Positions 1-64,000 of a stretch of DNA of 64,000 nucleotides are shown here, in pieces. The DNA lies in NCBI GenBank assembly GCA_030590485.1, contig JAUUYL010000005.1:6084-70083 (forward strand), in the 5' to 3' direction. The notes under the pieces were generated by a model. That model worked only from the letters and a program-made list of their open reading frames with translations. It was not told where the DNA came from and ran no database searches. Position 1 is the first letter of the stretch. The number at the start of each line of letters is the position of its first letter. The position numbers were made by a program, and so were the translations under genes. Source of the stretch: Lentisphaerota bacterium (GTDB lineage: Bacteria > Verrucomicrobiota > Kiritimatiellia > UBA8416 > JAUUYL01).

Positions 1-2
1 CG

Positions 3-269
3 TTGAAGCAGGCGGCTCATTATATGCGTCAGGCGAGGGATGCTATTGTGCAAAAACGTCCGTTGTACGAGATAGAAGAATTCAAGAAGCAGGCGTTGGC
101 TTCGCTCAAGCGTGCGGAGACACAGCTTGATGCCCGCGTAGACCTGACTTTGGACAGCGATATGGAAGTAATCTCTCTGGAAGACGTTCTCGATTCCGGC
201 TCAGATAACGCTCCAGAAAGATACAGAGATCTGGTTGCGGAATACTACAAGACGCTCAGCGAGGAGTAG
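3..269 (+). CDS. 3' end of a gene that starts left of the window; unknown function
   Basis: The frame is open from the window edge and ends with TAG at 267-269. The C-terminus is acidic and helical (...YRDLVAEYYKTLSEE). No family recognised. Confidence 0.5.
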   Translation: MKQAAHYMRQARDAIVQKRPLYEIEEFKKQALASLKRAETQLDARVDLTLDSDMEVISLEDVLDSGSDNAPERYRDLVAEYYKTLSEE

Positions 270-447
270 AGAGGTGTGAGGGGTCTGAAGAGAGTTCTGT
301 CAGTGATATCATGTTTAATGTTGCTGGCATGTTCCTGCGCAAGGCAGGAAGACCACACGGTAAAGCCACTTAATGAATGACCCGCCAGTCAGTTGCATGT
401 ATTTCTTAGAGGTCATGCCGGGACAAGTGAATGATGATTAATTAGAA

Positions 448-2901
448 ATGAGTACAGAGTGCAAAATAAAGAACCTTGCTGAGCTGAGGTTGGAGTGTGA
501 TCGGCTGGGGCTTGAGATGCCTCAGGAAGAAGATATTTCTGTCTTGTTTGAAGATGTTGACTTGGGTGGTGTAACGCTATCGAACAGATTCTGTGTTCAG
601 CCTATGGAGGGTGCTGACGCGGATATGGATGGCGCACCCGGGGAGCTGACTTTCAGGAGATACCGTCGTTATGCGAAAGGCGGGTTCGGGCTCATCTGGG
701 TGGAGGCGACGGCGGTGACAGGTGAAGCGCGCTCAAATCCCAGCCAGCTCATGTTGACGCGTGGCAATGTTGATGCGTTCAAGGACTTTATTTCTGCTGT
801 GCGTGAAGCCAGTGATGTTGATGTGAAACTGATCATTCAGTTGGCGCATGCGGGCAGGTTTACCAATCCTGAGGGCGTTCTTGATCCTGTGTCAGCGGTT
901 GGGGTTACGGACGAGTATCTTGATGAGATGCAAGGGTGGTATCTGGAAGCGGCGAGGCTGGCTGCGGAATCTGGTTTTGACGGAGTGGATGTGAAGAGCT
1001 GTCACAGCTGTCTGGTCTCCGAGCTGATGCATCTTGAGGGGCGTGAGGGGAAGTATGGCGGGTCGTTCGAGAACAGAACACGGTTTCTTGTTGAGACGGT
1101 CGCGAAGATACGGGCGGAGTTTCCGGAGATTCTGGTTACAACCCGTATGGGTGTGACTGATATACCTGAGAAGATCGATGAGGCTGTTAAGCTTGCGAAG
1201 GTATTGAAAGAGCAAGGCATGTCGCTTCTGAGTGTTTCTGTAGAAAATACTTATATATGTACTGATGTGGGGAAGGGTGATGTTGATGTTGACGAAGAAG
1301 ATGAGCCTCTGACGGTTCTTGCCCGGGTGATGGATGTGACGGGGAAGGTGCAGAAGGCTGTTTCGGGCGTGGCTGTTGTGGGCGGCTCATATAGTTGGTT
1401 CAAGCATTTAGGGCCGCAGGTGGCGGCTGGCATGATCAAGAGTGGTGCCGGAAGTATTGCAGGAATGGGGCGCGGTGCGTTGGCTTATCCTAATCTGGTG
1501 CGAGATGTTTTTGATAGAGGTGCGATGCGTCCTGCCGATTGTTGCATCACCTGTTCATCATGTATTCAGCTATTGCGTGATGGAGGTAAGGCTGGATGCG
1601 TTATAAAAGACAGTGATGTGTATGCGGGCGAATACCGGTATAGACGTCATTATTCTGCAGAGAACCTGAAGAAAGAAGCGGGACGGTGTCATGATTGTGC
1701 TAATGCGCCCTGCATTGAAGCTTGTCCGGCTCGTATAAATGTTCCCGGGTTCATTAAGGCGTTTGAGCGGGGTGATATGGCGGGGTCGTACGGGATATTG
1801 AGTGAATCGGACGTCTTGCCTGCGGTTTGTTCTGAGCTGTGTCCTGTTTCTATGATGTGTGAAGGGGCTTGCATAGAGACGCATCTCAGCGGGAGTGCGA
1901 TTCCCATACATGATATTCAATACGCGGTAAGTAGTGCGGCAATGCGGGCGGGCCTGGTTGGGGTGGATTTGCCTGACAGTAAGTCGGGCAAGACGATTGC
2001 TGTTGTCGGGGCTGGTCCGGCAGGCATAGCGGCGTCTGTAAAGTTGCTGGAAAAAGGGCATGAGGTAGTGATTTACGAGCGTGAGAAGCAGTTGGGTGGA
2101 ACACCCAGGATGATTATAGGTGCAAGGTGTTCGACAGCAGGTGTTGAGGCTGAGGCTATATTGCAGCCGGCACTGCGGGCTGGTGTTTTGCAGATTCGGT
2201 ATGGCGAGGAGCTTGGCGAGACGATTACTTTGGCTAAGCTGAGAGATGATTATGATGCCGTTTTATTGGCCATGGGATTATGGGCTGAACTGTCGCTTGA
2301 TGAGGATGTTGATTCAGATGCGGTAGTTGATGCGATAACGTTCTTAAAGAAGGCAAAAAACGGAGAATTGGTGACAGTTCCTTCACGTGTTGCCATACTC
2401 AGTGGTGGTGACTGTGCGATGGATTCGGCTGTTACGGCAAAAGAGCTGGGCGCCGAAGAGTTGTATATAGTTTATGGCGGGACGTTGTCGGAGATGCATT
2501 GGCATATGAACGACTCATGGTTTAGGACTGAAGGTGTGACATTTATGAATCTTACTGATCCTATTGGTTATGAGGTGGGGTCGGATGGAAAGCTGAAAGG
2601 GTTGCGGATAAACAGAGTGAGTTTTGGGTCCGCAAATCCGATTCCAGGCGGTGAAGATATTTTGGGTATTGATATGGTTATAGAGGCAATGGGCCTGGGT
2701 GTTGAGGAAAAACTCAAGGGTGAGCTTGATGAGATAGAATTTTCCGAGTATGATTTGATCAAGACGGTGGATGATAATCTCTTTGATACAGGTGTGGAAG
2801 GGGTGTTTGCCGCTGGTGGAGTGATCAATGGCGGCGCTTCGGTTGCGCAATGTGTAGCAGAAGGGATGAAAGCTGCCGCAGAAATACATGCTATGTTGTA
2901 A
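448..2901 (+). CDS. Fused flavoprotein: OYE-like FMN oxidoreductase (N-terminal) plus GltD/DPD-like Fe-S and FAD/NAD(P)-binding oxidoreductase (C-terminal)
   Basis: 817 aa. N-terminal half carries OYE-type motifs ('IIQLAHAGRF', 'GFDGVDVKS..', 'KYGGSFENRTRFLVE'). A Cys cluster 'CCITCSSC...AGC' follows. Then comes a GltD-type segment 'CHDCANAPCIEACPARINVPGFI...CPVSMMCEGACI' and the Rossmann motif 'IAVVGAGPAGIAAS'. Confidence 0.8.
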   Translation: MSTECKIKNLAELRLECDRLGLEMPQEEDISVLFEDVDLGGVTLSNRFCVQPMEGADADMDGAPGELTFRRYRRYAKGGFGLIWVEATAVTGEARSNPSQLMLTRGNVDAFKDFISAVREASDVDVKLIIQLAHAGRFTNPEGVLDPVSAVGVTDEYLDEMQGWYLEAARLAAESGFDGVDVKSCHSCLVSELMHLEGREGKYGGSFENRTRFLVETVAKIRAEFPEILVTTRMGVTDIPEKIDEAVKLAKVLKEQGMSLLSVSVENTYICTDVGKGDVDVDEEDEPLTVLARVMDVTGKVQKAVSGVAVVGGSYSWFKHLGPQVAAGMIKSGAGSIAGMGRGALAYPNLVRDVFDRGAMRPADCCITCSSCIQLLRDGGKAGCVIKDSDVYAGEYRYRRHYSAENLKKEAGRCHDCANAPCIEACPARINVPGFIKAFERGDMAGSYGILSESDVLPAVCSELCPVSMMCEGACIETHLSGSAIPIHDIQYAVSSAAMRAGLVGVDLPDSKSGKTIAVVGAGPAGIAASVKLLEKGHEVVIYEREKQLGGTPRMIIGARCSTAGVEAEAILQPALRAGVLQIRYGEELGETITLAKLRDDYDAVLLAMGLWAELSLDEDVDSDAVVDAITFLKKAKNGELVTVPSRVAILSGGDCAMDSAVTAKELGAEELYIVYGGTLSEMHWHMNDSWFRTEGVTFMNLTDPIGYEVGSDGKLKGLRINRVSFGSANPIPGGEDILGIDMVIEAMGLGVEEKLKGELDEIEFSEYDLIKTVDDNLFDTGVEGVFAAGGVINGGASVAQCVAEGMKAAAEIHAML

Positions 2902-2930
2902 CCTTATCGAAGTGAGAATACATTCATTAG

Positions 2931-2954
2931 AGTAAGAGTAAGAGTAAGAGTAAG
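2931..2954. repeat. Tandem hexanucleotide array (AGTAAG)x4
   Basis: Four perfect copies read directly from the sequence. The array lies in the 54-nt spacer between the flavoprotein stop (2901) and the ycaO-like start. Confidence 0.95.
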
Positions 2955-2955
2955 G

Positions 2956-4215
2956 GTGGGGTTGGATATGAAAATAGAGAGTTGTAAGAGGTTGCCGGGA
3001 GGCAAATCAGAGACGCCGGAAGATACTATTGCCCGGCTTGAGCCCATTATCTGGGGTATGCACGAATACCGCTATATAGATCAGAAGGTAGATGAGCACC
3101 TTTACTGGTCGGCGTTATTTGTTGATGAGTTGAATTTTCGTTCGATGGGGAAAGGCACGTCACCATTGTTCAGTAAGGCGGGAGCATTGGCAGAGGCGGC
3201 TGAATGGTTGACATCCACGGAATTGGGGATGCTGCCGGGTTATGTGACGGGGCATCAGGATGATATGACAGATCCGATGGAGATCGAGGAATTGATTTCG
3301 CATGTCGCTTCGGTAACGCCTGAGATCATCAAGCAGATAAAGGATGATGAAGTAGGCCAGCATTGGGTCGACGGATATTCCTTGATCGATAACAAGAAGG
3401 TAAAGGTGCCCATAGAATTTGTGCGACGTATAAGTGGTCCTAGTGGGCTTGCTGCGGGCAACCATAAGGAAGAGGCGATGGAGCATGCCATGGGCGAGGT
3501 ATTTGAGCGTCGGGCGCACATTACGGTACTTAGAAACAAGATGGTCATGCCGACAATCGATATAGATACGATTGATAATCCTCTTATCCAGGAGCATATC
3601 GCCTTTATTCGTGATCAGGGTATAGATGTTATTATAAAAGATCTTTCGTTTGGCGGGGAGCTTCCCTGTGTCGGTGCTTATTTTCTGGATCATAATATAC
3701 CGGAGGAGTTTCAGTTCCATCACTTCTTTAAGGTCGGTGCTTCGTATGACAAGGAAGAGGCTTTGATAAGGTGTTTTACGGAATATACGCAGGGCCGCAA
3801 TAGAGATGAATTCATAAAAAACGACAAGGCAGAGCAGGATAGGATCTTGTGCCATGATTTCCGGCGGATAAAATGCATGGAAGAAGATGAGGATAACTAC
3901 ATATCAGCATTTATGTTCGGGTTTGTTCCGAATCTGAAGGCCGATTATATGTGGGAAGGTGAAGTTGTCCCATTTGATAAAGGTGTCAGGTATGATGATT
4001 ATCTTGACGATATTAATCATTCTATTGAATTATTCAAGAAACTGGGGCGGGATTGCGTTATTGTGGATTATACTGATCCAAAGATAGGTTTTCCGGTTAT
4101 AGAGGTGATTTCGCCAGCATATTCGGACGTTTTGCCGTATCATCCTAAAGATAGTAATGTTTTGTTCAAGCACTGGAACCGTGATGACGGGATGAGTTCC
4201 TACAAAAGATGTTGA
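2956..4215 (+). CDS. YcaO-domain protein (short, stand-alone form)
   Basis: 'MGKGTSPLFSKAGALAEAAEWL' and 'GLAAGNHKEEAMEHAMGEVFERRA' match the two hallmark YcaO ATP/Mg-binding segments. The C-terminal tail is Pro-containing ('SDVLPYHPK'). Start may be GTG 2956 or ATG 2968. Confidence 0.8.
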   Translation: MGLDMKIESCKRLPGGKSETPEDTIARLEPIIWGMHEYRYIDQKVDEHLYWSALFVDELNFRSMGKGTSPLFSKAGALAEAAEWLTSTELGMLPGYVTGHQDDMTDPMEIEELISHVASVTPEIIKQIKDDEVGQHWVDGYSLIDNKKVKVPIEFVRRISGPSGLAAGNHKEEAMEHAMGEVFERRAHITVLRNKMVMPTIDIDTIDNPLIQEHIAFIRDQGIDVIIKDLSFGGELPCVGAYFLDHNIPEEFQFHHFFKVGASYDKEEALIRCFTEYTQGRNRDEFIKNDKAEQDRILCHDFRRIKCMEEDEDNYISAFMFGFVPNLKADYMWEGEVVPFDKGVRYDDYLDDINHSIELFKKLGRDCVIVDYTDPKIGFPVIEVISPAYSDVLPYHPKDSNVLFKHWNRDDGMSSYKRC

Positions 4216-4336
4216 TTTCTGTAACCTTTTGGCTGTCGGGCGACATTATAGGTATGAAAGCAGGAAAACAGACAAGAAAACGGTTGATTTTATTAGGAAT
4301 ATTGAGTAAGTAAGATATCAAATAAGGAGAAATAAA

Positions 4337-4597
4337 GTGAAAAGAAATTCAAGAATGGTTGGTCAGCTTCTTCTGGCTACATTGTGTACTGGTACAGTAT
4401 TGGCTGGTAGTGGTGCTGGCGAAGCAGGTTTTGTTGCGCCGCCAGCGGATAGAAAACTTCCGCCTCCTCCCCCTAGATCTGTAGCTTCGGCTGAGACGAT
4501 GATAGCATGCTGCTGTTGCCCTGTTACGCCTATGGCACAAACAGAAGCTAAAAAGCCGCCAATGCCGCCTGTTGCTATGACGAAGATCAAGCACTAG
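4337..4597 (+). CDS. Small secreted Pro-rich, Cys-cluster peptide (86 aa), unknown family
   Basis: GTG start lies 7 nt after the consensus SD AAGGAG (4324-4329). The N-terminus is Sec-like ('MKRNSRMVGQLLLATLCTGTVLAGSGA'). Downstream come 'PPPPP', 'ACCCCPVTP' and 'PPMPP'. A strong intrinsic terminator follows immediately. Confidence 0.6.
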   Translation: MKRNSRMVGQLLLATLCTGTVLAGSGAGEAGFVAPPADRKLPPPPPRSVASAETMIACCCCPVTPMAQTEAKKPPMPPVAMTKIKH

Positions 4598-4626
4598 AGG
4601 CGAATTGCGTTTCGATGTGAATTAAT

Positions 4627-4660
4627 ACGGACGGCGAGCATGCTCGCTGTCCGTTTTTTT
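4627..4660 (+). terminator. Rho-independent terminator
   Basis: ACGGACGGCGAG/CTCGCTGTCCGT forms a ~12-bp stem with one G-T pair around a CATG centre, followed by T7 (4654-4660). It overlaps the annotated ATG at 4640 of the next ORF, which argues for a later start of that gene. Confidence 0.85.
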
Positions 4661-4684
4661 ATCAAGTGGTTCCGGGGTGGGGGG

Positions 4685-7066
4685 ATGATGAGAAGATTTT
4701 TAATATTACAGAGTTCGTGTTTTGTTCTTTTATCTTCGGTGGTATTTGCTGAATGGCATGTTGCTGATGCCCCGCTCAGGGCTACTGTTGCCTTGCAGGG
4801 GAGTCCTTCACATTCAAGCGCTGGTCATATTCTGGTTATTCCTGATGGCGGTATATTGCCGGGCTCGAAGGTGGATATTGTTACAGGAGCCGGAGCCAAG
4901 CTGAAGAGCGCGCTTTTGTGGCATAGCCGTGCCAATGGATTGGTTGTTGTATTTGGTGGTGGTAGTAGTAGTGATAAGATTTATGCCTATATTTCATCGG
5001 GTAAGTCTCCAATATGGACACCGGCCTCCGGCTTGACACCCAGCCCGTATTTCGCTACGGACCCCACTATTGCTAATATTTCTGCGGCTAAGGCGTTGGC
5101 GGCTATGGGACCAGTGAAGCCGACGGTATATTTTGGCAAGATGCAGTCGTATTCTGTTAACCGGTTCTCTGCAGGTTACGTTGTGAATGATTTCTCAGGG
5201 CGGCCCGTTCCTTATTCGGTGTATGCGCTCACCCATCTTGCTATTAGTGAAGCAGGAAAAGTATTTTTCTCGCCTGAATTTGGGCCTGGCGCCAGTGCGG
5301 AGGTTCGAATCAATGGAAAAGTCATAGGCCGAAACAAGGTGCATTCTGCATGGGGCGGCGTTGGCGACCACGTTGATCTGACGAAGGGCGTACACATATG
5401 CGAAGTGTTTTATTCTTGTGCGAAACCGCCAGCAAAGCTGAAAGGTTCTGGGTATATGTTTTTGCGGATAAAGCTGCCTGGTGAGAAGTATAAAGACCTG
5501 GATGGTGTCTGGGGTGACAAACCTCCGCCGGGGTGCAAGAAGGGGGAGCCGCAGAGTGCCAGTCGCATAATCAGGTCCTCAGAGGTAGTCAAGTCCGGCA
5601 AGTGTAAGGTAAGGGGTTTTGAGCGCAAGAATGGCATGCCTGTTGCGAGTTTTTCAGTTACAGCGATGGAGAGTTGCTTTGGTCTGGCAGACGGACCACC
5701 TGCAATTGTTTATCAACTCAAAGCGAATGCGGAGGGTAATCCGGAAGATACGGTATATACATGGAAGTTTGCTGATGGTGGTCAGAGTGAAGGAACATCG
5801 GTGGTGCGGTTTTTTGATGGATTCAGGGAACATAAAGTCATGCTGATTGCCGAGTCCAAGACGGGCAAGTCGTCATGTGCAATTCCGTTCTATGGTTATA
5901 CGGATGTCTCGTCTAGTTTGGATAACTCCAGAAGCAGGAGCGCTTTTAGAAGTGCGTTTCTTGGAACTATCAGATCTTTCCCGTCTGACAAGGATGCTAC
6001 AGCAATGTGGAGTCCGAACATGTGGGCATGTTTCCATGCATCTCAGGAGCTTGGCAAAGGTGAAGCTTTGCTGGCTGATATTCTGACCAAGAGATGGAAG
6101 CAGTTCAAGGCCAGGATGACAGAGCATCAGCAGGAGATGCTGAAGATAAAATTCTTCCAGTTTATTTCTTACTTTAACACAGAAAAGGCATTCGCCTGGT
6201 TAAAGCAGGCTGAGCGGGCTACGCCGGATATGGAAGAGCGTAAGCTCATGAAGATCTGGATGGCTGAGGTTTACATGTATCAGCTCAATGATTTTGAGAA
6301 GGCAAAGCGGCTGTTGAAAGAAGTTGCCCGTAGCGGCAGAGGCAGTGATGCTGCGGCTTTTGCAAAGATCAGATTAGGCGATGTGGCCTTTCTGGAGCGT
6401 GACGTTAACATGGCAAACACGTACTGGGGTGCAGTTCAGAACAATGTTGATGTTAGCGAAGATTTACTTGGCGGCAAGACAGGTGGCAAGACGTTAAAGT
6501 TGGCGAGTGGGTTGAGAAAGCCGAAGTCGCGTGCAGAAAAAGAAGCTGAACGGAAAGCGGCCGCAAGAACGAAACAAAAGAATAAAGGCGGTTTTTCCAG
6601 TGCCATAAAGAGCGGAAATACTGGTGTACCAAGCTGGAGGCAAGCGGCGGTAATGGATACAACGATGGCAACGGAGGTCATCAGTCTCATGGAGCAAGGG
6701 TTCTGGGATGAAGCGTATGTGAATCTGCACCGCTGGGAACGGGCTTTTCCGCTTAGCAAGATGTCCGGCGATTATATTATTCAGGATGCGCTTTACTATG
6801 AGAAGACAGGGAATGTGAAGCGGGCGCGGGCTTTGCTTGTGGCGTATTGTGACAATGTTGAGGCCTCGGCATTTCTTGCTAATGCTGTTGGGAATCTTTT
6901 GTCACTTATGATTAATGCCAGAGACGAGGAGAAAGTGGTCAAGGAGTTTTGTGAAGTAATGAAGAAGCGGTTCGAATTTCATCCTCTTGCTGAACGTTTG
7001 AATGATATGTTAAGTATTTATGGAGCTGATGGTGTTAAGCGTGAATTTATCAAGGTGGAATTCTAG
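4685..7066 (+). CDS. Large secreted protein with C-terminal TPR-like helical repeats; unknown function
   Basis: Start moved to ATG 4685 ('MMRRFLILQSSCFVLLSSVVFA', signal-peptide-like) because 4640 lies inside the terminator hairpin. The C-terminal third has TPR-like helices and a Lys/Ala/Glu-rich segment. Confidence 0.7.
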   Translation: MMRRFLILQSSCFVLLSSVVFAEWHVADAPLRATVALQGSPSHSSAGHILVIPDGGILPGSKVDIVTGAGAKLKSALLWHSRANGLVVVFGGGSSSDKIYAYISSGKSPIWTPASGLTPSPYFATDPTIANISAAKALAAMGPVKPTVYFGKMQSYSVNRFSAGYVVNDFSGRPVPYSVYALTHLAISEAGKVFFSPEFGPGASAEVRINGKVIGRNKVHSAWGGVGDHVDLTKGVHICEVFYSCAKPPAKLKGSGYMFLRIKLPGEKYKDLDGVWGDKPPPGCKKGEPQSASRIIRSSEVVKSGKCKVRGFERKNGMPVASFSVTAMESCFGLADGPPAIVYQLKANAEGNPEDTVYTWKFADGGQSEGTSVVRFFDGFREHKVMLIAESKTGKSSCAIPFYGYTDVSSSLDNSRSRSAFRSAFLGTIRSFPSDKDATAMWSPNMWACFHASQELGKGEALLADILTKRWKQFKARMTEHQQEMLKIKFFQFISYFNTEKAFAWLKQAERATPDMEERKLMKIWMAEVYMYQLNDFEKAKRLLKEVARSGRGSDAAAFAKIRLGDVAFLERDVNMANTYWGAVQNNVDVSEDLLGGKTGGKTLKLASGLRKPKSRAEKEAERKAAARTKQKNKGGFSSAIKSGNTGVPSWRQAAVMDTTMATEVISLMEQGFWDEAYVNLHRWERAFPLSKMSGDYIIQDALYYEKTGNVKRARALLVAYCDNVEASAFLANAVGNLLSLMINARDEEKVVKEFCEVMKKRFEFHPLAERLNDMLSIYGADGVKREFIKVEF

Positions 7067-7076
7067 GAAGATTATT

Positions 7077-7799
7077 ATGAGTAAATGGAAAGCAATTTGG
7101 TTGGTGGCTTTGGCGGTGCTTGTTGTTGCAACGGTTCTTGTGCCTGTTGCGATGGGATTTAAAGATAGCGGGAATGCGAACGAGCGGATCTTTACGAAAA
7201 CTGTTCCTTCGGCTTCTGGCGGGATCAAGGGAACTATTGCAAGTCCTAATGAGCCAATCCAGAGGATAGTGGCTATGTGCTATGACAACACCAAGGCTTT
7301 GTATAAAGGCTCATTTGATAGCAACGGCAACTTCTCGTTTCATAATCTGCCAGCGGGTGTTTATGATTTGGTTGTGATATATCCGACATCCTGCTACGAA
7401 GGGCTTCAGCTGATGAGGCGGGGCGAGAGAAGCACGCTGACGAAGACGGATATGATAAAGGTCAATCATACTGTTGAGAAAGCAGAAAAATTCTGGCGTG
7501 TTAAGACAATCTTCCGTCTAGAGGGGACGACAGGTACGGGCAATGAATGCAGGGCATTTGTAAGGATGATGAAGGATAATGAAAGGAAACGGTGGAAATT
7601 TGTTTATAAATTGATGATCTTTAAGGATGTAGGACCCGGCTGGCAGGTGAAGAAGACTCGGGAGATATATTATCACTGGGTACCCCAAGCGCAAGAAGCT
7701 GTGTACCCTAAAGTATCTTTTTCTAAGGATATAAACCGTATACGCGTCTCTGATTATGTGAAGGATATAGGCAAGATATATTTAATAAAAGCTAATTGA
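7077..7799 (+). CDS. Membrane-anchored or secreted protein with a carboxypeptidase-regulatory-like (Ig-like beta-sandwich) segment
   Basis: ATG 7077 is preceded by AGGAAG (7064-7069). N-terminus 'MSKWKAIWLVALAVLVVATVLVPVAMG'. The segment 'GNFSFHNLPAGVYDLVV' is typical of CarboxypepD_reg-type domains. Confidence 0.6.
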   Translation: MSKWKAIWLVALAVLVVATVLVPVAMGFKDSGNANERIFTKTVPSASGGIKGTIASPNEPIQRIVAMCYDNTKALYKGSFDSNGNFSFHNLPAGVYDLVVIYPTSCYEGLQLMRRGERSTLTKTDMIKVNHTVEKAEKFWRVKTIFRLEGTTGTGNECRAFVRMMKDNERKRWKFVYKLMIFKDVGPGWQVKKTREIYYHWVPQAQEAVYPKVSFSKDINRIRVSDYVKDIGKIYLIKAN

Positions 7800-7833
7800 T
7801 ATTTTCAATCCGGCTTGATACATTGGAAACACT

Positions 7834-9402
7834 ATGGCAGAAATAATTTTTACAACAGGATCATTTTCCGGGCAACAGTTAGAACTTCCAGAAACAGGTA
7901 TTATTCTTGGTAAGGGTGAGGGGTCAGACCTTGTTCTTGACGACGGTATGGTTTCCGGGGCGCATATGCAGATTCGCATGGAGGAGGGTGTCTGGTGCGC
8001 TTTTGATTTGGACAGCACGAACGGCATTATCGTCAATGGCGAGGAGACCAAGGCTGCAAAGCTTCATACGGGTGATACAGTCACTCTTGGCGAAACTACT
8101 TTTACATTTCAGGGCAACGGTGAGTCTCTAGCTGCTGAAGAGGCTACGCCAGTAACGGAGGAAGCACCTGCTCTAGAAGAAGCACCTGTTGCGGAGGAAG
8201 CACCGGCACCTGAGCCAGCACCGGAAGCACCTGCGGTTGTAACGGATTCTAAAACAGGCAACAGTTCATTATCGACCACTCAGGCGACAGAAGAGGATGT
8301 TGACCTTGTTAAGAAGATGAGTGAGCTTACTGTGCACATTCGTCGGGAAATCGGTAAGGTCATTGTCGGTCAGGTCGAAATGGTTGACCGTGTTTTGATG
8401 TGTATGATTGCTGGTGGTCACGCTTTGTTGATCGGATTGCCTGGTATGGCTAAGACGCTTACGGTTATGACTATTGCTCAGGTATTGGACATGGACTTTA
8501 AGCGTGTTCAGTTTACACCTGACTTGATGCCTACAGATATTGTTGGTTCGGATGTTATTGAAACCAACGCGGAAACTGGCGAGAAGGAATTCCGTTTTAT
8601 CAAGGGTCCGATATTCTGTAATCTTCTGCTTGCTGATGAAATTAACCGTACTCCGCCGAAGACGCAGGCTGCTCTGCTTGAGGCTATGCAGGAGAAGCAG
8701 GTTTCAGCTGGTACTACGACTTATAAGCTTGATGCGCCGTTCTTTGTATTGGCTACTCAGAACCCGATTGAGCAGGAAGGTACATATCCTCTTCCTGAAG
8801 CGCAGCTTGACCGTTTTATGTTTAATATCTGGGTAGATTATCCGTTGCAGCATGAGGAAGAGATGATTATTGGTGCGACGACTACAGGTGGGATTGGCAA
8901 GCCTGAGAGAATTTTGACCAAAGATCAGGTTCTTAAGCTTCAGAAGGTTGTGAAGAAGATTCCGGTTTCTGACCATGTTGTTAAATACGTGGTGAAGCTT
9001 GTGCGTGCGACCAGGCCGCAGTATGAGGAGACACCAGAGGTTATCAAAAAATATATCGGTACTGGTGCCGGGCCTCGAGCCTGTCAGAATCTTATCATGG
9101 CGGCTAAGGCCAGAGCAGTTCTGGATGGTCGTATTCACGTGAGTTGCGCTGATATTCGCGAGTCGATGGAGCCGGTAATGAGGCACAGGCTTGCGCTTAA
9201 CTTTGCCGCAGATTCAGAAGGTTTGAAGTCGACTGACATTGTTGATCAATTGATCGAGCAGGTCAGCGAGCCTGGCGAGGCGGACTATGCTCCTCGTCCA
9301 GCATCAGCTCCTGCTGAGGCGGTAGCCGCACCACCTGCAGCAGCGCCGGAGGCGCCCGCCGCTGCTACTAAGCCTAAGGGTAGGAGACGGCGCAAAAAAT
9401 AG
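7834..9402 (+). CDS. FHA domain fused to a MoxR-class AAA+ ATPase
   Basis: The N-terminus is FHA-like ('GKGEGSDLVLDDGMVSGAHMQIRMEEGVWCAFDLDSTNGIIVNGEE'). An E/A/P-rich linker follows. MoxR motifs are Walker A 'GLPGMAKT' and Walker B region 'LLADEINRTPPKTQAALLEAMQE'. The tail is basic ('KGRRRRKK'). Confidence 0.85.
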   Translation: MAEIIFTTGSFSGQQLELPETGIILGKGEGSDLVLDDGMVSGAHMQIRMEEGVWCAFDLDSTNGIIVNGEETKAAKLHTGDTVTLGETTFTFQGNGESLAAEEATPVTEEAPALEEAPVAEEAPAPEPAPEAPAVVTDSKTGNSSLSTTQATEEDVDLVKKMSELTVHIRREIGKVIVGQVEMVDRVLMCMIAGGHALLIGLPGMAKTLTVMTIAQVLDMDFKRVQFTPDLMPTDIVGSDVIETNAETGEKEFRFIKGPIFCNLLLADEINRTPPKTQAALLEAMQEKQVSAGTTTYKLDAPFFVLATQNPIEQEGTYPLPEAQLDRFMFNIWVDYPLQHEEEMIIGATTTGGIGKPERILTKDQVLKLQKVVKKIPVSDHVVKYVVKLVRATRPQYEETPEVIKKYIGTGAGPRACQNLIMAAKARAVLDGRIHVSCADIRESMEPVMRHRLALNFAADSEGLKSTDIVDQLIEQVSEPGEADYAPRPASAPAEAVAAPPAAAPEAPAAATKPKGRRRRKK

Positions 9403-9457
9403 TGTAGTCTTTGCATGTTACGCCCGTATACTGGGGGTCCCTGTTTCGTTGTGCCGA

Positions 9458-11332
9458 TTATTTCTTCGCGACTGTTTCGTCAGGGTTATCTTTATGTCTC
9501 AAGGTCAGTGCTATCTGATTAGATAGTTCCTGGCTGTTTTGGGCTGCATGCAGATCGTCAAAAGTCAATATCGCGAGGTCATTTTTCTTAATGAAGAAGT
9601 ACTTACAGCGGAAAATACTACCGTGTGTTGCTGTGTAGGTGTAGCCCTTGAGTCCGGAATAGGTTTTGAAGGCACTGAGGTCAGTTGCGGTCGCCGTTGG
9701 ATATTTTGTTGTCCAGGCTGAGCGTTCTCTGATGACATAATCAGACAGTGAAAACTTGGAGACATCGCTGAACTCTTTAGCATTGAGGCTGAATGCGGTG
9801 TTGACCTTTTTGTCCTTTGATGTTGATTTAAAGTTGGCCACACGGACATTTATATCTTTTGAATCCTGCGTCAATGAGTATTTTCTGGGGACCAAAGTAC
9901 TCCACCCTATCAGCTTATTACCGTTTGCGTTGCTTGTGAACACTTGCCATTTACCTGGTATGACACGTACATCAAGACCTTGTTTGTTTATTACAACGTC
10001 TACGGGTGTTTCTTCAACGAAGAGTGCTTGCATATCTGTTTCATCAGTCCTTAGGGCTCGAGTTTCTTTCAGGTTGACGCATTGTTCGGATATGGCTCTT
10101 TCCCCGAAAGATCCTGTGGCGTTTATGATATTGTTAATCTTCAGAATGGCAGTTTCCTTGGCGGGGAAAAAGACTCGCACAATGGCCATGTTATTTGTGA
10201 TTGTTTCCTGAAGAAATATGGGCATTTCCTTCCCGTTGGAAAAGAATGCTGTGGCGTTCCAATGGGTGGGGCCGATATTTTCTCCAACTGTCACTTTTGA
10301 GCAGACTGATTTGCCTGTTGTATCGAACTTTTTCCAGATTTTTGTGACTTTTGGAATAGCTGAGACTTCTCTTGCGCTTTCTCTGGTCAGTGCAAATTGC
10401 ATGGACTGCTTGATTGCTTGGACGATCATATTGACGTCGAAACCGCTTGATAGCGATGCTGTCGCATGGTAGTAACCGGGTTTTGTTTGTTTTGAAATAG
10501 TGAATTTCTCCACCTTGGCAGTTTTCAGTGCGCTGTATTTATGCAGGGAGGCGGTCAATGGCTGCAAGTAGTTGTCCATTATCATACGCGCTTTCATTTT
10601 CGGAATGCCCGTGAAATCAGTCATCTGTGAGACATTACGCTTTATCTGCAGCTTGTATGTCTTGTTATTTGAGTAGAAGGCATTAACCTGGCGGACTCCA
10701 TTTTTGCCGCCCTTGCCCAAGGTGACGCTCATTAGGCTTACGGACTGACCGCCGATAACAAAGTGAGGAAGTGAGGTTTCTTGCGTAATAGTCGTTATGA
10801 TCTCTTTCTTAATTGAGCTCGTGTATATGGTTTCCATGAGAAAAGCCGGACCTGCTGAGAAAAGAGTCGAGAGGGCAATCCCGAGTGCCATAAATAATGA
10901 AGGCATACGAGTTGGGCTGTTTTTCAGTCCTTCGTTCGTAAAAATACTGGCACCTGCAAGGATTCCGGGTGCGATGGGTAGATACACGATAACCCAGGCT
11001 GGAAGCAATTTAAATTTCATGCTGATAAAGGCAAGCAGGCCGTGGATCAGTAATGTGCAGACAAGTGCGGTTAGTGCTGTATAGAGCCAAGCCATGATGC
11101 CTTTGTAGCCGGGTTTATGTTCCCGCTCCCGCTGTCCCCGGCCTGCCCATACGACTCCTGGCGTGCCTGTTCCTGGTGCGCCTGGAGGTGGCGCGGGACT
11201 TGCGTCTGGGGCAGGGGCGGGAGCACCAGCGACAATAGTCTGGCCGCAACTCGGGCATTGTATTTGCATCCCGGTGGCTGAGTCGTCAATCTGGTATGGT
11301 TTGTTGCATAAATTGCAAGTAGACTGGATCAT
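9458..11332 (-). CDS. Zinc-ribbon, multi-pass membrane protein with a large extracytoplasmic domain; unknown function
   Basis: Start set at ATG 11332 (SD-like AAAGGAAG upstream). The longer ORF would overlap the upstream gene. N-terminus carries 'CNLCNKPYQ...CPSCGQ' (CxxC...CxxC). A Pro/Ala linker, about 4 hydrophobic helices and about 450 aa without recognisable motifs follow. Confidence 0.65.
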   Translation of the reverse strand: MIQSTCNLCNKPYQIDDSATGMQIQCPSCGQTIVAGAPAPAPDASPAPPPGAPGTGTPGVVWAGRGQREREHKPGYKGIMAWLYTALTALVCTLLIHGLLAFISMKFKLLPAWVIVYLPIAPGILAGASIFTNEGLKNSPTRMPSLFMALGIALSTLFSAGPAFLMETIYTSSIKKEIITTITQETSLPHFVIGGQSVSLMSVTLGKGGKNGVRQVNAFYSNNKTYKLQIKRNVSQMTDFTGIPKMKARMIMDNYLQPLTASLHKYSALKTAKVEKFTISKQTKPGYYHATASLSSGFDVNMIVQAIKQSMQFALTRESAREVSAIPKVTKIWKKFDTTGKSVCSKVTVGENIGPTHWNATAFFSNGKEMPIFLQETITNNMAIVRVFFPAKETAILKINNIINATGSFGERAISEQCVNLKETRALRTDETDMQALFVEETPVDVVINKQGLDVRVIPGKWQVFTSNANGNKLIGWSTLVPRKYSLTQDSKDINVRVANFKSTSKDKKVNTAFSLNAKEFSDVSKFSLSDYVIRERSAWTTKYPTATATDLSAFKTYSGLKGYTYTATHGSIFRCKYFFIKKNDLAILTFDDLHAAQNSQELSNQIALTLRHKDNPDETVAKK

Positions 11333-11421
11333 ATGTATGCTTCCTTTCTGGGGAAACAAGATATCGCTTAAGGGGTAAATTGTACAGGAGAAAGTAAGAT
11401 CAGCCCGGACGAGGCAAACAT

Positions 11422-12468
11422 CTAGCTGAGGCTTTGCAGGAGTTCCAGGGCTTTGTCTGCGGCATCTGGCGGGAGAGTGCCCAGTCCGCATGATGGTGTT
11501 AATATCAGCTGTTTTCTAAGTAGTTCCTCGGGGATGCCTTTTGATGCAAACAATGCAATCAGTTCATTCAGTCTTTTCCGGAGGCTTTCTTCTGTTTCGT
11601 TGTCAACTGGAACCGCATCGGCGGTATGGCCGGCTGTAGGAACTATTCCCCATGCTAGGTAGCCGCCCTTGTTTAGGAATGCTTGGATTTCTTCGGGATA
11701 CAGTGCTACCTTCTCTCCGTAGAAATATGCGTCAAATGCTATGATGTCAACATCAGTCTTCGTGAGCAGGCCCCAATCCATATTGCCGCAGCAATGTATT
11801 CCGGCGGCAGCTCCTTTTGCCTGGACGGCGTGAATCAACTCGTTCAGGGACTCGATGACTTCATCATCCTCGATGGAAATGTAAGTGGGTGTTCCAAGTG
11901 CCGAAAGAATTGGTTCGTCAAAAAAGATAATGGCATTTTCTGCATATTTTTGCAGTTGTTCAAGTTGCCAGAGTGCCTTCATGGTTAGACCTTTCAGGAC
12001 AACATCCTTGTATTCGGGATTAAACCATACGGGTTTCATGTCCTGATCGTTCAGCGTGAGTCCGAAGGTGAAGGGCCCCGTTATCTGACCTTTGATCAGT
12101 GGCAGTTTTTCACCCGAAGACTCGAGGGTCTTGAGGAAGCGATGCAATCCGGCGGCATGGATTTCTGATATAGCGAACGCATCAAGGTTCTCGGCAATGA
12201 AATTCTCGTAAAATGCAGCTATCTCGTTCAGTAGTCCGTCTTCGAGTTGCACCCATGTTTTCTTCTCATTTTCGTCTATTACTATACCGGGGAAACCCTC
12301 GGAATACTGAGGAACCATGGTTTCCTTAAAAGACTGCTTTGGCAGTTGGCACCATGTTGGTATGGAAAGTGGGTGTTGGCTCAGCGCGGAAAAGGCCTTT
12401 TCCGGTGAGTCGTAGGGCATGCTGCCAATCATTGTCGTTGAGCTTGGAGTCACGTTAAACATCCGCAT
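11422..12468 (-). CDS. Cobalamin-independent methionine-synthase-like (MetE C-terminal / UROD-like fold) protein
   Basis: 348 aa. 'GIHCCGNMDW' and 'LTPSCGLG' resemble the His/Cys and Cys zinc ligand segments of Meth_synt_2-type enzymes. The substrate cannot be inferred. Confidence 0.55.
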   Translation of the reverse strand: MRMFNVTPSSTTMIGSMPYDSPEKAFSALSQHPLSIPTWCQLPKQSFKETMVPQYSEGFPGIVIDENEKKTWVQLEDGLLNEIAAFYENFIAENLDAFAISEIHAAGLHRFLKTLESSGEKLPLIKGQITGPFTFGLTLNDQDMKPVWFNPEYKDVVLKGLTMKALWQLEQLQKYAENAIIFFDEPILSALGTPTYISIEDDEVIESLNELIHAVQAKGAAAGIHCCGNMDWGLLTKTDVDIIAFDAYFYGEKVALYPEEIQAFLNKGGYLAWGIVPTAGHTADAVPVDNETEESLRKRLNELIALFASKGIPEELLRKQLILTPSCGLGTLPPDAADKALELLQSLS

Positions 12469-12553
12469 ACATTACCCTATGAATAATTCATATCAAGACA
12501 ATTAATAGCGGAGAAGAGACCTGTTTTCTCATTAGTGAGAAGGTTCTTTTTCT

Positions 12554-12577
12554 AAACCCCCTTATTTAAGGGGGTTT
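12554..12577. other. Perfect 10-bp inverted repeat (AAACCCCCTT-ATTT-AAGGGGGTTT)
   Basis: Read directly. It lies in the 377-nt spacer between the beta-galactosidase stop and the MetE-like start. Neither strand has a clean U-tract. Confidence 0.9.
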
Positions 12578-12845
12578 CTCTCCGCTTGGCACGGAAAACG
12601 CTTATATAGATACTTATAAAGGGAGGGTATAGAGATTATGTCAGTGTTGACACACGTTATTAGGGAAAGACAGAGGTGGCATCATTTGTGTGAGATCACA
12701 GCCGACAAGAGGCGTTCGCAAGCGAATTTTGATTGGATTTTTTATGTTGCCGTAGCAGTTCTGTTGTACATGTATAGAATAGAGGTCCTCGGTTTTCTGA
12801 CTAGGTTTGTCGAGGGGGTGTAGTTTAAAGTTTGCGTTCTGCGAC

Positions 12846-16328
<3,483 letters not shown>

Positions 16329-16339
16329 CTAAAGCATAT

Positions 16340-16582
16340 ATGCTAGAGATTCTCTCTGTTGAAATGAGGGAAGCGCTGGAATTGGCTGTTAAATTGGAGC
16401 GCGGGATGCTGGAGCATAGGTTCTTTGATTACTTTGAGGGGTCGGGACCTTCTTTTCTGCAAGACATGGCGGTGTTAAAAAAGGAGACCGAAGAGCATCT
16501 GAAGAGCATTACGGATAAGCTTGATGAATTCATGATGGGTAATACTGATGAAGAAAGCATAGATGGGGACAAGAATGAGTGA
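16340..16582 (+). CDS. Small acidic hypothetical protein
   Basis: The ORF ends with a 4-nt overlap onto the GTG at 16579 of the next ORF. The start is uncertain (TTG 16304, ATG 16340 or ATG 16364). No family recognised. Confidence 0.4.
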   Translation: MLEILSVEMREALELAVKLERGMLEHRFFDYFEGSGPSFLQDMAVLKKETEEHLKSITDKLDEFMMGNTDEESIDGDKNE

Positions 16583-16602
16583 TTTGGTTAAGAGGGGCGT
16601 TT

Positions 16603-17526
16603 ATGAAGATCAGTCTTGAAGAAACCAGTCTTAAGAGCTCTCCGCATGCGTTTATCGACAGGAATGGTGAACCTGTATTGATAAGGCTTTTGTCTGATCG
16701 CAGGCACAATGACCTCTTAGAAATGTATTTGGCGTATCAGCCGCGTAATTCGTTTAACAATCTTCCTCCGCTTGAGGATGGCGCCTGTCTGGTCTGGGTA
16801 AAGAAGATTATAGAAGAGGCTTTAAATGTGGTCGCGCTCTCGTTCAAGGATGGGGTGATAGGTCATGTGGCGCTTTTCTCGATGAGCAAGGTGATGTGTG
16901 AACTGTTGATAGTTGTGTCACCGGGGTATCAGCGTGTAGGGATTGGGACGGAGCTTACGAGGTGTGCTATACAGTTGGCCTACGAGATGGGGTATCAGAA
17001 GATATGGCTATGTGTTGAGCCGGGGAATATGTCTGCCAGGCATGTTTATTCAAAGTGTGGCTTTCTGTATTTTGGTGGGGATGACATGGATGACTTGGAG
17101 ATGTCTTTTGATTTGACGCATTACCATCATGGGCTTGATGAGTCGATTTGTGGATTGGTAAATAGGAATGCTGTTGCAATTAATCATTTGGCATCCTGCC
17201 AGTCAGCCTACGATATTTGTGTGGAGCGCAATGTGGGTGCGTTACCAATGCTTAATGACGATAATGAGGTTGTGGGGATCTTAACGGCAACAGACTTGAT
17301 AGGCACGACCAATCCATTACATATAGTCAGGGACGTGGCGACTATGGGTGTTGTGAAAGTGGAAGAGAATTGTGAGATAGCAAGAATAGTGAGGTTGTTT
17401 CAGTCGCGGCACTTGCGTTGCATACCGGTGGTTGATGCAAACAAGAAGTTCGTCGGAATTATAGGGCGACATGAAATATTGAGGCATATTGGGGAGAAGA
17501 TATGGGCAAAAGGAGGGGGTAGTTGA
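16603..17526 (+). CDS. GNAT acetyltransferase fused to a CBS-domain pair (AcuA-AcuB-like fusion)
   Basis: ATG 16603 follows AAGAGGGG. GNAT motif A is 'YQRVGIGTELTRCAIQLA...ARHVYSKCGF'. The C-terminal CBS pair is 'VVGILTATDLI' and 'FVGIIGRHEIL'. Confidence 0.8.
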   Translation: MKISLEETSLKSSPHAFIDRNGEPVLIRLLSDRRHNDLLEMYLAYQPRNSFNNLPPLEDGACLVWVKKIIEEALNVVALSFKDGVIGHVALFSMSKVMCELLIVVSPGYQRVGIGTELTRCAIQLAYEMGYQKIWLCVEPGNMSARHVYSKCGFLYFGGDDMDDLEMSFDLTHYHHGLDESICGLVNRNAVAINHLASCQSAYDICVERNVGALPMLNDDNEVVGILTATDLIGTTNPLHIVRDVATMGVVKVEENCEIARIVRLFQSRHLRCIPVVDANKKFVGIIGRHEILRHIGEKIWAKGGGS

Positions 17527-17529
17527 CGT

Positions 17530-18663
17530 ATGGAGACTAAGGCATATTTGGTGCACGGCAAGGAGTTGGATAGTTTGCAATATCCTGAAGGGTGCCCTTT
17601 GAATACTAGCCGGGCGGGAAAGGCCTGCAGGATGCTGGCTTCTATGAACTTGCTGATTGGTGACGGGAAAGAGGTTGTTGAGCCCAGGCGCGCGGAGCGT
17701 GCTGAATTGGAGAAGTTTCACACGGCCAGGTATCTCGACGCGCTTCAGCGTGGCGCGGAAGGGAAAATGGATGAAGAGTGTTTTGATATGGGGCTTGGTA
17801 CTCCTGACAGCCCTTTCTTTCCGGATATGTATAATTATCCTGCGTGGGGGGCTGGCGCCAGTCTTGTGGCGGCAGAGTTGATACTTGATGGAGCTCAGGT
17901 CGTTTTTAATCCGTCAGGCGGCTTTCATCATGCAGCGGCAGAGCTGGCGGGAGGATTCTGCTACATTAATGATATTGTTCTCGCCAGCATGTTATTGGCG
18001 GATGCGGGCCGAAAAGTTATGTTTATAGATATAGATGTGCATCACTGCGATGGTGTGCAGGACGCGTTTAATGTTCGTAACGACATTATGACGTTTTCGA
18101 TGCACGAAAGTGGAAAGACCGTATTCCCTGGAACCGGTTTTGTTGATGACATGGGTGAGGGTGAAGGAAAGGGGTACTCGATTAATGTTCCGCTTCCTGT
18201 TGGCGTATATGACGAGGCTTATGAGCATGTATTCAAGGATCTATGTTCACCTCTTGTTGGTGCGTTTGATCCTGATGTCATTGTTCTGGAGATAGGTATG
18301 GATGGTTTGGCGGGTGATCCGCTGGCGCATTTAAACCTCACGAACAACTCTTATGCTGATGTTATATCAACGGTGTTGGGTTTCGGAAAACCTGTGCTGG
18401 CGACTGGTGGCGGGGGGTATCACGTGGCAAACACAGCGAGGGGTTGGGCCTTGGCTTGGACGGTGTTGAGCGGGGAGAGTGGTTTTGACGATGCATTGCT
18501 TGGGCTGGGTGGCGTTATGATGGAGTCCACTGATTGGCAGGGTGGCTTGCGCGACAGGGCTCTAGTTTCTTATGGAAGCCAGAGGGATTCTGTAGACAGA
18601 GAGCTGGAACAATTGACGAAGGATGTTAAGAGTAAGATATTTCCTTTACACGGCCTTTGTTAG
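17530..18663 (+). CDS. acuC: Zn-dependent deacetylase of the histone deacetylase / AcuC family
   Basis: 'PSGGFHHAAAELAGGFCYINDIV' and 'IDIDVHHCDGVQDAF' are the HDAC-family catalytic signatures. The gene starts 3 nt after the preceding gene. Confidence 0.85.
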   Translation: METKAYLVHGKELDSLQYPEGCPLNTSRAGKACRMLASMNLLIGDGKEVVEPRRAERAELEKFHTARYLDALQRGAEGKMDEECFDMGLGTPDSPFFPDMYNYPAWGAGASLVAAELILDGAQVVFNPSGGFHHAAAELAGGFCYINDIVLASMLLADAGRKVMFIDIDVHHCDGVQDAFNVRNDIMTFSMHESGKTVFPGTGFVDDMGEGEGKGYSINVPLPVGVYDEAYEHVFKDLCSPLVGAFDPDVIVLEIGMDGLAGDPLAHLNLTNNSYADVISTVLGFGKPVLATGGGGYHVANTARGWALAWTVLSGESGFDDALLGLGGVMMESTDWQGGLRDRALVSYGSQRDSVDRELEQLTKDVKSKIFPLHGLC

Positions 18664-18816
18664 TGACGGTATGGCATGAGTTGCACTTGCTTTTCAGAAA
18701 CAATTTCTTGCCAGGAACAGTCTCATCTCCCGGCGAGAGGATTTATCACTCAGAACTGGGATATAAATAAGACAGAAGTGTTATGTAATTCAAGCTAAAA
18801 GCTGGGGGTATGCGTT

Positions 18817-19218
18817 TTAGTCTTTCAGCAATGATTCGACCGTATCTATCAGCACTTGCGGCGGAACTGGTTTCTCCAGAAATATAGATGGAGCTTCATT
18901 AAGGTACTGCTCTAATTCTTCCTTGTTGAAGGAAGTGTTCATTATGGAATTAATCTCGCTGAACATAATAATAGGTATTTTGGCAGTTTCGGGGTTCTGT
19001 TTCAGAAGGCATAAAACTGCAAACCCGTCTTTGCTGCCTGGCATCATGACATCGAGCAATATCAGGTCAGGTGTAGACTTCTCTGCCGTTTTCAGTCCGT
19101 CGTCTCCGTTTGTTGCTATTTGAATGGAGTAGTCTTGCCCAAGGGCGGTGCTGGCGAAATCACGCCAATCTTGATCATCATCCACTATAAGAATGGTCTT
19201 AATTCTGTTTTTGTTCAT
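18817..19218 (-). CDS. Single-domain response regulator (CheY-like receiver)
   Basis: Start at ATG 19218 ('MNKNRIKTILIVDDDQD...LILLDVMMPG...IPIIMFS'). The longer 252-aa ORF adds a Cys/His-rich low-quality extension that overlaps the divergent gene. Confidence 0.85.
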   Translation of the reverse strand: MNKNRIKTILIVDDDQDWRDFASTALGQDYSIQIATNGDDGLKTAEKSTPDLILLDVMMPGSKDGFAVLCLLKQNPETAKIPIIMFSEINSIMNTSFNKEELEQYLNEAPSIFLEKPVPPQVLIDTVESLLKD

Positions 19219-19443
19219 ATTTAACGCCTCAGACCGCAATGCAAGTCGATATTTGAGTATATAGATGTTATTGTTTGTGAAAACAAGATAATAATGGTTG
19301 AAGCTGTCGTCAAGGTCTGGCGTGCAGGATAGACGAGTCCTTCTTTTATGAGATAAGTCCGGTTGGATAAATCCAATAAAAGCTGATACATTATATGGAA
19401 GTTTTATATTTCGAAAAAGCTTGATGGAGAGAGAGCAAACTAT

Positions 19444-20928
19444 ATGACAATTGATAAAAGCAGATTTAGAATCTTTTTTGCAAACTGGATCAGCATAATC
19501 GGACTTTTGATAGTTTGTTTTGGCACTCTGCTTGGAACAGTGCTGATGATCGTCGATGTGTCCGGGGGAATGCATAACCCGTATGCAGGCTTGATTATTT
19601 ATATGGGCATACCGGCTTTTGTTCTGTTGGGGGTCGGCTTGATGCTTCTAGGTGCTTTTTTGACCATTAGGAAGAGAAGGAAGATAGGACACGAGACTCC
19701 ATTGCCTGCAGTGGACTTTAATGATCCCAAAGTTCTTCGGAGATTTATTATTTCTTGCGTTTTGGCCCTTGCATTCATCACTGCTACCGGAATGGGAGGA
19801 TATCATGCTTTTCACTTCACTGAATCTGTCGAGTTTTGCGGGGAGATATGCCATGAGGTGATGGAGCCTGAATACGTTGCATACCAGAACTCACCTCATG
19901 CCAACGTGTCCTGTGCGCATTGCCATATCGGGCCTGGTGCAGAATGGTTTGTGAAGGCTAAGCTCTCGGGTCTCTATCAGGTTTATTCCGTATTGTTTGA
20001 TAAATATCATCGACCTATTGAGACCCCGATTCACAACTTGCGGCCGGCGAAGGAGACATGTAACGAGTGTCATTGGCCCCGAAAGTTTTTTGGTTCGGTT
20101 CTTAGATCCTGGACATATTACTTACCTAACGAGACGAGCGAACCATGGACCATCAAGATGCTTATGAAAGTTGGTGGAGGTGATCCTGCGTACGGACCTG
20201 TTGGCGGGATTCACTGGCACATTAACGAGGATGTTGAGATTGATTATGTTTCTATGGACGGGAAACGAGAGGAAATCCCATGGATCAGGGTCAAGGGGCG
20301 TGACGGCAAGGTCACAATATACGAAGACAAAAAGAATAAGCTTTCCGAGGAAGAGTTGTCCGCAATGCATAAGAGACGTATGGATTGCATTGACTGTCAC
20401 AATAGGCCAACGCATCGCATCATGTCGCCAAACAAGGTTATGGATACGGCAATGACCCGGGGGTTGATTGATGAGAAATTTACAGACATCAGAATCATAG
20501 GCATGGATCTTCTGGTGGAAGAGTACAAGACGCAAGCAGAAGCGTTCAAGGCGATTGATGAGGGGTTGCGCGATGAATACGAAGGGGAGGATGGTCTTGA
20601 GGGGTTGATTGCCCAGATAAAGACGATATACCGTAATAACTTTTTCCCTGAGATGAAGGTGGATTGGAGATCCTACCCTGATCATATCGGGCATAAGATT
20701 ACGGCGGGATGTTTCAGATGCCACGATGACAAGCATGTTTCTAAAGACGGCAAAAAGATAAGCAGGGATTGCAATCTTTGCCATACAATAATAGCGCAGG
20801 GACCTGGCGAGGCTAAGGATGTTCATCAGATTTCATCGGGTGGCTTGGAATTTAAACATCCGGAAGATATTGATGGTGAATGGAAAGAGGGTAAATGCGA
20901 CGAATGTCATGAGGGAGTGCCGATGTAG
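19444..20928 (+). CDS. Membrane-anchored heptahaem c-type cytochrome (NapC/NirT-type; ImcH-like candidate quinol dehydrogenase)
   Basis: Two N-terminal hydrophobic helices and 7 CXXCH motifs (CGEICH, CAHCH, CNECH, CIDCH, CFRCH, CNLCH, CDECH). The similarity to Geobacter ImcH is architectural only and is not verified. Confidence 0.8.
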   Translation: MTIDKSRFRIFFANWISIIGLLIVCFGTLLGTVLMIVDVSGGMHNPYAGLIIYMGIPAFVLLGVGLMLLGAFLTIRKRRKIGHETPLPAVDFNDPKVLRRFIISCVLALAFITATGMGGYHAFHFTESVEFCGEICHEVMEPEYVAYQNSPHANVSCAHCHIGPGAEWFVKAKLSGLYQVYSVLFDKYHRPIETPIHNLRPAKETCNECHWPRKFFGSVLRSWTYYLPNETSEPWTIKMLMKVGGGDPAYGPVGGIHWHINEDVEIDYVSMDGKREEIPWIRVKGRDGKVTIYEDKKNKLSEEELSAMHKRRMDCIDCHNRPTHRIMSPNKVMDTAMTRGLIDEKFTDIRIIGMDLLVEEYKTQAEAFKAIDEGLRDEYEGEDGLEGLIAQIKTIYRNNFFPEMKVDWRSYPDHIGHKITAGCFRCHDDKHVSKDGKKISRDCNLCHTIIAQGPGEAKDVHQISSGGLEFKHPEDIDGEWKEGKCDECHEGVPM

Positions 20929-20999
20929 GTGTGTCTTGATATGTATTTGGCTTTTACAAGAGTAATGACAAGTGGTGAGGTGTTTGCAAAGGAGGCAAA

Positions 21000-21593
21000 A
21001 TGATGAGTACAAGCAAAATAGTTGGCATAGCGTTGATCGCTATGGTGATTTCCGGGATAATTGTAATGGCGGAGGAAGATAAGAGAGACGCGACTCTTTA
21101 TGCCGGGCTGAAATCCTGCCGTATGTGTCACAAGAAAGAAGCCGCTGGTAATCAGTATCAGAAGTGGCTTGATGGACCTCATTCTAAGACTTTTGAGATA
21201 CTCGCATCTGATGAGGCCAAGGCGATAGGCGCCAAGCTTGGTGTGGCTGAACCGCAGAAGAGCGCAAAATGCTTAAAATGTCATTCAACAGCTTATAACT
21301 GGGGCGACAAGCCTGTAGTAGAAAAGATTAAGCCTGAAGATGGTGTAGTTTGCGAATCATGTCATGGCCCAGGCAAGAATTACAAATCCAAGTCTATCAT
21401 GAAGGATCAGAAGGCTTGCATTGAAAACGGCATGATTTATCCGGCTACAAAGAGCTGCGTAAAATGTCACAACGAAGAGTCTGCGACTTGGAATCCTGAG
21501 CGCTATACGACCAAGGATGGGAAAAAGGTCGGATTTGATGTTGAGCAGGCATACAAGAAGATCGAGCATCCGAATCCGAATTTGCATAAATGA
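21000..21593 (+). CDS. Tetrahaem c-type cytochrome, periplasmic or membrane-anchored
   Basis: SD AAGGAGG lies upstream. There is an N-terminal hydrophobic segment and 4 CXXCH motifs (CRMCH, CLKCH, CESCH, CVKCH). Confidence 0.85.
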   Translation: MMSTSKIVGIALIAMVISGIIVMAEEDKRDATLYAGLKSCRMCHKKEAAGNQYQKWLDGPHSKTFEILASDEAKAIGAKLGVAEPQKSAKCLKCHSTAYNWGDKPVVEKIKPEDGVVCESCHGPGKNYKSKSIMKDQKACIENGMIYPATKSCVKCHNEESATWNPERYTTKDGKKVGFDVEQAYKKIEHPNPNLHK

Positions 21594-22741
21594 GCGGACT
21601 AATAAATTTTCTGACGTCTCTTAAGCTGACGTTAACAGTACTGCTGGTTATTGCCGTCGCCTGTATTGCGGGGACGGTTCTGCCTCAGGGTGCGGATGTA
21701 CTCAAGTATCTTGAGGCAAATCCCGGTGCTCAGTCTCAAATGGATCTGTTGGGGTTTCTGGGTTTGACCAACATCTTCTATTGTTGGTGGTTTATTTTTC
21801 TGCTGTGCTTTCTGTCGCTGAGCTTGTCGATCTGCACGTTCCGCAGATTTCGGGGTGCCTTGCGGCGGAAGAGCGGCTTGCGCTGGAAAGACCTAGGATC
21901 GCTTTTTTCTCACATTAGTCTCCTTTTGATCTTAGCGGGCTGTGTGGCGCGTTCTATCTGGGGTTTGAATGGTTATCTGCCGTTGCGTGAGGGCGAGACG
22001 AAGACAAAGTTTCAGGTTGAGACTGGTTTTGCCGAGTTGCCTTTTGAGATTCATCTCGAGGATTTCGAAATTGAGTTTTATGGGTCGGATGAGGATGAAC
22101 ATGTGCAGGATTCACTTTCTGAGAAGGTTGTAGTCTTGAATCATGACGGCCAGGTTGTGGCTGAGATGTCGTCAGAGCTTGATGCGGGTCAGGCTGTAGG
22201 CCCTGTGCAGTTAAAGGTATTAAAAAGAATTCCTGATTTTGTGGTCGATACTGCCACTGGTGGAGTTGTCAGTCGCTCGGAAGAGATGCATAATCCGGCT
22301 CTGCAGTTGGAAATCGTTGAAGGTGGAACGACTAATACACAATGGCTTTTCGCGCTGTATCCAGGGTTCAATATGCATAACAAAGAGGGTGCTGACAGAC
22401 CGCATTTGGATTTCAGGTATGAGGTGTATGTGCATTCCGGAAGTGAACCCGGGGTTAAAGATTATAAGAGTACACTCGTGGTCAAGGAAGACGGGGTGGA
22501 GGTCAAAAAGAAAACCATTGAAGTAAACCGGCCTCTGTCATATAAGGGGTATACGTTTTATCAATCTGGTTTTAATCCTGATGATCACAAATGGACGTCA
22601 TTACAGGTTGTCAAGGATCCTGGAGTTCCGTTGGTATACGCGGGCTTCTTGATGATGATTATAGGGTTGGCTATGGTTTTTTATGTGGACCCTAATTTGA
22701 GCGTAGATTCTCATGGTGGTGGAAAAAATAGCATAGAGTGA
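21590..22741 (+). CDS. ccsB: System II cytochrome c biogenesis protein ResB/CcsB (copy 1)
   Basis: N-terminus 'FLTSLKLTLTVLLVIAVACIAGTVLPQG' is ResB-typical. It has a large periplasmic loop, a C-terminal TM helix, and a 4-nt overlap with the preceding gene. Confidence 0.8.
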   Translation: MSGLINFLTSLKLTLTVLLVIAVACIAGTVLPQGADVLKYLEANPGAQSQMDLLGFLGLTNIFYCWWFIFLLCFLSLSLSICTFRRFRGALRRKSGLRWKDLGSLFSHISLLLILAGCVARSIWGLNGYLPLREGETKTKFQVETGFAELPFEIHLEDFEIEFYGSDEDEHVQDSLSEKVVVLNHDGQVVAEMSSELDAGQAVGPVQLKVLKRIPDFVVDTATGGVVSRSEEMHNPALQLEIVEGGTTNTQWLFALYPGFNMHNKEGADRPHLDFRYEVYVHSGSEPGVKDYKSTLVVKEDGVEVKKKTIEVNRPLSYKGYTFYQSGFNPDDHKWTSLQVVKDPGVPLVYAGFLMMIIGLAMVFYVDPNLSVDSHGGGKNSIE

Positions 22742-23538
22742 TATTTATGATTACGGCTTTTAATATTAGTTTCGCATTATGCCTTGTGGCTTTGATAGTG
22801 GCTTTTGTGGGTTTGCTGAATAAGCGTGAGATAGTCGGGCGTATAGGCTTTGGTGTCAACATATTGGCGGTGGCTGCTCTGACGGTGTATATAGTGATGC
22901 GCTGGATGGCTGCGGGCAGAGCTCCGTTCAGCAACATGTTTGAATCATTGGTTCTTTTTGCATGGACGATCCTGGTCGTTTATATTTTTGTGTACAAGAA
23001 ACTGAAGCTTCCTATTGTTACGGCGGCATTGTCATTGATGGTGGTTTTGACTTTGGCTTATGCGACGACTTTCGGAGCTGATATCCGGCCGTTGGTTCCT
23101 GCGCTGCAGAGCAATTGGTTGACCGTTCATGTGTTCACATGTTTTCTTGGTTACGGCGGGTTTGCGGTTTCGTTTATTGCCGCGATTTCGTATGTAATAG
23201 CTTCCCGGGAAAACAGTAAAGCCGCTTATGAGACCAAAGATTCTCTTGAGGTTGTTATGGCGAAGACGGTTGCGTTCGGATTCCTTTTTCTGACGGTAGG
23301 GATTATGACTGGTGCTGTGTGGGCGAACTCCGCATGGGGCACATATTGGTCATGGGACCCAAAGGAAACCTGGTCTCTTGTCACATGGCTGGTTTATGCC
23401 GGGTTTTTACATTGCAGATTTATCAAAGGTTGGCGCGGGCAAAAATCAGCCTGGATGTCGATACTAGGATTTATCTCCGTTCTCTTCACCTACTTTGGGG
23501 TGAACTTCTTGCTGAAAGGGCTTCACAGCTATCTATAG
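22738..23538 (+). CDS. ccsA: System II cytochrome c synthase subunit CcsA/ResC (copy 1)
   Basis: The WWD haem-handling motif 'WGTYWSWDPKETWSLVTW' and flanking His residues are present. The start overlaps the ccsB stop (GTG 22738 or ATG 22747). Confidence 0.9.
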   Translation: MIFMITAFNISFALCLVALIVAFVGLLNKREIVGRIGFGVNILAVAALTVYIVMRWMAAGRAPFSNMFESLVLFAWTILVVYIFVYKKLKLPIVTAALSLMVVLTLAYATTFGADIRPLVPALQSNWLTVHVFTCFLGYGGFAVSFIAAISYVIASRENSKAAYETKDSLEVVMAKTVAFGFLFLTVGIMTGAVWANSAWGTYWSWDPKETWSLVTWLVYAGFLHCRFIKGWRGQKSAWMSILGFISVLFTYFGVNFLLKGLHSYL

Positions 23539-23541
23539 CTG

Positions 23542-23567
23542 TAGAATCGTCCGCATTAGAATCGTCC
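23542..23567. promoter_or_regulatory. Direct repeat TAGAATCGTCC-N4-TAGAATCGTCC (candidate regulator binding site)
   Basis: Two perfect 11-mers with a 15-nt period lie 120-145 nt upstream of the tetrahaem cytochrome gene at 23688. Function is inferred only. Confidence 0.25.
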
Positions 23568-23687
23568 TTATATTTGCACTATACTCCGATTGCGCCGTTT
23601 TCTGTCCGAGTGTAATATAGTCTTATGGGTGAGAGATATAGCAAAGTTCTGCTGTAGGAGTATAAAACAATAGAAGGAGAATAGGTT

Positions 23688-24290
23688 ATGAAGGGTTTGA
23701 AAATATTAACATTTATGGTGGCTACCATGTTGGTCATCGGTTTGGCTGCTATGGGTGCTCAGGTGAAGATCGATGGCTCGAAACACGATTTTGAAGGGCT
23801 TACCTGGAATCAGAACGGTGGCATTTGTGGTCCTTGTCATACTCCTCATAATGCTCTCAGTTCGGTAGCACCGCTGTGGAGTCACACGAATACAGCGGCA
23901 TCATTTACGATGTATACAAACGTAACGATGAATGCTGCACAGCCGACTGAACCCAATCCGGTTTCACTCATGTGTTTGAGTTGCCATGACGGCACCATAG
24001 CTTTGGATGCTTTTGTTGGAGAAACCGCAGGAGCCACCGCTACTATGCCCGTAGGAAGTCAGGTGGGTGCTGGTGCTAACCTGGGAACTGAGCATCCTAT
24101 TTCGATTCTCTATGATACGAATTTGGTAACCGCTGATGGCGCATTGAAAGCTCCTCCTGCAAATCTTCTAAATGGTGGCTATGTCGAGTGCTCGTCTTGT
24201 CATGATGCTCACGGCGGTGAGGAGAACACCAAGTTACTTCGAATGGCTAACAGCAACAGTGAACTTTGTCTTACTTGCCACGATAAGTAA
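23688..24290 (+). CDS. Secreted tetrahaem c-type cytochrome (paired-CXXCH type)
   Basis: SD AAGGAG is 8 nt upstream. Signal peptide 'MKGLKILTFMVATMLVIGLAAMGAQV'. Four CXXCH motifs (CGPCH, CLSCH, CSSCH, CLTCH). It is homologous to the N-terminal ~190 aa of the 12-haem protein at 29479 (shared 'GSKHD', 'PLW', 'CLSCHDGTIAL', 'HPIS'). Confidence 0.9.
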   Translation: MKGLKILTFMVATMLVIGLAAMGAQVKIDGSKHDFEGLTWNQNGGICGPCHTPHNALSSVAPLWSHTNTAASFTMYTNVTMNAAQPTEPNPVSLMCLSCHDGTIALDAFVGETAGATATMPVGSQVGAGANLGTEHPISILYDTNLVTADGALKAPPANLLNGGYVECSSCHDAHGGEENTKLLRMANSNSELCLTCHDK

Positions 24291-24332
24291 GAACCTTCTG
24301 TTTTATTGCCGTATAAGGCGGAATTGCGAGAG

Positions 24333-24363
24333 ACGTCCCTTCGCAAGAGGGGCGTTTCTTGTT
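24333..24363 (+). terminator. Rho-independent terminator or attenuator
   Basis: ACGTCCCT-TCGCAAG-AGGGGCGT forms an 8-bp stem with one G-T pair, followed by TTCTTGTT. It lies 43 nt after the cytochrome stop and only 14 nt before the next ATG. Confidence 0.65.
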
Positions 24364-24376
24364 ACAGTATCAGCTG

Positions 24377-25465
24377 ATGAGAACAAATAAACGACAACCT
24401 TTTTCTTTAATGGGCTTTACCTTTGGAATCTTGCTTCTTGTGCTTGCTGGCGGGTGCAGAACCCAGATTAAAACGAAAGGAGCTTCAGTCTTTTATCCGC
24501 CGCCACCTGATAAGCCAAGGATTCAGTTTCTTGTCGGCCTTTCCACCTCTGAACTGTTGACTTATGTGTCTCCGCTCAAACGTTTTGTCATGGGTCCACC
24601 GTCTGTCATATCTTTTGGGAAGCCTTATGGGTTGAAGATGCGAGATGGGAAGGTCTTCATTTGTGATACCGGATATGGAGGGGTTCTGGTTGCTGATTTT
24701 GCGAATACGAGTTTTTCCGGCCTCAGTACCATAGGTGGAGGTAAGCTGAAGAAACCGATAGACATGGATATAGATGACGATGGTAATTATTACGTTGTCG
24801 ATGCGGCAAGAGGTCAGGTGTTTGCCTATGGGCCCGACAATGCTTGCAAGTGGATTGTCGGTGACATTAAGAAAACGATGAAGCCGGTGGATGTGGCTGT
24901 TTCCGGGAGCAAACTATATGTTGCTGATATGAAGGGCCACACCGTGAAGGTTTATGATAGAAAGACTCAAAAACTGTTAACGGAGATTCCGAATAATGCT
25001 ACAGAACTGAGTGCTGACCATAAACTCTTTCAGCCTATAAGTATAGCATTATGTGAAGACGGCGGCATACTGGTTGTCGATGCAGGTGCATTCAAGGTTC
25101 AGCATTATGATCGCGAAGGGAATTATGTTAAGTCTATAGGAGAGCATGGCGATCTGCCAGGGCAGTTTGCCAGGCCCAAGGGCATAGCTGTGGACAGGGC
25201 GGAGCGGGCATATGTGGTCGATGCTCTTTCAGGAGTGGTTCAGATCTTCAACAAGGAAGGTCAACTTCTGACGTTCTTCGGCGAGAAGGGGAGCCGGGCC
25301 AGTCTGGTCTTGCCTGCTGATGTTGAGATTAATTATGATGGTATTGAACTTTTCAGAAAGTACATAGATCCAAAATTTGAGGTGGAGTACCTTGTTCTGG
25401 TTTCCAGCCAGTATGGTCTGCGAAAGCTTAGTGTGTTTGGTTTTGGGCGTATGAAAGAGTTATAA
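24377..25465 (+). CDS. NHL-repeat beta-propeller protein, probable lipoprotein
   Basis: Start moved to ATG 24377, downstream of the terminator. N-terminus 'MRTNKRQPFSLMGFTFGILLLVLAGGC'. NHL-type repeats include 'FARPKGIAVDRAERAYVVDALSGVVQIFN'. Confidence 0.8.
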   Translation: MRTNKRQPFSLMGFTFGILLLVLAGGCRTQIKTKGASVFYPPPPDKPRIQFLVGLSTSELLTYVSPLKRFVMGPPSVISFGKPYGLKMRDGKVFICDTGYGGVLVADFANTSFSGLSTIGGGKLKKPIDMDIDDDGNYYVVDAARGQVFAYGPDNACKWIVGDIKKTMKPVDVAVSGSKLYVADMKGHTVKVYDRKTQKLLTEIPNNATELSADHKLFQPISIALCEDGGILVVDAGAFKVQHYDREGNYVKSIGEHGDLPGQFARPKGIAVDRAERAYVVDALSGVVQIFNKEGQLLTFFGEKGSRASLVLPADVEINYDGIELFRKYIDPKFEVEYLVLVSSQYGLRKLSVFGFGRMKEL

Positions 25466-25512
25466 TTTGCGGGTTCAGGTATCTCGCAATTGCAGGATGG
25501 TTGTCTGCAGAG

Positions 25513-26406
25513 ATGGTTTTAATTGTGTCTGACTCCAAAAAATGGTTTGCAAGAATCCGAAGTTGTATAATGTTGGCCATTATTGCTCTAATATCAGCTG
25601 GGTGCGCGACAAAGACAAAGCATGAATGGTTGACTTTCTTTTTTGATGGTGTACCTCCCCTGGAAAAACAGCTGGGGAAACAGCAAGTCTTGACTGCCGA
25701 CAAAAAGGCAGGAGGCACGACATCTGAATCATATTATATTCCTCTGCATAAACCTCTTGTTCGAACGTATGAACATAATCCTTATAGCAAACGCAATTGC
25801 AAATCATGTCATGAATCAAAATTTTCTCAGAAGCTTTTAGGGAAGACAATTGATGTTTGCATGAAGTGTCATTCGAAGTTGCTTAAGGACAAGAAGAATA
25901 AACATGACCCGGTAGCCGAGGGGGAGTGCCTGGAGTGCCATGAGCCGCACAAGGCGGACAATAAGAATCTTTTGAAACGGAAAGGTGCAAAGCTGTGCTA
26001 TGAATGTCATGACGACGAGGTGACAGAGGCCAAGTTTAAGCATGATCCTGCCGCTGACGGATCATGCGCCGAGTGTCACAATCCTCACGCATCCAACAAC
26101 AAAAACCTGCTTATAAGGACTGGCAAGGCGTTGTGCTATGAATGTCATGAGGATGAGGTGACAGAGGCCAAGTTCAAGCATGATCCGGTTGATGAGGGTG
26201 AATGTTCTGAATGCCACGATCCGCACAAATCCAAGAACAAGTATCTGCTGAAGAAGGCGGGAGACGCATTGTGTTATGAGTGTCATGATCAGGATGACAT
26301 AAGTGAGAACAAGGCGCATGAGCCCTCGAAGGTGGCGGCTAAGAGCTGTATTGGGTGTCATGATCCGCACAAAAGCGAGAATAAGTATCTTCTAAAGCAG
26401 TTATGA
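25513..26406 (+). CDS. Nonahaem c-type cytochrome, probable lipoprotein, with a triplicated dihaem module
   Basis: '...IMLAIIALISAGC' precedes 9 CXXCH motifs. The module 'KHDP..(E/D)G.C.ECH.PH...NK.LL...G..LCYECH(D/E)DEVTEAKF' occurs three times and is also visible as a near-identical DNA repeat (~25996 and ~26136). Confidence 0.9.
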   Translation: MVLIVSDSKKWFARIRSCIMLAIIALISAGCATKTKHEWLTFFFDGVPPLEKQLGKQQVLTADKKAGGTTSESYYIPLHKPLVRTYEHNPYSKRNCKSCHESKFSQKLLGKTIDVCMKCHSKLLKDKKNKHDPVAEGECLECHEPHKADNKNLLKRKGAKLCYECHDDEVTEAKFKHDPAADGSCAECHNPHASNNKNLLIRTGKALCYECHEDEVTEAKFKHDPVDEGECSECHDPHKSKNKYLLKKAGDALCYECHDQDDISENKAHEPSKVAAKSCIGCHDPHKSENKYLLKQL

Positions 26407-26434
26407 CGGTTTTTAGTCAAAGGTGTTGTCTTTT

Positions 26435-28453
26435 ATGAATGGAGTCGCAAAAAGAGTGATTTTGCTCTCAATTGGGCTGTTTATGATGTCGAGTTCTGTA
26501 ATGGCGCAATACTACAGCAGGACCAGAACACCTGTTGTCCAGCCGAAGGCAGCACGTTGGGAGTTTTATTTTAAGAATATCGTTTTGGATTACAGCATCG
26601 AAGAGGAAAAGAGTTATTCAAGCGCAGATGATGAGCACCTGTACCGTTCCGTAGAGAGCTTTTCTCCTATGATTGGTGGTGGTATATCCGGCTCTCTTTA
26701 TCACCCCAATCTGTTCTCATTTACTGTTGAGGGTGTAGAGGGTATCACTAAGGATGATGTCAAAACGGAGCCATCTGGTGTGGCGACCGAAAGGCCGGAG
26801 GGGAAAAGTTCCAGCGAGATGGGCTATATATCAGCAGAGGCCAGTTTATTTCAGCATAAACCTTATGGTCTCAGGTATCACTATAATCGGACATCCACTT
26901 TGAGGAATTATGATTTCTTTTCCAGGGTAAGGGTCCATACGACAAGGCATGATATATACTGGGGTGTCAATCTTGACCCGCTTGTGGTGACTGTATCATT
27001 TAACAAATGGCGTGAGCATATTGAAGAGCTAACGCGACCGACGTGGAGAGATGAGAGTAGTCTGGAGACGCGTATGGCATATACGCCATCCACATACAAT
27101 GCAACCAGGATAAAGCACACCATAGAAGATTTTACCAGTCTCCAGGAGGGCTCCGATCTGTTAACTGGCACGCGCAATGTGTTTAATTTTGAGAATACAT
27201 TAAGACCGTACGGAAGCGAGATTATTTCGATGCGTACATCAGCTGATGCATATATTCTTGATAGTGTAAGTGGTGATAGCGAACAGTATAGTGTCGGTGA
27301 ATCTATCAGGGTTCACCATGCGCGCAGTCTGGATGGATCCTATTCGGGTCGAGTAAGCAGGAATGAGAATGACGGCGCCAGTAATGATCGATTCCACATA
27401 TTGGGATCATTAAGCCACAAATTGTACGAGAGTCTTTATTCATCGATTCAGGTGGGCTTACATAATTCTGAGATGACGGACGAGTTCGGCGATCTGGTTT
27501 GGAAAAACAATTCGTTTAGCAGGGGGTTTAGTGAGAGTTATAACAAGAAGCTGCCCGCCGGAGCACGCCTGAACCTCTCGTTTGGCTGGGACGTAACATC
27601 CACGGATCATGAGTCTGGGCAGACGTCGGTTAATGTGTTTGATGAGCGGCATAGATTACTTAATGGAGAAAAGACATTTCTTAATCTTCTTAACGCTGAA
27701 CAGCAGAGTGTGGTTGTTGCGGATATTTCCGGTAAAATTATTTATCTTGAGGGTTTGGACTACAGGGTGATTAATCACGGTCAAAGTCTGGAAATAGAGC
27801 GTGTGATTGCCGGAACGATCAGAAATGGCGCTGAGGTACTGGTGGATTACACGGCGCAGGGAACCGGGAGTGAGAAATATGAATCTTTTAACAGGAACGC
27901 CGCGGCATCTCTATCGTTCTTGGATGGGCGTGTGAGGACGTATGTTCGGTCAATCGAGAACGAAAGTGACGGTACGACCGGTTCGTTGACTTTTGAGGAC
28001 ATAAGCAGTAAAATAATAGGCGCGGAGTTATCAGGGCCTTCTTTTAAGATGGGCGTGGAAAGGCAGGATGTGGGCTCGAGCTATATACCTTACAACTCTG
28101 TGAGATTCTTTCAGGATTACTATATGAATGCCGGTAAACGCACCCAGGCGACTCTCAGCATGTCCCAGCTTATGGCGGATTATCATGAGCTTGATCAGAA
28201 TGAGCGCGTTTATTCTAGTGTGTTAACATGCAATTCTCAGATTACGTATGATCTGAGGGCATCATTTTCGGTAGGCTTGTATGATGAGCGAGGGCGAGGT
28301 ATTGAACGCAACTATGAGGTGTATAGGGGCGGTTTGAACTGGAGGCTTGGTATGGCCAGGGTCGCGATGACTTTTCACTATTCTGACTCGCGGGATGATG
28401 ACAGCATTAGAGAGAAAAAGTCTTTCAGTATTCGCTTTGAGAGGGCTTTGTAA
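26435..28453 (+). CDS. Putative outer-membrane beta-barrel (porin-like) protein, no haem motifs
   Basis: Signal peptide 'MNGVAKRVILLSIGLFMMSSSVMAQ'. 672 aa, rich in Tyr/Ser/Arg/Gly, with alternating-polarity stretches to the C-terminus ('SFSIRFERAL'). No hydrophobic helices. It is sandwiched between lipoprotein cytochromes. The barrel fold is inferred, not demonstrated. Confidence 0.55.
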   Translation: MNGVAKRVILLSIGLFMMSSSVMAQYYSRTRTPVVQPKAARWEFYFKNIVLDYSIEEEKSYSSADDEHLYRSVESFSPMIGGGISGSLYHPNLFSFTVEGVEGITKDDVKTEPSGVATERPEGKSSSEMGYISAEASLFQHKPYGLRYHYNRTSTLRNYDFFSRVRVHTTRHDIYWGVNLDPLVVTVSFNKWREHIEELTRPTWRDESSLETRMAYTPSTYNATRIKHTIEDFTSLQEGSDLLTGTRNVFNFENTLRPYGSEIISMRTSADAYILDSVSGDSEQYSVGESIRVHHARSLDGSYSGRVSRNENDGASNDRFHILGSLSHKLYESLYSSIQVGLHNSEMTDEFGDLVWKNNSFSRGFSESYNKKLPAGARLNLSFGWDVTSTDHESGQTSVNVFDERHRLLNGEKTFLNLLNAEQQSVVVADISGKIIYLEGLDYRVINHGQSLEIERVIAGTIRNGAEVLVDYTAQGTGSEKYESFNRNAAASLSFLDGRVRTYVRSIENESDGTTGSLTFEDISSKIIGAELSGPSFKMGVERQDVGSSYIPYNSVRFFQDYYMNAGKRTQATLSMSQLMADYHELDQNERVYSSVLTCNSQITYDLRASFSVGLYDERGRGIERNYEVYRGGLNWRLGMARVAMTFHYSDSRDDDSIREKKSFSIRFERAL

Positions 28454-29482
28454 ATGAAATTGGTAAGAGAGACAATTTGCATAAATGTTATATTTTCGCT
28501 GTTTCTTCTGTCGATGACGGGGTGCCGGACTGCGGATCCGGATCTGGCGGAAACTGTCGTTGATATTGTCTGGCCGGCACCACCAGCTGAAATGAGAGTT
28601 AAGTATGTTAAAAGCTTCAAGAGTTCCAGCGATTTGGGATTCAAGACAGGCTGGTTTGTGAAGGTCCTGAATTTTGTTACTGGTTCCGAGAAGGGTCGCG
28701 AGCGGTTTATCAAGCCATTCGATCTGTGTTTTGATGAAAAGGGCAATATATGTGTAGCTGACACAGGGTCTATGTCTGTGCATTTCTTTGATTTTGAGAG
28801 AGGAAAGGCCTGGAACTGGAAGAGGATCGGAGGGGAAAGATTGGTACTGCCTGTCTCCGTAGCTAAGCGAGGGGATATATTCTACGTTGCTGATTCCGCA
28901 CTTGGTAAGGTTCTGGCGTTTGACAAGAAAGGGCGGGTGCAGTTTGAGATTGCAGAAAGGTTATCCCGCCCTGTGAGTCTGGATATTGCGGATAATAATC
29001 TTTTTATTGCTGATTCCAAGCTGCACAAAATCTTTATCTATGATCTTGAAGGAAAATATATATCTGAATTTGGGAAAAGAGGCGGCGGCAATGGTGAGTT
29101 TAATTATCCAACGCATATAGCGGTTGACTCTTCGGGAAGATGTTTTGTTACCGATTCTATGAATCAAAGGGTGCAGATAACAGATCAGAAGGGCGGTTTT
29201 ATAGCGGAAATCGGCAGTGCGGGCGACAGTAGCGGTCATTTCAGTAGACCAAAGGGTATTGCTCCAGATAATGATGGGCGTTTATATGTGGTAGACGCAA
29301 TTTTTGATAACATACAGATATTTGATGATGCAGGGCGTTTTCTTATGGTATTTGGTTCTGCCGGAACTGAGCCGGGAGAGTTCTGGATGCCGATCGATGT
29401 AGAATATACGTCGGATAGGCAAATATACGTGACAGACACTTATAATCGACGGATTCAGATTTTTGAGTATATAGGAAAGTGA
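28454..29482 (+). CDS. NHL-repeat beta-propeller protein, probable lipoprotein
   Basis: '...IFSLFLLSMTGC' at the N-terminus. Repeats include 'FNYPTHIAVDSSGRCFVTDSMNQRVQITD', 'FSRPKGIAPDNDGRLYVVDAIFDNIQIFD' and 'FWMPIDVEYTSDRQIYVTDTYNRRIQIFE'. The gene starts immediately after the preceding stop. Confidence 0.85.
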   Translation: MKLVRETICINVIFSLFLLSMTGCRTADPDLAETVVDIVWPAPPAEMRVKYVKSFKSSSDLGFKTGWFVKVLNFVTGSEKGRERFIKPFDLCFDEKGNICVADTGSMSVHFFDFERGKAWNWKRIGGERLVLPVSVAKRGDIFYVADSALGKVLAFDKKGRVQFEIAERLSRPVSLDIADNNLFIADSKLHKIFIYDLEGKYISEFGKRGGGNGEFNYPTHIAVDSSGRCFVTDSMNQRVQITDQKGGFIAEIGSAGDSSGHFSRPKGIAPDNDGRLYVVDAIFDNIQIFDDAGRFLMVFGSAGTEPGEFWMPIDVEYTSDRQIYVTDTYNRRIQIFEYIGK

Positions 29483-31221
29483 TGGACAGCATGGAAACAG
29501 GAAGAAACCTTAGTGTGATTCGACAGGTGATATTGTATGTCACCTTCGCTATTGTTTTTTCTGGGTGTAATGACGTTATTGCGGCAAGTATTGTGGGTTC
29601 CAAACATGACTTGTCGGTCAGGGGCCCCGGCCCTACAAAGTCACCCTTTGAGCGGCAGGTCTGTATTTTTTGTCATGCGGTCCATAACAGTAGTGCCGGT
29701 ACGCCCCTCTGGAACAGGTATAGTTCCGGTTCTGTTTACGAGACGTACAAAAGCACTACATTGAAAGCTAATGTGGGGCAGCCAACGGGGTCTTCTAAGA
29801 TGTGCTTGAGTTGTCATGACGGAACAATAGCTCTTGGAATGGTTCGGAGTCGGTCTGAGCCCATTCGCTTTGCCGGTGGTGTTGTTGCCATGCCGGCAGG
29901 TGCTGCTAATCTTGGTACTGATCTTGCGGATGATCATCCTATATCTTTCAGGTATAATCAGGAGCTGGCTGACAAGAATGGAGAGCTCCATAATCCGTCG
30001 GCACTGGGTGGACATGTTCGTCTCGAGGGTGGGCAAGTGCAGTGCACGACATGTCATAACGCGCATGATAATCAGTTTGGTGATTTTCTTGTTATGGATA
30101 ATTATGGCTCTGCATTATGTGTTCAATGTCACGACAAGAAGAACTGGAAAGATTCTTCTCATAAGTCGTCGAATGCGCAATGGAATGGTAAGGGTAAGTC
30201 TCCATGGCACAAGGTCAAGGATGGTACCGTTAAAGGACAGGGCTGTGAGAGTTGTCATCGTCCGCATACGGCAGGAGCCAAGCAGAGGCTTCTTGCATAC
30301 AAGAATGAAGAAGATAATTGTTTTTCCTGTCACAATGGGAATGTGGGAAGAAACAATATTGAGGCTGAGTTCGAGAAAAGCAGCAGGCATAATCTTGTGG
30401 GAACTTCTGGCGTGCATGATCCGACGGAAGATTATATCAACCCATCAGTCAGGCATGTAGAGTGTGTTGATTGTCATAATCCGCATGCGGTCAAGAATGT
30501 GCCTGCCGAAGCGCCCGAAGCGTCCGGTGCATTGTTTGCGGTTAAGGGCATAAATGCAGCTGGCGGAGAGGTTAGAGAAGTGAAATATGAGTATGAGCTA
30601 TGCTATCGATGCCATGGTGACAGTGCGGACAAGGGTGCGGCTAGAATAGAAAGGCAGTTCCCGCAGACAAATGTGCGGGTAGAATTTGATTCGGGGAATG
30701 CGTCGTTTCATCCGGTAACGGCCCCCGGCAGGAATTCGCGTGTACCTAGTCTGATGCAGCCGTATGATGAGTCGACAGTTCTCTATTGTACGGATTGTCA
30801 CAGTAACAATGAATCACGGAAAGACAAGGGTGATGGACCAAGCGGACCGCACGGTTCGATATATGAGCCGATATTACAGCGTCGTCTGGTTTGGACGGAT
30901 TTTTCATCTGAAAGTGCGGCGGCATATGCGTTATGCTACAAGTGTCATGAGCGGAACAGCATTCTTGCGAATGAGAGTTTCTCTCTGCATAGTAAACATG
31001 TGGCAGACGAAAAGACGGCCTGTACGACATGTCATGATTCTCATGCATCAGAGAATAACACGCACTTGATTAATTTTAATATCCGTTACGTATCTAAAAA
31101 CAGTAGTGGGGATTTGAGCTGGAGGGATAATGGAGATTTGTCGGGAACTTGTAATTTAAGCTGTCATGGCAAGGATCACAAAGACTCAAGATATCCTGTA
31201 GTAAAAGTAATAATACCATAA
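29479..31221 (+). CDS. Dodecahaem-class c-type cytochrome, probable lipoprotein
   Basis: '...VTFAIVFSGC' precedes 11 CXXCH motifs plus one C-terminal CX3CH ('CNLSCH'). The start overlaps the preceding stop (GTG 29479 or ATG 29482). Confidence 0.9.
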   Translation: MMDSMETGRNLSVIRQVILYVTFAIVFSGCNDVIAASIVGSKHDLSVRGPGPTKSPFERQVCIFCHAVHNSSAGTPLWNRYSSGSVYETYKSTTLKANVGQPTGSSKMCLSCHDGTIALGMVRSRSEPIRFAGGVVAMPAGAANLGTDLADDHPISFRYNQELADKNGELHNPSALGGHVRLEGGQVQCTTCHNAHDNQFGDFLVMDNYGSALCVQCHDKKNWKDSSHKSSNAQWNGKGKSPWHKVKDGTVKGQGCESCHRPHTAGAKQRLLAYKNEEDNCFSCHNGNVGRNNIEAEFEKSSRHNLVGTSGVHDPTEDYINPSVRHVECVDCHNPHAVKNVPAEAPEASGALFAVKGINAAGGEVREVKYEYELCYRCHGDSADKGAARIERQFPQTNVRVEFDSGNASFHPVTAPGRNSRVPSLMQPYDESTVLYCTDCHSNNESRKDKGDGPSGPHGSIYEPILQRRLVWTDFSSESAAAYALCYKCHERNSILANESFSLHSKHVADEKTACTTCHDSHASENNTHLINFNIRYVSKNSSGDLSWRDNGDLSGTCNLSCHGKDHKDSRYPVVKVIIP

Positions 31222-31228
31222 AGAGGAA

Positions 31229-31756
31229 ATGATGACTGAGCAAAAGATAAATGAAATACAAAAGAAGTATAAGAAAGAATTTGTGGCGAATACCGTTGGC
31301 TTTATAGTGTTTGGCCTTCTGGTTCTAGGCATTATGCTTGGCTGTAAAACATGTTCAGAAACCGCCGATACGGATTCGGCAAGAAAGCCACTCAATATGA
31401 ATGTGTGTCCGGCAGGCGGAAGTGACGGTGATGCCGAGAGCGATGCTCAGGATAAGCCTGAATTGCCAGCGGGCCATCCGGACATGACGCCGAAGAAGCC
31501 GCAATCAATGGATAATATACCGCACATTAAAGGGAAAGTCGTGGAGACGATGAATTCCGGACGTTACACATACGTTCTTGTTGAGGGTGATGGTAAAAAG
31601 ACATGGGCGGCTGCACCAGAATTCAAGGTGAAAGTAGGCGATCAGGCTGTGTTCCCTCTTGGAATGCCGATGAAGAACTTCAAGAGTAGAACGCTTGACC
31701 GTACTTTCGAGATTATATATTTCTCTGGTGACATTTTAATTGTTCCAGCCAGATAA
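31229..31756 (+). CDS. Membrane-anchored protein with an acidic linker and a conserved-looking C-terminal beta domain; unknown function
   Basis: SD AAGAGGA lies upstream. One hydrophobic helix ('FIVFGLLVLGIMLGC'). The C-terminus 'GRYTYVLVEGDGKKTWAAAP...' is not assigned to any family. Confidence 0.6.
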   Translation: MMTEQKINEIQKKYKKEFVANTVGFIVFGLLVLGIMLGCKTCSETADTDSARKPLNMNVCPAGGSDGDAESDAQDKPELPAGHPDMTPKKPQSMDNIPHIKGKVVETMNSGRYTYVLVEGDGKKTWAAAPEFKVKVGDQAVFPLGMPMKNFKSRTLDRTFEIIYFSGDILIVPAR

Positions 31757-31759
31757 TTG

Positions 31760-31933
31760 ATGACAACACTATTCTCAGGAACAGATCTTCACGAAGAGTA
31801 TAAGCCGTATTTACGGGAGGGGTTGAGATGGGATATGCATGATGGGAATCATGCGGTGTTTGAACATGAACAATATCCTCAAGGCCGTGCGTTCAAAGAA
31901 TATGCGAGAGGCAGGGAAGGCAATAAGATATGA
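31760..31933 (+). CDS. Candidate small ORF (57 aa), below the ORF-track size cut-off
   Basis: The ATG lies 3 nt after the upstream stop, and the stop overlaps the next start (ATGA at 31930-31933). Translation: MTTLFSGTDLHEEYKPYLREGLRWDMHDGNHAVFEHEQYPQGRAFKEYARGREGNKI. Support comes only from this operonic packing. Confidence 0.35.
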   Translation: MTTLFSGTDLHEEYKPYLREGLRWDMHDGNHAVFEHEQYPQGRAFKEYARGREGNKI

Positions 31934-32313
31934 ATGAAGTGGCTGCGGTCTTATTGATGATGAACAATTATTTTCACGATGTGGCGACTGCATTGCTGAT
32001 GGGCAGTGGGTTTGCCATGTGGGTGATGTATAAGAGGTTTGTTAAAGAAGGCAGTGGCGACATTTCTTCTGTTCGTACGATGTATGTGGGCATGAGTAGG
32101 CTGGCTGTATTTGCACTGGCCTGGATAATTATAGGCGGTATACCGAGAACCATTTACTACGGTGAGTTCGAATGGGCGGCCGCAGCGGGCAGGGGGCAGG
32201 TCAAAGCCTTGATAGTGAAGCATATTCTCATGTTTGTATTTCTGGGGTGGGGTGGTTGTTTATGGTTCAGGCTAAAGAAGGCCATTGGAGAGTCAGTTAT
32301 TCATGATAAATAA
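31930..32313 (+). CDS. Small integral membrane protein (3-4 helices), unknown function
   Basis: 127 aa with hydrophobic helices. It is translationally coupled on both sides. Confidence 0.6.
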   Translation: MNEVAAVLLMMNNYFHDVATALLMGSGFAMWVMYKRFVKEGSGDISSVRTMYVGMSRLAVFALAWIIIGGIPRTIYYGEFEWAAAAGRGQVKALIVKHILMFVFLGWGGCLWFRLKKAIGESVIHDK

Positions 32314-33763
32314 AAAGATACTTTTCATTACACCGCCGTATCATTGCGGAGTTGTCGAGGTGGCGGGTCGCTGGATCCCATTAACGTTCGTGTATCTTGC
32401 TGGTGCTGTACGGCGCGGTGGGTTTGAACCGGTCATTTATGATGCCATGACCAAGCGGCACGGCTTTGATGAGATAAGAAAGAGAATCGAGGATGAATCG
32501 CCCGCGGTTGTTGTTCTTACTGCCATTACCTCCACATATCTCGATGCGCTTGAGGTGTTGAAGGTGGCGAAGGAAGTCAACAGTGATATCGTCACAATTA
32601 TCGGCGGGGTGCATCCCTCTTTTATGTATGAAGAGGTTCTTGAGAATGACTGCGTGGATTATGTTGGCAGAGAAGAAGGCGAGGAAACTCTTCTTGAGCT
32701 TCTGGTCTGCCTGGAAGCAGGGGGTGATCTTGCAGAGGTAAAGGGTGTGGCGTTTCGGAAGGCTGGGGAGGTCTGCGCGACGAAGCTAAGGCCATTTGTA
32801 GAGAATCTTGACGAATTGGACACAGCATGGGATCTGCTGGAGTGGGATGAGTACACTTATTTTGTCGTTCCGGATAGCCGGCTTGGTTCAATCAGTACTT
32901 CGCGAGGCTGTGATCATGACTGTACGTTTTGCTCTCAGCAGAAATTCTGGCATCAGCAATGGCGGGCGAGGAGCCCCGAAAATGTTATTGGTGAGATTGA
33001 GCACTTGAACAGTGAGTATGGTGTGAATGTTTTTCTTATCGCCGATGAGTACCCGACTCAGGATGCTGCGAGATGGGAAGCTATTCTCGATCTGATTATC
33101 GAAAAGGACATGGGTATATATCTTCTGATGGAAACGCGGCCTGAGGACATTGTCCGTGATAAGAATATATTATCAAAGTACAAAAAAGCTGGCGTCATTC
33201 ATATATATATTGGTGTTGAGGCTACCGATCAGGAGACATTGGATTTAATCAAAAAAGACGCGTCGGTGCAGACTGGAATTGAAGCAATCCAATTGATCAG
33301 GGAATATGGGATGATGACCGAGACTAGTTTTATACTGGGGTTTCCGCACGAGACCAAAGAGACAATTGCCAGAACGCTGGAATTGTCCAAGGTCTACAAT
33401 CCTGACTTTGCGCATTATCTCGCATTGGCACCATGGCCTTACGCTGATATGTATGCTGACCTCGAACCGTATGTCGTTGATAAGGATTACAGAAAGTACA
33501 ACCTTATTGATCCTGTGATAAAGCCGGAGAATATGAGTTGCAAGGAAATCGACTGGGCTATAATCAATTGTTACCGCAGTTTTTATATGGGTAAGCTGAA
33601 AGAGGTCTTGGGCATGAAGGATCCTTTTATGAAGAAATATATGCTTCATTCGATGAAGCTGATCATGAACAGCTCGTTCATCGTGGATAAGATGGGGTCG
33701 CTAGGTGATATCCCGCCTCATGTGAAAGAGGCGCTGTCAAAGATTGGCTCCGGAGGTCGATGA
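32303..33763 (+). CDS. B12-binding-domain radical SAM enzyme (class B)
   Basis: The N-terminus is a Rossmann-like B12 domain ('KILFITPPY...VVVLTAITS...IIGGVHPS'). The radical SAM cluster motif is 'RGCDHDCTFCSQ' (CX3CX2C). The substrate is unknown. Confidence 0.85.
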   Translation: MINKKILFITPPYHCGVVEVAGRWIPLTFVYLAGAVRRGGFEPVIYDAMTKRHGFDEIRKRIEDESPAVVVLTAITSTYLDALEVLKVAKEVNSDIVTIIGGVHPSFMYEEVLENDCVDYVGREEGEETLLELLVCLEAGGDLAEVKGVAFRKAGEVCATKLRPFVENLDELDTAWDLLEWDEYTYFVVPDSRLGSISTSRGCDHDCTFCSQQKFWHQQWRARSPENVIGEIEHLNSEYGVNVFLIADEYPTQDAARWEAILDLIIEKDMGIYLLMETRPEDIVRDKNILSKYKKAGVIHIYIGVEATDQETLDLIKKDASVQTGIEAIQLIREYGMMTETSFILGFPHETKETIARTLELSKVYNPDFAHYLALAPWPYADMYADLEPYVVDKDYRKYNLIDPVIKPENMSCKEIDWAIINCYRSFYMGKLKEVLGMKDPFMKKYMLHSMKLIMNSSFIVDKMGSLGDIPPHVKEALSKIGSGGR

Positions 33764-34576
33764 TTACGGGCCGGGATGGATGGTGGGTGCAAACCAGCTG
33801 ATGCCCCAGTAGGATATGGTGAGAATCACTAACCCAAACGCCGCGATCCATGCGGTACGTGTCATCTTCCATCCTCGAAAGCGTCTGACATGAAGATAAA
33901 AAACATAGAGAAGATAAGAGAGCAGACTCCATGCTTCCAGTGGTGCCCAGCTCCAGTAGTGTCCCCATGCTCTCTTCGCCCAGATTGCGCCTGAGGCAAT
34001 CATGATGGTTTGGTTTACAACGCCGAGAACAATCAGTCGATAGCTGGTAAGATCAAGTTTCTCGGCAGATGGCAATCGGTTGGGAAACTTCCTGTCAACA
34101 TTCTTATGGAGGAGCAGCAATATCCCGGCTGCCGCGGCAAGGGCGTAATTGCCAAATGCAATCCAAGCAAAGGTTACATGTACAACCATCCAAGGGGTGG
34201 CATACAGCGATCCCATATCAGACGACGGAGCCTGGGACGCGTAGGCGTTCCCGAGCAACAGAAAGGTGATTGGGGTCACAAGAAGGGATAAAACGCGCGG
34301 CACCATACCTGTTGCCTGGAGCAGTAGGAAGAGTAATACTGTGCACCAGACCGCAGAAAGCTGGAGCTCGTAGGGGTCTACCACAGGCGGGTGTCCGGCT
34401 TGGATCCAGCGGAGACCCAGAAGAGCCGTGTTCGCCGCTAATCCAGACCACAACAAGATGATGGCTTTGCGGATACCTGCTTCAGACTCATGCCCAAATG
34501 CCCGCAGGTGCAACAAGAATGATCCCATATAGAGAAAGACGGTTGTCCAGAAAACGATTATTTCAGCCTGCGCCAT
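33764..34576 (-). CDS. ccsA: CcsA/ResC-family cytochrome c synthase subunit (copy 2, variant WWD motif)
   Basis: ATG 34576 is preceded by AAGGAGG. The WWD-like motif is 'WGHYWSWAPLEAWSLLSY', with Ala-Pro-Leu where copy 1 has Asp-Pro-Lys. Confidence 0.8.
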   Translation of the reverse strand: MAQAEIIVFWTTVFLYMGSFLLHLRAFGHESEAGIRKAIILLWSGLAANTALLGLRWIQAGHPPVVDPYELQLSAVWCTVLLFLLLQATGMVPRVLSLLVTPITFLLLGNAYASQAPSSDMGSLYATPWMVVHVTFAWIAFGNYALAAAAGILLLLHKNVDRKFPNRLPSAEKLDLTSYRLIVLGVVNQTIMIASGAIWAKRAWGHYWSWAPLEAWSLLSYLLYVFYLHVRRFRGWKMTRTAWIAAFGLVILTISYWGISWFAPTIHPGP

Positions 34577-35750
34577 TCTGCCTTGCCTCCTTGATCCAAT
34601 CAACTACCTCGGGTGAATAGCGCAACATGAGCGCGATGATCGCCATCCAGAACGAGACGCATACTATCGGGTAGCCTGGGTCCTCCACAACCAAAAAGCT
34701 TGCCCATCGACGAAGTTCACGAAATTGAATGTCTAGCTCCTCGATCTCGATACGCTTTCCGAGCTCGATAAGCTGTTTTTGGGTCTCGGTACCGTCAGGT
34801 GATTCCAGGTGAGCCAAAAGCGCCGGGTTCTTTAACGCCTCAGATGTCTTTACGGGAATACCATTACTGATGGAATGCGATGGGAAAAGGCTAAGTATGA
34901 GGCGTCGCTCGCTATGGGGGAGGGTGAGAAAATCCCGATGCTCCCGCTCTTTATTAACACCCCATACTTTCAGGGCAATAAAACAGTTAAACGGCGGGGT
35001 TTGTGCATCTTTGGGTGTGATCAGAATTTCAGGAGAAAACCCGATTTCCTGCAACGTGAAAGTAATTCCCTTAAATCGAAAAGGCAGGTTGAATTCTATC
35101 TCAGCGGTACGGGTCTCCGTTTTGTCTGCACTTAGACGAATGGAGGCGCTCTTTTGTCCCGCCCACCAATCCGCTGGCGCGTCAAATTGTGCATCAAGCA
35201 GATGAACTCTAAATCTATCATGCTGCTGTTTTCGTAAAGGCCCTTCAATTCGTTCTGAATAGTTCTGACGATGATCCTGAAGTGTTTGTCCTTCTGTCAG
35301 TATGAGCTGCCCACTCGTACGAAATGCGGCACTGCAAAATCCTCCTGCCATGCAAACCAAAATACTGATGTGGAGGGTCGCAAATCCAAGTCGGCGCAAC
35401 CGGTTCGAGGCGGCGCTGCCGGAAAACAGTTCGTCCCTAGCGATGTTATGAATCATGCAAGCCAGTGTATTTAGGAATAGTACGGCTAGAGAAATCAGAA
35501 ACCATGCGGACTGAAACGTTGCGAACAGGCCAAGCTTTGAAAGAACAGGAGTGGCTCTTGGATGTTCATGCTTCCACTCAAGGATGCCGCTTTCTTCAAG
35601 CATGCCCTGTTGCGGGACGAGCGCGCCTGTAAGGGTCAGAAGAATAAGGATGCCAATAACGATCAGAGTGATGTTTGTTGAGGCAAGAAAGCCAGTCCAT
35701 GAGGATCTGCTTCGATTCTTTGGGTTTTGATCTCCGTCCTGCATGATCAC
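34563..35750 (-). CDS. ccsB: ResB/CcsB-family cytochrome c biogenesis protein (copy 2)
   Basis: N-terminus 'FLASTNITLIVIGILILLTLTGALVPQQG'. It has a central periplasmic region and a C-terminal TM helix. Confidence 0.75.
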   Translation of the reverse strand: MIMQDGDQNPKNRSRSSWTGFLASTNITLIVIGILILLTLTGALVPQQGMLEESGILEWKHEHPRATPVLSKLGLFATFQSAWFLISLAVLFLNTLACMIHNIARDELFSGSAASNRLRRLGFATLHISILVCMAGGFCSAAFRTSGQLILTEGQTLQDHRQNYSERIEGPLRKQQHDRFRVHLLDAQFDAPADWWAGQKSASIRLSADKTETRTAEIEFNLPFRFKGITFTLQEIGFSPEILITPKDAQTPPFNCFIALKVWGVNKEREHRDFLTLPHSERRLILSLFPSHSISNGIPVKTSEALKNPALLAHLESPDGTETQKQLIELGKRIEIEELDIQFRELRRWASFLVVEDPGYPIVCVSFWMAIIALMLRYSPEVVDWIKEARQNGAG

Positions 35751-35780
35751 TTTATACCAAAAACTCTATGCTCAAAGCAA

Positions 35781-37361
35781 TCAGGGCGTGTAACTCCGCG
35801 AGGCATGTTGGCAATTTCCATCTGGATAGCAGTTTCCTGCCGTATCCCAGCCTTCCAGCCAGCCACCATTGATAAAATGCTTTGTGGTCGTTCCTGCGCC
35901 ATCTTTTCCGGTGCCGGCGGGCCATTGATAATTTCCTCCATGGATATCGAGGGCTGCGCTATTCAGAGTAATAGAAGTAATGCGATCAGCGTTTTCATCC
36001 GGTTCTTCTTGTCCGGAATGGCAGCCTCTGCATGAAAAAGGCCCGTGAACATCCGGCACCTGTTTCGATCCGTAGTCTTCCTCCCAAAGAGGATCAACGT
36101 GCGCACTGTTGTCAGAATGGGGGGATGTGCCCGACTCATCGTGGCATGTCCGACAAAATACAGCAATATTAGCACCGTCGGTTGGTCCCGATATATTAAC
36201 TCTCAGCATATTGTTATTGGCCGATCCGTGGGCATTGATACCATGGCAATCAAAACACGAGATTACATTATGCTCATTAGCGCCTTGGTTCCAGGGCGCT
36301 TGCATGTTTGAGCTGTCACACTTTGCATTACTGCCAGGTCCCTTTACTGGATGGAAATAGGCATTTCCCGTCGAGAGCGCGGTGTCGATATCGGCAACTG
36401 GATTCCCTGTACTGAACGGTGTAGTGCCGCCACCGCCGGGCCGGGCTTCGCCATCGCTATCATGGCATTTGAGGCAGAAGTTGGTTTGTAGCAGAAGGAT
36501 ATCTGCTTCCAGATTCTTGTTGGCAGTATTACGTATGAAGGGCTGTGCTATACTGATAACACTATTGTCATCCGGATTACGAAGATCAGTTGTGGTGTTG
36601 CCATGGTAAGCGTTTCCAAATTCTTCATGGTGACAGACCATGCAGTCGTTCGTGGTTACGGAGCCGCCAGGGATGTGTCCCGCCACCAAACCGAAGTCTG
36701 GCATCACTGCCCGATGACCACCTTGTATTGTAGCATGGCATGCCGTACAGTCTGTTCCGCCGTTGCCAGCAAAGTTGCCATCGTGTGCGTGGCATGAGGC
36801 GCAGTCGCTTCCGGCAGCAGCGTGGGTCGTATCCGCAGCGCCGAATGCATTGTTCCGATATTGGTCTGTATTCGTATGACAGACCTGACACACTCCGTTG
36901 TAAGGTGCGGTTCCAAAGGAGTAGTCCAATGTATCGTGGAAAACGCCATTTCCTATGGCTTGCGGCATATAGTTGGTTTCAACGCGAAAGTAGAACAGAT
37001 TGGTTCCGGTGACACTAGCATGGGCGTCCCAGGTAATCATTGACGCTAGGTCTCCCCCTCCATGCACTTCGTGGCAGGTGCCGCAATCGGCCAGAACATT
37101 ACTGTTGGAATCAAGGTGAAGAGCTACATCGCATTTGTTGGATGCCACGCCGGTCGGATTGTGGCATTGGCCGCAGGTTGTTGACTGCTGTTCCGCATCC
37201 CGAGAAATTAAGAGTCCAGAGTGTCCCGCTCCGTGGCAGGTTAGGCAGTCAATACTATATTTCGCATTGTGCCCCACCAATGTTTGGCCGATGAGTGCTG
37301 TGCAAGCGGCTGTTACGCAGCAGATCAGCATATACAAAGTTATGCTTCTGGTTGGCATCAC
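35781..37361 (-). CDS. Undecahaem c-type cytochrome, secreted
   Basis: Hydrophobic N-terminus and 11 CXXCH motifs (CLTCH, CGQCH, CGTCH, CQVCH, CASCH, CTACH, CMVCH, CLKCH, CFDCH, CRTCH, CRGCH). There is a 4-nt overlap with the upstream gene. Confidence 0.9.
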   Translation of the reverse strand: MMPTRSITLYMLICCVTAACTALIGQTLVGHNAKYSIDCLTCHGAGHSGLLISRDAEQQSTTCGQCHNPTGVASNKCDVALHLDSNSNVLADCGTCHEVHGGGDLASMITWDAHASVTGTNLFYFRVETNYMPQAIGNGVFHDTLDYSFGTAPYNGVCQVCHTNTDQYRNNAFGAADTTHAAAGSDCASCHAHDGNFAGNGGTDCTACHATIQGGHRAVMPDFGLVAGHIPGGSVTTNDCMVCHHEEFGNAYHGNTTTDLRNPDDNSVISIAQPFIRNTANKNLEADILLLQTNFCLKCHDSDGEARPGGGGTTPFSTGNPVADIDTALSTGNAYFHPVKGPGSNAKCDSSNMQAPWNQGANEHNVISCFDCHGINAHGSANNNMLRVNISGPTDGANIAVFCRTCHDESGTSPHSDNSAHVDPLWEEDYGSKQVPDVHGPFSCRGCHSGQEEPDENADRITSITLNSAALDIHGGNYQWPAGTGKDGAGTTTKHFINGGWLEGWDTAGNCYPDGNCQHASRSYTP

Positions 37362-39343
37362 TGGGAATGCTCCACTTTAAGCCGATAGAATCCCTTGGTT
37401 TCAACGCTGTGCACGGTGTCGGTATAGCTGTTCCAAGGAGGGGTTCCCTGGATCCCGTTCGTAACCAACTGCATTGATTCCGATAAATTGCTGCTCCAAT
37501 ACAGGCTGTATGAGCGGTCGTACTGTCCGCGCCAGAGCAGTACGAAGTTGCCGGAAGCCGCATCTACGGCCTGGTCTTCAATTTCAAACACAGCTGCCGC
37601 ACTAAAGGGGTCGGTGCCGGCAATCCATTCGTCTGTATTGATAACCCCGTCACCATCAGTATCCAGAGCTGGGTCAAGGTCGGTGACTTCCGTGAAGTTG
37701 GCTTCCCACCAGTCGGAAATTCCGTCGCCATCAAGGTCGGCTTCTCCGATAGAGTTCGTGGGGTATATGTCTATGCCAAATACATTGGTCGAGGAAAGGC
37801 CTCCGGAATCGGTTACACTGACACGGACGCTCTGGGAGGTAGTCACGCTGTAATCGAACGTCGTCTGCACCATCAGGTTTGCGCCGTCGATGGAAAAGTT
37901 AGTGTTACCAGAGTTTCCGTCTCCCGCGACGAGCGAATAGGTCTGTGTGTCGCCCAGATCCTCGTCAAGCGCGGTGAAAGTTCCCGCAAGTGTATTTGTG
38001 GGTTGTCCCTCAAGAACATAGGCAGAGCTGAGTTCAAGGTAAGTCGGAGCTTCGTTGATGTCTGTAACCGTTAACCTCAGGTTTTGTGCCAGCATGAGAT
38101 TGCTTGAGTTTGCGCCTGTCACGGCAATCCGAATCGACATATTGGTAATCTGCTCAAAGTCCAGTGATTGCGCGGTGATAAGATTAGTTCCGTTAATTTC
38201 GAAGAAGGCGTTATCATCGGGCCAGGTTGGTGCCGCCAGCATGTAGGTAACAGGGCCGACCGGGGCAAGGGAAAGGCTTAAGGTTCCAACCGTTGTGCCC
38301 ACAGGAATATTTTCGGCCACGGGGGAAGCATTAAGTTGAACATCGCCTAACGTGGCTTGTTGGCGGATCACCTCGACACGACCATCCGCGCTACTGCCAA
38401 CGATGACGCTGTTGCTGCCGTTAGATGGGTCGGTAATAAGAATATCGAGCCCAAGGTTAATCGTTCCGGGGGTTGTTCCGTGACCACCATAATTAATACC
38501 TTTGTACGTGCCTGTGTCGGCATCCCATACCTGAATCTTCCCTAAAAAAACATCAAGAGCATGAATTTGGTAATTATTATCAACCGCAACGCTCTGGAGG
38601 GTTCCGACTTTTCCGACGTCAATCGCAGACCCGATGAGTGGAGGGGTTAGAACTCTCAATAGGTTTCTGTTTAAATCAAAAACCTGAAAACGATCGTTGC
38701 CCTGGTCAGCCACAAACAATTCGCCTACAGCCTGCCCTGCCGCATTCGTGCGATATGCAACATCAACGGAAATAGGGAATCTGAATTCACCATCTGCAGT
38801 GCCGAACGATCCAATGTCACCCAGATGCACCCCGTCCATGCTGAAGGTTCGAATGCAGTGTGAAGCGCTGTCGGCTATATACAGGTTACCATAAAAATCA
38901 AGCGCGATGTCACTTGGCACACTTAGCAGGCCTGTGCCGATATTTCGCTGGAAGTCCCCGTTCTCGTCATAAACCTGCACGGCACTGACGCCGCGGTTAC
39001 CAACAAACATGGTCCCGTCAAAGCCTACTGCAATACCGAGCGGGAAGTTTTGGTACTTAAGTTCGCCGATAGGAGAGAGGGATGCATCATAAATGAAGAC
39101 CGAACCAACCACGGGGTCCGTCACGTAAATTTTTCCTGCGGGCCCACGCGCTAAACGAGAAGGGGATTTAATGCTGTGGATAACACTAAGATCTGCAGCT
39201 TTCGCCGTGAAGGATAGAATTAGAACAAGACCCAGGAGCAGATAGAGGCAAGCGCCCCTGCATATATCTCGATAACATGAATATGATAGACTCATCCTGA
39301 TGTCCATTTCGATCACTAAACTGCTGGTTACAAAAACGCCCAT
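37358..39343 (-). CDS. Secreted NHL-repeat, cadherin-like and thrombospondin-type-3-repeat surface protein
   Basis: NHL repeats include 'FRFPISVDVAY...ELFVADQGNDRFQVFD'. The cadherin-type junction is 'LTVTDINEAPT'. Ca-binding TSP3-like repeats are 'DLDGDGISDWWE' and 'DTDGDGVINTDEW'. The start may be an internal Met (about 39295). Confidence 0.75.
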   Translation of the reverse strand: MGVFVTSSLVIEMDIRMSLSYSCYRDICRGACLYLLLGLVLILSFTAKAADLSVIHSIKSPSRLARGPAGKIYVTDPVVGSVFIYDASLSPIGELKYQNFPLGIAVGFDGTMFVGNRGVSAVQVYDENGDFQRNIGTGLLSVPSDIALDFYGNLYIADSASHCIRTFSMDGVHLGDIGSFGTADGEFRFPISVDVAYRTNAAGQAVGELFVADQGNDRFQVFDLNRNLLRVLTPPLIGSAIDVGKVGTLQSVAVDNNYQIHALDVFLGKIQVWDADTGTYKGINYGGHGTTPGTINLGLDILITDPSNGSNSVIVGSSADGRVEVIRQQATLGDVQLNASPVAENIPVGTTVGTLSLSLAPVGPVTYMLAAPTWPDDNAFFEINGTNLITAQSLDFEQITNMSIRIAVTGANSSNLMLAQNLRLTVTDINEAPTYLELSSAYVLEGQPTNTLAGTFTALDEDLGDTQTYSLVAGDGNSGNTNFSIDGANLMVQTTFDYSVTTSQSVRVSVTDSGGLSSTNVFGIDIYPTNSIGEADLDGDGISDWWEANFTEVTDLDPALDTDGDGVINTDEWIAGTDPFSAAAVFEIEDQAVDAASGNFVLLWRGQYDRSYSLYWSSNLSESMQLVTNGIQGTPPWNSYTDTVHSVETKGFYRLKVEHSQ

Positions 39344-39420
39344 ACCCCATTTATAATACTATACCATTAAGGCTTATTTGATGCGATGGGACATATCTAT
39401 GGTAAAGCGGACAAAATGTG

Positions 39421-39453
39421 ATAAAAGTGCAAGAAAAGGGTTTGAAAGCCCTT
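39421..39453 (-). terminator. Weak candidate intrinsic terminator after hemA
   Basis: On the minus strand, AAGGG-CTTTCAAA-CCCTT is followed by TTCTTGCACTTTTAT. The stem is only 5 bp. Confidence 0.3.
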
Positions 39454-40735
39454 ATTTTCTATGGCTTTTGAGGTTGAAGAGCTTTCTGACGGATTGAGCG
39501 AATTGCTCCCATTGTCCGTTTTTATGTGATTCTGCAAGCTGTTTTCTTGCTGGACCCATTAGTCGGTTTGAAAGACGGTGAACAAGATCTTTTAGCTCAT
39601 CGTGATGATGGGCTTCGAGCTTTGAGAAGGCTTCTTTGCTGAGAGTTTTCTCTAGTTCCTCTTCCTTGATGTTGTCGATGTATTCTGTCAGATCTTTCAT
39701 CAGGATCGGAAATGAATTGTCCGCAAATAAATCGGCAAGGGCGATTGCTTCCGTTTTTACTATCTCGGTGGCTGCGTCAACGGCCAGATGTCTGTGCGCC
39801 AGATTCTCATTGGTAATTTTCTGCAGGTCGTCGATGTCATAAAGATAGACGTTGTCCATGTTTGCGATTTCCGGTTCGATGTCTCTTGGAACAGCGATAT
39901 CGATCAGGAGAATGGGGCGGTTGTGACGTTTTTCTATGGCGGCTTTTACTGCACCCGTCTTGATCATGCAGTGCGGGGCACTTGTGCTGCTTATGACTAT
40001 GTCTGTCAGCGCAAGGTTTTCCTCAAGAAGGTCAAAGGTAATGGATTTTCCTCCGTACTCTTTGGCAAGCAGCGCGCCTTTATGCGCGGATCTGTTTGCC
40101 ACGATAACATTTTTCACACCGTGATCGATAAGGCTTTTTAGCGTCAGTTCACCCGTTTCTCCTGCGCCCACTATCATGGCGGTTTTTTCAGAGAGATTGT
40201 CGAAGACTTTTTGTGCAAAGTCGACTGCGATAGAGCTGACGGAAACGCGGCCGTGGCAGATGGTGGTTTCGGTGTGTACGCGCTTTGCGGTGCGGATTGA
40301 TTCCTGAAGGAGTTGATGCACGTATTTGCAGTCGGGCTGTGTTTCTACGGCTATGGAATATGCCTGCTTGACCTGCCCCAGAATCTCCGTCTCACCCACT
40401 ACCATGGAGTCCAGACTGGAGCAGACCCGCATCAGGTGTTCAATGGCGTCGGGTCCGGATTTCATGTAAAAATGAGTCATGTCGGCATCGGTCAGGCTGG
40501 TCTTGGCGCAATCGGCAAGCAGTTGAGCCATTTCCGCTTTATCCAGTGTGACGTCCTGCCCCGCAAGATAAAGTTCTGTTCGGTTGCAGGTCGACAGCAG
40601 AAATACATCGAGTTTACTGGTCTGTTCTTTGATAGCCTGGATGGCAGGCGAAATGCGCGCTTGAGTAAAGGAGAACTTCTCTCTTAGCTCCAGAGATGAT
40701 GTTTTGAAGTTTATGCCCAGTACTTTAATCTGCAT
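39452..40735 (-). CDS. hemA: Glutamyl-tRNA reductase
   Basis: 'MQIKVLGINFKTSSLELREKFSF', 'LSTCNRTELY' (active-site Cys) and NADPH site 'VGAGETGELT'. Confidence 0.95.
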   Translation of the reverse strand: MQIKVLGINFKTSSLELREKFSFTQARISPAIQAIKEQTSKLDVFLLSTCNRTELYLAGQDVTLDKAEMAQLLADCAKTSLTDADMTHFYMKSGPDAIEHLMRVCSSLDSMVVGETEILGQVKQAYSIAVETQPDCKYVHQLLQESIRTAKRVHTETTICHGRVSVSSIAVDFAQKVFDNLSEKTAMIVGAGETGELTLKSLIDHGVKNVIVANRSAHKGALLAKEYGGKSITFDLLEENLALTDIVISSTSAPHCMIKTGAVKAAIEKRHNRPILLIDIAVPRDIEPEIANMDNVYLYDIDDLQKITNENLAHRHLAVDAATEIVKTEAIALADLFADNSFPILMKDLTEYIDNIKEEELEKTLSKEAFSKLEAHHHDELKDLVHRLSNRLMGPARKQLAESHKNGQWEQFAQSVRKLFNLKSHRK

Positions 40736-40737
40736 GT

Positions 40738-41583
40738 TTAGTTTCCGATTGGTGTGCTTATAAAGCTATGCGAACTCTCCGTTACAATATGCACACCAAA
40801 GAATGTGAATAGCACAAATAGAAGTCCCGCAATAGTTGCGAGGGCTATTTTTCTGCCGTGTTGGTCCCCTTTAGTGCGAAGGTGAAGAAGGATGGCGTAG
40901 ACAATCCAAGTGGCTGCGGTTGCAGCGGCCTTTGGATCCATTATCCATTTTGAGACATCCGCGGTTTTGTGGGCCATCATAATTCCGAATGCGATGGAAG
41001 CGGTGAAGGTGATGAAAGCCAATCCTATCTGTCTTCGCATCAGCGAATCGAGAATCTCGAGTGACGGGAAGTTCTCGTAGGTCGCGCCAAAATGTTTTCT
41101 TTTCAGGTTGTTGTCCTGAATGAGGTAAATCAGTGCAAGGATGCTGGCAGTGGTGAAGAAGCCGTATCCAATAAACGCGGAGGAGACGTGGAGCGACAGC
41201 AATGATGTTGGCCATGTAGCATCTGGACTTGTGGGAACATCGTTGATCGAAGTCAAAGCGATTGCCATTACCAATGTGATGGATGGCAGAACTATAGCGG
41301 ACACACCCTTGAGATTATCTCGTGCAGCCATATTAATGTAAGAGATGAAGAGAGCGAGTGAGTACAGGCTTAAAGCTTCCATCTGGCCAAAGACAGGTAT
41401 CTTTCCTTCCTGAATGCCGCGAAGGGCAAGCAGGAGGATAATTGCAGTCGCACTGCATATTGACAGGGCGAGCACAGGTTTTTCGGTGAATGGGCGTTGG
41501 CGATTCAGCTGTGACAATGCTGTCACTGAAGCTGCAATGCAACAAGCTATTGCCGATCCTGCTAATATTATTTGCCATATCAT
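40738..41583 (-). CDS. CcsA/HemX-like cytochrome c assembly family membrane protein (copy 3, degenerate WWD)
   Basis: About 8 hydrophobic helices. 'SKWIMDPKAAATAATWIVYAILLHLR' sits where the WWD motif is in CcsA. The stop is 2 nt before the hemA start. Confidence 0.7.
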   Translation of the reverse strand: MIWQIILAGSAIACCIAASVTALSQLNRQRPFTEKPVLALSICSATAIILLLALRGIQEGKIPVFGQMEALSLYSLALFISYINMAARDNLKGVSAIVLPSITLVMAIALTSINDVPTSPDATWPTSLLSLHVSSAFIGYGFFTTASILALIYLIQDNNLKRKHFGATYENFPSLEILDSLMRRQIGLAFITFTASIAFGIMMAHKTADVSKWIMDPKAAATAATWIVYAILLHLRTKGDQHGRKIALATIAGLLFVLFTFFGVHIVTESSHSFISTPIGN

Positions 41584-41818
41584 ATTGTTTGTTTACCCAT
41601 TCTATATAGATTTATTTCTCTGAGAATATACTGAAATGAATCATGATGCAATATGGATAATTCTCAGTATATAGATAATATTGGTATCCATCCAGCGAGT
41701 GGGTTGAAAGTAATACAAAACAATGTATATGTTTTTGCTTTACTGAATATTAATTATGAGTTAGTTATAGGACAAATCTAAGAATCTAAACACAAAGATT
41801 CACAGAAGAGGTTGTTAT

Positions 41819-42829
41819 ATGTCACATGGTTCAGATGATTTCACGGCTAAAAGTTTGAAGGGCGGCATTGTAGAAAAAATATTTGATATGGCTCGCCGTC
41901 AATGTGGAATTACATTCTCGGTTGTTTTTCCCCGGACGGACGGCTGGGGGCATATCGATCTTAGAGATGCAGAGCAGAAAACCGACTTCTGTCGTGTGAT
42001 ACGGCAGTCGAAGGAAGGTGTTAAACATTGCAAGATGTGTCATGTGCTTATGTCTGTCGCAGCCTGCAGTCAAGGCCTGACCGAGCAAAAATGCCATGCT
42101 GGTGCGACAATCCTGGTGCAACCCATCGAAGAGGGCGGTGAGGGCGGAATGGCAATACTTACATCCTGCGCTTTTCGGCATGACGAGAAGGCCGCCGCTT
42201 GGAAGTTCGTCAAGCAGAGGGGCAAGCAACTTGGCCTGGAGGAAGAGGAGTTGAAAAAAGCTTTTTTGCAGCTCCCGGATCTCGATGATGCGAGGACTCA
42301 TTGCCTGACAGAGATACTGCCGTTGGCAATAGCGGCGATCAGAGAGCTTGGCCAGCGAATGGAGCTGGAAAATAAGCTGAAGGAGTGTCGAGCCAGCAGG
42401 GGTAAGCTATCGGCTGGCGAACATCTGAAGCAGGAGTTTGCAGATGTTGCTGAGAATCATGACAAATCCGAGGGCATGCCCGATATAGCGTCGATGAGGG
42501 GCAAGAAGACGCCGATCTTGATAAAAGTTGTCTGCTCGATGGTCAGACGCAGACCCCAGATACCTTATACAGTTGAGGAGCTTGCAACGGCGGCGAGAAT
42601 GACGCCTAATTATTTCTCGTCTATATTCCATAAGCATACAGGGCAGTGTTTTATGGACTATCTGACTGATCAAAGGATTGAAAGGGCGCAGAAGCTGCTG
42701 GCAGATCCATCTTTGAACGTCAGCGAGGTGGCTTCGATGTGCGGATATGATGACCCCGGATATTTCACTCGCAGGTTTAAGCGAAAGACCGGCATGACAC
42801 CCCGAGCATGGAGAGAAAAGAAGGGATGA
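41819..42829 (+). CDS. AraC-family transcription regulator with a PocR-like N-terminal sensor domain
   Basis: The N-terminus carries the Cys/His pattern 'FCRVIRQSKEGVKHCKMCH...C...KCHAG'. The C-terminus is an AraC-type dual HTH ('ELATAARMTPNYFSSIFHK...VSEVASMCGYDDPGYFTRRFKRKTGMTPRAWR'). Confidence 0.85.
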   Translation: MSHGSDDFTAKSLKGGIVEKIFDMARRQCGITFSVVFPRTDGWGHIDLRDAEQKTDFCRVIRQSKEGVKHCKMCHVLMSVAACSQGLTEQKCHAGATILVQPIEEGGEGGMAILTSCAFRHDEKAAAWKFVKQRGKQLGLEEEELKKAFLQLPDLDDARTHCLTEILPLAIAAIRELGQRMELENKLKECRASRGKLSAGEHLKQEFADVAENHDKSEGMPDIASMRGKKTPILIKVVCSMVRRRPQIPYTVEELATAARMTPNYFSSIFHKHTGQCFMDYLTDQRIERAQKLLADPSLNVSEVASMCGYDDPGYFTRRFKRKTGMTPRAWREKKG

Positions 42830-42859
42830 TTAGAATCATCCCTATTTCTGTATCTTTCT
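42823..42859 (+). terminator. Rho-independent terminator or attenuator
   Basis: GGGATGAT-TAGA-ATCATCCC forms a perfect 8-bp stem that includes the TGA stop, followed by TATTTCTGTATCTTTCT. Only about 25 nt separate it from the next ATG. Confidence 0.7.
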
Positions 42860-42883
42860 CCGGTCTTTTCTGTAGGAGTATTT

Positions 42884-43795
42884 ATGATACATAATATTTT
42901 AGGTGGTGAAAAAGTGAATTTATCAGACGACAGTGATCTTGCTCTTAACGGAGTAAAAGATTTGATTGTATCTGCCGTCAAAGATTCGTCTTTGTGTTCT
43001 ATGGTCGACAAGTTTGAAGACATCTTGAATGGCGGCAAGATGCTGAGGGCCCGTCTTGTTTTGAGGGTGGGTTCAGCTTCTGATGCAGACAGGGATGTCT
43101 TGTGGGCTGCTTCTGCCGCGGTGGAGATGATACATGCGGCCAGTCTTTTACATGATGATGTTATTGATGGCGGCAAATTGCGTCGGGGAGAGCCGGCATT
43201 ATGGATTCGAGAGGGTGTGCAGGGAGCCATATTGTTCGGTGATTTGCTGGTATGCAAGGCAATAGGAGTTTTGTTGGACGTGGGGGACGGCCGTTTGCTG
43301 AAGCCGTTTATAAAATTTACTTCGGAAATGTGTGACGCTGAGGTGGAGCAGGAACTTGTATTAAGGGGTAGTGAGACGAACTGGGCGCAGGCGGTCAGTA
43401 CGGCGCGCAGGAAGACAGGTTCGCTGTTTGCGTTCGCGGCGTATGCCGGTGCCGGTGCGGATGAGGATAAAAGATTGGCACTTTCTGAATCTGGATACGG
43501 CATAGGGACGGCATATCAGTTGGCTGATGACATTTTGGATGCTTTTGGAGATGCAGAGACTTCGAATAAGACTTTAGGTACGGATGCGGATCGCAGTAAA
43601 ATTACGGCGGCTAAAAGTTGGAAGCTTGCAAACGTTGATCCGATAAGTTATATAGATGGTCTTTGTGAGAAATCAAGGGCTCGTTTGGATGCTTGGCCTG
43701 AGCTTCAAGCTGTATGGGATAAATATTTTTATAGTGATATAGGGCCGACTATAGGTAGATTTGTAGAGAAGTTTTCGCTTGAAGCGGTGTCGTAA
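42884..43795 (+). CDS. trans-Polyprenyl diphosphate synthase (quinone side-chain type)
   Basis: First Asp-rich motif 'LLHDDVIDGGKLRRG', second 'YQLADDILD'. SD AGGAG lies upstream. Confidence 0.85.
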   Translation: MIHNILGGEKVNLSDDSDLALNGVKDLIVSAVKDSSLCSMVDKFEDILNGGKMLRARLVLRVGSASDADRDVLWAASAAVEMIHAASLLHDDVIDGGKLRRGEPALWIREGVQGAILFGDLLVCKAIGVLLDVGDGRLLKPFIKFTSEMCDAEVEQELVLRGSETNWAQAVSTARRKTGSLFAFAAYAGAGADEDKRLALSESGYGIGTAYQLADDILDAFGDAETSNKTLGTDADRSKITAAKSWKLANVDPISYIDGLCEKSRARLDAWPELQAVWDKYFYSDIGPTIGRFVEKFSLEAVS

Positions 43796-43808
43796 GGGAA
43801 CATTTTTG

Positions 43809-45176
43809 GTGAGCAAGACGTACAGGATAAAAAAGGGATTTGATATCGGATTGGCGGGACGGCCGTTAACCGAGCTTTCTGATGCATCCGCTGGATCTAC
43901 GGTGGCGGTTTATCCTCTTGAGTATACGGGCTTTAAGCAGCGTCTGAAGGTTACGGAAGGCGACGCCGTCAAACGCGGAACCGAATTGCTTGAGAACAAA
44001 AAGAACGTGAGACTCAAGATTTGTTCGCCAGCTTCAGGGAAGATTAAAAAAATCATCCGTGGCGAACGTCGGTTTGTCGAAAAGATCATCATCGAGACCG
44101 ATGAAAGCGGAGAGGCGGAGCGCTTCGGGCAATATACAGCCGATAAGATATCCGGTTTATCGAAAGATGATGTGATCAATCAGCTCCTGAGTACTGGGTA
44201 TATGGCATTTATCCGCCAACGCCCGTTTGGCGGAATAGCCGACCCTGAAGCTTCACCAAAATCTGTTTTTGTGAACGCTATGAATACCGGGCCATTTCAG
44301 GTGGATGCAACTGTTGCGGTTGGCGTTGATGCCGAAGGTTTTCAGGCTGGTCTGGATATTCTCACCCGTCTAACCGATGGGGCTGTACATTTGTGTGTTG
44401 GCCCTGAGGCTGGCGAGGTTCTCAAACAGGCAAGTAATGTGCAGGTGCATGTTTTTAAAGGGAAGCATCCTGCAGGTAATACAAGTGTTCATATCAGCAA
44501 GATTGAACCCATGGCGTCGACGGATGTTGTTTGGACTGCTAAAGCCGTCGATGTTGTTCTGATAGGAAGACTCTTTCTTGATGGTGAATTGCCTACAACG
44601 AGGGTTATCGCGATTGGCGGACCGGGCGTTAAGAAGGAATTTTGTAAGCATTATCGTGTAAACATTGGCGGCGAACTGGGAGGTTTGCTTTCTGATGCGC
44701 TGGTTGATGGTGAACAGCGTCTGATAAACGGAGACGCGTTGACTGGAGAGACGGTGGAGGCGAGTCCTAGCCTGCGCTTACAGCAGTCGGCGTTGACGGT
44801 TGTGCCAGAGGGGCGCACACGTCAGTTTCTTGGCTGGGTGGAGCCTGGATTTAATCAGATGAGTTTTTCCAGGTTATGCGCGTCGACATTTATTGGCGGC
44901 CGTAACCGAAAGTGGAAATTGGACACCAACACACATGGGGGTGTTCGCGCGATGGTCTTTACTGGATATTATGACAAGGTCATGCCGATGAATATAATGG
45001 TCGACTATCTTGTCAGGGCGGTGCTGGCTGGCGATACTGATGAGTCTATCAGCCACGGCATACTGGAGACGCTTCCGGAAGACTACGCGTTATGTGAATT
45101 TATATGTCCCTGCAAGATGGAATTGCAGGAGATAATAGCCGACGGCTTGAAGATGATAGAAGAAGAAGGGATATGA
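43809..45176 (+). CDS. nqrA: Na+-translocating NADH:quinone oxidoreductase subunit A
   Basis: From GTG 43809: 'VSKTYRIKKGFDIGLAGRP...' matches the canonical NqrA N-terminus ('..IKKGLDLPIAG'). It is first in the gene order nqrA-F. Confidence 0.9.
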   Translation: MSKTYRIKKGFDIGLAGRPLTELSDASAGSTVAVYPLEYTGFKQRLKVTEGDAVKRGTELLENKKNVRLKICSPASGKIKKIIRGERRFVEKIIIETDESGEAERFGQYTADKISGLSKDDVINQLLSTGYMAFIRQRPFGGIADPEASPKSVFVNAMNTGPFQVDATVAVGVDAEGFQAGLDILTRLTDGAVHLCVGPEAGEVLKQASNVQVHVFKGKHPAGNTSVHISKIEPMASTDVVWTAKAVDVVLIGRLFLDGELPTTRVIAIGGPGVKKEFCKHYRVNIGGELGGLLSDALVDGEQRLINGDALTGETVEASPSLRLQQSALTVVPEGRTRQFLGWVEPGFNQMSFSRLCASTFIGGRNRKWKLDTNTHGGVRAMVFTGYYDKVMPMNIMVDYLVRAVLAGDTDESISHGILETLPEDYALCEFICPCKMELQEIIADGLKMIEEEGI

Positions 45177-45249
45177 GGACAGTGGACGGTGGCGGTAAAG
45201 AGCAAACCCTACAGTCCAAAGGTCTTAACAGTCCGGGGCAAAGGAAATA
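45177..45249. repeat. Structured intercistronic repeat element (copy 1): GGACAGT/GGACGGT units plus downstream ACAGTCC units
   Basis: GGACAGTGGACGGTGG...CCCTACAGTCCAAAGGTCTTAACAGTCCGGGGCAAAGG. It shares blocks with the nqrD-nqrE spacer (GGACAGTGGAC(R)GTG, ACCCTAC(M)GTCCA(W)AG, CCGGGGCA). Confidence 0.8.
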
Positions 45250-46416
45250 ATGAAGTTTTTGTTGGATTTCTTAGATAAAGAGCGGCCTAAGTACCATAAA
45301 GGTGGTTGGCGCGAGAAGATTGAACCTTTGTTCGAGGCTGGTGACGGGTTCTTGTTTACCCGGGATAAGGTGACGGCGAAGGGTTCGCATGTTCGTGATG
45401 CGCTGGATCTAAAACGTCTACTGATTACGGTTATCTGGGGTATAATGCCTTGTTTTCTGTTTGGTATATGGAATGCCGGGCATCAGTATAATTTGAACAC
45501 TGTCGGCATCGAGCCCGGGTTTGTGGCTGATGTTCTTCGGGGGCTGTTTATTGTCCTTCCTGTTGTCATAGTCTCATATGGTGTTGGTGGGTTCTGGGAA
45601 GTTCTTTTCTCCTGTGTTCGCAAGCACGAGATCAACGAGGGCCTGCTTGTTACCGGGTTGTTATTTCCATTGGTGCTTCCGCCAACGCTCCCTTTATGGC
45701 AGGTGGCTGTGGCGGTTTCGTTTGGGGTGGTTATCGGTAAGGAGATTTTTGGCGGTACAGGCATGAATCTTGTTAATCCGGCTCTGATGTCGCGAGCATT
45801 TCTATTTTTCGCTTACGCAAAATATATTGTGGGTGATGTTTGGATTGCGACGGGTGAAACTGCAATTGATGCGTACTCAGGGGCAACTCCGCTTGGTATT
45901 ATCGCCAACTTGCCAGAAGGCACATCGGCGGTACAGGCTCTGAACGATGCCGGGTATAGTTTTACATCTATGGCTATAGGCAGCATGCCTGGGAGCATAG
46001 GGGAGACAAGCGCGATCGCTTGTGCGTTTGGAGCAGCACTTTTAATTGTAACAGGCGTGGCATCCTGGCGGATTATGTTGTCATGCGTGGTGGGTTTGTT
46101 GGGTGTGTCAACACTCGCAAAGATTTCAGGCGTTGTCGGCATGGGTCAGATCCCCCCGTATTATCACCTGGTAATGGGCGGCTTTGCATTTGGTGCGGTT
46201 TTCATGGCTACTGATCCTGTATCGGCTACAGCTACAAACCTCGGTAAATGGATTTACGGTTTTCTGATTGGGGCTTTGGTCGCCGTCGTGAGAATTTGGA
46301 ACCCTGCGTATCCAGAGGGGGTGATGCTTTCGATCTTATTCATGAATGTGATGGCACCAATGGTAGATTATTTCGTTGTAGAATATCACGTAAAGCGGAG
46401 GCTGAAACGTGGGTGA
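45250..46416 (+). CDS. nqrB: Na+-NQR subunit B
   Basis: Polytopic membrane protein. 'YSGATPLG' is the FMN-attachment Thr context. It sits in the nqr gene order. Confidence 0.95.
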   Translation: MKFLLDFLDKERPKYHKGGWREKIEPLFEAGDGFLFTRDKVTAKGSHVRDALDLKRLLITVIWGIMPCFLFGIWNAGHQYNLNTVGIEPGFVADVLRGLFIVLPVVIVSYGVGGFWEVLFSCVRKHEINEGLLVTGLLFPLVLPPTLPLWQVAVAVSFGVVIGKEIFGGTGMNLVNPALMSRAFLFFAYAKYIVGDVWIATGETAIDAYSGATPLGIIANLPEGTSAVQALNDAGYSFTSMAIGSMPGSIGETSAIACAFGAALLIVTGVASWRIMLSCVVGLLGVSTLAKISGVVGMGQIPPYYHLVMGGFAFGAVFMATDPVSATATNLGKWIYGFLIGALVAVVRIWNPAYPEGVMLSILFMNVMAPMVDYFVVEYHVKRRLKRG

Positions 46417-47134
46417 GCAGATAAAAACAATTGGCTTTGCTACTGCGGTCTGCCTGGTGTGCAGTCTGTTGCTTTCCGTGGTGTATTCCAGTCTCAGGGA
46501 AGAGCAGGAGGCAAACAAAGCAAACGAGGTCAAGGTCAAGGTTCTCAGCGTTCTTGGCCTTGAGGTTCTTGACGAGAAGGGTCGCCAGATCAAAACGAAC
46601 GAAGAAATTGTCGAGATGTTCACCAGCCAGATTGAAGGGATGGTTCTGGACAGCAACGGAAAGATGGTTGAGGGCGTATCTGTAGGAGATCTTACAGCTG
46701 AGGATATCAATTTGCGCCTGAAGACAGGCCAGAAGGAATATTACCCGCTTTACATATATAAAGACAAGACGACAGGCAATAAGAAATACGCGATTCACAT
46801 GAGCGGTATGGGTCTATGGTCTGTGGTTAAGGCGTACATGGCTATGAATAGTGATTTGGAGACAATCTCCGGCATGGTGTTTTATGATCACGCTGAGACG
46901 CCGGGCCTTGGCGGAGAAATCGAAAAAGACTTCTTTCAGAACCAGTTTGAGGGGAAGAGGATGCGTGAAAAGGGTAAACTGAAAGAGTTTAATATTATTA
47001 AGCCGGGTCTTGAGACAGATGATTTTTGCATAAGCGGGATAAGCGCCGCTACGATGACCTGCAATGGCGTAAAGGCGTTTATCAATAAAGATTTCAAAGT
47101 ATACAACATGTATTTCGATACAATCAGGAATTGA
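46409..47134 (+). CDS. nqrC: Na+-NQR subunit C
   Basis: Single N-terminal TM helix. 'GMGLWS', 'ETPGLGGEI' and FMN-attachment 'SGISAATMTCNGV'. Confidence 0.95.
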   Translation: MGEQIKTIGFATAVCLVCSLLLSVVYSSLREEQEANKANEVKVKVLSVLGLEVLDEKGRQIKTNEEIVEMFTSQIEGMVLDSNGKMVEGVSVGDLTAEDINLRLKTGQKEYYPLYIYKDKTTGNKKYAIHMSGMGLWSVVKAYMAMNSDLETISGMVFYDHAETPGLGGEIEKDFFQNQFEGKRMREKGKLKEFNIIKPGLETDDFCISGISAATMTCNGVKAFINKDFKVYNMYFDTIRN

Positions 47135-47137
47135 GGA

Positions 47138-47746
47138 ATGGCTAGCAATAAACGCATTTTATGTGATCCGTTAACAGATAATAATCCTATTACCTGGCAG
47201 GTTTTGGGTGTCTGTTCGGCTCTCGCCGTGACGACACAGGTGAAGACTGCCATTGTGATGAGTTTGGCGCTGACGTTCGTTCTCTGTTTTTCCAATCTTG
47301 TAATATCGCTTTTGCGCAAGGTGATACCTGGCAAGATACGGATGATTGTCGAGCTGTGCGTGATAGCCACGTTAGTCATCATTGCGGATCAGTTCCTGAA
47401 GGCCAAGATGTATGATGTGAGTAAGCAGTTGAGTGTTTTTGTAGGGCTCATCATTACTAACTGTATTGTCATGGGGCGTGCGGAGGCGTTTGCGCTCCAG
47501 AACAAACCGTTTGCTTCCGTATTGGATGGTATAGGGAATGGGCTTGGATACAGTATAGTTTTAGTTGCGGTTGCGGCGATTCGGGAACTCCTTGGGTCGG
47601 GCACCTTGCTAGGATTGCAAGTCATGCCGGAAGCATATCCCTGTAACACGCTCATGATATTGCCGCCTGGAGCATTTATTATTATTGGCCTGCTCATATG
47701 GTTCCAGCGGGTATATATTTCGAAAACTTTAAGAGAAGAAGAATGA
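47138..47746 (+). CDS. nqrD: Na+-NQR subunit D
   Basis: '[17 protein letters not shown]' and '[14 protein letters not shown]' are NqrD/RnfE-type motifs. Confidence 0.95.
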
Positions 47747-47846
47747 GAATGGACAGTACGACAGTAGGACAGTGGACAGTGAATGGGGAAAAGTACCCTA
47801 CCGTCCATAGTCCTCGGACTATAGTTCCGGGGCAGGGGGAGATAAC
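47747..47846. repeat. Structured intercistronic repeat element (copy 2) with a tandem heptamer array
   Basis: GGACAGT-A-CGACAGT-A-GGACAGT-GGACAGT (47751-47780), then ACCCTACCGTCCATAGTCC-TC-GGACTATAG and CCGGGGCAGGGGGAG. It is alignable with the nqrA-nqrB spacer. Confidence 0.85.
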
Positions 47847-48467
47847 ATGGATTTGTTGAATCTGGCAGTTAAATCGATATTTATCGAGAATATACTATTG
47901 GCGCTGTTCCTTGGTATGTGCTCTTATCTGGCGCAGTCAAAAAAGGTTGAATCCGCGAAGGGTTTGGGGTTGGCGGTAATTTTTGTTCTCACGATTGCCA
48001 CCCCGATCAATTGGCTGATAAGGAAATATTTATTGGCAAAGGGCGCGTTGGAATGGACGGGCGTAGAGGCGCTGGCTGAGTTGGACTTGTCGTTTCTGAC
48101 ATTTATATGCTTTATCGCTGTAATCGCATCATTGGTTCAGATCGTTGAAATCGTGATCGATAGGTTCTTTCCTGCGCTTTATACAACACTTGGCATTTTC
48201 CTTCCTCTGATTTCGGTGAACTGCGCGATTCTGGGTGCGTCACTTTTTATGGTAGAACGCAAGTATACTCTTGCTCAGTCTGCAGTGTACGGGTTTTCGT
48301 CCGGCATTGGCTGGGCGTTGGCAATTGTAGCACTGGCTTGCATAAGGAAAAAACTGCGTTATTCGCATGTTCCTGATCCGTTGCGCGGCCTTGGTATTGC
48401 GTTTATCATTACGGGTTTAATGGCCATAGGGTTTTTATGTTTTTCCGGGATTAATTTGGGTAGCTGA
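47847..48467 (+). CDS. nqrE: Na+-NQR subunit E
   Basis: '[31 protein letters not shown]' is typical of NqrE/RnfA. Confidence 0.95.
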
Positions 48468-48468
48468 T

Positions 48469-49689
48469 ATGGATTGGTTTTTTGTAATAGCGAGCACGGT
48501 GGTCTTTACGGGAGTCATACTCCTCCTTGTAGTGATTCTGTCGTTCATATCGAGTCGTCTTTCTCCTGGCGGCTCGGTTGTCATTAATATTAATGACGGC
48601 AAGAAGTCCATGACAGTAGAGCCGGGTCAGAATCTGTTGTCGACATTGGTCGGAGCTGAGGTGTTTATACCTTCTGCCTGTGGTGGTGGCGGAACTTGCG
48701 GCATGTGCAAATGCGTCGTAAATGAGGGCGGCGGAGAGATTCTTCCAACGGAATTGGGTTTCATCAAGAAGTCGGAACGTCGTGAGGGTGTGCGTTTGGC
48801 TTGTCAGGTGAAAGTGCGTGAAGATATGAAAATCTCAGTTCCCGAAGAAGTTCTTGATGTCAAGAAGTGGGAATGTACGGTTCGTTCCAACGAGAGCGTG
48901 GCGACCTTTATTAAGGCATTCATTATTGATCTTCCGGAAGGTGAGACTCTCAACTTCCGTGCTGGCGGCTACATCCAGATTGACATTCCTAAATATAACT
49001 TAGCATTCAAAGACTTTGTTATTGGTGATGAATACAAGGGTGATTGGGAACACTTCAACTTCCTGGATCTTACTTGTCGGAATGACGAAGAATGCTTTCG
49101 TGCTTATTCCATGGCTAACCATCCTGCGGAAGGTAACTGTGTCATGTTGAATATTCGCATAGCTACGCCTCCGCCCAAGACGAGTTTTCCTCCCGGAATA
49201 GCATCATCATACATTTACAATCTCAAGCCTGGCGACAAGGTGATGGTCAGCGGACCTTATGGTGAATTCTTCTTAAAGGATACAGATAGAGAGATCATGT
49301 TTATTGGCGGCGGTGCTGGCATGGCACCTATGCGTAGCCATATCTTTGACCTGTTTCATACGAAGAAGACGGACCGAAAGGTTAGCTTCTGGTATGGGGC
49401 GAGATCGAGTAGAGAAGTATTTTATGATGATGAGTTTGAGCAGATTGCAAGAGAGAATGACAACTTCAAGTTCGAGATAGGCCTCAGTGATCCTCAGCCT
49501 GAAGACAACGGGGAAGGTTATACAGGTTTCATTCATCAGGTTGTGCTGGAAAACTATCTTGATCAACATGAGGATCCCACCGAAATAGAATATTATCTTT
49601 GTGGTCCCCCGCTGATGTTGAGTGCGGTAAATAAGATGCTGTACGATCTCGGTGTTGATCCCGATATGATAATGTATGACGAATTTTAG
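48469..49689 (+). CDS. nqrF: Na+-NQR subunit F
   Basis: N-terminal TM helix. 2Fe-2S motif '[12 protein letters not shown]...C'. FAD site 'RAYSMAN'. NADH site 'GGGAGMAP'. Confidence 0.95.
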
Positions 49690-49727
49690 TTTGGGTTATT
49701 CTGTCTCTAGCTAAGTGAGTCGCTGAA

Positions 49728-50795
49728 ATGCAAAAAAAACTATATACCTTTAAGATAATTGCTCTGTTGGTTGTGGTTTTCGGGCTTTATTATCTTTATA
49801 TCAGTCGGGTGTCAAGGGGGGGGCAATATGCAAGCCGCACGTTTTCCGGCCTTACCATGGGGACGTTTTATCGGGTAGAAATTGTAGGGCACGATTTGAG
49901 TCGTGCTGAGATTAGCGCGACGAAGGCAAAAGTCGATATGGTCCTTCTCGGTGTTAACGATGCCATGTCAACATACATTCCAGAAAGTGACATATCTCGG
50001 TTTAACGCGTTGGACAGTGTTGAAGCGTTTGATGTGTCGGAGAGTCTTTCCTATGTAGCGGAAGCGGCTCTGGTTGTGTCAAGGGCGAGCGATGGAGCGT
50101 TTGATCCCACGGTAGGTCCGCTTGTTAACTTGTGGGGGTTCGGCAGCGAAGATGTCGAAGATGAGATCCCAACGCAAGCGCAGATAGATGAAGTACGTAA
50201 GAATGTTGGGTATCAATATCTGTCTATCCCTAAGCCCGGGACATTGCAAAAGGCAATTCCTGGTTTGCAACTGGATCTGGGGGCTGTCGCCAAGGGGGCA
50301 GGGGTAGATATGGTGTTGTATTTACTGAATGATAGTGGCTACTCAAATGTTTTGGTAGAGGTGGGCGGAGAGATAGCGGTTTCCGGGCACAACAAGCGTG
50401 GTAAGAATTGGAAGATTTCCATTGAAACGCCGAAGATGGATGCCGGGATAGGGGAAGGGCGATATGCCATATTGTCGCTTGAAAAAGGTGCGGTTGCTAC
50501 GTCAGGTGATTACAGAAATTACAAGGAGGAAGGTGACCGTCATTATTCGCATGTGCTTGATCCTCGGACAGGTTGGCCGGTGAGTAATGGGGTGGCAAGC
50601 GTAACGGTTGTGGCTAAGGATTGTATGACCGCCGACGCTCTGGCGACAGCGCTAATGGTGTTGGGCCCCGAGAAGGGCTTGAATTTTATGATTACGCAGG
50701 AAGGTGCAGATGCGATGATTGTGGTCAGGAATGACACTGGTGAGTATCGTGACTATTGGACTGCCGGTTTCTCGAGGTACGTTTTTCAAAATTGA
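49728..50795 (+). CDS. apbE: FAD:protein FMN transferase (flavin-trafficking protein ApbE)
   Basis: 'LTMGTFYRVEI', 'FDPTVGPLVNLWGFG', 'LDLGAVAKG' and 'VATSGDYRNY' are ApbE family motifs. It lies directly downstream of nqrF. Confidence 0.9.
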   Translation: MQKKLYTFKIIALLVVVFGLYYLYISRVSRGGQYASRTFSGLTMGTFYRVEIVGHDLSRAEISATKAKVDMVLLGVNDAMSTYIPESDISRFNALDSVEAFDVSESLSYVAEAALVVSRASDGAFDPTVGPLVNLWGFGSEDVEDEIPTQAQIDEVRKNVGYQYLSIPKPGTLQKAIPGLQLDLGAVAKGAGVDMVLYLLNDSGYSNVLVEVGGEIAVSGHNKRGKNWKISIETPKMDAGIGEGRYAILSLEKGAVATSGDYRNYKEEGDRHYSHVLDPRTGWPVSNGVASVTVVAKDCMTADALATALMVLGPEKGLNFMITQEGADAMIVVRNDTGEYRDYWTAGFSRYVFQN

Positions 50796-50916
50796 GAGGT
50801 GCACTACAGCAACCGGCTCGCATTTTTCGGCCGCGGATAATAAGGCCTATAGCCATGCCAACGAAGCAAAGAAGGAATATAGCACAAGAAATAATAATGG
50901 TAAGGACAGTGTTCAC
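50725..50916 (-). CDS. Candidate NqrM-like small Cys-containing membrane protein (uncertain)
   Basis: GTG start with no clear SD. 'FLLCFVGMAIGLIIRGRKMRAGCCS' resembles the NqrM (DUF539) pattern of a TM helix followed by a basic stretch and G-S-C-G-G. It is convergent with apbE and overlaps its last 71 nt, which is atypical. Confidence 0.3.
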   Translation of the reverse strand: MNTVLTIIISCAIFLLCFVGMAIGLIIRGRKMRAGCCSAPLNFEKRTSRNRQSNSHDTHQCHS

Positions 50917-50999
50917 GGTTAGATATTAGCAGGCAGACTGTTGAGCGCAAGAATCAAAAGTATTTTTCGGAGACAAAGCACATAAAAAGGAGAAATAAA

Positions 51000-51464
51000 A
51001 TGAGAACAGCTGCAGATATTCTTAAGAACAATGTACATGACATCGCCAGCGTTCCGGCTGACACGACTCTTTTTGACACGTTAATTTTAATGTCAAAAAA
51101 GAAGGTCGGAGCAATGTTAGTGAAGGGTGGCGAAGAGTATATCGGCATATGGACCGAACGCGACCTTATGCGGCAGGTGATTCAGGACGGATTTGATCTG
51201 AAAACAGCCAAGATCGGAGACTATATGGTGACAGACCTGAGATACGCAGACGGCTCTGAGACGGTGTATGATATGATGGATAAGTTTCTTGGGTTGCGTT
51301 TGAGACACCTTTTGATTCAGGAAGATGGGAAGGTTATAGGTGTTTTATCGATTGGGGATGTCATAAAGGCCACTCTCAGGGAAAAGAAGGACGAGATCGA
51401 GAGTTTAAACACCCTGGTCAGCTGGGAATACTATGAAGAATGGAAGCCTAAGACCGCAGAGTGA
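51000..51464 (+). CDS. CBS-domain-pair protein
   Basis: SD AAGGAG lies upstream. Two CBS motifs are 'VGAMLVKGGEEYIGIWTERDLM' and 'HLLIQEDGKVIGVLSIGDVI'. Confidence 0.85.
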   Translation: MRTAADILKNNVHDIASVPADTTLFDTLILMSKKKVGAMLVKGGEEYIGIWTERDLMRQVIQDGFDLKTAKIGDYMVTDLRYADGSETVYDMMDKFLGLRLRHLLIQEDGKVIGVLSIGDVIKATLREKKDEIESLNTLVSWEYYEEWKPKTAE

Positions 51465-51491
51465 GTTTGAGCAGAAACAGGAGAAGAGCAG

Positions 51492-51935
51492 ATGAATTTG
51501 GGTGAAGTGCTGGAGGGCATAGCCGACTTTGAGGTTAAACTGGAGTCTTATTATGCTTCGGTCAGAGATGAGTCAGGGTCTAACGGGGTTCGGTTGCTTG
51601 TGTATTTTTTAGGCAGAAACAGACGTAGAATTCAATCGATTGTTGAGGCTTGTTCTGCTGAAATGCTTGACGGAATCAAAGCAGAGAAGGTGGGCGACAA
51701 TCTCGCGTGTAACCTGGTCGAGGCGCTTGAGACTGCAGTGCATCCGCCCAAGCAGGTAGATGCAGCACAGCTTCTTGAATTGGCTGATAACTTGGATGGG
51801 CTCTGCTTGAACTATTACAAGGAAGTCATACAGGTGTTGAGCGATGGGGATGCGATAAATCTCTTGGATCGCTTTATTGACTTGAAACAGGCTGAAAGAA
51901 CGATGTTACAGAAAATGTCGGCGGTTGATTATTAA
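51492..51935 (+). CDS. Hypothetical helical protein
   Basis: 147 aa with no recognised motifs. It is operonic with the CBS protein and the histidine kinase (27-nt and 17-nt spacers). Confidence 0.55.
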   Translation: MNLGEVLEGIADFEVKLESYYASVRDESGSNGVRLLVYFLGRNRRRIQSIVEACSAEMLDGIKAEKVGDNLACNLVEALETAVHPPKQVDAAQLLELADNLDGLCLNYYKEVIQVLSDGDAINLLDRFIDLKQAERTMLQKMSAVDY

Positions 51936-51952
51936 CGATCCGGATAGGCGAT

Positions 51953-53782
51953 ATGGCAACATTTGAGTTGTATGGGAAAGCTGAAGAGGGTGCATCCCGC
52001 GGCAATCAGCCGGGCGGGTTTGGTAACGATGTATTAGTCAATAACGCCAGATGGTTTGTTTCTTTACGTTGGGTAGTTGCGTTTGTTCTTGCGGTGGCTG
52101 GAGTCGGGGGAAAGTATTTCCCCTCGATTTATGGCTGTGATGCCACAAACTTTATTCTCTGCTGGCCATGCCGCCTTGCGGCCGTTCTGATGCTGGCGAA
52201 CATATATTTTTCTATACGCGTCAAGAAGCTTACCGTTCAGTCATCCAGAAGTGAAGTATTCACAAGTTTATGGACTCAAATAGCGTTTGATCTGGTGGTG
52301 TTGACTGCGGTGGTTCATTACGTTGGAAGTATAGAGACATTTATATCTTTCACTTATCTCTTTCATATTGTATTGGCATGCATATTTTTCTCCAGGGGAA
52401 GCAGTCTGGCGGTGACTTTGTTGGCGGCAGCGCTTTATACGGTTTGCGTGGCGCTTGAGGCGAATGGAATATGGACAAAAAGCTGTGTCGTGGAATCGCT
52501 TATTACCATTAGACCGGAAAATGCAATATACGCTGTTATCTACCCGGCTTCCGCGATAGCGATCTGGCTTGTGGTGTGGTATCTGGTGTCTACGCTAGCT
52601 AGCACGGTGCACGAGCGGAACGTACAGATAACACTTGTGAATGAACAGTTGAACAAGGCGCATATAGAGAAAAACCAGCAGATGTTAAAAACCACCCATG
52701 ATCTGAAGGCTCCGTTTTCGGGAATGGAAAATAATATCCAGATGCTGCGAATGCTACACTGGGACAGTCTTTCTGATGAGGTGAAAGATCTGATTGAGCG
52801 TATAGAGACGAGGGCGAAGATTTTGCGTGAGCGCATCAAGGAGATATTGTTATTGGGCGACTTGAGGAGTGTTTCGGAGAATGCCAAACGGGTAGAGTGG
52901 GAGGATATTGACCTAAGGGGGCTTTTCGATAAGGTGTTGGAAGAAGTGCAGGGTAAAGCGACTGCGCGAAAGATAGAGATAGATATGGACATTCCGGCTG
53001 TAGACGTGAGAAGCAATAAAAAGAAACTGGTCACTTTGTTTAGTAATTTGTTGTCCAATGCTGTGTTTTACTCGCCGGAAGGGGCGCATGTTCAGGTGGT
53101 TGCAGAGCGACGAGATGCTGAGCTGGTGGTTAGTATTGTGGATAAGGGGATAGGCATTAGCAAAGAAGCTTTACCCCGTATTTTTGAGGAATTCTACATT
53201 TCTAAGGAAGGATCCCAATTTAATAAGTTGTCAAGCGGTCTCGGTTTGGCTATCGTTCATGAGATAGTTGATATGTTGGAGCTTCAGATACGGGTGGAAA
53301 GTGAGCTGGGCAAGGGGTCTCGATTTGAGGTTATTATGCCTGATGCAAAAGATGCGGACGGCAGGAATATAAAGCAAAAGGAGGAGAGCAAAATGGCGAA
53401 GGTACAAATCATTGATGACGAAGTTGATCTTGCCGGTAATCTAAAGATTCTGTTAGAGAAAGAAGGGCATACAGCTTTCACTTTCAATGAGGTAGAAGGT
53501 GCTGTTGATGAAATCATCAAGAATGCACCGGATGTTCTTGTGTTGGACGTGATGTTTCCTGGTAATCCGGCTGGTGGTTTTGATATAGCTCGGGCAGCCA
53601 GAACTCGCGATGAGCTCAAGAGTCTTCCTATCATCATGCTCACGGGTGTGAATCAGGAAATGCCGGTTGATTTCTCAAGTCAGGACATTGACTCAGATTG
53701 GTTGCCGGTTCAGGATTTCTTAGAGAAGCCTGTGGATATGCCGAAACTGATAGAGACGATAAACGGTTTATTGAAGAGCTAA
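51953..53782 (+). CDS. Hybrid sensor histidine kinase (membrane sensor, HisKA, HATPase_c and receiver)
   Basis: About 6 N-terminal helices. H-box 'THDLKAPFSG', N-box 'LLSNAVFYSP', G-boxes 'DKGIGIS' and 'GLGLAIV'. C-terminal receiver 'VQIIDDEVD...VLVLDVMFPG...LPIIMLTG'. Confidence 0.9.
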   Translation: MATFELYGKAEEGASRGNQPGGFGNDVLVNNARWFVSLRWVVAFVLAVAGVGGKYFPSIYGCDATNFILCWPCRLAAVLMLANIYFSIRVKKLTVQSSRSEVFTSLWTQIAFDLVVLTAVVHYVGSIETFISFTYLFHIVLACIFFSRGSSLAVTLLAAALYTVCVALEANGIWTKSCVVESLITIRPENAIYAVIYPASAIAIWLVVWYLVSTLASTVHERNVQITLVNEQLNKAHIEKNQQMLKTTHDLKAPFSGMENNIQMLRMLHWDSLSDEVKDLIERIETRAKILRERIKEILLLGDLRSVSENAKRVEWEDIDLRGLFDKVLEEVQGKATARKIEIDMDIPAVDVRSNKKKLVTLFSNLLSNAVFYSPEGAHVQVVAERRDAELVVSIVDKGIGISKEALPRIFEEFYISKEGSQFNKLSSGLGLAIVHEIVDMLELQIRVESELGKGSRFEVIMPDAKDADGRNIKQKEESKMAKVQIIDDEVDLAGNLKILLEKEGHTAFTFNEVEGAVDEIIKNAPDVLVLDVMFPGNPAGGFDIARAARTRDELKSLPIIMLTGVNQEMPVDFSSQDIDSDWLPVQDFLEKPVDMPKLIETINGLLKS

Positions 53783-55036
53783 GAGCGTTTTCTCAACGAA
53801 TATATTGATGTCTTCTTCCGTATGGGCTGCAGAGACGAATGCGGCCTCGAATTGCGACGGCGGAAGGTAGATTCCAGACTTCAGCATAGAGTGAAAGAAT
53901 TTCGCATGCTGTTTGGTGTCACAGCATTTAGCGTCTTCAAGATTCTTTATTTCTTCCTTGCGGAAGAATGGTGTAAACACTCCGCCTAATTGTGCTATGT
54001 GCATATCGATGTTTTTCTCTGCGCAGTGTGAGTTTACGCTGTCGGCCAGCTTCTTGCCCAATCGCGCCATCTCGGGGTAGGGGTTCTCATCACGCAGTAT
54101 TTTCAGAGTTGTCATTCCCGCTGCGACTGCCACAGGATTTCCGCTGAGAGTTCCTGCCTGATAAACTGCGCCTAATGGAGCGAGCGATTCCATGATGTCT
54201 TTTCTGCCGCCGAGCGCGCCGATTGGCATTCCGCCGCCAATGATCTTGCCCAGAGTGGTTAGGTCTGGGGTTACATCACACATGTTTCCATAGGTTGTAG
54301 GTCCGAGTCTGAATCCATTTATCACCTCGTCAAAAATCAACAGAGCGCCGCAATCGTCGGAAATCTGTCTGAGTTCCTCAAGGAACCCTGGCTTGGAAGG
54401 TACCAAGCCCATATTCCCGGCTACAGGTTCCATGATAATCGCCGCGAGATCATTTGCGTTTTCTGAAACAATCTGCCTGACGGCATCAATATCGTTATAA
54501 GGTGCTACGAAAATATCTGCAGTCATGCTGTCAGGAACACCGGCGGATGATGATATGCCGGCTGTGAGCAGTCCACTGCCGGCAGAGACAAGGAGGCAGT
54601 CGGTATGGCCATGGTAGCCACCTTCAAACTTTAGTATCTTGTTGCGTCCTGTATATCCTCGTGCGAGACGTAAGGCAGTCATCACGGCTTCCGTGCCTGA
54701 GCTCACCAGCCTTACCATGTCGATGTAGGGAACCAGCTCACAGATGAGTTCGGCGAATTCCACTTCGCGTGGCGTATTGGTGCCAAAACTTGTGCCGTCA
54801 GAAGCGGCCTGCTTGATTGCTTCTACAACTTCTGGTCGAGCGTGGCCAAGCGGCAGGGGGCCCCATGATCCGCAGAAATCGATGAGCTCGACTCCATCGG
54901 CGGTCTGCATTCTGGAGCCATTGCCTTTGACGATGTATACTGGGTCGCCGCCTACTGAATTGAAAGCTCTTACCGGGCTGTTAACACCACCAGGAATTAC
55001 TTTGCATGCTCTTGCGAAAAGTTCTTTGGAATTCAT
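53768..55036 (-). CDS. hemL: Glutamate-1-semialdehyde 2,1-aminomutase
   Basis: From ATG 55036: 'MNSKELFARACKVIPGGVNSPVRAF' is the canonical HemL N-terminus. The PLP Lys context is 'TLGKIIGGG'. Confidence 0.95.
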   Translation of the reverse strand: MNSKELFARACKVIPGGVNSPVRAFNSVGGDPVYIVKGNGSRMQTADGVELIDFCGSWGPLPLGHARPEVVEAIKQAASDGTSFGTNTPREVEFAELICELVPYIDMVRLVSSGTEAVMTALRLARGYTGRNKILKFEGGYHGHTDCLLVSAGSGLLTAGISSSAGVPDSMTADIFVAPYNDIDAVRQIVSENANDLAAIIMEPVAGNMGLVPSKPGFLEELRQISDDCGALLIFDEVINGFRLGPTTYGNMCDVTPDLTTLGKIIGGGMPIGALGGRKDIMESLAPLGAVYQAGTLSGNPVAVAAGMTTLKILRDENPYPEMARLGKKLADSVNSHCAEKNIDMHIAQLGGVFTPFFRKEEIKNLEDAKCCDTKQHAKFFHSMLKSGIYLPPSQFEAAFVSAAHTEEDINIFVEKTLLALQ

Positions 55037-55089
55037 ATGTAGTTCGTTCAAAGTCGTGAAATCGTTAAAGCCGGCTTTCTCCCTATTCA

Positions 55090-56079
55090 TCACTTATCAG
55101 TCATCATTTCCTCATATTGATTGGCCCAATATGAGATCACAAGGTCTGTACCTGCTCTAACCATGGCAGTAGTAGACTCCCTGACCATTTCTTTGAGATC
55201 ACCCCAGCCCCTGTCTGCAGATGCTATCAATGCGGAGTACTCACCACTGACATTGTACGCTGCAATCGGCAGGTCAGTGCAATCTCGGAGCTGAGAAATT
55301 ATATCAAGATAAAGCAGGGCTGGCTTGACCATGAGTATGTCAGCGCCTTCCTCTTCATCCATGAGTGACTCCCTGATTGCCTGTTTGGGATCTCCGTATG
55401 ACTGTTGGTATGCCTTGCGGTCACCAGACTGGGGTGCTGATTTCTCTGCCTCTCTGAACGGACCGTACATCGATGATGCAAATTTGGTTGAATAACTCAT
55501 TATCAGTGTATCCTGATAACCAGATGAATCGAGCTCGGCACGGATAGCGCCGACCTGTCCATCCATCATGGCGCTGGGCGCTACGATGTCGGCGCCGGAT
55601 TTAGCATGGGAAAGAGCGATTTGAGCCAGAGAGTGGTTTGTTACATCGTTATTGACCGTGCCATCCGGGTCCAAAATGCCGCAATGACCATGATCAGTAT
55701 ACGCGCACATGCATACGTCTGTCAGGATTACAAGGTGGGGATATGCTGAGCGAACGGTCTGGACTGCCTCTTGAACTACCCCGTTCTCGGCATAAGCTGA
55801 AGAGCCTTTTATGTCTTTTGATGTGTCGTCAATGACTCCAAATATCAATACACTGCCGATGCCCGAGTCGACAACAGGTTTGAGATCTTCGACAAGGCAG
55901 TCTGCCGTAAGTCGGGATTGGCCGGGCATGGCGTCAATGGGTTCTCGCCTATTCACGCCTTCAATGACAAAAACAGGCCATATAAACTTCTCTGGACCGG
56001 GCATAGTCATATCGAACATCCGCCGGAGGCCCTCTGACTTGCGCAGTCTGCGTAATCTTGTATGTGGATAACTACTCAT
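55090..56079 (-). CDS. hemB: Porphobilinogen synthase (ALA dehydratase), Zn-type
   Basis: 'RLRRLRKSEGLRRMF', Cys-rich metal site 'DVCMCAYTDHGHCG', and Schiff-base Lys contexts 'MVKPAL' and 'STKFASS'. Confidence 0.95.
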   Translation of the reverse strand: MSSYPHTRLRRLRKSEGLRRMFDMTMPGPEKFIWPVFVIEGVNRREPIDAMPGQSRLTADCLVEDLKPVVDSGIGSVLIFGVIDDTSKDIKGSSAYAENGVVQEAVQTVRSAYPHLVILTDVCMCAYTDHGHCGILDPDGTVNNDVTNHSLAQIALSHAKSGADIVAPSAMMDGQVGAIRAELDSSGYQDTLIMSYSTKFASSMYGPFREAEKSAPQSGDRKAYQQSYGDPKQAIRESLMDEEEGADILMVKPALLYLDIISQLRDCTDLPIAAYNVSGEYSALIASADRGWGDLKEMVRESTTAMVRAGTDLVISYWANQYEEMMTDK

Positions 56080-56160
56080 ATTTTGGATTTTAAACTCTTC
56101 GTAAGCTCAGAGCAAGCGAGATAAAGCGGATTTAGAAGATTGTTTTTATGATCCTTCGCA

Positions 56161-58287
56161 TTATGTGAGGCTAATATTAACGTAATAAGCTGCCAATGTG
56201 CTGATAGCGGACTTGACGGTTGCTTCATCCCCTATGATATCTGACTCGAGATTCATTTTTCCCAGTTCTTTTGCGGTCGGAATGCCTATGGAAAGGATGG
56301 TCTTGCTCGAAAGTGCCTCGGCACCCCACAGTTCAGAGAAGGCCAGGACTGCTGATGCGCTGGCAAAGAATACAGAATCGAAATCAGGTAAGGAGTCATA
56401 TCTTACGGGTTTATTTTCGTACAGAACGCAATCGGTAATATCGGCGCCCAACTTGCCCAATTCTTCTGCCAATGAAGTACCTGCCTTATCAGCACGGAGT
56501 CTCAATATGCGATCGCCTTTGTTGATGCAAGGTTTGATGGTGTTTACGACGGAAGTAGCGTTGAATCCCGAATCGGGCATTGCATCAGGAGTTATGCCTC
56601 TTTTTTTGAACTCATCAGCCGTTCCTGTTCCGCATACGAGTACCTTGGGGACTGAGCGAAGGTCTATATTGTTGGCTGAAGCTATATCAAAGAAACATCG
56701 TGCGGCAGACGGGGAGGTGACAACCATCCAGTCATAGGTCTCGATGTTTGCAATATCATCGATTGCGGCATTTAGAGGGACAAGATCAATAAGGGGGCGT
56801 TGAACGGGTATACCACCCAGATCGGAAGTAATGCGTGAGGCCTTTTCCTGTAGAGCTTCGCTGCATGTCAGAAGAATCTTGTTGCCTTTGAGTGCGCCGT
56901 AGGATGTGTAGGAATATGCAGTGGTTTCACCAACCAGCAGTAACCCCGGGAGAGATGCAAGTGATGAGTGATGAGTGATGAGTGATGAATGGAGCTCGGA
57001 CAACGGTGATTTGATTATTTGTTCATCGTCTGTTCCAGCGGCAAATACGATTGCAGCCGGTGTGTCCGGTGCAACACCATCGTCTGTCAGTTGTTTGGTT
57101 ACTTCTGGTATGGCTTTGGCCGCCATAAAGAAAGCGATGGGCAGCTTAGCGCGTTCGTTACCGTTGACGGGGTCTATTCCTCCGCCCTGCTTGCGAGGAG
57201 TCATTACGCAAAACCCTTTTGAAAGTCCGCGTCTCGTCATCAGCATGCCCGTTGTTGTAGTCGCCAATTGAACGCTGCTGATTCCTGGTATTACCTTATA
57301 AGAGAGCTGAAGCTTGTCGAGTGTCTCTACTTCTTCCGCAAGGCGCCCGAAAATGCCGGGATCGCCGCCTTTGAGCCTTACGACTTTACTGCCGCGCCTG
57401 GCATGTTCTGCAATGAGAGCGTTTATTGCGTTCTGATCAAGATGATGATCACCGCAGCGTTTGCCTGCATCAATTCGCAGTGCGTTAGCGGGCACGTAAT
57501 CAATAAGACCTTGAGGCATGAGTGCATCATGAATACAAACATCGCAGTTTTCGATAGCATTAATACCTGCGAGCGTGCACATGTCTGACGAGCCTATGCC
57601 GGCACCTACAAAATCTACGGACTTTGTAAAGAGGCTTCGGAGGTGTAGCATGGTCTTGTTTTCCGATTTGAAAGTAACAGCAAGATATCCTTGGCCGTCA
57701 GGAGGAGGCAGTTCGTCTTCGGACACCAGTTCGGAGATGCGGTCTTGTAAGTCTAGCCGATTAAGAGCCGCTGCCGCCATGACAAGCATATCGTAATCAC
57801 CATTATCCAATTGTTCCAGGCGACTTTCTATGTTGCCCCGTATATTTTTCAGTATGGCATTTGGAAAGCGGGTGACGCACCATGTTTCGCGACGCTCACT
57901 GCTGATGCCGACTATAGGCTCGGCTTGCAGATCGGCACTTGTTTTTCCCGCCGGCAGGATTATCGCGTCACGAGGATCTTCCTGCCATGGCAGCCAGAAC
58001 CAGTCTATATCATCCGGCATGGGGGATGGCAGATCCTTGGCGCTGTGAACAGCGCAATCTATATCCCCGTTCAATAGGGCGTCGTCGAGGTCTTTGGTGA
58101 AGAAATCCCGGGCGCTTTCACGCAGATCGGTAGATCGATCACGGTCTCCCGGTGACGAGAGTTCAATTATGTCGAATTTTATTGCCGGAAGCATGCCCTC
58201 TATCCGGTCAAGTGCGCCTCGAGCCTGAATGACGGCGAGTCTGCTGGATCGTGTTCCGGTTTTTATGGTTATGGGTCCGTTTGTCAT
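56161..58287 (-). CDS. Triple fusion: HemC-like (domains 1-2 only), uroporphyrinogen-III C-methyltransferase (CobA/SUMT) and uroporphyrinogen-III synthase (HemD)
   Basis: Start ATG 58287 (ATGA overlap with the sirC stop). Residues 1-223 align with E. coli HemC through 'GQG..' ('GTRSSRLAVIQA', 'AVHSAKDLP', 'EDPRDA', 'SSERR', 'RGNIESRLEQLDNGDYD'). The next residues are the SUMT start 'VDFVGAGIGSSDMCTLAG...LKGGDPGIFGR'. The C-terminal ~235 aa are HemD-like. Confidence 0.8.
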   Translation of the reverse strand: MTNGPITIKTGTRSSRLAVIQARGALDRIEGMLPAIKFDIIELSSPGDRDRSTDLRESARDFFTKDLDDALLNGDIDCAVHSAKDLPSPMPDDIDWFWLPWQEDPRDAIILPAGKTSADLQAEPIVGISSERRETWCVTRFPNAILKNIRGNIESRLEQLDNGDYDMLVMAAAALNRLDLQDRISELVSEDELPPPDGQGYLAVTFKSENKTMLHLRSLFTKSVDFVGAGIGSSDMCTLAGINAIENCDVCIHDALMPQGLIDYVPANALRIDAGKRCGDHHLDQNAINALIAEHARRGSKVVRLKGGDPGIFGRLAEEVETLDKLQLSYKVIPGISSVQLATTTTGMLMTRRGLSKGFCVMTPRKQGGGIDPVNGNERAKLPIAFFMAAKAIPEVTKQLTDDGVAPDTPAAIVFAAGTDDEQIIKSPLSELHSSLITHHSSLASLPGLLLVGETTAYSYTSYGALKGNKILLTCSEALQEKASRITSDLGGIPVQRPLIDLVPLNAAIDDIANIETYDWMVVTSPSAARCFFDIASANNIDLRSVPKVLVCGTGTADEFKKRGITPDAMPDSGFNATSVVNTIKPCINKGDRILRLRADKAGTSLAEELGKLGADITDCVLYENKPVRYDSLPDFDSVFFASASAVLAFSELWGAEALSSKTILSIGIPTAKELGKMNLESDIIGDEATVKSAISTLAAYYVNISLT
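56961..56988. repeat. Tandem heptanucleotide array (GTGATGA)x4 inside the coding sequence
   Basis: Read directly. On the coding (minus) strand it is (TCATCAC)x4, encoding 'HSSLITHHSS' at the SUMT-HemD junction. Confidence 0.95.
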
Positions 58288-58799
58288 TCTGAGGTGGTAT
58301 CGTCGGCGGTTATTTCTTCCATATTCTTCAGGAACTCCAGGATGGCATTTTTGATGTCCCGAGCTTCGATGCAGGAGCGTCCGCCGGTGGAAACTGATAT
58401 GGTAATACCGTTGTGCCTGAAGGATGCTGGCGAAACAAAATCGCCATTTCGCCAGTTTCCGTCGATGCAGCAACAAAGAACGCGGTTGTCTCGACATGCG
58501 TTGAGAACGGCATTGTTGACTTCCTCGTTATCGGTTGCTGCGAAGACGAGGCTTTGTTCTTTTATGTCACGCTTATCGAATTTTCGGGCGATATACTTTA
58601 TCTGATTGTTTGACACGAGTTCCTTGAGCCCTTCGCATATTTCGGGGGCGATGACGGTTACATTGGCCAATGCCGAAGTAAGGGTTCGGGCTTTTCTGTT
58701 GGCGACATTGCCTCCGCCGACAATCAGGCATGATTTTGCCTCTACGAGAAGGCTGGCTGGCAATATTGTTTTGGCATCTTTTGGCATTTTGCTTGGCAT
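58284..58799 (-). CDS. sirC: Precorrin-2 dehydrogenase / sirohydrochlorin ferrochelatase (SirC/Met8/CysG-N type)
   Basis: NAD site 'CLIVGGGNVANRKARTL'. About 170 aa. It lies between ahbAB and the SUMT fusion. Confidence 0.8.
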   Translation of the reverse strand: MPSKMPKDAKTILPASLLVEAKSCLIVGGGNVANRKARTLTSALANVTVIAPEICEGLKELVSNNQIKYIARKFDKRDIKEQSLVFAATDNEEVNNAVLNACRDNRVLCCCIDGNWRNGDFVSPASFRHNGITISVSTGGRSCIEARDIKNAILEFLKNMEEITADDTTSE

Positions 58800-58802
58800 C
58801 CT

Positions 58803-59831
58803 CTACTGAAAATATTTCATACTCGTTTTTTTGTATTCCTTTACCGAGCAAAGCATTTTGCCGTCTGAAAGACCAGCATTATTGCCTATTTTCAGGAAAA
58901 GCTGATGTGTTTCGTCCCAGTTTCGAGTGTGTATCATAGCGAAGAGATTGTAAGGAAAGATCGGATCAATAACACGTTGGTAGCAGTGAGTAACTTCCGG
59001 GTTGGAGGCGAGTGCGCGGCCAGCTTCCAACGCCTGGTCTTCGGGTACTGACCAGGTGCACATGGCATTGGCTTTGAAGCCGATTTTGTGATGACGCAGG
59101 ATAACTGCGGTTCGCCTCAGAATGCCGTCCTTCTTCCACGACTTCAGCGTGTTGAGCATGTCCTCTACCTCAAGACCGAGCTGTTTGGCGATGTCTGCAA
59201 AAGGAGTCGGTGTTATGGGGATGTTGCCGTCCATGAGCCGAACGAGTTGTTTCTCCTCCTCCGAGAAGTTTCGAAACGTGTTATTATCCTCTTCCGTAGT
59301 AATCGGTGGAGCGCCGGGGAAACGTTCGCCCTTTTTCAGGTCTGTTGGGTTGAAGATGACATCTATCTTGAATCGGCGTATAGCCGGTAGGATGAGCAGG
59401 TTGGCAGATGCTGTGGCTTCGCGAAGTTTATTGATTTGTGCGTCAAAGTCTTCTGCCGGTGTGGCGAGGGTAAACCAGAGTTCCGGATATGATTCTGCGT
59501 GGGCTGGGAGTGATGTGTCGAGTTCCTCGGGCCAGCCTCTGAGGTAGCAGTGGGTCGTTCCGGAATTTGGGGTTACGAGCGCGGCCAATTCATCCCTGTT
59601 TTCGGGAGTCGTGGTCAGGGCGCATAAAGCACTTTTATATCCCAGTCGTCGTGCATCGAAGATGCCGCCTATACGGCGTGCTTTACCCTCGTCGAACAAT
59701 TGTTTTATCTGCGAAAGAACTTCATCTTCTGAGGATCCGAGTTCTTGTGCAATCGCATTAAAAGGATTTTTTTCAAGGGGCAGTCCTTTTTGAATGGCCA
59801 GCAGTAGTTTACTATTTTGTTCTTGGTTCAT
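58803..59831 (-). CDS. ahbAB: Siroheme decarboxylase, fused AhbA-AhbB (NirD/L/G/H-like duplicated Lrp/AsnC-type fold)
   Basis: From ATG 59831. Two homologous halves are present: 'LLLAIQKGLPLEKNPFNAIAQELG...GTTHCYLR' and 'LVRLMDGNIPITPTPFADIAKQLG...VTHCYQR...PYNLFAMIH'. The C-terminus is '...KKTSMKYFQ'. Confidence 0.85.
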   Translation of the reverse strand: MNQEQNSKLLLAIQKGLPLEKNPFNAIAQELGSSEDEVLSQIKQLFDEGKARRIGGIFDARRLGYKSALCALTTTPENRDELAALVTPNSGTTHCYLRGWPEELDTSLPAHAESYPELWFTLATPAEDFDAQINKLREATASANLLILPAIRRFKIDVIFNPTDLKKGERFPGAPPITTEEDNNTFRNFSEEEKQLVRLMDGNIPITPTPFADIAKQLGLEVEDMLNTLKSWKKDGILRRTAVILRHHKIGFKANAMCTWSVPEDQALEAGRALASNPEVTHCYQRVIDPIFPYNLFAMIHTRNWDETHQLFLKIGNNAGLSDGKMLCSVKEYKKTSMKYFQ

Positions 59832-60993
59832 AATCGCAAGATGGCTCCTCATCCATGTAGTTTCCTGTATGTGCGAGCGCCCTTGCGCGGCATCCGCCGC
59901 ACAGGCGTTTGTATTCGCATCTGCCACATTTTCCCAGGTAGTCTTCAACTCTCCTGAGGTCATTAAATATCTTTGATTCTCTGTACACCTTCATGAAATC
60001 GTAATTGTTGGCTCTTAGGTCGCCTGATGGCATATCAAAAAAACCGCATGGCTGAAGTATGCCGCGATGCGAGATAAAGACAAAGCCACGCCCGCCCATG
60101 CATCCTCCTGATGGGTGACCGCCTTTTTCTGACGACTGCTTTTGGATTCTGGCGTAATGAGGAGCGCATGTTGTCTTGACTCGGATGGGGGAGTTGAGTG
60201 ATGTTTCGTGAATCCAGTGAAGTGCTTTTTCATGCTGTTCGGGAGATATTTCCAGGTCTGTGAGTTCAGAGCCCCTGCCGGTTGGAACAAGGAAAAATGC
60301 GTCAAAGGTCTTTGCGCCGAGATCACACGCCATCTTGTAGATTGCCGGCAGGTCATCTATGTTAAGTTTTGTGACGGTTGTGTTTATCTGAAATGGGATG
60401 CCGGCATCAATAGCATGCTGAAGTCCCGCCATCGTCTTCTTGAATGCTCCAGGTGTGCCGCGGAATTCATCATGTTTTTCTTCCGAGGCTGCATCGATGC
60501 TGATACTGATCGCTTTTATACCAGCAACCTTCATCTGTTGAGCCGTTTCAGGTGTGATAAGGTGACCGCACGGTGCCATTACCGGCTGGAGGCCTTTGTC
60601 CGTCGCATAGCGTGCGATATCAAAAATATCCGGTTGCATCATGGGTTCTCCGCCCGTGAGAATAAGAATGGTTGATGGTTGCTTGCCGCCCGCCTTGACT
60701 TCAGCGGCGGCGGGATGGTTGATGGTTGGAGAGGATTTAGGTAGGTCTGTGGAGATGTTATCAATGACCTTGAAGCATTCTTCGGTCGTAAACTCTTCGG
60801 AATAGTTCTCGTCACGCGCTGAACCTCGACAGTGCCTGCATTTTAGATTACAACGCCGGGTCAATTCCCACGCAATCACGCGTGGGAATGGTTGCCTGTC
60901 CGCCTTCCTGTTCGCCGTAGCCTTGGCGAAGGCGGAAGCTTTAGCGGCGGCGGGATGGTTGATGGTTGATGGTTGATGGGGGGGATGGCTCAT
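59812..60993 (-). CDS. ahbD: Radical SAM/SPASM enzyme of the NirJ family, AhbD-like (haem b synthase); carries in-frame repeat-element insertions
   Basis: 'RVIAWELTRRCNLKCRHCRG' (CX3CX2C) and a C-terminal SPASM Cys cluster 'GKCGRCEYKRLCGGCRARA'. The AhbD versus AhbC assignment rests on the remembered '..AWE.T..CN..C.HCR' pattern and could be swapped with the neighbour. Confidence 0.65.
   Translation of the reverse strand: MSHPPHQPSTINHPAAAKASAFAKATANRKADRQPFPRVIAWELTRRCNLKCRHCRGSARDENYSEEFTTEECFKVIDNISTDLPKSSPTINHPAAAEVKAGGKQPSTILILTGGEPMMQPDIFDIARYATDKGLQPVMAPCGHLITPETAQQMKVAGIKAISISIDAASEEKHDEFRGTPGAFKKTMAGLQHAIDAGIPFQINTTVTKLNIDDLPAIYKMACDLGAKTFDAFFLVPTGRGSELTDLEISPEQHEKALHWIHETSLNSPIRVKTTCAPHYARIQKQSSEKGGHPSGGCMGGRGFVFISHRGILQPCGFFDMPSGDLRANNYDFMKVYRESKIFNDLRRVEDYLGKCGRCEYKRLCGGCRARALAHTGNYMDEEPSCDYEPRTK
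60666..60729. repeat. Composite element, internal copy: (ATGGTTG)x2, GC-rich imperfect palindrome, (GATGGTT)x2, in frame within ahbD
   Basis: GAATGGTTGATGGTTG-CTTGCCGCCCGCCTTGACTTCAGCGGCGGCGG-GATGGTTGATGGTTGG. A 26-nt identity (60703-60728) matches 60943-60968. It encodes 'SSPTINHPAAAEVKAGGKQPS', which is absent from the paralogue at the same position. Confidence 0.85.
60887..60978. repeat. Composite element, 5' copy: ATGGTTG unit, palindromic core, (GATGGTT)x3, at the 5' end of ahbD
   Basis: TCCGCCTTC...GAAGGCGGA (9-bp arms, 60899-60907 and 60928-60936) with nested TTCGCC/GGCGAA. Then AGCGGCGGCGG and (GATGGTT)x3 at 60954-60974. It either encodes the N-terminal extension 'HQPSTINHPAAAKASAFAKATANRKADRQ' or lies in the ahbC-ahbD spacer if the true start is internal. 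Confidence 0.8.
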
Positions 60994-61011
60994 AGCTCAC
61001 CAATTTTCCAA

Positions 61012-62199
61012 TTACTCCAATAATCCAATCTCTTCATCTGTGAGGTAGCAGGCTGGGTCGAAGCCCCATGGGTCGCCGGTAGACGCTTCGCCTCGGGCGC
61101 GGAAGTTACCGCCGCACACGTTGAGAAACTTGCATTTACTGCAGCGTTCGCAGACGTGCGGCATTTTGTTCTTCAGACTCGCTGTCAGCGGATTTGACAT
61201 GTCAGTCCAGATCTCGCTAAAGGGCCTTTCACGCACATTACCTAGAATATGCTGACGCCAGAATTGGTCCGGATGAACTGCGCCGTCCCAGCTGATACAT
61301 CCGATACCATTACCCGTGCTGTTGCCACCGTTCATTTCGAGTAGCTCCATGACCTGTGCCGCGCGCGGGTTACCCTCCTTAAGCATTCGCATATAAAGGT
61401 AGGGTCCATCGCAGTGGTTGTCGACGGTGAGGACTTCCTTCTCCAAGCCTCTGGTTTTCATGTCGGCTGTTCGGTCGATGATATAATCGACCATCTCGCG
61501 GGTTTGTTCGTGGGTAAGGTCGTCTTTGGCAATGTCTGCACCGCGCCCGGTATAGACCAGATGGTAAAAGCATACTCGAGGAACGTCTTCAGCTTCCAAG
61601 AGATCGAATATACCGCCGATATCTTTGGCGTTGTGTTTGGTTATGGTATATCTGAGACCCACCTTGATGCCTGCTTTTTTGCAGGCACGAATGCCGGCCA
61701 GTGCGCCTTGGAATGCACCTTTCACGCCGCGAAATTTATCGTTCGTTGCTTCGAGTCCATCCAGACTTATGCCGACGTATGAAAGGCCGACTTCTTTCAG
61801 TTGTGCAGCCTTTTCTTCGGTTATCAATGTGCCGTTAGTTGAAATGACCGCGCGCATACCTTGGGCCACGGCATAGTTCGCCAGTTCCGGAAGATCTTTC
61901 CTGACCAGTGGTTCGCCGCCTGAGAAGAGAAGGACAGGAGACCCGAAAGAGGCCAGATCATCAATAACGACTCTTGCTTCTTCGGTCGACATCTCATTCT
62001 CGGCTTTGCCCGCGTTAGCCTGGGCATAGCAATGAATACATTTCAGGTTGCATGCGCGTGTGATGTTCCATACAACAACAGGTTTTTTATCCTCTGAAAA
62101 CTGTAAAAGATGGCTGGGCAGCTCGCTGGATTTGCGTCCATAACGAAGTGCGTCTGATGGCTCGACTGTGCCGAGATAAAGTTTTGAAATTCCTATCAT
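61012..62199 (-). CDS. ahbC: Radical SAM/SPASM enzyme of the NirJ family, AhbC-like (Fe-coproporphyrin III synthase)
   Basis: 'VVVWNITRACNLKCIHCYA' (CX3CX2C) and SPASM cluster 'CERCSKCKFLNVCGG'. It is the first gene of the haem operon. The assignment versus AhbD is tentative. Confidence 0.65.
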   Translation of the reverse strand: MIGISKLYLGTVEPSDALRYGRKSSELPSHLLQFSEDKKPVVVWNITRACNLKCIHCYAQANAGKAENEMSTEEARVVIDDLASFGSPVLLFSGGEPLVRKDLPELANYAVAQGMRAVISTNGTLITEEKAAQLKEVGLSYVGISLDGLEATNDKFRGVKGAFQGALAGIRACKKAGIKVGLRYTITKHNAKDIGGIFDLLEAEDVPRVCFYHLVYTGRGADIAKDDLTHEQTREMVDYIIDRTADMKTRGLEKEVLTVDNHCDGPYLYMRMLKEGNPRAAQVMELLEMNGGNSTGNGIGCISWDGAVHPDQFWRQHILGNVRERPFSEIWTDMSNPLTASLKNKMPHVCERCSKCKFLNVCGGNFRARGEASTGDPWGFDPACYLTDEEIGLLE

Positions 62200-62310
62200 A
62201 TCATAACCCCTTTGCGAACTGTGCTGCGGAGGAGAAGTGTCGCTTTAATGGGCATTAATGTCAATATGTCTTATTCTACGGTTATCAGGACAAAGACAAC
62301 ATTTTGTCGG

Positions 62311-63297
62311 TCAGAAGTGATGCTTGTTCAGGTGTTCTTTGATTATCTGCAGTTGCCCTGCCAGATCGGACAGTTCTCTTTGCCAGAAAGCATTTGAGCC
62401 CCATTCGGGATGGTCTGCTTGAAACTTGAAGTCGTCAATCTGCTGACTGCACCATGCGAGAAAGTAAATCAGTCGCATCGCGCGTAATGGTTCGATCAGG
62501 CGAAGGCTGGTGTAGTCGAACTCACGGAACATTTCGTATCCGCGCAGGAGCAGATCCAGTTCACGTTTGCACTCATCGGCATGACCGGGCAGGAGAAGCC
62601 ATAGGTCTTGCACGGGAGGACCTATCATCATGTCGTCGAAATCTATCATCATTATGCCTTCGCCCGGTCGGTTTAGCAGGTTTCCGCAGTGACAATCGCC
62701 ATGGATGCGTATGAACTCGGTATGGTCGAACATGTTGCTTATAAGATCCAGTATTTCTGATGTTACGTCCTCAAACTCACCGCGACATTGCGGCGTGACG
62801 AAGTTGTGATCTATCAGGTGTCGGATATGTTCTTTGGTTGATTCCTGCGGATGGAGATCCGTTCTCTCTGTTGCTTCTTTCTTGCTGCCCACGACGTGAA
62901 CCCTTCCCAGCAGGCGTCCGACACTGAGCCAATCCTTTGGTGAATTCAGTTCCAGCTGGCGTCCGTAACGTTTCTGGAAGATAGTAAAATATATGCCATC
63001 CGCATCTTGCAATGTTTCGCCGTTAGGCATGACCATAGGGGCGATTACGGGGATCTCGTCTGCGGCACAGTCGGCGACGAAATCGTGTTCTTCCTGTAGA
63101 GCTTCGTAGGACCAGCGTCCCGGACGGTAGAACTTGGCGATCAGTCGTTCGTCGTCCATCGTCTGCACTTCATATACGCGGTTAATATAGCTTGGCAGAG
63201 GGGTGGCCAGGCCGGTCATTCTTTGGCCTAATGCCTGCTCGACAGCGTCCAGTATTGTGTCCGGCACTAAATGTTCAAAATCTGCTGCTTCGTTCAA
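62311..63297 (-). CDS. srkA: Stress-response Ser/Thr kinase SrkA/RdoA (YihE) family, APH-like fold
   Basis: 'PLPSYINRVYEVQTMDDERLIAKFYRPGRWS', 'IHGDCHCGNLL' and 'MIDFDD' match the YihE/RdoA pattern. Confidence 0.8.
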   Translation of the reverse strand: MNEAADFEHLVPDTILDAVEQALGQRMTGLATPLPSYINRVYEVQTMDDERLIAKFYRPGRWSYEALQEEHDFVADCAADEIPVIAPMVMPNGETLQDADGIYFTIFQKRYGRQLELNSPKDWLSVGRLLGRVHVVGSKKEATERTDLHPQESTKEHIRHLIDHNFVTPQCRGEFEDVTSEILDLISNMFDHTEFIRIHGDCHCGNLLNRPGEGIMMIDFDDMMIGPPVQDLWLLLPGHADECKRELDLLLRGYEMFREFDYTSLRLIEPLRAMRLIYFLAWCSQQIDDFKFQADHPEWGSNAFWQRELSDLAGQLQIIKEHLNKHHF

Positions 63298-63467
63298 AGT
63301 GGATACCCCGTGTTAGTTGGCGGGAAATATAACAAGGAACGGGGGTCGATACCAGAGTCTTTCTCGATCGAAGGGATGTGCGGTTACGGGGTTTAGGGTT
63401 AAGTAATCCGATGAGTTAGACCCAGGATTCTTTTAAAGAACGTTCCAGGAATGGGAGTGGGCAAGCT

Positions 63468-64000
63468 CTATACACCAGCCAATCCCTGTCGCATTTTCAG
63501 TTCAATCCGTTTCCTGAGGCGTTTTGGGGATAAGACTTTCATATCTGGCTGCCAGGAAAGAACCCAGCGCACCAGCTCCTTCCAGCCCGCGGTTTCAAAT
63601 GACAACTCAATGCTCCCGTCACGCTTTTCAACGATTTTCTGGTCTTTTTGCCACACTCTTTCTTTTATATAGGCGGCAATATTTCGGGAGCACAGCAAGC
63701 GAACTCTGAATTTCTTTTCTCCGCGGACAATGCCAAACGAGTTTTCGACATACTCAGACGCATCAAAGTCCTTCGGGATCTGAAAGCAACCGCCAGGTTC
63801 GACACTTCTGATTCTTGATACAGCAAAAGTTGCCACCATGTCTTTCTCGATGTTTCTCGCCAGCACATACCAGTTCCCGTGATACGCCAGCAGGTGATAA
63901 GGCTCCAGCAGGTAGGCACCTGCTTCCCCATTAAATTTTTGGTACCGCACCGAAATAATCCTACTCGCACCCACTGCATCTGCGACCCCGGCCCATATGT
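63468..64000 (-). CDS. WYL-domain transcription regulator, 5' end beyond the window
   Basis: 'YLLEPYHLLAYHGNWYVLARN' is the WYL-domain core. The frame stays open upstream of the GTG at 63974 to the window edge, so the N-terminal HTH region is probably outside the window. Confidence 0.7.
   Translation of the reverse strand, partial: IWAGVADAVGASRIISVRYQKFNGEAGAYLLEPYHLLAYHGNWYVLARNIEKDMVATFAVSRIRSVEPGGCFQIPKDFDASEYVENSFGIVRGEKKFRVRLLCSRNIAAYIKERVWQKDQKIVEKRDGSIELSFETAGWKELVRWVLSWQPDMKVLSPKRLRKRIELKMRQGLAGV

Follow-up and report, generated by a model that had tools for sequence, protein, structure and literature searches.

The window (the whole 64,000-nucleotide stretch of Lentisphaerota DNA analysed here) contains, judging from sequence comparisons, a probable omcE-type extracellular cytochrome-filament and porin-cytochrome locus, extending from position 23688 rightward probably to 31756. 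A sequence-only reading had described a porin-cytochrome-like module of five contiguous, co-directional and mostly coupled genes at 24377-31221, and these ORFs were recovered at those positions, all on the + strand and closely packed. Its left boundary, at 24377, was drawn one gene too far to the right, leaving out an OmcE homologue (23688-24290). With this gene added, the region reads as a locus for a cytochrome filament rather than as a simple conduit of the Pcc/Ext type; what is retained from the earlier description is an outer-membrane multihaem module comprising a large beta-barrel, an MtrA/DmsE-like lipoprotein cytochrome and a large secreted cytochrome.

Organisation of the locus

Table 1. 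Features of the locus and its upstream neighbourhood (positions in the window).
Feature	Position	Strand	Evidence
494-aa NapC/NirT-type cytochrome, three TM helices, 6 CXXCH + 1 CX3CH	19444-20928	+	Pfam Cytochrom_NNT 6.5e-09
c554-like tetrahaem cytochrome	21000-21593	+	Pfam Cytochrome_C554 6e-16
ResB/CcsB	21590-22741	+	Pfam ResB 1.1e-49; TIGR03144 CcsB 266.9 bits, above cut-off
CcsA	22738-23538	+	Pfam Cytochrom_C_asm 6.1e-55
omcE-like tetrahaem cytochrome, 200 aa, putative filament subunit	23688-24290	+	phmmer vs PDB
Terminator-like hairpin with T-rich tail	24337-24352	+	consensus scan only
NHLa, six-bladed NHL propeller lipoprotein	24377-25465 (alternative start 24359)	+	Pfam NHL 1.6e-15
9-haem MtrA/DmsE-like lipoprotein cytochrome	25501-26406	+	9 CXXCH
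Predicted haem-free outer-membrane beta-barrel, 672 aa (676 aa from alternative start 26423)	26435-28453	+	AlphaFold2 model
NHLb, six-bladed NHL propeller lipoprotein	28454-29482	+	Pfam NHL 1.5e-26
12-haem cytochrome (11 CXXCH + 1 CX3CH)	29479-31221 (alternative start 29482)	+	haem motifs, phmmer vs PDB
175-aa membrane-anchored protein, recurrent accessory gene	31229-31756	+	homologues beside module in relatives

The barrel and NHLb genes abut (28453/28454, 0 nt), the NHLb stop overlaps the start of the 12-haem gene by 4 nt (GTG start) or 1 nt (ATG start), the NHLb gene being translationally coupled to it, and the remaining gaps within the five-gene run measure 16-35 nt. The hairpin between the omcE-like gene and NHLa is a possible attenuator that would raise the dosage of the omcE-like subunit. 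In relatives, a true gap also separates these two genes (11-326 nt in most pairs), in contrast to the overlapping NHLb>12-haem junction. The gene for the 175-aa protein, which had no match in a Pfam search, begins 7 nt past 31221, and its homologues adjoin the module in several surveyed loci (L002-L005, L007, L020, L034, L049, L058, L059, L070 and L081). Pfam and NCBIfam searches recovered the NHL repeats and the multihaem families. The earlier count of 46 CXXCH motifs in the window was reproduced; that of a single CX3CH was not, as the called ORFs contain two (19444-20928 and 29479-31221).

Immediately 5' of the module lies a System II cytochrome c maturation pair (ResB/CcsA), which also adjoins it in L003-L005; the omcE clusters of Desulfuromonadia are flanked by resB/ccsB (Petersen et al., bioRxiv 10.1101/2025.10.22.684050). 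All components would be exported by the Sec pathway, with haem attached by this adjacent pair. The NapC/NirT-type and c554-like cytochromes further upstream are candidates for the electron supply, and c554-like tetrahaems also occur beside the module in several surveyed loci.

Cytochromes and barrel

The 200-aa tetrahaem protein aligned over its full length with both solved OmcE filaments in phmmer searches against the PDB (9YUQ, D. soudanensis, E 1.1e-21; 7TFS, G. sulfurreducens, E 2.7e-19), at 32-35% identity. All four CXXCH motifs and four additional histidines are conserved (alignment A3); in OmcE filaments, haem is ligated by a histidine of the adjacent subunit (PMC9473688). The hexahaem OmcS was unrelated to OmcE by sequence in the same type of search (E 0.19). 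The protein has a Sec signal peptide, and its gene a strong RBS (GAAGGAG). Homology at this level of identity suggests a filament subunit. OmcE-like tetrahaems are very widespread and polymerisation is not required of all of them (Petersen et al., bioRxiv 10.1101/2025.10.22.684050); whether cytochrome filaments are needed physiologically is also a matter of dispute, according to passages of PMC11077965.

The 12-haem protein appears to comprise an N-terminal OmcE-like tetrahaem domain (approximately residues 33-220) and a C-terminal 8-haem domain. Residues 22-220 matched 7TFS (4.6e-25) and 9YUQ (6.3e-21) in phmmer searches against the PDB, and the mature N-terminus of the OmcE-like domain is the same as that of OmcE. 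Across phyla, identity is 45-66%, with the 12 haem motifs, including the CX3CH, and at least 13 further histidines invariant. The family comprises at least 7865 clusters at E≤1e-20; among the matches listed, the named closest relatives are mostly from Verrucomicrobia, together with Kiritimatiellia, Nitrospirae and “Clostridia” MAGs. The AlphaFold2 model of this protein is poor (pLDDT 52). The sequence-only reading had assigned lipoprotein status to both NHL proteins and both large cytochromes. Conserved lipoboxes bear this out for NHLa, NHLb and the 9-haem protein, but for the 12-haem protein it is in doubt: a lipobox-like cysteine occurs in only 6 of 52 orthologues, the others having a plain signal peptide that ends before “SIVxSKHNLS”, and the window protein also has such a site (“IAA/SIVGSKH”). 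The 12-haem protein is a candidate link between barrel and filament, and could be an OmcE-like filament base, a role not found described in the literature searched.

The beta-barrel nature proposed for the 672-aa protein was upheld by structure prediction. Its AlphaFold2 model (pLDDT 91.5, pTM 0.79) has 30 long strands (DSSP), and the protein is predicted to form an outer-membrane barrel of about 28-30 strands, with a Sec signal peptide (..VMA/QYY) and a small, highly conserved insert domain (approximately residues 409-475) between strands 18 and 19. The best Foldseek matches were all large outer-membrane barrels (Cir, LptD, the FimD usher at ranks 6 and 8, and MtrB at rank 14), with TM-scores to solved barrels of only 0.3-0.36. 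The copy of Pfam searched gave no match and NCBIfam no credible one (a single sub-threshold hit, 15.7 bits against a 60-bit cut-off), and no sequence relation to MtrB/PioB or any NCBIfam model was detected. The family contains 1005 cluster representatives (E≤1e-3), and one relative (P0002) bears PF27730 UCP028589.

The 9-haem protein matched the DmsE family (TIGR03508, 1.4e-48, 165.6 bits) below the cut-off of 192.2 bits, and 6r2q chain A in the PDB (E 2.8e-16). Its N-terminal motif “C-x(~10)-FFDGVPP” is recognisable in orthologues, in which the lipobox and FFDGVP are kept. By analogy with MtrA in MtrB, it is a candidate for the periplasm-side insert of the barrel. The number of haems nevertheless varies among orthologues (5 in 27, 9 in five and 15 in one), and the gene is absent from loci in which NHLa abuts the barrel gene; a core common to all these loci therefore cannot be of the MtrA-in-MtrB kind.

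These observations bear on a plain porin-cytochrome conduit (Mtr/Pcc/Ext-like) lacking a filament, in which the barrel would sheathe the 9-haem protein, with the 12-haem protein acting as a surface reductase and the tetrahaem as a monomeric carrier, periplasmic or at the surface. The MtrA-like character of the 9-haem protein, the presence of MtrB among the fold matches and the above-cut-off match of the 12-haem protein to the MtrC/MtrF domain II/IV model (46.2 bits against 30) are consistent with such a conduit, and the published reading of the uet cluster is of this sort, the tetrahaem UetA being taken for a simple cytochrome outside the cell. We nevertheless consider it unlikely: the tetrahaem aligns end to end with two solved filaments, keeping every haem ligand, and accompanies the barrel more constantly than any other protein, while the MtrA-like protein varies between loci or is missing, and an OmcE-like domain with an OmcE-type mature N-terminus is hard to explain in the 12-haem protein without contacts of the OmcE-OmcE type.

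The same constancy of partners, omcE and NHLa rather than a periplasmic multihaem protein, together with the FimD matches, is compatible with a barrel serving mainly as an usher-like secretion or assembly pore for OmcE-fold cytochromes, with the NHL lipoproteins as chaperones delivering subunits, as in chaperone-usher pili. [quoted passage not shown] 2025, as cited in passages of PMC13194489 and bioRxiv 10.1101/2025.10.22.684050). This alternative, which overlaps with the filament-locus interpretation, appears somewhat improbable, given that the barrel has no sequence relation to ushers, that TM-scores are low for every barrel class, and that a folded tetrahaem with covalent haems would have to traverse the pore, with neither an energy source nor a chaperone-type fold evident.

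Conserved gene pairs and the NHL propellers

The survey covered 79 loci from many phyla found through OmcE, plus distant relatives found through the barrel (L001-L006), in which synteny is conserved at barrel identities of 24-39%. Two sub-modules make up the recurring gene set: omcE > NHLa > (lipoprotein cytochrome) > barrel, and NHLb > 12-haem cytochrome. An NHL gene lies immediately 3' of 57 of the 92 OmcE-like small cytochrome genes with room downstream, and immediately 5' of 37 of the 43 orthologous 12-haem genes (modal junction, -4 nt). In 39 of 42 omcE+NHL pairs a barrel gene was present within 5 kb, and all five families were present in 33 of the 45 loci of at least 15 kb. The full module is found in Acidobacteriota and Verrucomicrobiota loci (L082 and L034). 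Recurrence across so many phyla places the arrangement far beyond chance. Neither a non-barrel or soluble 672-aa protein nor a lack of NHL-cytochrome synteny in relatives, the testable observations named beforehand as counting against the module, was found; that synteny is stable across the surveyed loci.

The six-bladed propellers reported earlier were also confirmed, both proteins matching the TRIM71 NHL domain in the PDB (NHLa, E 5.5e-28; NHLb, E 3.7e-50). NHLa has the lipobox LAGGC, with a conserved “YPPPPDxPR” motif after the lipid cysteine; a regular expression detected the lipobox in 50 of 61 orthologues, most of the others looking like misses of the expression. NHLb has the lipobox SMTGC, conserved in orthologues, and a “WPxPP” motif. 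The window also encodes a third NHL protein, which carries fused cadherin and TSP3 repeats of the adhesion type. The claim that coupled NHL propellers had not been described is unsupported, because propellers belong to the published omcE, uet and osc clusters; NHL genes also occur in the cytochrome clusters of D. ferrophilus (PMC9769857). The two propellers are thus a known part of a widespread, recently described gene set rather than a new feature.

The pairing of NHL and cytochrome genes survives rearrangement of the sub-modules, with the 4-nt overlap of NHLb kept, indicating protein-specific partnerships. NHLa may be dedicated to the filament subunit and NHLb to the 12-haem protein, and gene pairing suggests that their role would most likely be that of a periplasmic holdase or assembly scaffold, blocking premature polymerisation or docking the cytochrome at the barrel. 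They might instead have an enzymatic (lactonase-like) or substrate-binding role (contact with minerals or polymers), given their weak resemblance in Pfam to propellers of the SGL/gluconolactonase and arylesterase types, the adhesion-type repeats of the third NHL protein, and a G. metallireducens NHL protein tied to Fe(III) oxide reduction, perhaps via adhesion (as cited in part of bioRxiv 10.1101/2022.05.06.490989). We regard this as distinctly unlikely, the pairing being one-to-one and in constant order even when sub-modules are rearranged, and the best matches being protein- or RNA-binding TRIM-NHL domains, not enzymes.

According to the filament-locus interpretation, the approximately 30-strand barrel would sit in the outer membrane, with the 9-haem lipoprotein inserted from the periplasm. 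The 12-haem protein would be positioned at the barrel's outer face or pass through it, its C-terminal domain receiving electrons from the periplasmic side and its N-terminal domain offering an OmcE interface, on which the 200-aa homologue would polymerise into a haem-stacked filament like those of 7TFS and 9YUQ. Electrons could flow along this filament out from the cell or in towards it. Inward operation, in which electrons would be drawn from Fe(II), a cathode or a syntrophic partner, as has been suggested for the Uet system of Tenderiales and Gallionella, bears on direction only and leaves the architecture unaffected. Clusters with the same components are known from bacteria that oxidise cathodes or iron, OmcE-like loci were found in MAGs of Gallionella-like betaproteobacteria, Thiodiazotropha and Woeseiaceae, and Mto/Mtr multihaem conduits may be reversible. 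Uptake seems rather improbable here; features of the window fix no direction, and the NapC/NirT-type cytochrome fits quinol oxidation, but this type can reverse.

Comparison with known systems

Geobacter Pcc/Ext conduits (OmaB-OmbB-OmcB, ExtABCD, ExtEFG and ExtHIJKL) group the genes for a barrel, lipoprotein cytochromes and a multihaem protein of the periplasm in a single operon. This general logic is common to the window locus, but the cluster is of the omcE type, a separate locus in Geobacter genomes, and no NCBIfam Ext or GSU2203-type model reached its cut-off (best, 92 bits against 325). Shewanella MtrCAB (PDB 6R2Q) likewise has an MtrA/DmsE-like gene directly before a large barrel gene and an MtrC/MtrF domain II/IV-like multihaem protein nearby. 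It differs in that the window barrel, judged by sequence, does not belong to the MtrB/PioB family and has a larger predicted size (about 30 versus 26 strands), that the window's MtrA-like protein, a 9-haem lipoprotein, falls short of the family cut-off, and that Mtr itself has neither propellers nor a filament subunit.

The minimal omcE cluster of Geobacter and Desulfuromonas consists of OmcE, two beta-propeller lipoproteins, two multihaem cytochromes and a large beta-barrel, beside resB/ccsB (Petersen et al., bioRxiv 10.1101/2025.10.22.684050). All six gene families and the resB/ccsB adjacency are shared with the window, and in a Geobacter MAG (L015) all six occur in identical order, at 22% (barrel) to 44% identity. 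In the window, the lipoprotein cytochrome has 9 haems versus 5 in most loci, and there is no glycosylation gene block. No candidate for an OmcE-like filament tip is encoded in omcE operons according to the preprint (bioRxiv 10.1101/2025.10.22.684050), whereas the window 12-haem protein has a clear OmcE-like N-terminal domain.

The osc (omcS-companion) cluster of G. sulfurreducens, which includes the propeller-like OscD, is similar in that genes for a channel-like outer-membrane component, an NHL protein (oscJ, GSU2494), a beta-propeller-like protein and multihaem cytochromes come after the gene of a filament cytochrome, but its subunit is the hexahaem OmcS, unrelated to OmcE, and it includes the PPIase chaperone OscH (Shen et al. 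2025, as partly cited in PMC13194489 and bioRxiv 10.1101/2025.10.22.684050).

The window locus probably shares its type with the uet (undecahaem electron transfer) cluster, which Ca. Tenderia electrophaga and certain Gallionella possess (bioRxiv 10.1101/2022.05.06.490989; PMC10734462) and in which the NHL proteins UetH and UetI are encoded next to the barrel UetC and the undecahaem UetJ (bioRxiv 10.1101/2022.05.06.490989). Compared by description, the parts lists match (tetrahaem UetA, 28-strand UetC, UetH/UetI, 11/12-haem UetJ and CcsA/CcsB); uet adds a PPIase (UetB), three trihaem c7 proteins and a cupredoxin, lacks the MtrA-like lipoprotein and has been proposed to mediate electron uptake. 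No joint mention of UetJ and OmcE was found in the literature searched. Finally, passages of a preprint on peat Acidobacteriota and Verrucomicrobiota (bioRxiv 10.64898/2026.05.27.727921) describe conserved, expressed “porin-scaffold-cytochrome” EET1 and related clusters, which resemble the window locus by description in having a porin, a scaffold component, and multihaem cytochromes both in the periplasm and outside the cell, some of them “OmcE-like” with 8-13 haems.

Gene layout and limits of the module

The window contains a real, well-conserved extracellular-electron-transfer module, which belongs to the known omcE-type cytochrome-filament cluster. The computed parts of its description are the homologies, the predicted barrel, the signal peptides, the lipoboxes and the conserved gene pairings. 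Five ORFs, encoding two NHL proteins (hereafter NHLa and NHLb), a 9-haem cytochrome, a haem-free protein and a 12-haem cytochrome, lie on the plus strand at the positions reported in the sequence-only reading. The tight junctions it described were also recovered: the genes for the haem-free protein and NHLb abut (0 nt), and the NHLb stop codon overlaps the start of the 12-haem gene by 4 nt (GTG) or 1 nt (ATG), the remaining gaps being 16-35 nt. The NHL repeats and multihaem families were confirmed with Pfam and NCBIfam. The total of 46 CXXCH motifs in the window held for the called ORFs, but there are two CX3CH motifs rather than one.

The left boundary had been placed at the first NHL gene, and the omcE-like gene directly upstream was missed; the left limit of the module should therefore be moved to 23688. 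The right limit should probably be moved to 31756, adding a 175-aa membrane protein with homologues near the module in at least 10 loci. A terminator-like hairpin with a T-rich tail is present at 24337-24352, directly 3' of the omcE-like gene, and the spacer between omcE and the NHL gene is a true gap in relatives too, the NHLb and 12-haem genes overlapping. The hairpin and the spacer fit a filament subunit expressed above the downstream machinery. A sigma-70 promoter scan gave no result above shuffled expectation and no promoter in the 149-nt gap 5' of omcE, and an Rfam scan of the window returned nothing at the gathering threshold.

Features of the module and its neighbourhood (positions in the window; alternative starts separated by a slash)
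Feature	Position	Strand	Remarks
Cytochrome, 494 aa	within 19444-21593	+	three N-terminal TM helices, NapC/NirT region, 6 CXXCH + 1 CX3CH
ResB/CcsA pair	21590-23538		adjoins omcE-like gene
omcE-like tetrahaem cytochrome, 200 aa	23688-24290	+	signal peptide, strong RBS
NHL protein (NHLa)	24359/24377-25465	+	Pfam NHL repeats
9-CXXCH cytochrome	25501-26406	+	CXXCH count
Haem-free protein, 672/676 aa	26423/26435-28453	+	ORF call
Second NHL protein (NHLb)	28454-29482	+	Pfam NHL repeats
12-haem cytochrome, 580 aa	29479/29482-31221	+	11 CXXCH + one CX3CH (motif count)
Membrane-anchored protein, 175 aa	31229-31756	+	no family match; 7 nt after 12-haem gene
Second ResB/CcsA pair	33764-35750	-	follows 11-haem gene
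11-haem cytochrome, 526 aa	35781-37361	-	start overlapped 4 nt by 661-aa NHL gene
NHL repeats fused to cadherin domain + TSP3 repeats, 661 aa	37358-39343	-
hemA (glutamyl-tRNA reductase), then third CcsA-like "cytochrome c assembly" gene	39452-41583	-

Upstream of the module, a c554-like tetrahaem gene directly follows that of the 494-aa cytochrome (19444-21593, plus strand), the architecture of which we take to resemble that of Geobacter ImcH. The two proteins could plausibly feed the module from the inner membrane and the periplasm, and this three-TM NapC/NirT-type cytochrome and the tetrahaem could link it to the quinone pool. Genes for c554-like tetrahaems recur beside the module in other loci. 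Downstream, the 175-aa gene is followed on the plus strand, up to 33763, by genes for a 127-aa membrane protein and a B12-binding radical SAM enzyme, a pair conserved only in the closest relative (locus L002). The same coupled NHL-multihaem layout is found at 35781-39343, which suggests a general pairing rule; the 526-aa 11-haem protein gave a weak local match only (E 3e-9) to the C-domain of the 12-haem protein. The window has three CcsA-family genes, and the hemA-ccsA pair also lies beside the module in two relatives (L003 and L004). GC skew is strongly positive (0.1-0.34) on plus-strand genes and near zero on the minus strand, tracking the coding strand unusually strongly (1-34000 and 42000-54000).

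Conservation of the gene pairs

Six relatives located by means of the haem-free protein (L001-L006, 24-39% identity) have, in the order of the window, genes for a small tetrahaem, an NHL protein, a lipoprotein multihaem cytochrome, the barrel, an NHL protein and a large cytochrome of about 560-600 aa with 11 CXXCH motifs and one CX3CH motif; c554-like tetrahaem and ResB/CcsA genes often lie near the module in these loci. One genome per GTDB species was then scanned with an OmcE-like alignment, yielding 507 confirmed matches, the best 79 loci of which were examined, with scoring of all their ORFs against the barrel HMM and the window proteins. These best 79 of the 507 came from Ignavibacteria/Melioribacteraceae, Calditrichota, Bacteroidota, Gemmatimonadota, Verrucomicrobiota, Planctomycetota, Nitrospirota, Acidobacteriota, Desulfobacterota (including a Geobacter MAG, L015), and Beta- and Gammaproteobacteria.

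The survey sharpens the definition of the module, as two rearrangeable sub-modules, each with one NHL propeller and one OmcE-fold cytochrome. Sub-module A consists of omcE, NHLa, a lipoprotein cytochrome with a "C-x10-FFDGVP" N-terminus (absent in some loci) and the barrel, the cytochrome having five haems in 27 cases, nine in five and 15 in one. Sub-module B consists of NHLb followed by the 12-haem cytochrome. The barrel gene lies no more than 5 kb from 39 of the 42 omcE and NHL pairs with enough flank, an NHL gene is directly upstream of 37 of 43 12-haem genes (most commonly with a 4-nt overlap), and all five families are present in 33 of the 45 loci of at least 15 kb. The order is A-B in the window and in the Geobacter MAG, and B-A in Ignavibacteria and Calditrichota, each NHL gene keeping its own cytochrome in both. 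The order of the six Geobacter MAG proteins is identical to that in the window, with 22% (barrel) to 44% identity. The proposed synteny of NHL and cytochrome genes is thus clearly upheld, both in L001-L006 and in the survey loci.

A contig assigned to a "Thermoplasmata archaeon" (L085, JBHHWA010000004.1), with omcE, NHL and 12-haem genes, was considered as a natural control lacking the barrel and rejected as evidence. Its sigma-54 activator, histidine kinases/two-component genes and DctP-type binding protein indicate that it is probably a mis-binned bacterial contig, and an unassigned 584-aa ORF sits where the barrel gene would be (hhalign against the barrel profile not significant, probability 3.4%).

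The predicted barrel and the OmcE-fold cytochromes

The 672-aa protein has a Sec signal peptide and no match in the Pfam copy searched; NCBIfam (E≤0.01) gave one sub-threshold phage tail-tube match and no MtrB/PioB-type model, of which the release may hold none. Word-indexed homologue searches were nearly empty (two proteins with the sequence alone, two with a 60-sequence profile), so an exhaustive HMMER search was needed to reach the family, for which it recovered 1005 cluster representatives at E≤1e-3, mostly of about 660 aa and aligned end to end. The AlphaFold2 model, with 60 HMMER family members in the input, has 30 long antiparallel strands (pLDDT 91.5, pTM 0.79), and its top Foldseek matches in the PDB are all large outer-membrane barrels (Cir, LptD, the FimD usher and MtrB). 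The prediction of a barrel was therefore borne out by model and fold search, and the non-barrel outcome set beforehand as its refutation was not seen. TM-scores of only 0.3-0.36, with MtrB (6r2q_B) at rank 14 (0.32), indicate a barrel without a close solved relative, and neither Pfam, NCBIfam nor the fold search placed it in the MtrB/PioB decahaem-associated outer-membrane family. A small beta-rich domain is inserted at about residues 409-475, between strands 18 and 19, and, given a correct strand count, would face the periplasm. This domain is better conserved than any other part of the barrel family (consensus ..VTDxxGxxxYxEGLDYxV..TEIxRVxGGxIPxGxxVLVDYxA), and many distant homologues align around this domain only.

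In the PDB, NHLa and NHLb matched the six-bladed NHL domains of TRIM71, TRIM2 and Brat (E 5.5e-28 and 3.7e-50, respectively). The 9-haem protein scored 165.6 bits against TIGR03508, under the 192.2 cut-off, and its best PDB match was chain A of the Mtr complex (6R2Q, E 2.8e-16); it has nine haems where the MtrA/DmsE-family decahaem has ten. These three proteins have lipoboxes, conserved in orthologues, and their description as lipoproteins stands.

The 200-aa tetrahaem protein aligned over its full length with the solved OmcE filaments of D. soudanensis (9YUQ, E 1.1e-21; identity as OmcE confirmed) and G. sulfurreducens (7TFS, E 2.7e-19). In the OmcE-like alignment, C47/C50/H51, C96/C99/H100, C168/C171/H172, H54, H136 and H175 are invariant, and C194/C197/H198 and H33 nearly so (≥90%). 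In OmcE filaments, a haem is ligated by a histidine from the neighbouring subunit (PMC9473688; PMC12307469), and the window homologue would be expected from its residues to polymerise as 7TFS and 9YUQ do. Many loci have, beside the tetrahaem gene, an extra OmcE-like gene with five haem motifs (L001, 959-1591; also L013, L014, L016, L022, L047, L048, L058 and others). These second genes match the 5-haem variants considered a possible new "leaky" nanowire family by Petersen et al. (bioRxiv 10.1101/2025.10.22.684050); the window has the 4-haem form only.

The survey identified the 12-haem protein as the most conserved part of the module (45-66% identity across phyla, versus 22-37% for the barrel) and one containing an OmcE-like domain, in the first ~220 of its 580 residues (7TFS, E 4.6e-25). 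G. sulfurreducens OmcE had a median score of 102 bits on 12-haem N-domains (n=52), versus 85 bits on the small tetrahaems of the same loci (n=103). In a joint alignment of these small tetrahaems and N-domains, all but one of the four CXXCH motifs and all but one of the four further histidines are invariant, and the two exceptions are nearly so. Clusters matching the 12-haem protein at E≤1e-20 number at least 7865 in the database, and none of their names is informative. In the 12-haem family the 12 haem motifs are invariant, as are at least 13 histidines beyond them, including H228, directly after the OmcE-like domain. Only six of 52 orthologues have a lipobox; the others have an ordinary signal peptide cut just before "SIVxSKHNLS", the OmcE mature N-terminus. 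In the window protein, a possible lipobox (VFSGC) occurs together with an "IAA↓SIVGSKH" site, which makes the lipoprotein status ascribed to it doubtful. Its haem-free AlphaFold2 model, built with database homologues, was poor (pLDDT 52.4), as the omission of the haems would lead one to expect.

Working model and comparison with known systems

The "porin-cytochrome-like" reading was reasonable, but incomplete. The barrel would span the outer membrane, the MtrA-like 9-haem lipoprotein would enter it from the periplasm and the 12-haem protein would link it to the outside. In many loci the periplasmic cytochrome differs or is missing, so the constant core consists of omcE, NHLa and the barrel, and of NHLb and the 12-haem protein; this core favours a barrel mounting or exporting OmcE-fold proteins as at least as likely as one sheathing an MtrA-like wire.

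Petersen et al. posed the start and stop of the filament as an open question, argued that a filament-terminal protein should carry one histidine beyond the need of its haems and reported no OmcE-like terminal candidate encoded in the operons. The 12-haem protein would, judging from its sequence, fit this description, as base or cap: with at least one invariant histidine beyond the need of its 12 haems (e.g. H228), it could satisfy an otherwise unligated end haem. Its N-domain, with the OmcE fold and a "SIVxSKHxLS" mature N-terminus as in the subunit, might nucleate or terminate polymerisation, and its 8-haem tail might wire the filament to the barrel. We infer that the NHL lipoproteins are dedicated partners of the two OmcE-fold proteins. 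It is a tentative proposal, possible rather than probable, that the OmcE filament has the 12-haem protein as its membrane-proximal base (or cap) and that each NHL protein is the dedicated chaperone of one OmcE-fold protein. If true, a 12-haem base or cap would answer how cytochrome nanowires start and are anchored, with the corollary that the uet systems of iron- and cathode-oxidisers and the Geobacter omcE nanowire locus would be one and the same machine.

Homology to components of the Geobacter Pcc/Ext conduits, with which the module had been compared, was not recovered with family models: the GSU2203-family decahaem model gave 92 bits (cut-off 325), the ExtM model gave 14 bits (cut-off 800), on the c554-like protein only, and no Pcc/Ext family model matched the barrel. 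The gene set of the omcE cluster is exactly that of the window module, which has a tetrahaem OmcE homologue with four CXXCH motifs and four further conserved histidines, two beta-propeller lipoproteins, two more multihaem cytochromes (9-haem and 12-haem) with resB/ccsB adjacent, and a large predicted outer-membrane beta-barrel of the same family as that in the Geobacter MAG. According to Petersen et al., this gene set adjoins resB/ccsB, its clusters occur in five phyla and its barrel is a putative secretion channel or anchor.

Integral NHL propellers had been considered undescribed, but propeller or NHL genes are present in the clusters of Petersen et al., in uet, in osc and in the cytochrome clusters of D. 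ferrophilus (PMC9769857). The uet cluster of Ca. Tenderia electrophaga encodes a tetrahaem (UetA), a 28-strand barrel (UetC), NHL proteins (UetH/UetI), an undecahaem (UetJ) and CcsAB (bioRxiv 10.1101/2022.05.06.490989), and is present in some Gallionella too (PMC10734462). Its gene content, as published, matches that of the window module, except that the PPIase, trihaem c7 and cupredoxin genes of uet are absent from the window. Channel-like and propeller-like companions are mentioned in summary accounts of the osc cluster of OmcS (PMC13194489; bioRxiv 10.1101/2025.10.22.684050), and "porin-scaffold-cytochrome" clusters with OmcE-like multihaem proteins are outlined for peat Acidobacteriota and Verrucomicrobiota (bioRxiv 10.64898/2026.05.27.727921). 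The uet "porin-cytochrome" systems and the omcE clusters, set side by side by description, are likely to be equivalent; no paper naming both UetJ and OmcE was found in the literature searched, so this equivalence may also have gone unremarked.

With the window module, a gene set that is already described and very widespread gains one further member. The module is of value as a clean, compact non-Geobacter example with every part (haem-maturation genes, filament subunit, two propellers, MtrA-like lipoprotein, barrel and 12-haem protein) in one operon-like block. The omcE cluster, uet and the peat "EET" clusters may be one family under different names, and this possibility, together with the sub-module pairing and the conservation of the 12-haem protein, makes the question of filament assembly and anchoring more directly testable.

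Follow-up and report, generated by a model that had tools for sequence, protein, structure and literature searches.

Hydroxymethylbilane synthase (HMBS, porphobilinogen deaminase, HemC) forms the tetrapyrrole that stands at the start of all haems, chlorophylls, and corrins, and bifunctional CobA/HemD (SUMT-UROS) fusions are known from sulfate reducers and clostridia. The canonical three-domain HMBS (E. coli 1PDA, B. megaterium 4MLQ, human 3ECR/7CCX) has a domain 3 with a cofactor cysteine (C242 in E. coli, C261 in human). According to reviews up to 2026, the enzyme universally carries a cysteine-linked dipyrromethane on domain 3 (PMC7242693, PMC13564367, PMC7959689); those enzymes that have been studied do not work as apo forms, and their covalent cofactor is regarded as indispensable (PMC7242693, PMC13564367); and in solved HMBS structures the domain-2 arginines grip the substrate-derived rings tightly and the cofactor is mobile (PMC7959689).

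The window analysed here is a stretch of 64,000 nucleotides from the genome of a Lentisphaerota bacterium, a MAG that is 91% complete. It encodes a HemC-SUMT-HemD triple fusion whose HemC part lacks domain 3, as originally predicted and now confirmed by Pfam, by alignment with 1PDA, and by BLASTP against the fused relative P0216. The 708-aa open reading frame (56161-58287) lies on the minus strand, a point on which the original prediction was silent; no open reading frame exists in the plus-strand reading of the same interval, and a longer 778-aa frame from 58497 was ruled out because homologues begin at position 58287, where an ATG and the stop codon of the upstream SirC-like gene overlap in the letters ATGA. 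The features of the gene and its surroundings are as follows.

57619..58287, minus strand: HemC module, residues 1-223, domains 1 and 2 only (Porphobil_deam, PF01379, residues 8-213, E 4e-53)
57616..57633, minus strand: junction, residues 219-224, site of the missing domain 3 of about 83 aa (BLASTP against P0216)
56902..57618, minus strand: SUMT (uroporphyrinogen-III C-methyltransferase) module, residues 224-462 (TP_methylase, PF00590, residues 226-432, E 1e-39)
56164..56892, minus strand: HemD (uroporphyrinogen-III synthase) module, residues 466-708 (HEM4, PF02602, residues 487-695, E 6e-38)
56960..56988, minus strand: perfect tandem array of 4.1 copies of 7 nt within the gene, near the SUMT/HemD boundary (TRF, 100% matches, score 58)
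58284..58799, minus strand: SirC-like precorrin-2 dehydrogenase, its stop overlapping the fusion start codon (PF13241, E 6e-27)
58803..59963, minus strand: fused AhbA/AhbB-like siroheme decarboxylase (PF22451 twice, PF17805 twice)
59812-60993, minus strand: radical-SAM gene, AhbC/AhbD-like (PF04055)
61012-62199, minus strand: second radical-SAM gene, AhbC/AhbD-like (PF04055 and SPASM)
55090..56079, minus strand: HemB (ALA dehydratase), directly downstream of the fusion (PF00490, E 3e-127)
53768..55093, minus strand: HemL (glutamate-1-semialdehyde aminomutase) (PF00202, E 5e-69)
39452..40735, minus strand: HemA (glutamyl-tRNA reductase), elsewhere in the window (PF05201, E 6e-45, window 40265-40720, G000:C125:46348-46803)

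With HemA, HemL, HemB, SirC, AhbABCD, and the fusion itself, the siroheme-dependent haem pathway is complete within the window, which also contains six multihaem cytochrome open reading frames with 4-11 CXXCH motifs each; in relatives the operons are linked to ResB/CcsA. The single polypeptide would unite three consecutive steps, from porphobilinogen to hydroxymethylbilane (HemC), on to uroporphyrinogen III (HemD), and finally to precorrin-2 (SUMT), and the precorrin-2 would enter the siroheme-dependent (Ahb) route to haem, whose genes surround this one.

A comparison of the HemC module with its canonical counterparts shows both what has been kept and what is gone. Specifically, i) the proposed correspondence of residues 1-223 to E. 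coli HemC domains 1-2 is borne out, residues 8-210 aligning to 1PDA 6-209 (E 2e-31) and the PF01379 match covering 205 of 207 profile positions; ii) the motifs quoted at the outset (TRSS, SAKD, SSERR, RGNIESR, and GQG, followed by the methyltransferase start VDFVGAGIGSSD) are all found in the fusion; iii) the catalytic Asp and the Arg/Lys/Ser/Gln pyrrole-binding set of E. coli HemC, scored as D84 and R11, S13, Q19, S81, K83, R131, R132, R149, R155, R176, and Q198, are all present, with fusion D85, K84, R132/R133, R150, R156, R177, and Q199 equivalent to E. coli D84, K83, R131/132, R149, R155, R176, and Q198; iv) in more than 120 homologues of 50-72% identity D85, K84, S82, H81, R132/R133, R150, R156, R177, Q199, and G200 are invariant, and the catalytic and pyrrole-binding set as a whole is invariant or nearly so in 120 homologues and in all architecture groups; and v) the module stops once the final strand and helix of domain 1 are complete. 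Domain 3 is indeed missing from the polypeptide, as had been claimed: a Pfam scan of all 708 residues gave no match to Porphobil_deamC (PF03900), and the 971-aa P0216, which carries PF03900 at 382-447, aligns with the fusion at 160-370 (fusion 8-219) and again from 454 onward (fusion 224 onward), so that exactly P0216 371-453, that is domain 3, is missing. The position of the cofactor cysteine is absent together with it.

Compared with canonical HMBS, domains 1-2 fold alike at 30-33% identity and share the catalytic Asp and every Arg/Lys/Ser/Gln pyrrole-binding residue, but the fusion lacks both domain 3 and its cysteine, its lid loop is shorter and differently patterned (PGDRD...DFFT, against GD...GGKGLFV), and the residue before the catalytic Lys-Asp is Ala rather than Leu/Met. 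The CobA/HemD double fusions, which adjoin a canonical hemC in six Kiritimatiellia genomes, have the same SUMT-HemD order and domain content, and lie in operons built on the same plan (hemC, cobA-hemD, hemB, hemL, in that order), but the triple fusion has in addition a domain-3-less HemC in front, and identity is only about 30%. Leptospira-type HemC-HemD and P0216-type SirC-HemC-SUMT-HemD proteins are likewise multi-enzyme fusions of consecutive tetrapyrrole steps, but both retain domain 3 (PF03900).

The missing domain could not be found elsewhere in the genome. The original prediction had allowed for a canonical hemC at another locus, which our searches do not support: PF01379 matches the fusion gene only, PF03900 matches nothing at E<=10, and a search of all 31,243 six-frame open reading frames of at least 40 aa with a domain-3 HMM of our own gave a best E of 2, whereas the six canonical Kiritimatiellia HemCs serving as controls were recovered at E 1e-14 to 1e-30. 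The fusion is the sole HemC of this genome. Nor does PF03900 match significantly in closed genomes that bear the fusion (none in G267 and G242, one sub-threshold 19-bit match in G100), and no conserved small unknown gene lies beside the fusion in the three operons compared.

Loss of domain 3 is not peculiar to this bacterium. PF01379 is found in 76 of 121 Kiritimatiellia genomes, only 6 of which also have PF03900; in the remaining 70 or so the module sits in open frames mostly of 620-950 aa, a few being shorter or fragmentary, and the carriers include the closed or near-closed genomes G100, G267, G015, and G087. HemC is absent from the other 45 of the 121, so that in some members of the class the pathway is either lacking or missing from the assembly. 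Cultured carriers are represented by the homologues P0099, P0029, and P0034, labelled Pontiella desulfatans and Pontiellaceae strains. The same two-domain module is also fused directly to HemD (C12-HemD), forms the C-terminal end of a SirC-GluTR-C12 protein that terminates right after it, and stands alone, as a 226-aa protein in a Chlamydiales bacterium and as forms of about 213-226 aa in Chlamydiales and Omnitrophota clusters (names and taxa being database labels only). These proteins share the module and its signature residues with the triple fusion but differ in fusion partners. To our knowledge no two-domain HemC has been characterised, and full-text searches and reviews yielded no description of one.

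A FastTree phylogeny of the modules separates domain-3-less from domain-3-bearing forms by a single branch with support of 95-99. The domain-3-less side has a signature of five residues (P46, D50, D61, F62, and A83), all five present in the fusion, found in 80-92 of 93 domain-3-less modules and rare among 38 canonical ones; D61, for example, occurs in 89 of the 93, where 32 of the 38 canonical modules have Gly, and D50 in 90 of the 93 compared with 10 of the 38. The HemC module of the fusion belongs to a large natural two-domain clade that has neither domain 3 nor the cofactor cysteine.

The AF2 model of the fusion (pLDDT 91.6, pTM 0.89) places its HemC module on HMBS structures, including 1PDA and 4HTG, with Z 22-23 and an rmsd of 1.8 A over 209-216 residues, and its HemD module (model 468-702) on the two-lobe fold of P. 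aeruginosa HemD 4ES6 (VIA Z 17.3 over 233 residues). The rigid superposition on HMBS continues beyond the HemC module, setting SUMT residues 249-330 opposite domain-3 residues 270-324; judged by these alignment ranges, the SUMT N-lobe of the fusion probably sits where domain 3 would be.

Since domain 3 and its cysteine are missing from the only deaminase of this genome, the tetrapyrrole chain is probably built by an undescribed variant of the textbook reaction. We infer both activity and mechanism, and lean somewhat toward a working hydroxymethylbilane synthase that dispenses with the classical thioether-anchored cofactor; of the three options in the original prediction, an enzyme without the classical covalent primer fits best, as a proposal rather than an observation. 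A pyrrole or dipyrrole bound non-covalently would start the chain in place of a cysteine-linked dipyrromethane; as the chain grew, the Arg/Lys/Ser sites of domains 1 and 2, all fully conserved, would hold it without a covalent bond, and it would be handed as bilane directly to the fused HemD; the remodelled lid loop (P46, D50, D61, F62) and A83 beside the catalytic Lys-Asp may be the clade's own adaptations. There is perhaps an even chance that the wider proposal holds, namely that there is a widespread natural hydroxymethylbilane synthase that needs no covalent dipyrromethane primer to polymerise porphobilinogen, the pyrrole sites of domains 1-2 and the remodelled lid alone starting and holding the chain, and that in the fusion the chain goes straight to HemD and SUMT without leaving the polypeptide, the SUMT N-lobe serving as the wall of the chain cavity in place of domain 3.

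The primer might instead be kept but anchored elsewhere, as the original prediction also suggested, an idea that the present data weaken. Candidates for an anchor in cis are the lineage-specific cysteines C251 and C237 of the SUMT N-lobe, C552 of HemD, and C137 of HemC, along with non-thiol nucleophiles such as Asp61 and Asp50 of the lid loop, both specific to the clade. Within the close subfamily C251 is found in 119 and C552 in 116 of 120 sequences, and a lineage-specific anchor at the nearly invariant C251 is therefore conceivable, the more so if the SUMT N-lobe occupies the place of domain 3 as it seems to in the model; the two lid aspartates recur in nearly all domain-3-less modules. Across 60 cluster representatives, however, no cysteine is universal (C251 in 49, C552 in 33, C137 in 31, C237 in 18), which rules out a relocated conserved cysteine as the general solution; some domain-3-less modules contain no cysteine at all; sister proteins manage without SUMT (C12-HemD) or without both SUMT and HemD (SirC-GluTR-C12 and the stand-alone forms); and an acyloxymethyl ester to Asp would, on chemical reasoning, be labile. 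We regard a cis anchor as unlikely.

Much less probable still is that a second protein, so divergent as to escape recognition, provides domain 3 or a functional analogue with the cofactor cysteine in trans. The genome is not complete, profile searches can miss short divergent proteins, and domain 3 takes part in chain-length control of the canonical enzyme (PMC7959689), but neither PF03900 nor our own HMM found a candidate here while the controls were readily detected, the closed genomes with the fusion gave nothing significant, and the three operons share no small neighbour. We find it nearly as hard to believe that the HemC module has ceased to act as a deaminase and persists as a vestigial scaffold or as a domain for porphobilinogen binding or channelling, with hydroxymethylbilane or tetrapyrroles obtained otherwise. 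An element thought essential is missing, and 45 of the 121 class genomes have no HemC at all; yet over 120 sequences, at about 50% identity, every catalytic and pyrrole-binding residue is invariant in more than that number, translational coupling ties the gene into a complete operon from ALA to haem, the multihaem cytochromes imply a high haem demand, and the PF01379 and domain-3 HMM searches found no alternative HemC in the genome. Such a large, conserved, and evidently essential group of enzymes with no domain 3 would mean that the covalent primer can be dispensed with, or else that the chain can be primed and counted to four in a second way.

The SUMT module matches NirE 2YBQ at E 3e-37 and about 35% identity, and retains the catalytic Asp (CysG D248, D254 of the fusion) and the GGDPxxFGRxxEE and TxR motifs, with D254, R315, E318, and R352/R353 conserved. 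Its N-terminal glycine loop has GAGIGS in place of GAGPGD, an alteration that sets the subclade of this fusion apart from the CobA/HemD double fusions; because 18 of the 60 cluster representatives retain GAGPGD, with both P and D, the change was rejected as a necessary correlate of domain-3 loss. Annotation pipelines label such fusions 'uroporphyrinogen-III C-methyltransferase' or 'siroheme synthase', names that mask the HemC function.

The fusion gene is read from the minus strand; no ORF exists on the plus strand between 56161 and 58287. A minus-strand open frame at 56161-58497 covers the gene, and its 5′ end at 58497 was ruled out as the start; translation begins instead at the ATG at 58287, where all homologues also start and which shares an ATGA with the TGA stop of the preceding gene.

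Product of the fusion gene and its Pfam domains
56161-58287, minus strand: HemC-SUMT-HemD fusion, 708 aa
residues 8-213: Porphobil_deam (PF01379), E 4e-53
residues 226-432: TP_methylase, E 1e-39
residues 487-695: HEM4, E 6e-38

All HemC motifs quoted in the original prediction are present, and residues 8-210 pair with residues 6-209 of E. coli HemC (1PDA; E 2e-31). Its claim that domain 3, the cofactor-Cys domain (Porphobil_deamC, PF03900) of hydroxymethylbilane synthase (HMBS), is missing was borne out twice: i) Pfam finds no Porphobil_deamC match in the 708 aa; and ii) P0216, a 971-aa four-module SirC-HemC-SUMT-HemD homologue, keeps PF03900 at 382-447, its residues 160-370 correspond to fusion residues 8-219, and those from 454 onward to fusion residues from 224 onward, so that the fusion lacks exactly P0216's 83-aa domain. 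P0216, domain 3 included, is thus the 'undeleted' counterpart of the fusion. Near the SUMT/HemD boundary the coding sequence also contains a perfect tandem array (AGTGATG, 7 nt x 4.1; 56960-56988) translated on the coding strand as part of HSSLITHHSS, where units gained or lost in any number not divisible by three would put the downstream HemD part out of frame.

More than 120 fusion homologues (700-725 aa, 50-72% identity), named in the databases as Kiritimatiellia and Pontiella, isolates included, have the same three Pfam domains throughout, and none has PF03900. The HMBS catalytic and pyrrole-binding set is invariant among them: H81, S82, K84, D85, S129, S130, R132, R133, R150, R156, R177, Q199, and G200. 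When 1.8 billion representatives were scanned in full by HMMER, with the module (223 aa) as query, HemC domains 1-2 without domain 3 (HemC12) turned up in four architectures.

Architectures of the HemC12 module
HemC12-SUMT-HemD: about 60 clusters
HemC12-HemD: e.g. P0128, and P0148 on a contig of 71 kb
SirC-GluTR-HemC12, ending just past the module: 19 clusters, e.g. P0195, P0199, P0204
stand-alone HemC12: P0238, 226 aa, labelled Chlamydiales

The nearest ESM Atlas clusters (213 and 223 aa, labelled Omnitrophota and Chlamydiota) likewise match PF01379 only. In an unrooted FastTree of 136 modules, sampled from the best 150 hits only, one branch (support 95) separates all rows that bear domain 3 from the domain-3-less modules, which form the remainder, a topology compatible with a single loss of domain 3.

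Within the class Kiritimatiellia, PF01379 is found in 76 of 121 genomes and PF03900 exceeds the cut-off in only 6, all with ordinary HemCs of 305-375 aa; each of the 4 inspected in full also encodes a CobA-HemD fusion of 514-525 aa, immediately downstream of HemC or at least within that genome. The other genomes, about 70 and including the closed or near-closed G100, G267, G015, and G087, contain the module within open frames, most of them 620-950 aa long and a few shorter or fragmentary. Most genomes in the rest of the phylum have a canonical HemC; the long domain-3-less form occurs in a few (G168, G178, G223, G225, G236, and the closed G242), and G252, from another class, has both forms.

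The two HemC forms of G252
C69:359-1222 and C74:3901-4512: canonical HemC with domain 3 (306 aa) and domain-3-less fusion (721 aa)

Could the covalent primer anchor have moved? Two cysteines are nearly invariant in the close subfamily (C251 in 119/120, C552 in 116/120), but no cysteine is shared by all of 60 cluster representatives (C251 49/60, C552 33/60, C137 31/60, C248 33/60, C237 18/60), zero-cysteine HemC modules occur, and sister proteins of the same clade lack SUMT, or both SUMT and HemD. A thioether anchor conserved in cis thus finds no support, and we regard a relocated anchor as unlikely. In the SirC-GluTR-HemC12 proteins the module forms the C-terminus, leaving no cis replacement for domain 3. 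As for a partner protein supplying the missing function in trans, a free-standing domain-3 ORF, which the original prediction had proposed to look for, failed to appear in the window's genome (90.8% complete at 2.63 Mb in 134 contigs). PF03900 finds nothing there at E<=10, and a domain-3 HMM built from 38 canonical sequences, run unfiltered on all 31,243 six-frame ORFs of at least 40 aa, gives a best E of 2; it recovers each of six canonical HemCs from Kiritimatiellia, at E between 1e-14 and 1e-30. We consider such a partner very unlikely.

All domain-3-less groups differ from canonical enzymes in a remodelled lid loop, which is 2-3 residues shorter, lacks the GGKG stretch, and has P46, D50 (90/93 versus 10/38 canonical), D61 (89/93; Gly in 32/38 canonical), and F62, and in one active-site neighbour, A83 (92/93; Leu/Met in canonical enzymes). 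That the module is no longer a deaminase seems very improbable: the HMBS residues are invariant, and the canonical hemC proposed to lie elsewhere was not found, the fusion gene being the only PF01379 match in the genome.

Since all tight pyrrole sites are kept and no anchor residue is conserved, HemC12 most likely takes as its starter, and keeps hold of, a pyrrole or dipyrrole bound without a covalent link; the bilane would then pass to the fused HemD. Aminomethylbilane can serve deaminase-cosynthetase, which makes a substrate-primed chain chemically conceivable. An AlphaFold2 model of the fusion (120-sequence alignment; mean pLDDT 91.6, pTM 0.89) has values that are high for three modules, which suggests that they have a defined arrangement. 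VIA-align superposes it on HMBS structures with Z 22-23 and rmsd 1.8 Å over 209-221 residues, extending into model residues 249-330, which are aligned with chain residues 270-324 of domain 3, a hint that the SUMT N-lobe may fill part of the domain-3 volume; the SUMT and HemD modules resemble structures of CysG/NirE and of HemD (Z 17-19). Every solved HMBS carries its dipyrromethane on the conserved domain-3 Cys, in the ES2 state domain-2 arginines grip the substrate-derived rings while the cofactor is mobile, and chain length is proposed to be limited when the cofactor loop touches a domain-3 helix (PMC7959689; PMC7242693; PMC13564367). The fusion resembles an HMBS fused to CobA-HemD in fold and active site, but lacks two features held as defining, domain 3 and the cofactor Cys. 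It is a real, conserved, and probably functional variant of the textbook enzyme, and its mechanism can be tested directly. We found no paper on a two-domain HemC in an incomplete coverage of the full-text literature, recent reviews, and an HMBS structure paper.

The fusion belongs to a minus-strand haem operon, transcribed in the order APH-family kinase, two radical-SAM genes, AhbA/B-like, SirC-like, fusion, HemB, HemL.

Haem-related genes of the window
after the APH-family kinase, minus strand: two radical-SAM genes, AhbC/AhbD-like
58803-59963, minus strand: AhbA/B-like siroheme decarboxylase, fused
directly before the fusion, minus strand: SirC-like dehydrogenase
39452-40735, away from the fusion: HemA
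19387-20925, 20979-21590, 23685-24287, 25432-26403, 29467-31218, 35784-37376: six CXXCH ORFs

The genome has just one further TP_methylase match, an ORF of 263 aa that we take as a putative RsmI-type rRNA methyltransferase, so that the fusion would be the only SUMT. The six ORFs (19387-37376) have 4-11 CXXCH motifs each, which indicates heavy haem c demand, and in relatives the fusion adjoins GluTR, Ahb genes, and ResB/CcsA cytochrome c biogenesis genes; together with the pathway genes, haem is thus both made and needed. In a Pontiella desulfatans record (L016 8551-10047) HemC-SUMT-HemD is preceded by a 498-aa SirC-GluTR fusion (NAD_binding_7, GlutR_N, and Shikimate_DH) whose gene overlaps its start. 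The longest AhbA/B-like (58803-59963) and radical-SAM (59812-60993) ORFs share about 150 nt, and one of the pair probably starts further downstream. The kinase gene heading the operon on the same strand (62311-63297) is aminoglycoside-phosphotransferase-like.

Follow-up and report, generated by a model that had tools for sequence, protein, structure and literature searches.

Two related in-frame inserts in the haem b synthase gene ahbD and a dispersed family of 30-nt stem-loops

A haem biosynthesis gene that is interrupted twice by related repeats and still reads as one open frame raises the question of what these repeats are, how they came to lie there and why the protein tolerates them. The gene, ahbD, encodes haem b synthase, a radical SAM/SPASM protein, and is found in a 64,000-nt stretch of DNA (the window) whose host was identified by sequence comparison as a Kiritimatiellia-like member of the PVC bacteria. 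It lies 18 nt downstream of ahbC (61012-62199), within a complete Ahb haem operon. The columns of the CX3CX2C motif, of GGE and of the SPASM cysteines show no variation across the AhbD alignment. The model TIGR04545 matches AhbD with E = 3e-118; the match falls into two parts, with the break at profile position 46/47, and the score is 395 bits against a model cut-off of 500.

Two inserts in an intact gene

Two related inserts, both in frame, were found in ahbD: copy A at an internal site (60667-60729) and copy B at the N-terminal end (60888-60982). The components of both are listed in Table 1, in which L001 and L002 are two relatives of the window. A 26-nt block, AGCGGCGGCGGGATGGTTGATGGTTG, had been predicted to be common to the two copies. 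It occurs exactly twice, at 60703-60728 and 60943-60968, with 0 occurrences expected from 100 shuffles, and it extends to a common block of 30 nt with 1 mismatch, the copies being 240 nt apart. The heptamer ATGGTTG occurs 16 times on the plus strand of the window, and 8 of these 16 occurrences are within ahbD. Its coding-strand form is CAACCAT, and (CAACCAT)3 translates as QPSTINH.

Table 1. Features of ahbD and of its two inserts (positions in the window; cores and units given on the coding strand)
Feature	Position	Strand	Remark
ahbD (haem b synthase, radical SAM/SPASM)	59812..60993	minus	intact ORF, 393 aa
ahbD start ATG	60991-60993	minus	start position kept in L001 and L002
Copy A, internal composite insert	60667..60729	minus	63 nt, 21 codons; encodes SPTINHPAAAEVKAGGKQPSTI
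Copy A array half, promoter-distal, two CAACCAT units	60667..60681	minus	in phase with the other half
Copy A core, 33 nt, CCCGCCGCCGCTGAAGTCAAGGCGGGCGGCAAG	60682..60714	minus	diverged 30-nt family member, 3-nt indel
Copy A array half, promoter-proximal, two CAACCAT units	60715..60729	minus	period-7 repeats
Copy B, one CAACCAT unit 3' of the core	60888..60894	minus	reads QPF
Copy B core, 60 nt	60895..60954	minus	outer e1 (60937-60954 and 60895-60906), inner e2 nested
e2, near-consensus 30-nt element TCCGCCTTCGCCAAGGCTACGGCGAACAGG	60907..60936	minus	encodes SAFAKATANR
Copy B 5' array, (CAACCAT)x3 and one degenerate unit	60955..60982	minus	reads HQPSTINH

Each insert consists of a direct (CAACCAT)n array that is split in phase by a GC-rich core, without target duplication. 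In copy A, a 33-nt core separates two 15-nt pieces of array, whose phase match across the core is 1.0 at shift 0. The 5' array of copy B was reported by TRF as period 7, 3.7 copies and 100% match. The peptides read from the insert regions are PTINHPAAAEVK and SAFAKATANR. A stem formed by two inverted heptamer runs was ruled out, the flanking ATGGTTG runs being direct on both sides. As single-sequence folds of the coding strand, the cores were marginally better than shuffles (z = -1.6 and -2.0), with no strong hairpin, and this test was set aside in favour of covariation across the family described below. Copy A is matched with 0 differences by a contig of the X1 metagenome, which gives independent read support; among the indexed sequencing runs searched, none covered 60743-61010, the region that holds copy B.

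Comparison with other AhbD proteins indicates that both segments are insertions. When 29 AhbD proteins were aligned, the canonical ones read IDxIAxFxKPILILTGGEP from helix alpha1 to the GGE strand and had neither insert. Extra residues at the internal site were found only in the five closest relatives (67-85% identity), in which their sequence and length vary. The alignment with PqqE (6c8v) and the TIGR04545 match both break exactly at the internal insert. In the AlphaFold model of AhbD (mean pLDDT 82.8), low confidence is confined to residues 1-31 and 88-103, which correspond to the inserts; residues 88-103 have pLDDT <50 and lie between helix 70-82 and strand 109-113. The encoded peptides are thus predicted to be disordered. 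Judging from the general radical-SAM fold, the internal loop would face away from the cluster and the SAM site, on the far side of the barrel.

The spacing between the ahbC stop and the ahbD ATG is 18-24 nt in the window, L001 and L002. Because this spacing is conserved, copy B is a translated N-terminal extension of AhbD and not a spacer. The original prediction had weighed these two readings of the 5' copy. It had also placed an internal copy of 63-64 nt, about 21 codons, in a loop of the protein, with the reading frame preserved in both copies; the length of 63 nt, the position of both copies inside the ORF, the absence of the segment from canonical orthologues and its place on the predicted structure all agree with it.

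A 30-nt stem-loop dispersed among unrelated contigs

Four metagenomes were matched to the region at 80% likeness. Dozens of unrelated contigs, differing in their flanks and lying on either strand, matched the segment 60895-60950 around e2. Its summed depth reached 200-700 in three runs and about 60 in the remaining one. An 18-mer from copy B was found in 22 viral contigs with unrelated flanks, and a 21-mer with two degenerate positions was found at no fewer than 120 loci in JGI metagenomes. The 127 unique instances among the matches listed give a 30-nt family consensus, TCCGCCTTCGCCAAGGCTACGGCGGACAAG, and in these instances conservation stops at both 30-nt ends, with background beyond. The element e2 agrees with the consensus at 28 of 30 positions and scores 41.4 bits (E = 3e-8) with the covariance model R1.

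The stem is supported by covariation. Among the matches listed, positions 1-26 appear as U-A in 37 instances, C-G in 32 and A-U in 3, and positions 12-15 as C-G in 77, T-A in 44 and mixed pairs in 4 by one tally and as C-G in 56 and U-A in 29 by another; none of 500 shuffles reached the observed covariation score, which rests on these two position pairs, the search pattern having fixed the remaining positions. The element would have an outer stem of 6 bp (NCCGCC/GGCGGN') and an inner one of 3 bp (GCY/RGC), separated by a 3x3 internal loop, and would end in an unpaired CAAG tail. This terminal tag reads CTTG on the other strand, and GTAG occurs only internally, on the complementary strand.

Members of the family come from phage contigs as well as from two or more bacterial phyla. 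The GC content of the host contigs ranges from 31 to 73% among the matches listed, and one host contig was assigned to Patescibacteria from its ClpC. Some metagenome contigs contain 3-4 copies among the matches listed. An Rfam search with the element gave no match at E <= 10. The element was absent from the PLSDB plasmids (7.3 Gb) and from cultured-phage genomes (2.3 Gb), where only chance-level partial matches were found, and therefore no cultured host is at hand. No description of its sequence was found in the paper texts searched, from which six 15-mers of the element were absent. Among about 140 loci, no recurrent neighbour gene was seen, including any transposase or PF05635-like ORF. For this family at least, the idea that the element is a gene-less copy of a protein-bearing cassette was dropped, as no gene family recurs beside it.

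In the 64-kb window, R1 detects one strong copy only, and comparison with the consensus adds two further, diverged copies. Over 39 kb of relatives' DNA, R1 detects no strong copy. The core of copy A is the second-best R1 match in the whole window (13.2 bits, E = 0.44) and lies at a pre-specified site. Ungapped, it agrees with the consensus at 17 of 30 positions (p = 0.009), a weak similarity when taken alone, and over its 5' 16 nt it is almost the same as the outer element e1 of copy B. R1 is a narrow model, and its E-values of 0.2-3.4 for copy A and the L001 copies are insufficient alone for membership, which was instead based on targeted ungapped comparison against shuffles.

The core of copy B is composed of two members of the family. 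When e2 is removed, exactly 30 nt remain, CCCGCCGCCGCTAAAGCTAAGGCGGACAGG (e1), which agree ungapped with the consensus at 23 of 30 positions, a value bettered by 0 of 5000 shuffles, and which bear the covarying GCT..AGC variant. Thus, the core is a near-consensus element nested after position 18 of an older one. Nesting at the same offset was also found in five independent metagenome loci (L153, L182 twice, L205 and L243, as listed). The inner and outer copies at these loci often differ in subtype, which excludes a simple local duplication. Nested copies enter at CT^AC, which is GT^AG when read from the opposite strand.

Similar in-frame occurrences can be observed in other genes. Among the matches listed, a family element is contained in 49 open frames that are 250 codons long or longer. 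Ten such frames were scanned, and strong Pfam domains were found in nine of them. The element is inside or between domains in seven of the ten, namely MiaA (two orthologous contigs), a heavy-metal P-type ATPase, PepA, ClpC, an ATP-grasp protein and a MiaB-like radical-SAM protein; in HolA and a Ser/Thr kinase it is located just N-terminal to the matched domain. Its commonest translation is xFAKATAxK, in the same frame as in AhbD. The ClpC insert is common to close relatives and is decaying (PASAKASAGK), as in ahbD. A search for proteins containing the copy A peptide (region 72-113) returned none, which is uninformative given the length limits and the E-value stringency. The elements occur in both orientations, in unrelated genes and in spacers, and 52% of those among the matches listed are in open spans of at least 600 nt, compared with 74% of control positions.

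A dispersed family resembling the Rickettsia palindromic elements, with in-frame copies in essential genes, had been predicted from the ahbD locus, and these loci with their Pfam-verified host genes bear that out. Other parts of the prediction need revision. The conserved unit of the family is the 30-nt stem-loop and not the 63-nt composite, and the N-terminal insert is itself two nested elements. The palindrome is upheld by covariation at the level of the family, but the heptamers around it are direct repeats of one split array and not inverted arms. As for the proposed kinship with the nqr spacers, both have heptamer runs, but R1 finds nothing in the spacers and their runs are inverted.

History of the ahbD sites and competing explanations

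Heptamer arrays may act as landing sites of the element. Period-7 repeats adjoin 7 of the 127 elements among the matches listed, compared with 1 of 127 distal controls, and lag 7 stands out among the lags tested; examples are L124 (a phage contig in which two copies flank one gene), L152, L165 and L173. The arrays continue in phase across the 30-nt element without duplication in copy A, in the N-terminal copy of L001 (L001_N), in L124 (twice) and in L152, and are offset by one base across the element in L173 and L165. Two other loci, one in the X1 and one in the X4 metagenome, contain ATGGTTG arrays with a copy-A-type core (4 differences) between quite different flanks, so the heptamer-plus-core composite is present at other loci in the community. 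Both composites are open in the frame that gives INHPAAAEVKA in our own translation of the letters at the contig ends, and the X1 composite contig has a depth of 4.9 versus 6.1 for this organism. X1 and X4 are cold-seep metagenomes. An X4 contig with a related ahbD has decayed heptamers after the first units, and no core can be seen in the 30 nt visible. The array/core junction AACCATCCCGCCGCCGCT, scanned in genome contigs, gave 104 single matches in unrelated GC-rich genomes, 0 of them with heptamer context. The heptamer runs resemble an array that was already in place when a core entered it.

The DNA of the five closest AhbD orthologues was compared. In L001 (77-81% identical), CAACCAT units are present at both ahbD sites, with one core at the N-terminal site and two tandem 37-nt core-plus-heptamer units at the internal site. 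Its three cores agree ungapped with the consensus at 22-23 of 30 positions on the opposite strand, bettered by 0 of 5000 shuffles. L002 (85%) has decayed traces only and no N-terminal core, and L108 (70%) retains a remnant. Extra residues at the internal site extend to relatives of about 67-70% AhbD identity, the DNA likeness of the distant ones being judged by eye. Because units, traces or a remnant are found there in L001, L002 and L108, both sites have been occupied since before these lineages split, and only the nested near-consensus copy would be recent. In the window and in L001 alike, a copy is closer to the other copies of its own genome than to those at the corresponding site of the other genome, and the sequences at both sites turn over quickly. 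The opposite orientation of the L001 cores speaks more for separate insertions into arrays already present than for plain vertical descent, although inversion of a quasi-palindrome in situ could also have produced it.

We consider it likely that both ahbD segments are tolerated selfish-DNA insertions that were built in layers. An ancestor of a small PVC (Kiritimatiellia-like) clade may have gained CAACCAT arrays at two permissive places of ahbD, one being the N-terminal tail and the other the surface loop that joins helix alpha1 to the GGE strand. A 30-nt REP-like stem-loop would then have inserted into the arrays without target duplication, and its spread between arrays 240 nt apart was likely due to gene conversion or short-range copying, with the identical heptamers as homology. 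In the present lineage, a fresh near-consensus copy would have entered the N-terminal copy at a preferred self-target, after position 18 (CT^AC). As to the mobiliser, we would guess at an HUH/Y1 transposase (RAYT or IS200/IS605 type) that acts in trans and is specific for single strands, and repeat arrays might be favoured as targets because single strands are exposed there.

The reading frame is accounted for by the size of the element. In our own reading, the consensus is open in five of six frames; because the element is 30 nt, or 10 codons, and inserts without duplication, every insertion would be frame-neutral. Both ahbD copies would then be in frame because selection need remove only the copies in intolerant places. 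The element thus appears to be selfish DNA of the RPE/REP kind, frame-neutral through its exact 10-codon length.

A purely local origin has to be weighed against these layered insertions. One low-complexity insert might have arisen by slippage and then been duplicated within ahbD, with only compositional resemblance to outside sequences; the 30-nt block common to copies 240 nt apart, the 37-nt tandem duplication at the internal site of L001 and the greater likeness of copies within a genome than between genomes all fit such an origin. It fails to explain why e2 agrees at 28 of 30 positions with a consensus from more than 120 unrelated contigs that has sharp conservation ends, why the L001 cores match the reversed consensus better than any of the shuffles, and why the nested geometry recurs elsewhere with different subtypes while other loci carry the composite. 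We regard it as largely refuted and very unlikely. Alternatively, the hairpin may be a selected cis-element (an mRNA stabiliser, an RNase site, a translational pause or a site for a host protein), its mobility being secondary or extinct. Such roles have been proposed for REPs (PMC3733652), and a near-identical sequence in genomes of 31-73% GC, clear stem covariation and some enrichment outside long ORFs (the 52% versus 74% above) would suit them; copies nevertheless decay after insertion in the ahbD and clpC lineages, they lie in both orientations in unrelated genes and spacers with no common neighbour, Rfam holds no match, and self-nesting is hard to explain by function. We therefore judge a selected cis-element to be unlikely.

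Two further explanations concern the gene and its product. The arrays are perfect tandem heptamers (2 to 3.7 units) in an essential gene and so recall a phase-variation switch, here for haem synthesis, in which one unit would shift the frame; simple sequence repeats close to N-termini are classic contingency loci (PMC4692102). Among the metagenome contigs matched, however, the ahbD arrays did not vary in length; the arrays are short, and in relatives they are decayed yet in frame, while the heptamer array of cobA/hemD simply replaces a variable linker. A switch is highly improbable. The insert peptides might also be adaptive, as an Ala/Lys-rich N-terminal helix or linker that serves a new interaction or localisation; the AlphaFold model has a helix at residues 15-28, and the inserts persist across the clade. 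The pLDDT of that helix is about 40, however, the peptide sequence is not conserved among relatives, where even the orientation in which the element is read differs, and the same DNA element is translated within unrelated proteins. To this explanation we give the least credence of all.

With the layered insertions preferred, it is quite possible, if somewhat short of probable, that TCCGCCTTCGCCAAGGCTACGGCGGACAAG is active, trans-mobilised DNA that targets its own CT^AC loop site and tandem heptamer arrays and is nearly invariant across phyla (PVC, Patescibacteria and others, at 31-73% GC) and phages. If so, it would be among the smallest such elements and the first common to several phyla, and essential proteins of uncultured bacteria would keep acquiring disordered loops of 10 residues from it. 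The element would explain odd peptides of metagenome proteins (AFAKATADK, LRQGYGGQ, RSLGEGG), alignment breaks in essential enzymes and the sub-cut-off scores of genuine orthologues, as with TIGR04545 here. Heptamer arrays, a long-noted class of repeats, would be tied to a defined insertion process, and the copies offer a natural experiment that shows where a protein loop can take up 10-20 additional residues.

Comparison with known repeat elements

Rickettsia palindromic elements, attributed to Ogata et al. 2000, are reportedly palindromic selfish DNA found in frame in functional, often essential genes, at surface-exposed places. The present element resembles them in its in-frame insertion in functional genes (AhbD, MiaA, ClpC, PepA, P-type ATPase, HolA). 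RPE-1 is about 100-150 bp long, Rickettsia-specific and CGTC-tagged (PMC3733652). According to the RPE descriptions, the element is set apart by its length of 30 nt, its CAAG tag, its cross-phylum range, its association with heptamers and its PVC host.

The SDRs of Nostocaceae, ascribed to Elhai et al. 2008, are said to be structured mobile repeats of 21-27 nt, often located in tandem heptamers and often self-nested. The element is likewise found in heptamer arrays, by the excess of period-7 flanks given above, and nested in its own copies. In-frame intragenic insertion is not a hallmark of SDRs. SDRs are confined to Nostocaceae (PMC5861425), whereas the present host is not a cyanobacterium, and the sequences are probably unrelated.

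Heptanucleotide tandem repeats are known as the cyanobacterial STRR and as the GGGAATC repeats of Xanthomonas (Rehm et al. 2015, PMC4692102). Like the ahbD arrays, they are dispersed, short, perfect runs of a 7-nt unit, typically of about 4 units (PMC4692102). They are, however, mostly intergenic, G-rich and under-represented in coding regions (PMC4692102), whereas here a run of CAACCAT units lies in frame within a gene and is interrupted by a hairpin element. A MITE (15-30-bp TIRs, target duplication, 70-300 bp) was ruled out, the unit being 30 nt and the arrays in phase without duplication.

Intragenic REPs have been described in Opitutus terrae, itself a PVC bacterium (Di Nocera et al. 2013, PMC3733652). 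The element shares with REPs a GC-rich stem-loop of 20-40 nt that bears an unpaired tag of 4 nt on one end, a stem of 6 bp, non-complementary trinucleotides before a loop with GCC/GGC termini, and a location within real PVC genes, sometimes two per ORF, without target duplication (PMC3733652). With 30 nt, a 6-bp outer and a 3-bp inner stem, it falls within the REP range of 20-40 bp and a 5-13-bp stem; its terminal tag is CAAG/CTTG in place of GTAG/CGTC. Its GTAG is instead internal, on the complementary strand, where the nested copies insert. It also differs from REPs in that its length is exactly 30 nt and that one sequence is common to distant phyla and phage contigs and not to one species or genus. 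No RAYT association was seen among about 140 loci. The known intragenic palindromic repeats, those of Rickettsia and Opitutus, are lineage-specific; here a single 30-nt sequence is nearly unchanged across phyla, and this constancy across hosts, together with nesting at a fixed position, points to a sequence-specific propagation machine active across hosts.

AhbD and the repeats in and beside its gene

Against the family model TIGR04545, the AhbD protein scores 395 bits, and the curated NCBIfam cut-off is 500; this genuine haem b synthase falls below the threshold because of its two inserts. Its relatives are listed in the source annotation as "radical SAM protein", and automatic annotation would probably give AhbD just this name as well.

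Two further repeats lie in or beside ahbD (Table). The final CAACCAT unit of copy B, the N-terminal insert, is immediately adjoined by a perfect inverted repeat. AWEL, a conserved stretch of AhbD, is encoded in one arm, and FPR, which is not conserved, in the other; by a rough estimate, about 0.6 such 10-bp inverted repeats would be expected by chance per 64 kb. An 8-nt repeat, with similar units also in two relatives' loci (L001 and L002), runs from the final codons of ahbC into the spacer that precedes ahbD.

Positions of the features in the window and in two other contigs
Sequence	Position	Feature	Location
Window	16286-16311	(AAAGTTG)x3.7	divergent spacer
Window	44206-44240	TATCCGCC-11 nt-GGCGGAATAGCC, palindromic	within long ORF
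Window	47750-47846	GGACAGT units, then ACCGTCC, partly complementary	nqrD-nqrE spacer
Window	56960-56988	(CATCACT)x4, in frame	hemC-cobA-hemD fusion, coding strand
Window	59812-60993 (-)	AhbD	ahbD
Window	60688-60728	segment matched by X1 and X4 contigs	copy A
Window	60864-60889	inverted repeat ATTCCCACGC/GCGTGGGAAT, 10-bp arms, 6-nt loop	ahbD
Window	61000-61029	ATTGGNNN, about 3.6 units	ahbC end and ahbC-ahbD spacer
L124	4064-4671	131-aa gene with heptamer-array spacers	IMG/VR phage contig
L165	1260-2260	1-kb spacer	metagenome contig

Other heptamer arrays and family matches in the window

Heptamers are also found inside another coding sequence, the hemC-cobA-hemD fusion, where the array translates as HSSLITHHSS and stands in place of a variable linker; it is missing from the orthologues of two relatives (L108 and L109). 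In the divergent and nqrD-nqrE spacers, a search of the heptamer runs with R1, the covariance model of the 30-nt stem-loop family, detected no family copy in either. The weak R1 match at 44206-44240 (E = 0.7-1.0, on both strands) may represent a decayed family member, or chance.

Composite arrays at other loci

Two short contigs from the cold-seep metagenomes X1 and X4 combine ATGGTTG arrays with a core of the copy-A type, the internal insert, between differing flanks seen as 30-nt loose ends. Heptamers and 30-nt elements also occur together in phage and metagenome contigs. The spacers on both sides of the L124 gene contain several distinct arrays (ACTCGAT, ATTTACA, AATATTC), each spacer being interrupted by one 30-nt element. 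The L165 spacer consists of approximately seven tandem 62-nt units composed of NTCGAAC heptamers, with four 30-nt elements scattered among them; in a third contig, L182, two of the three element copies lie 188 nt apart, the same spacing as in L165.
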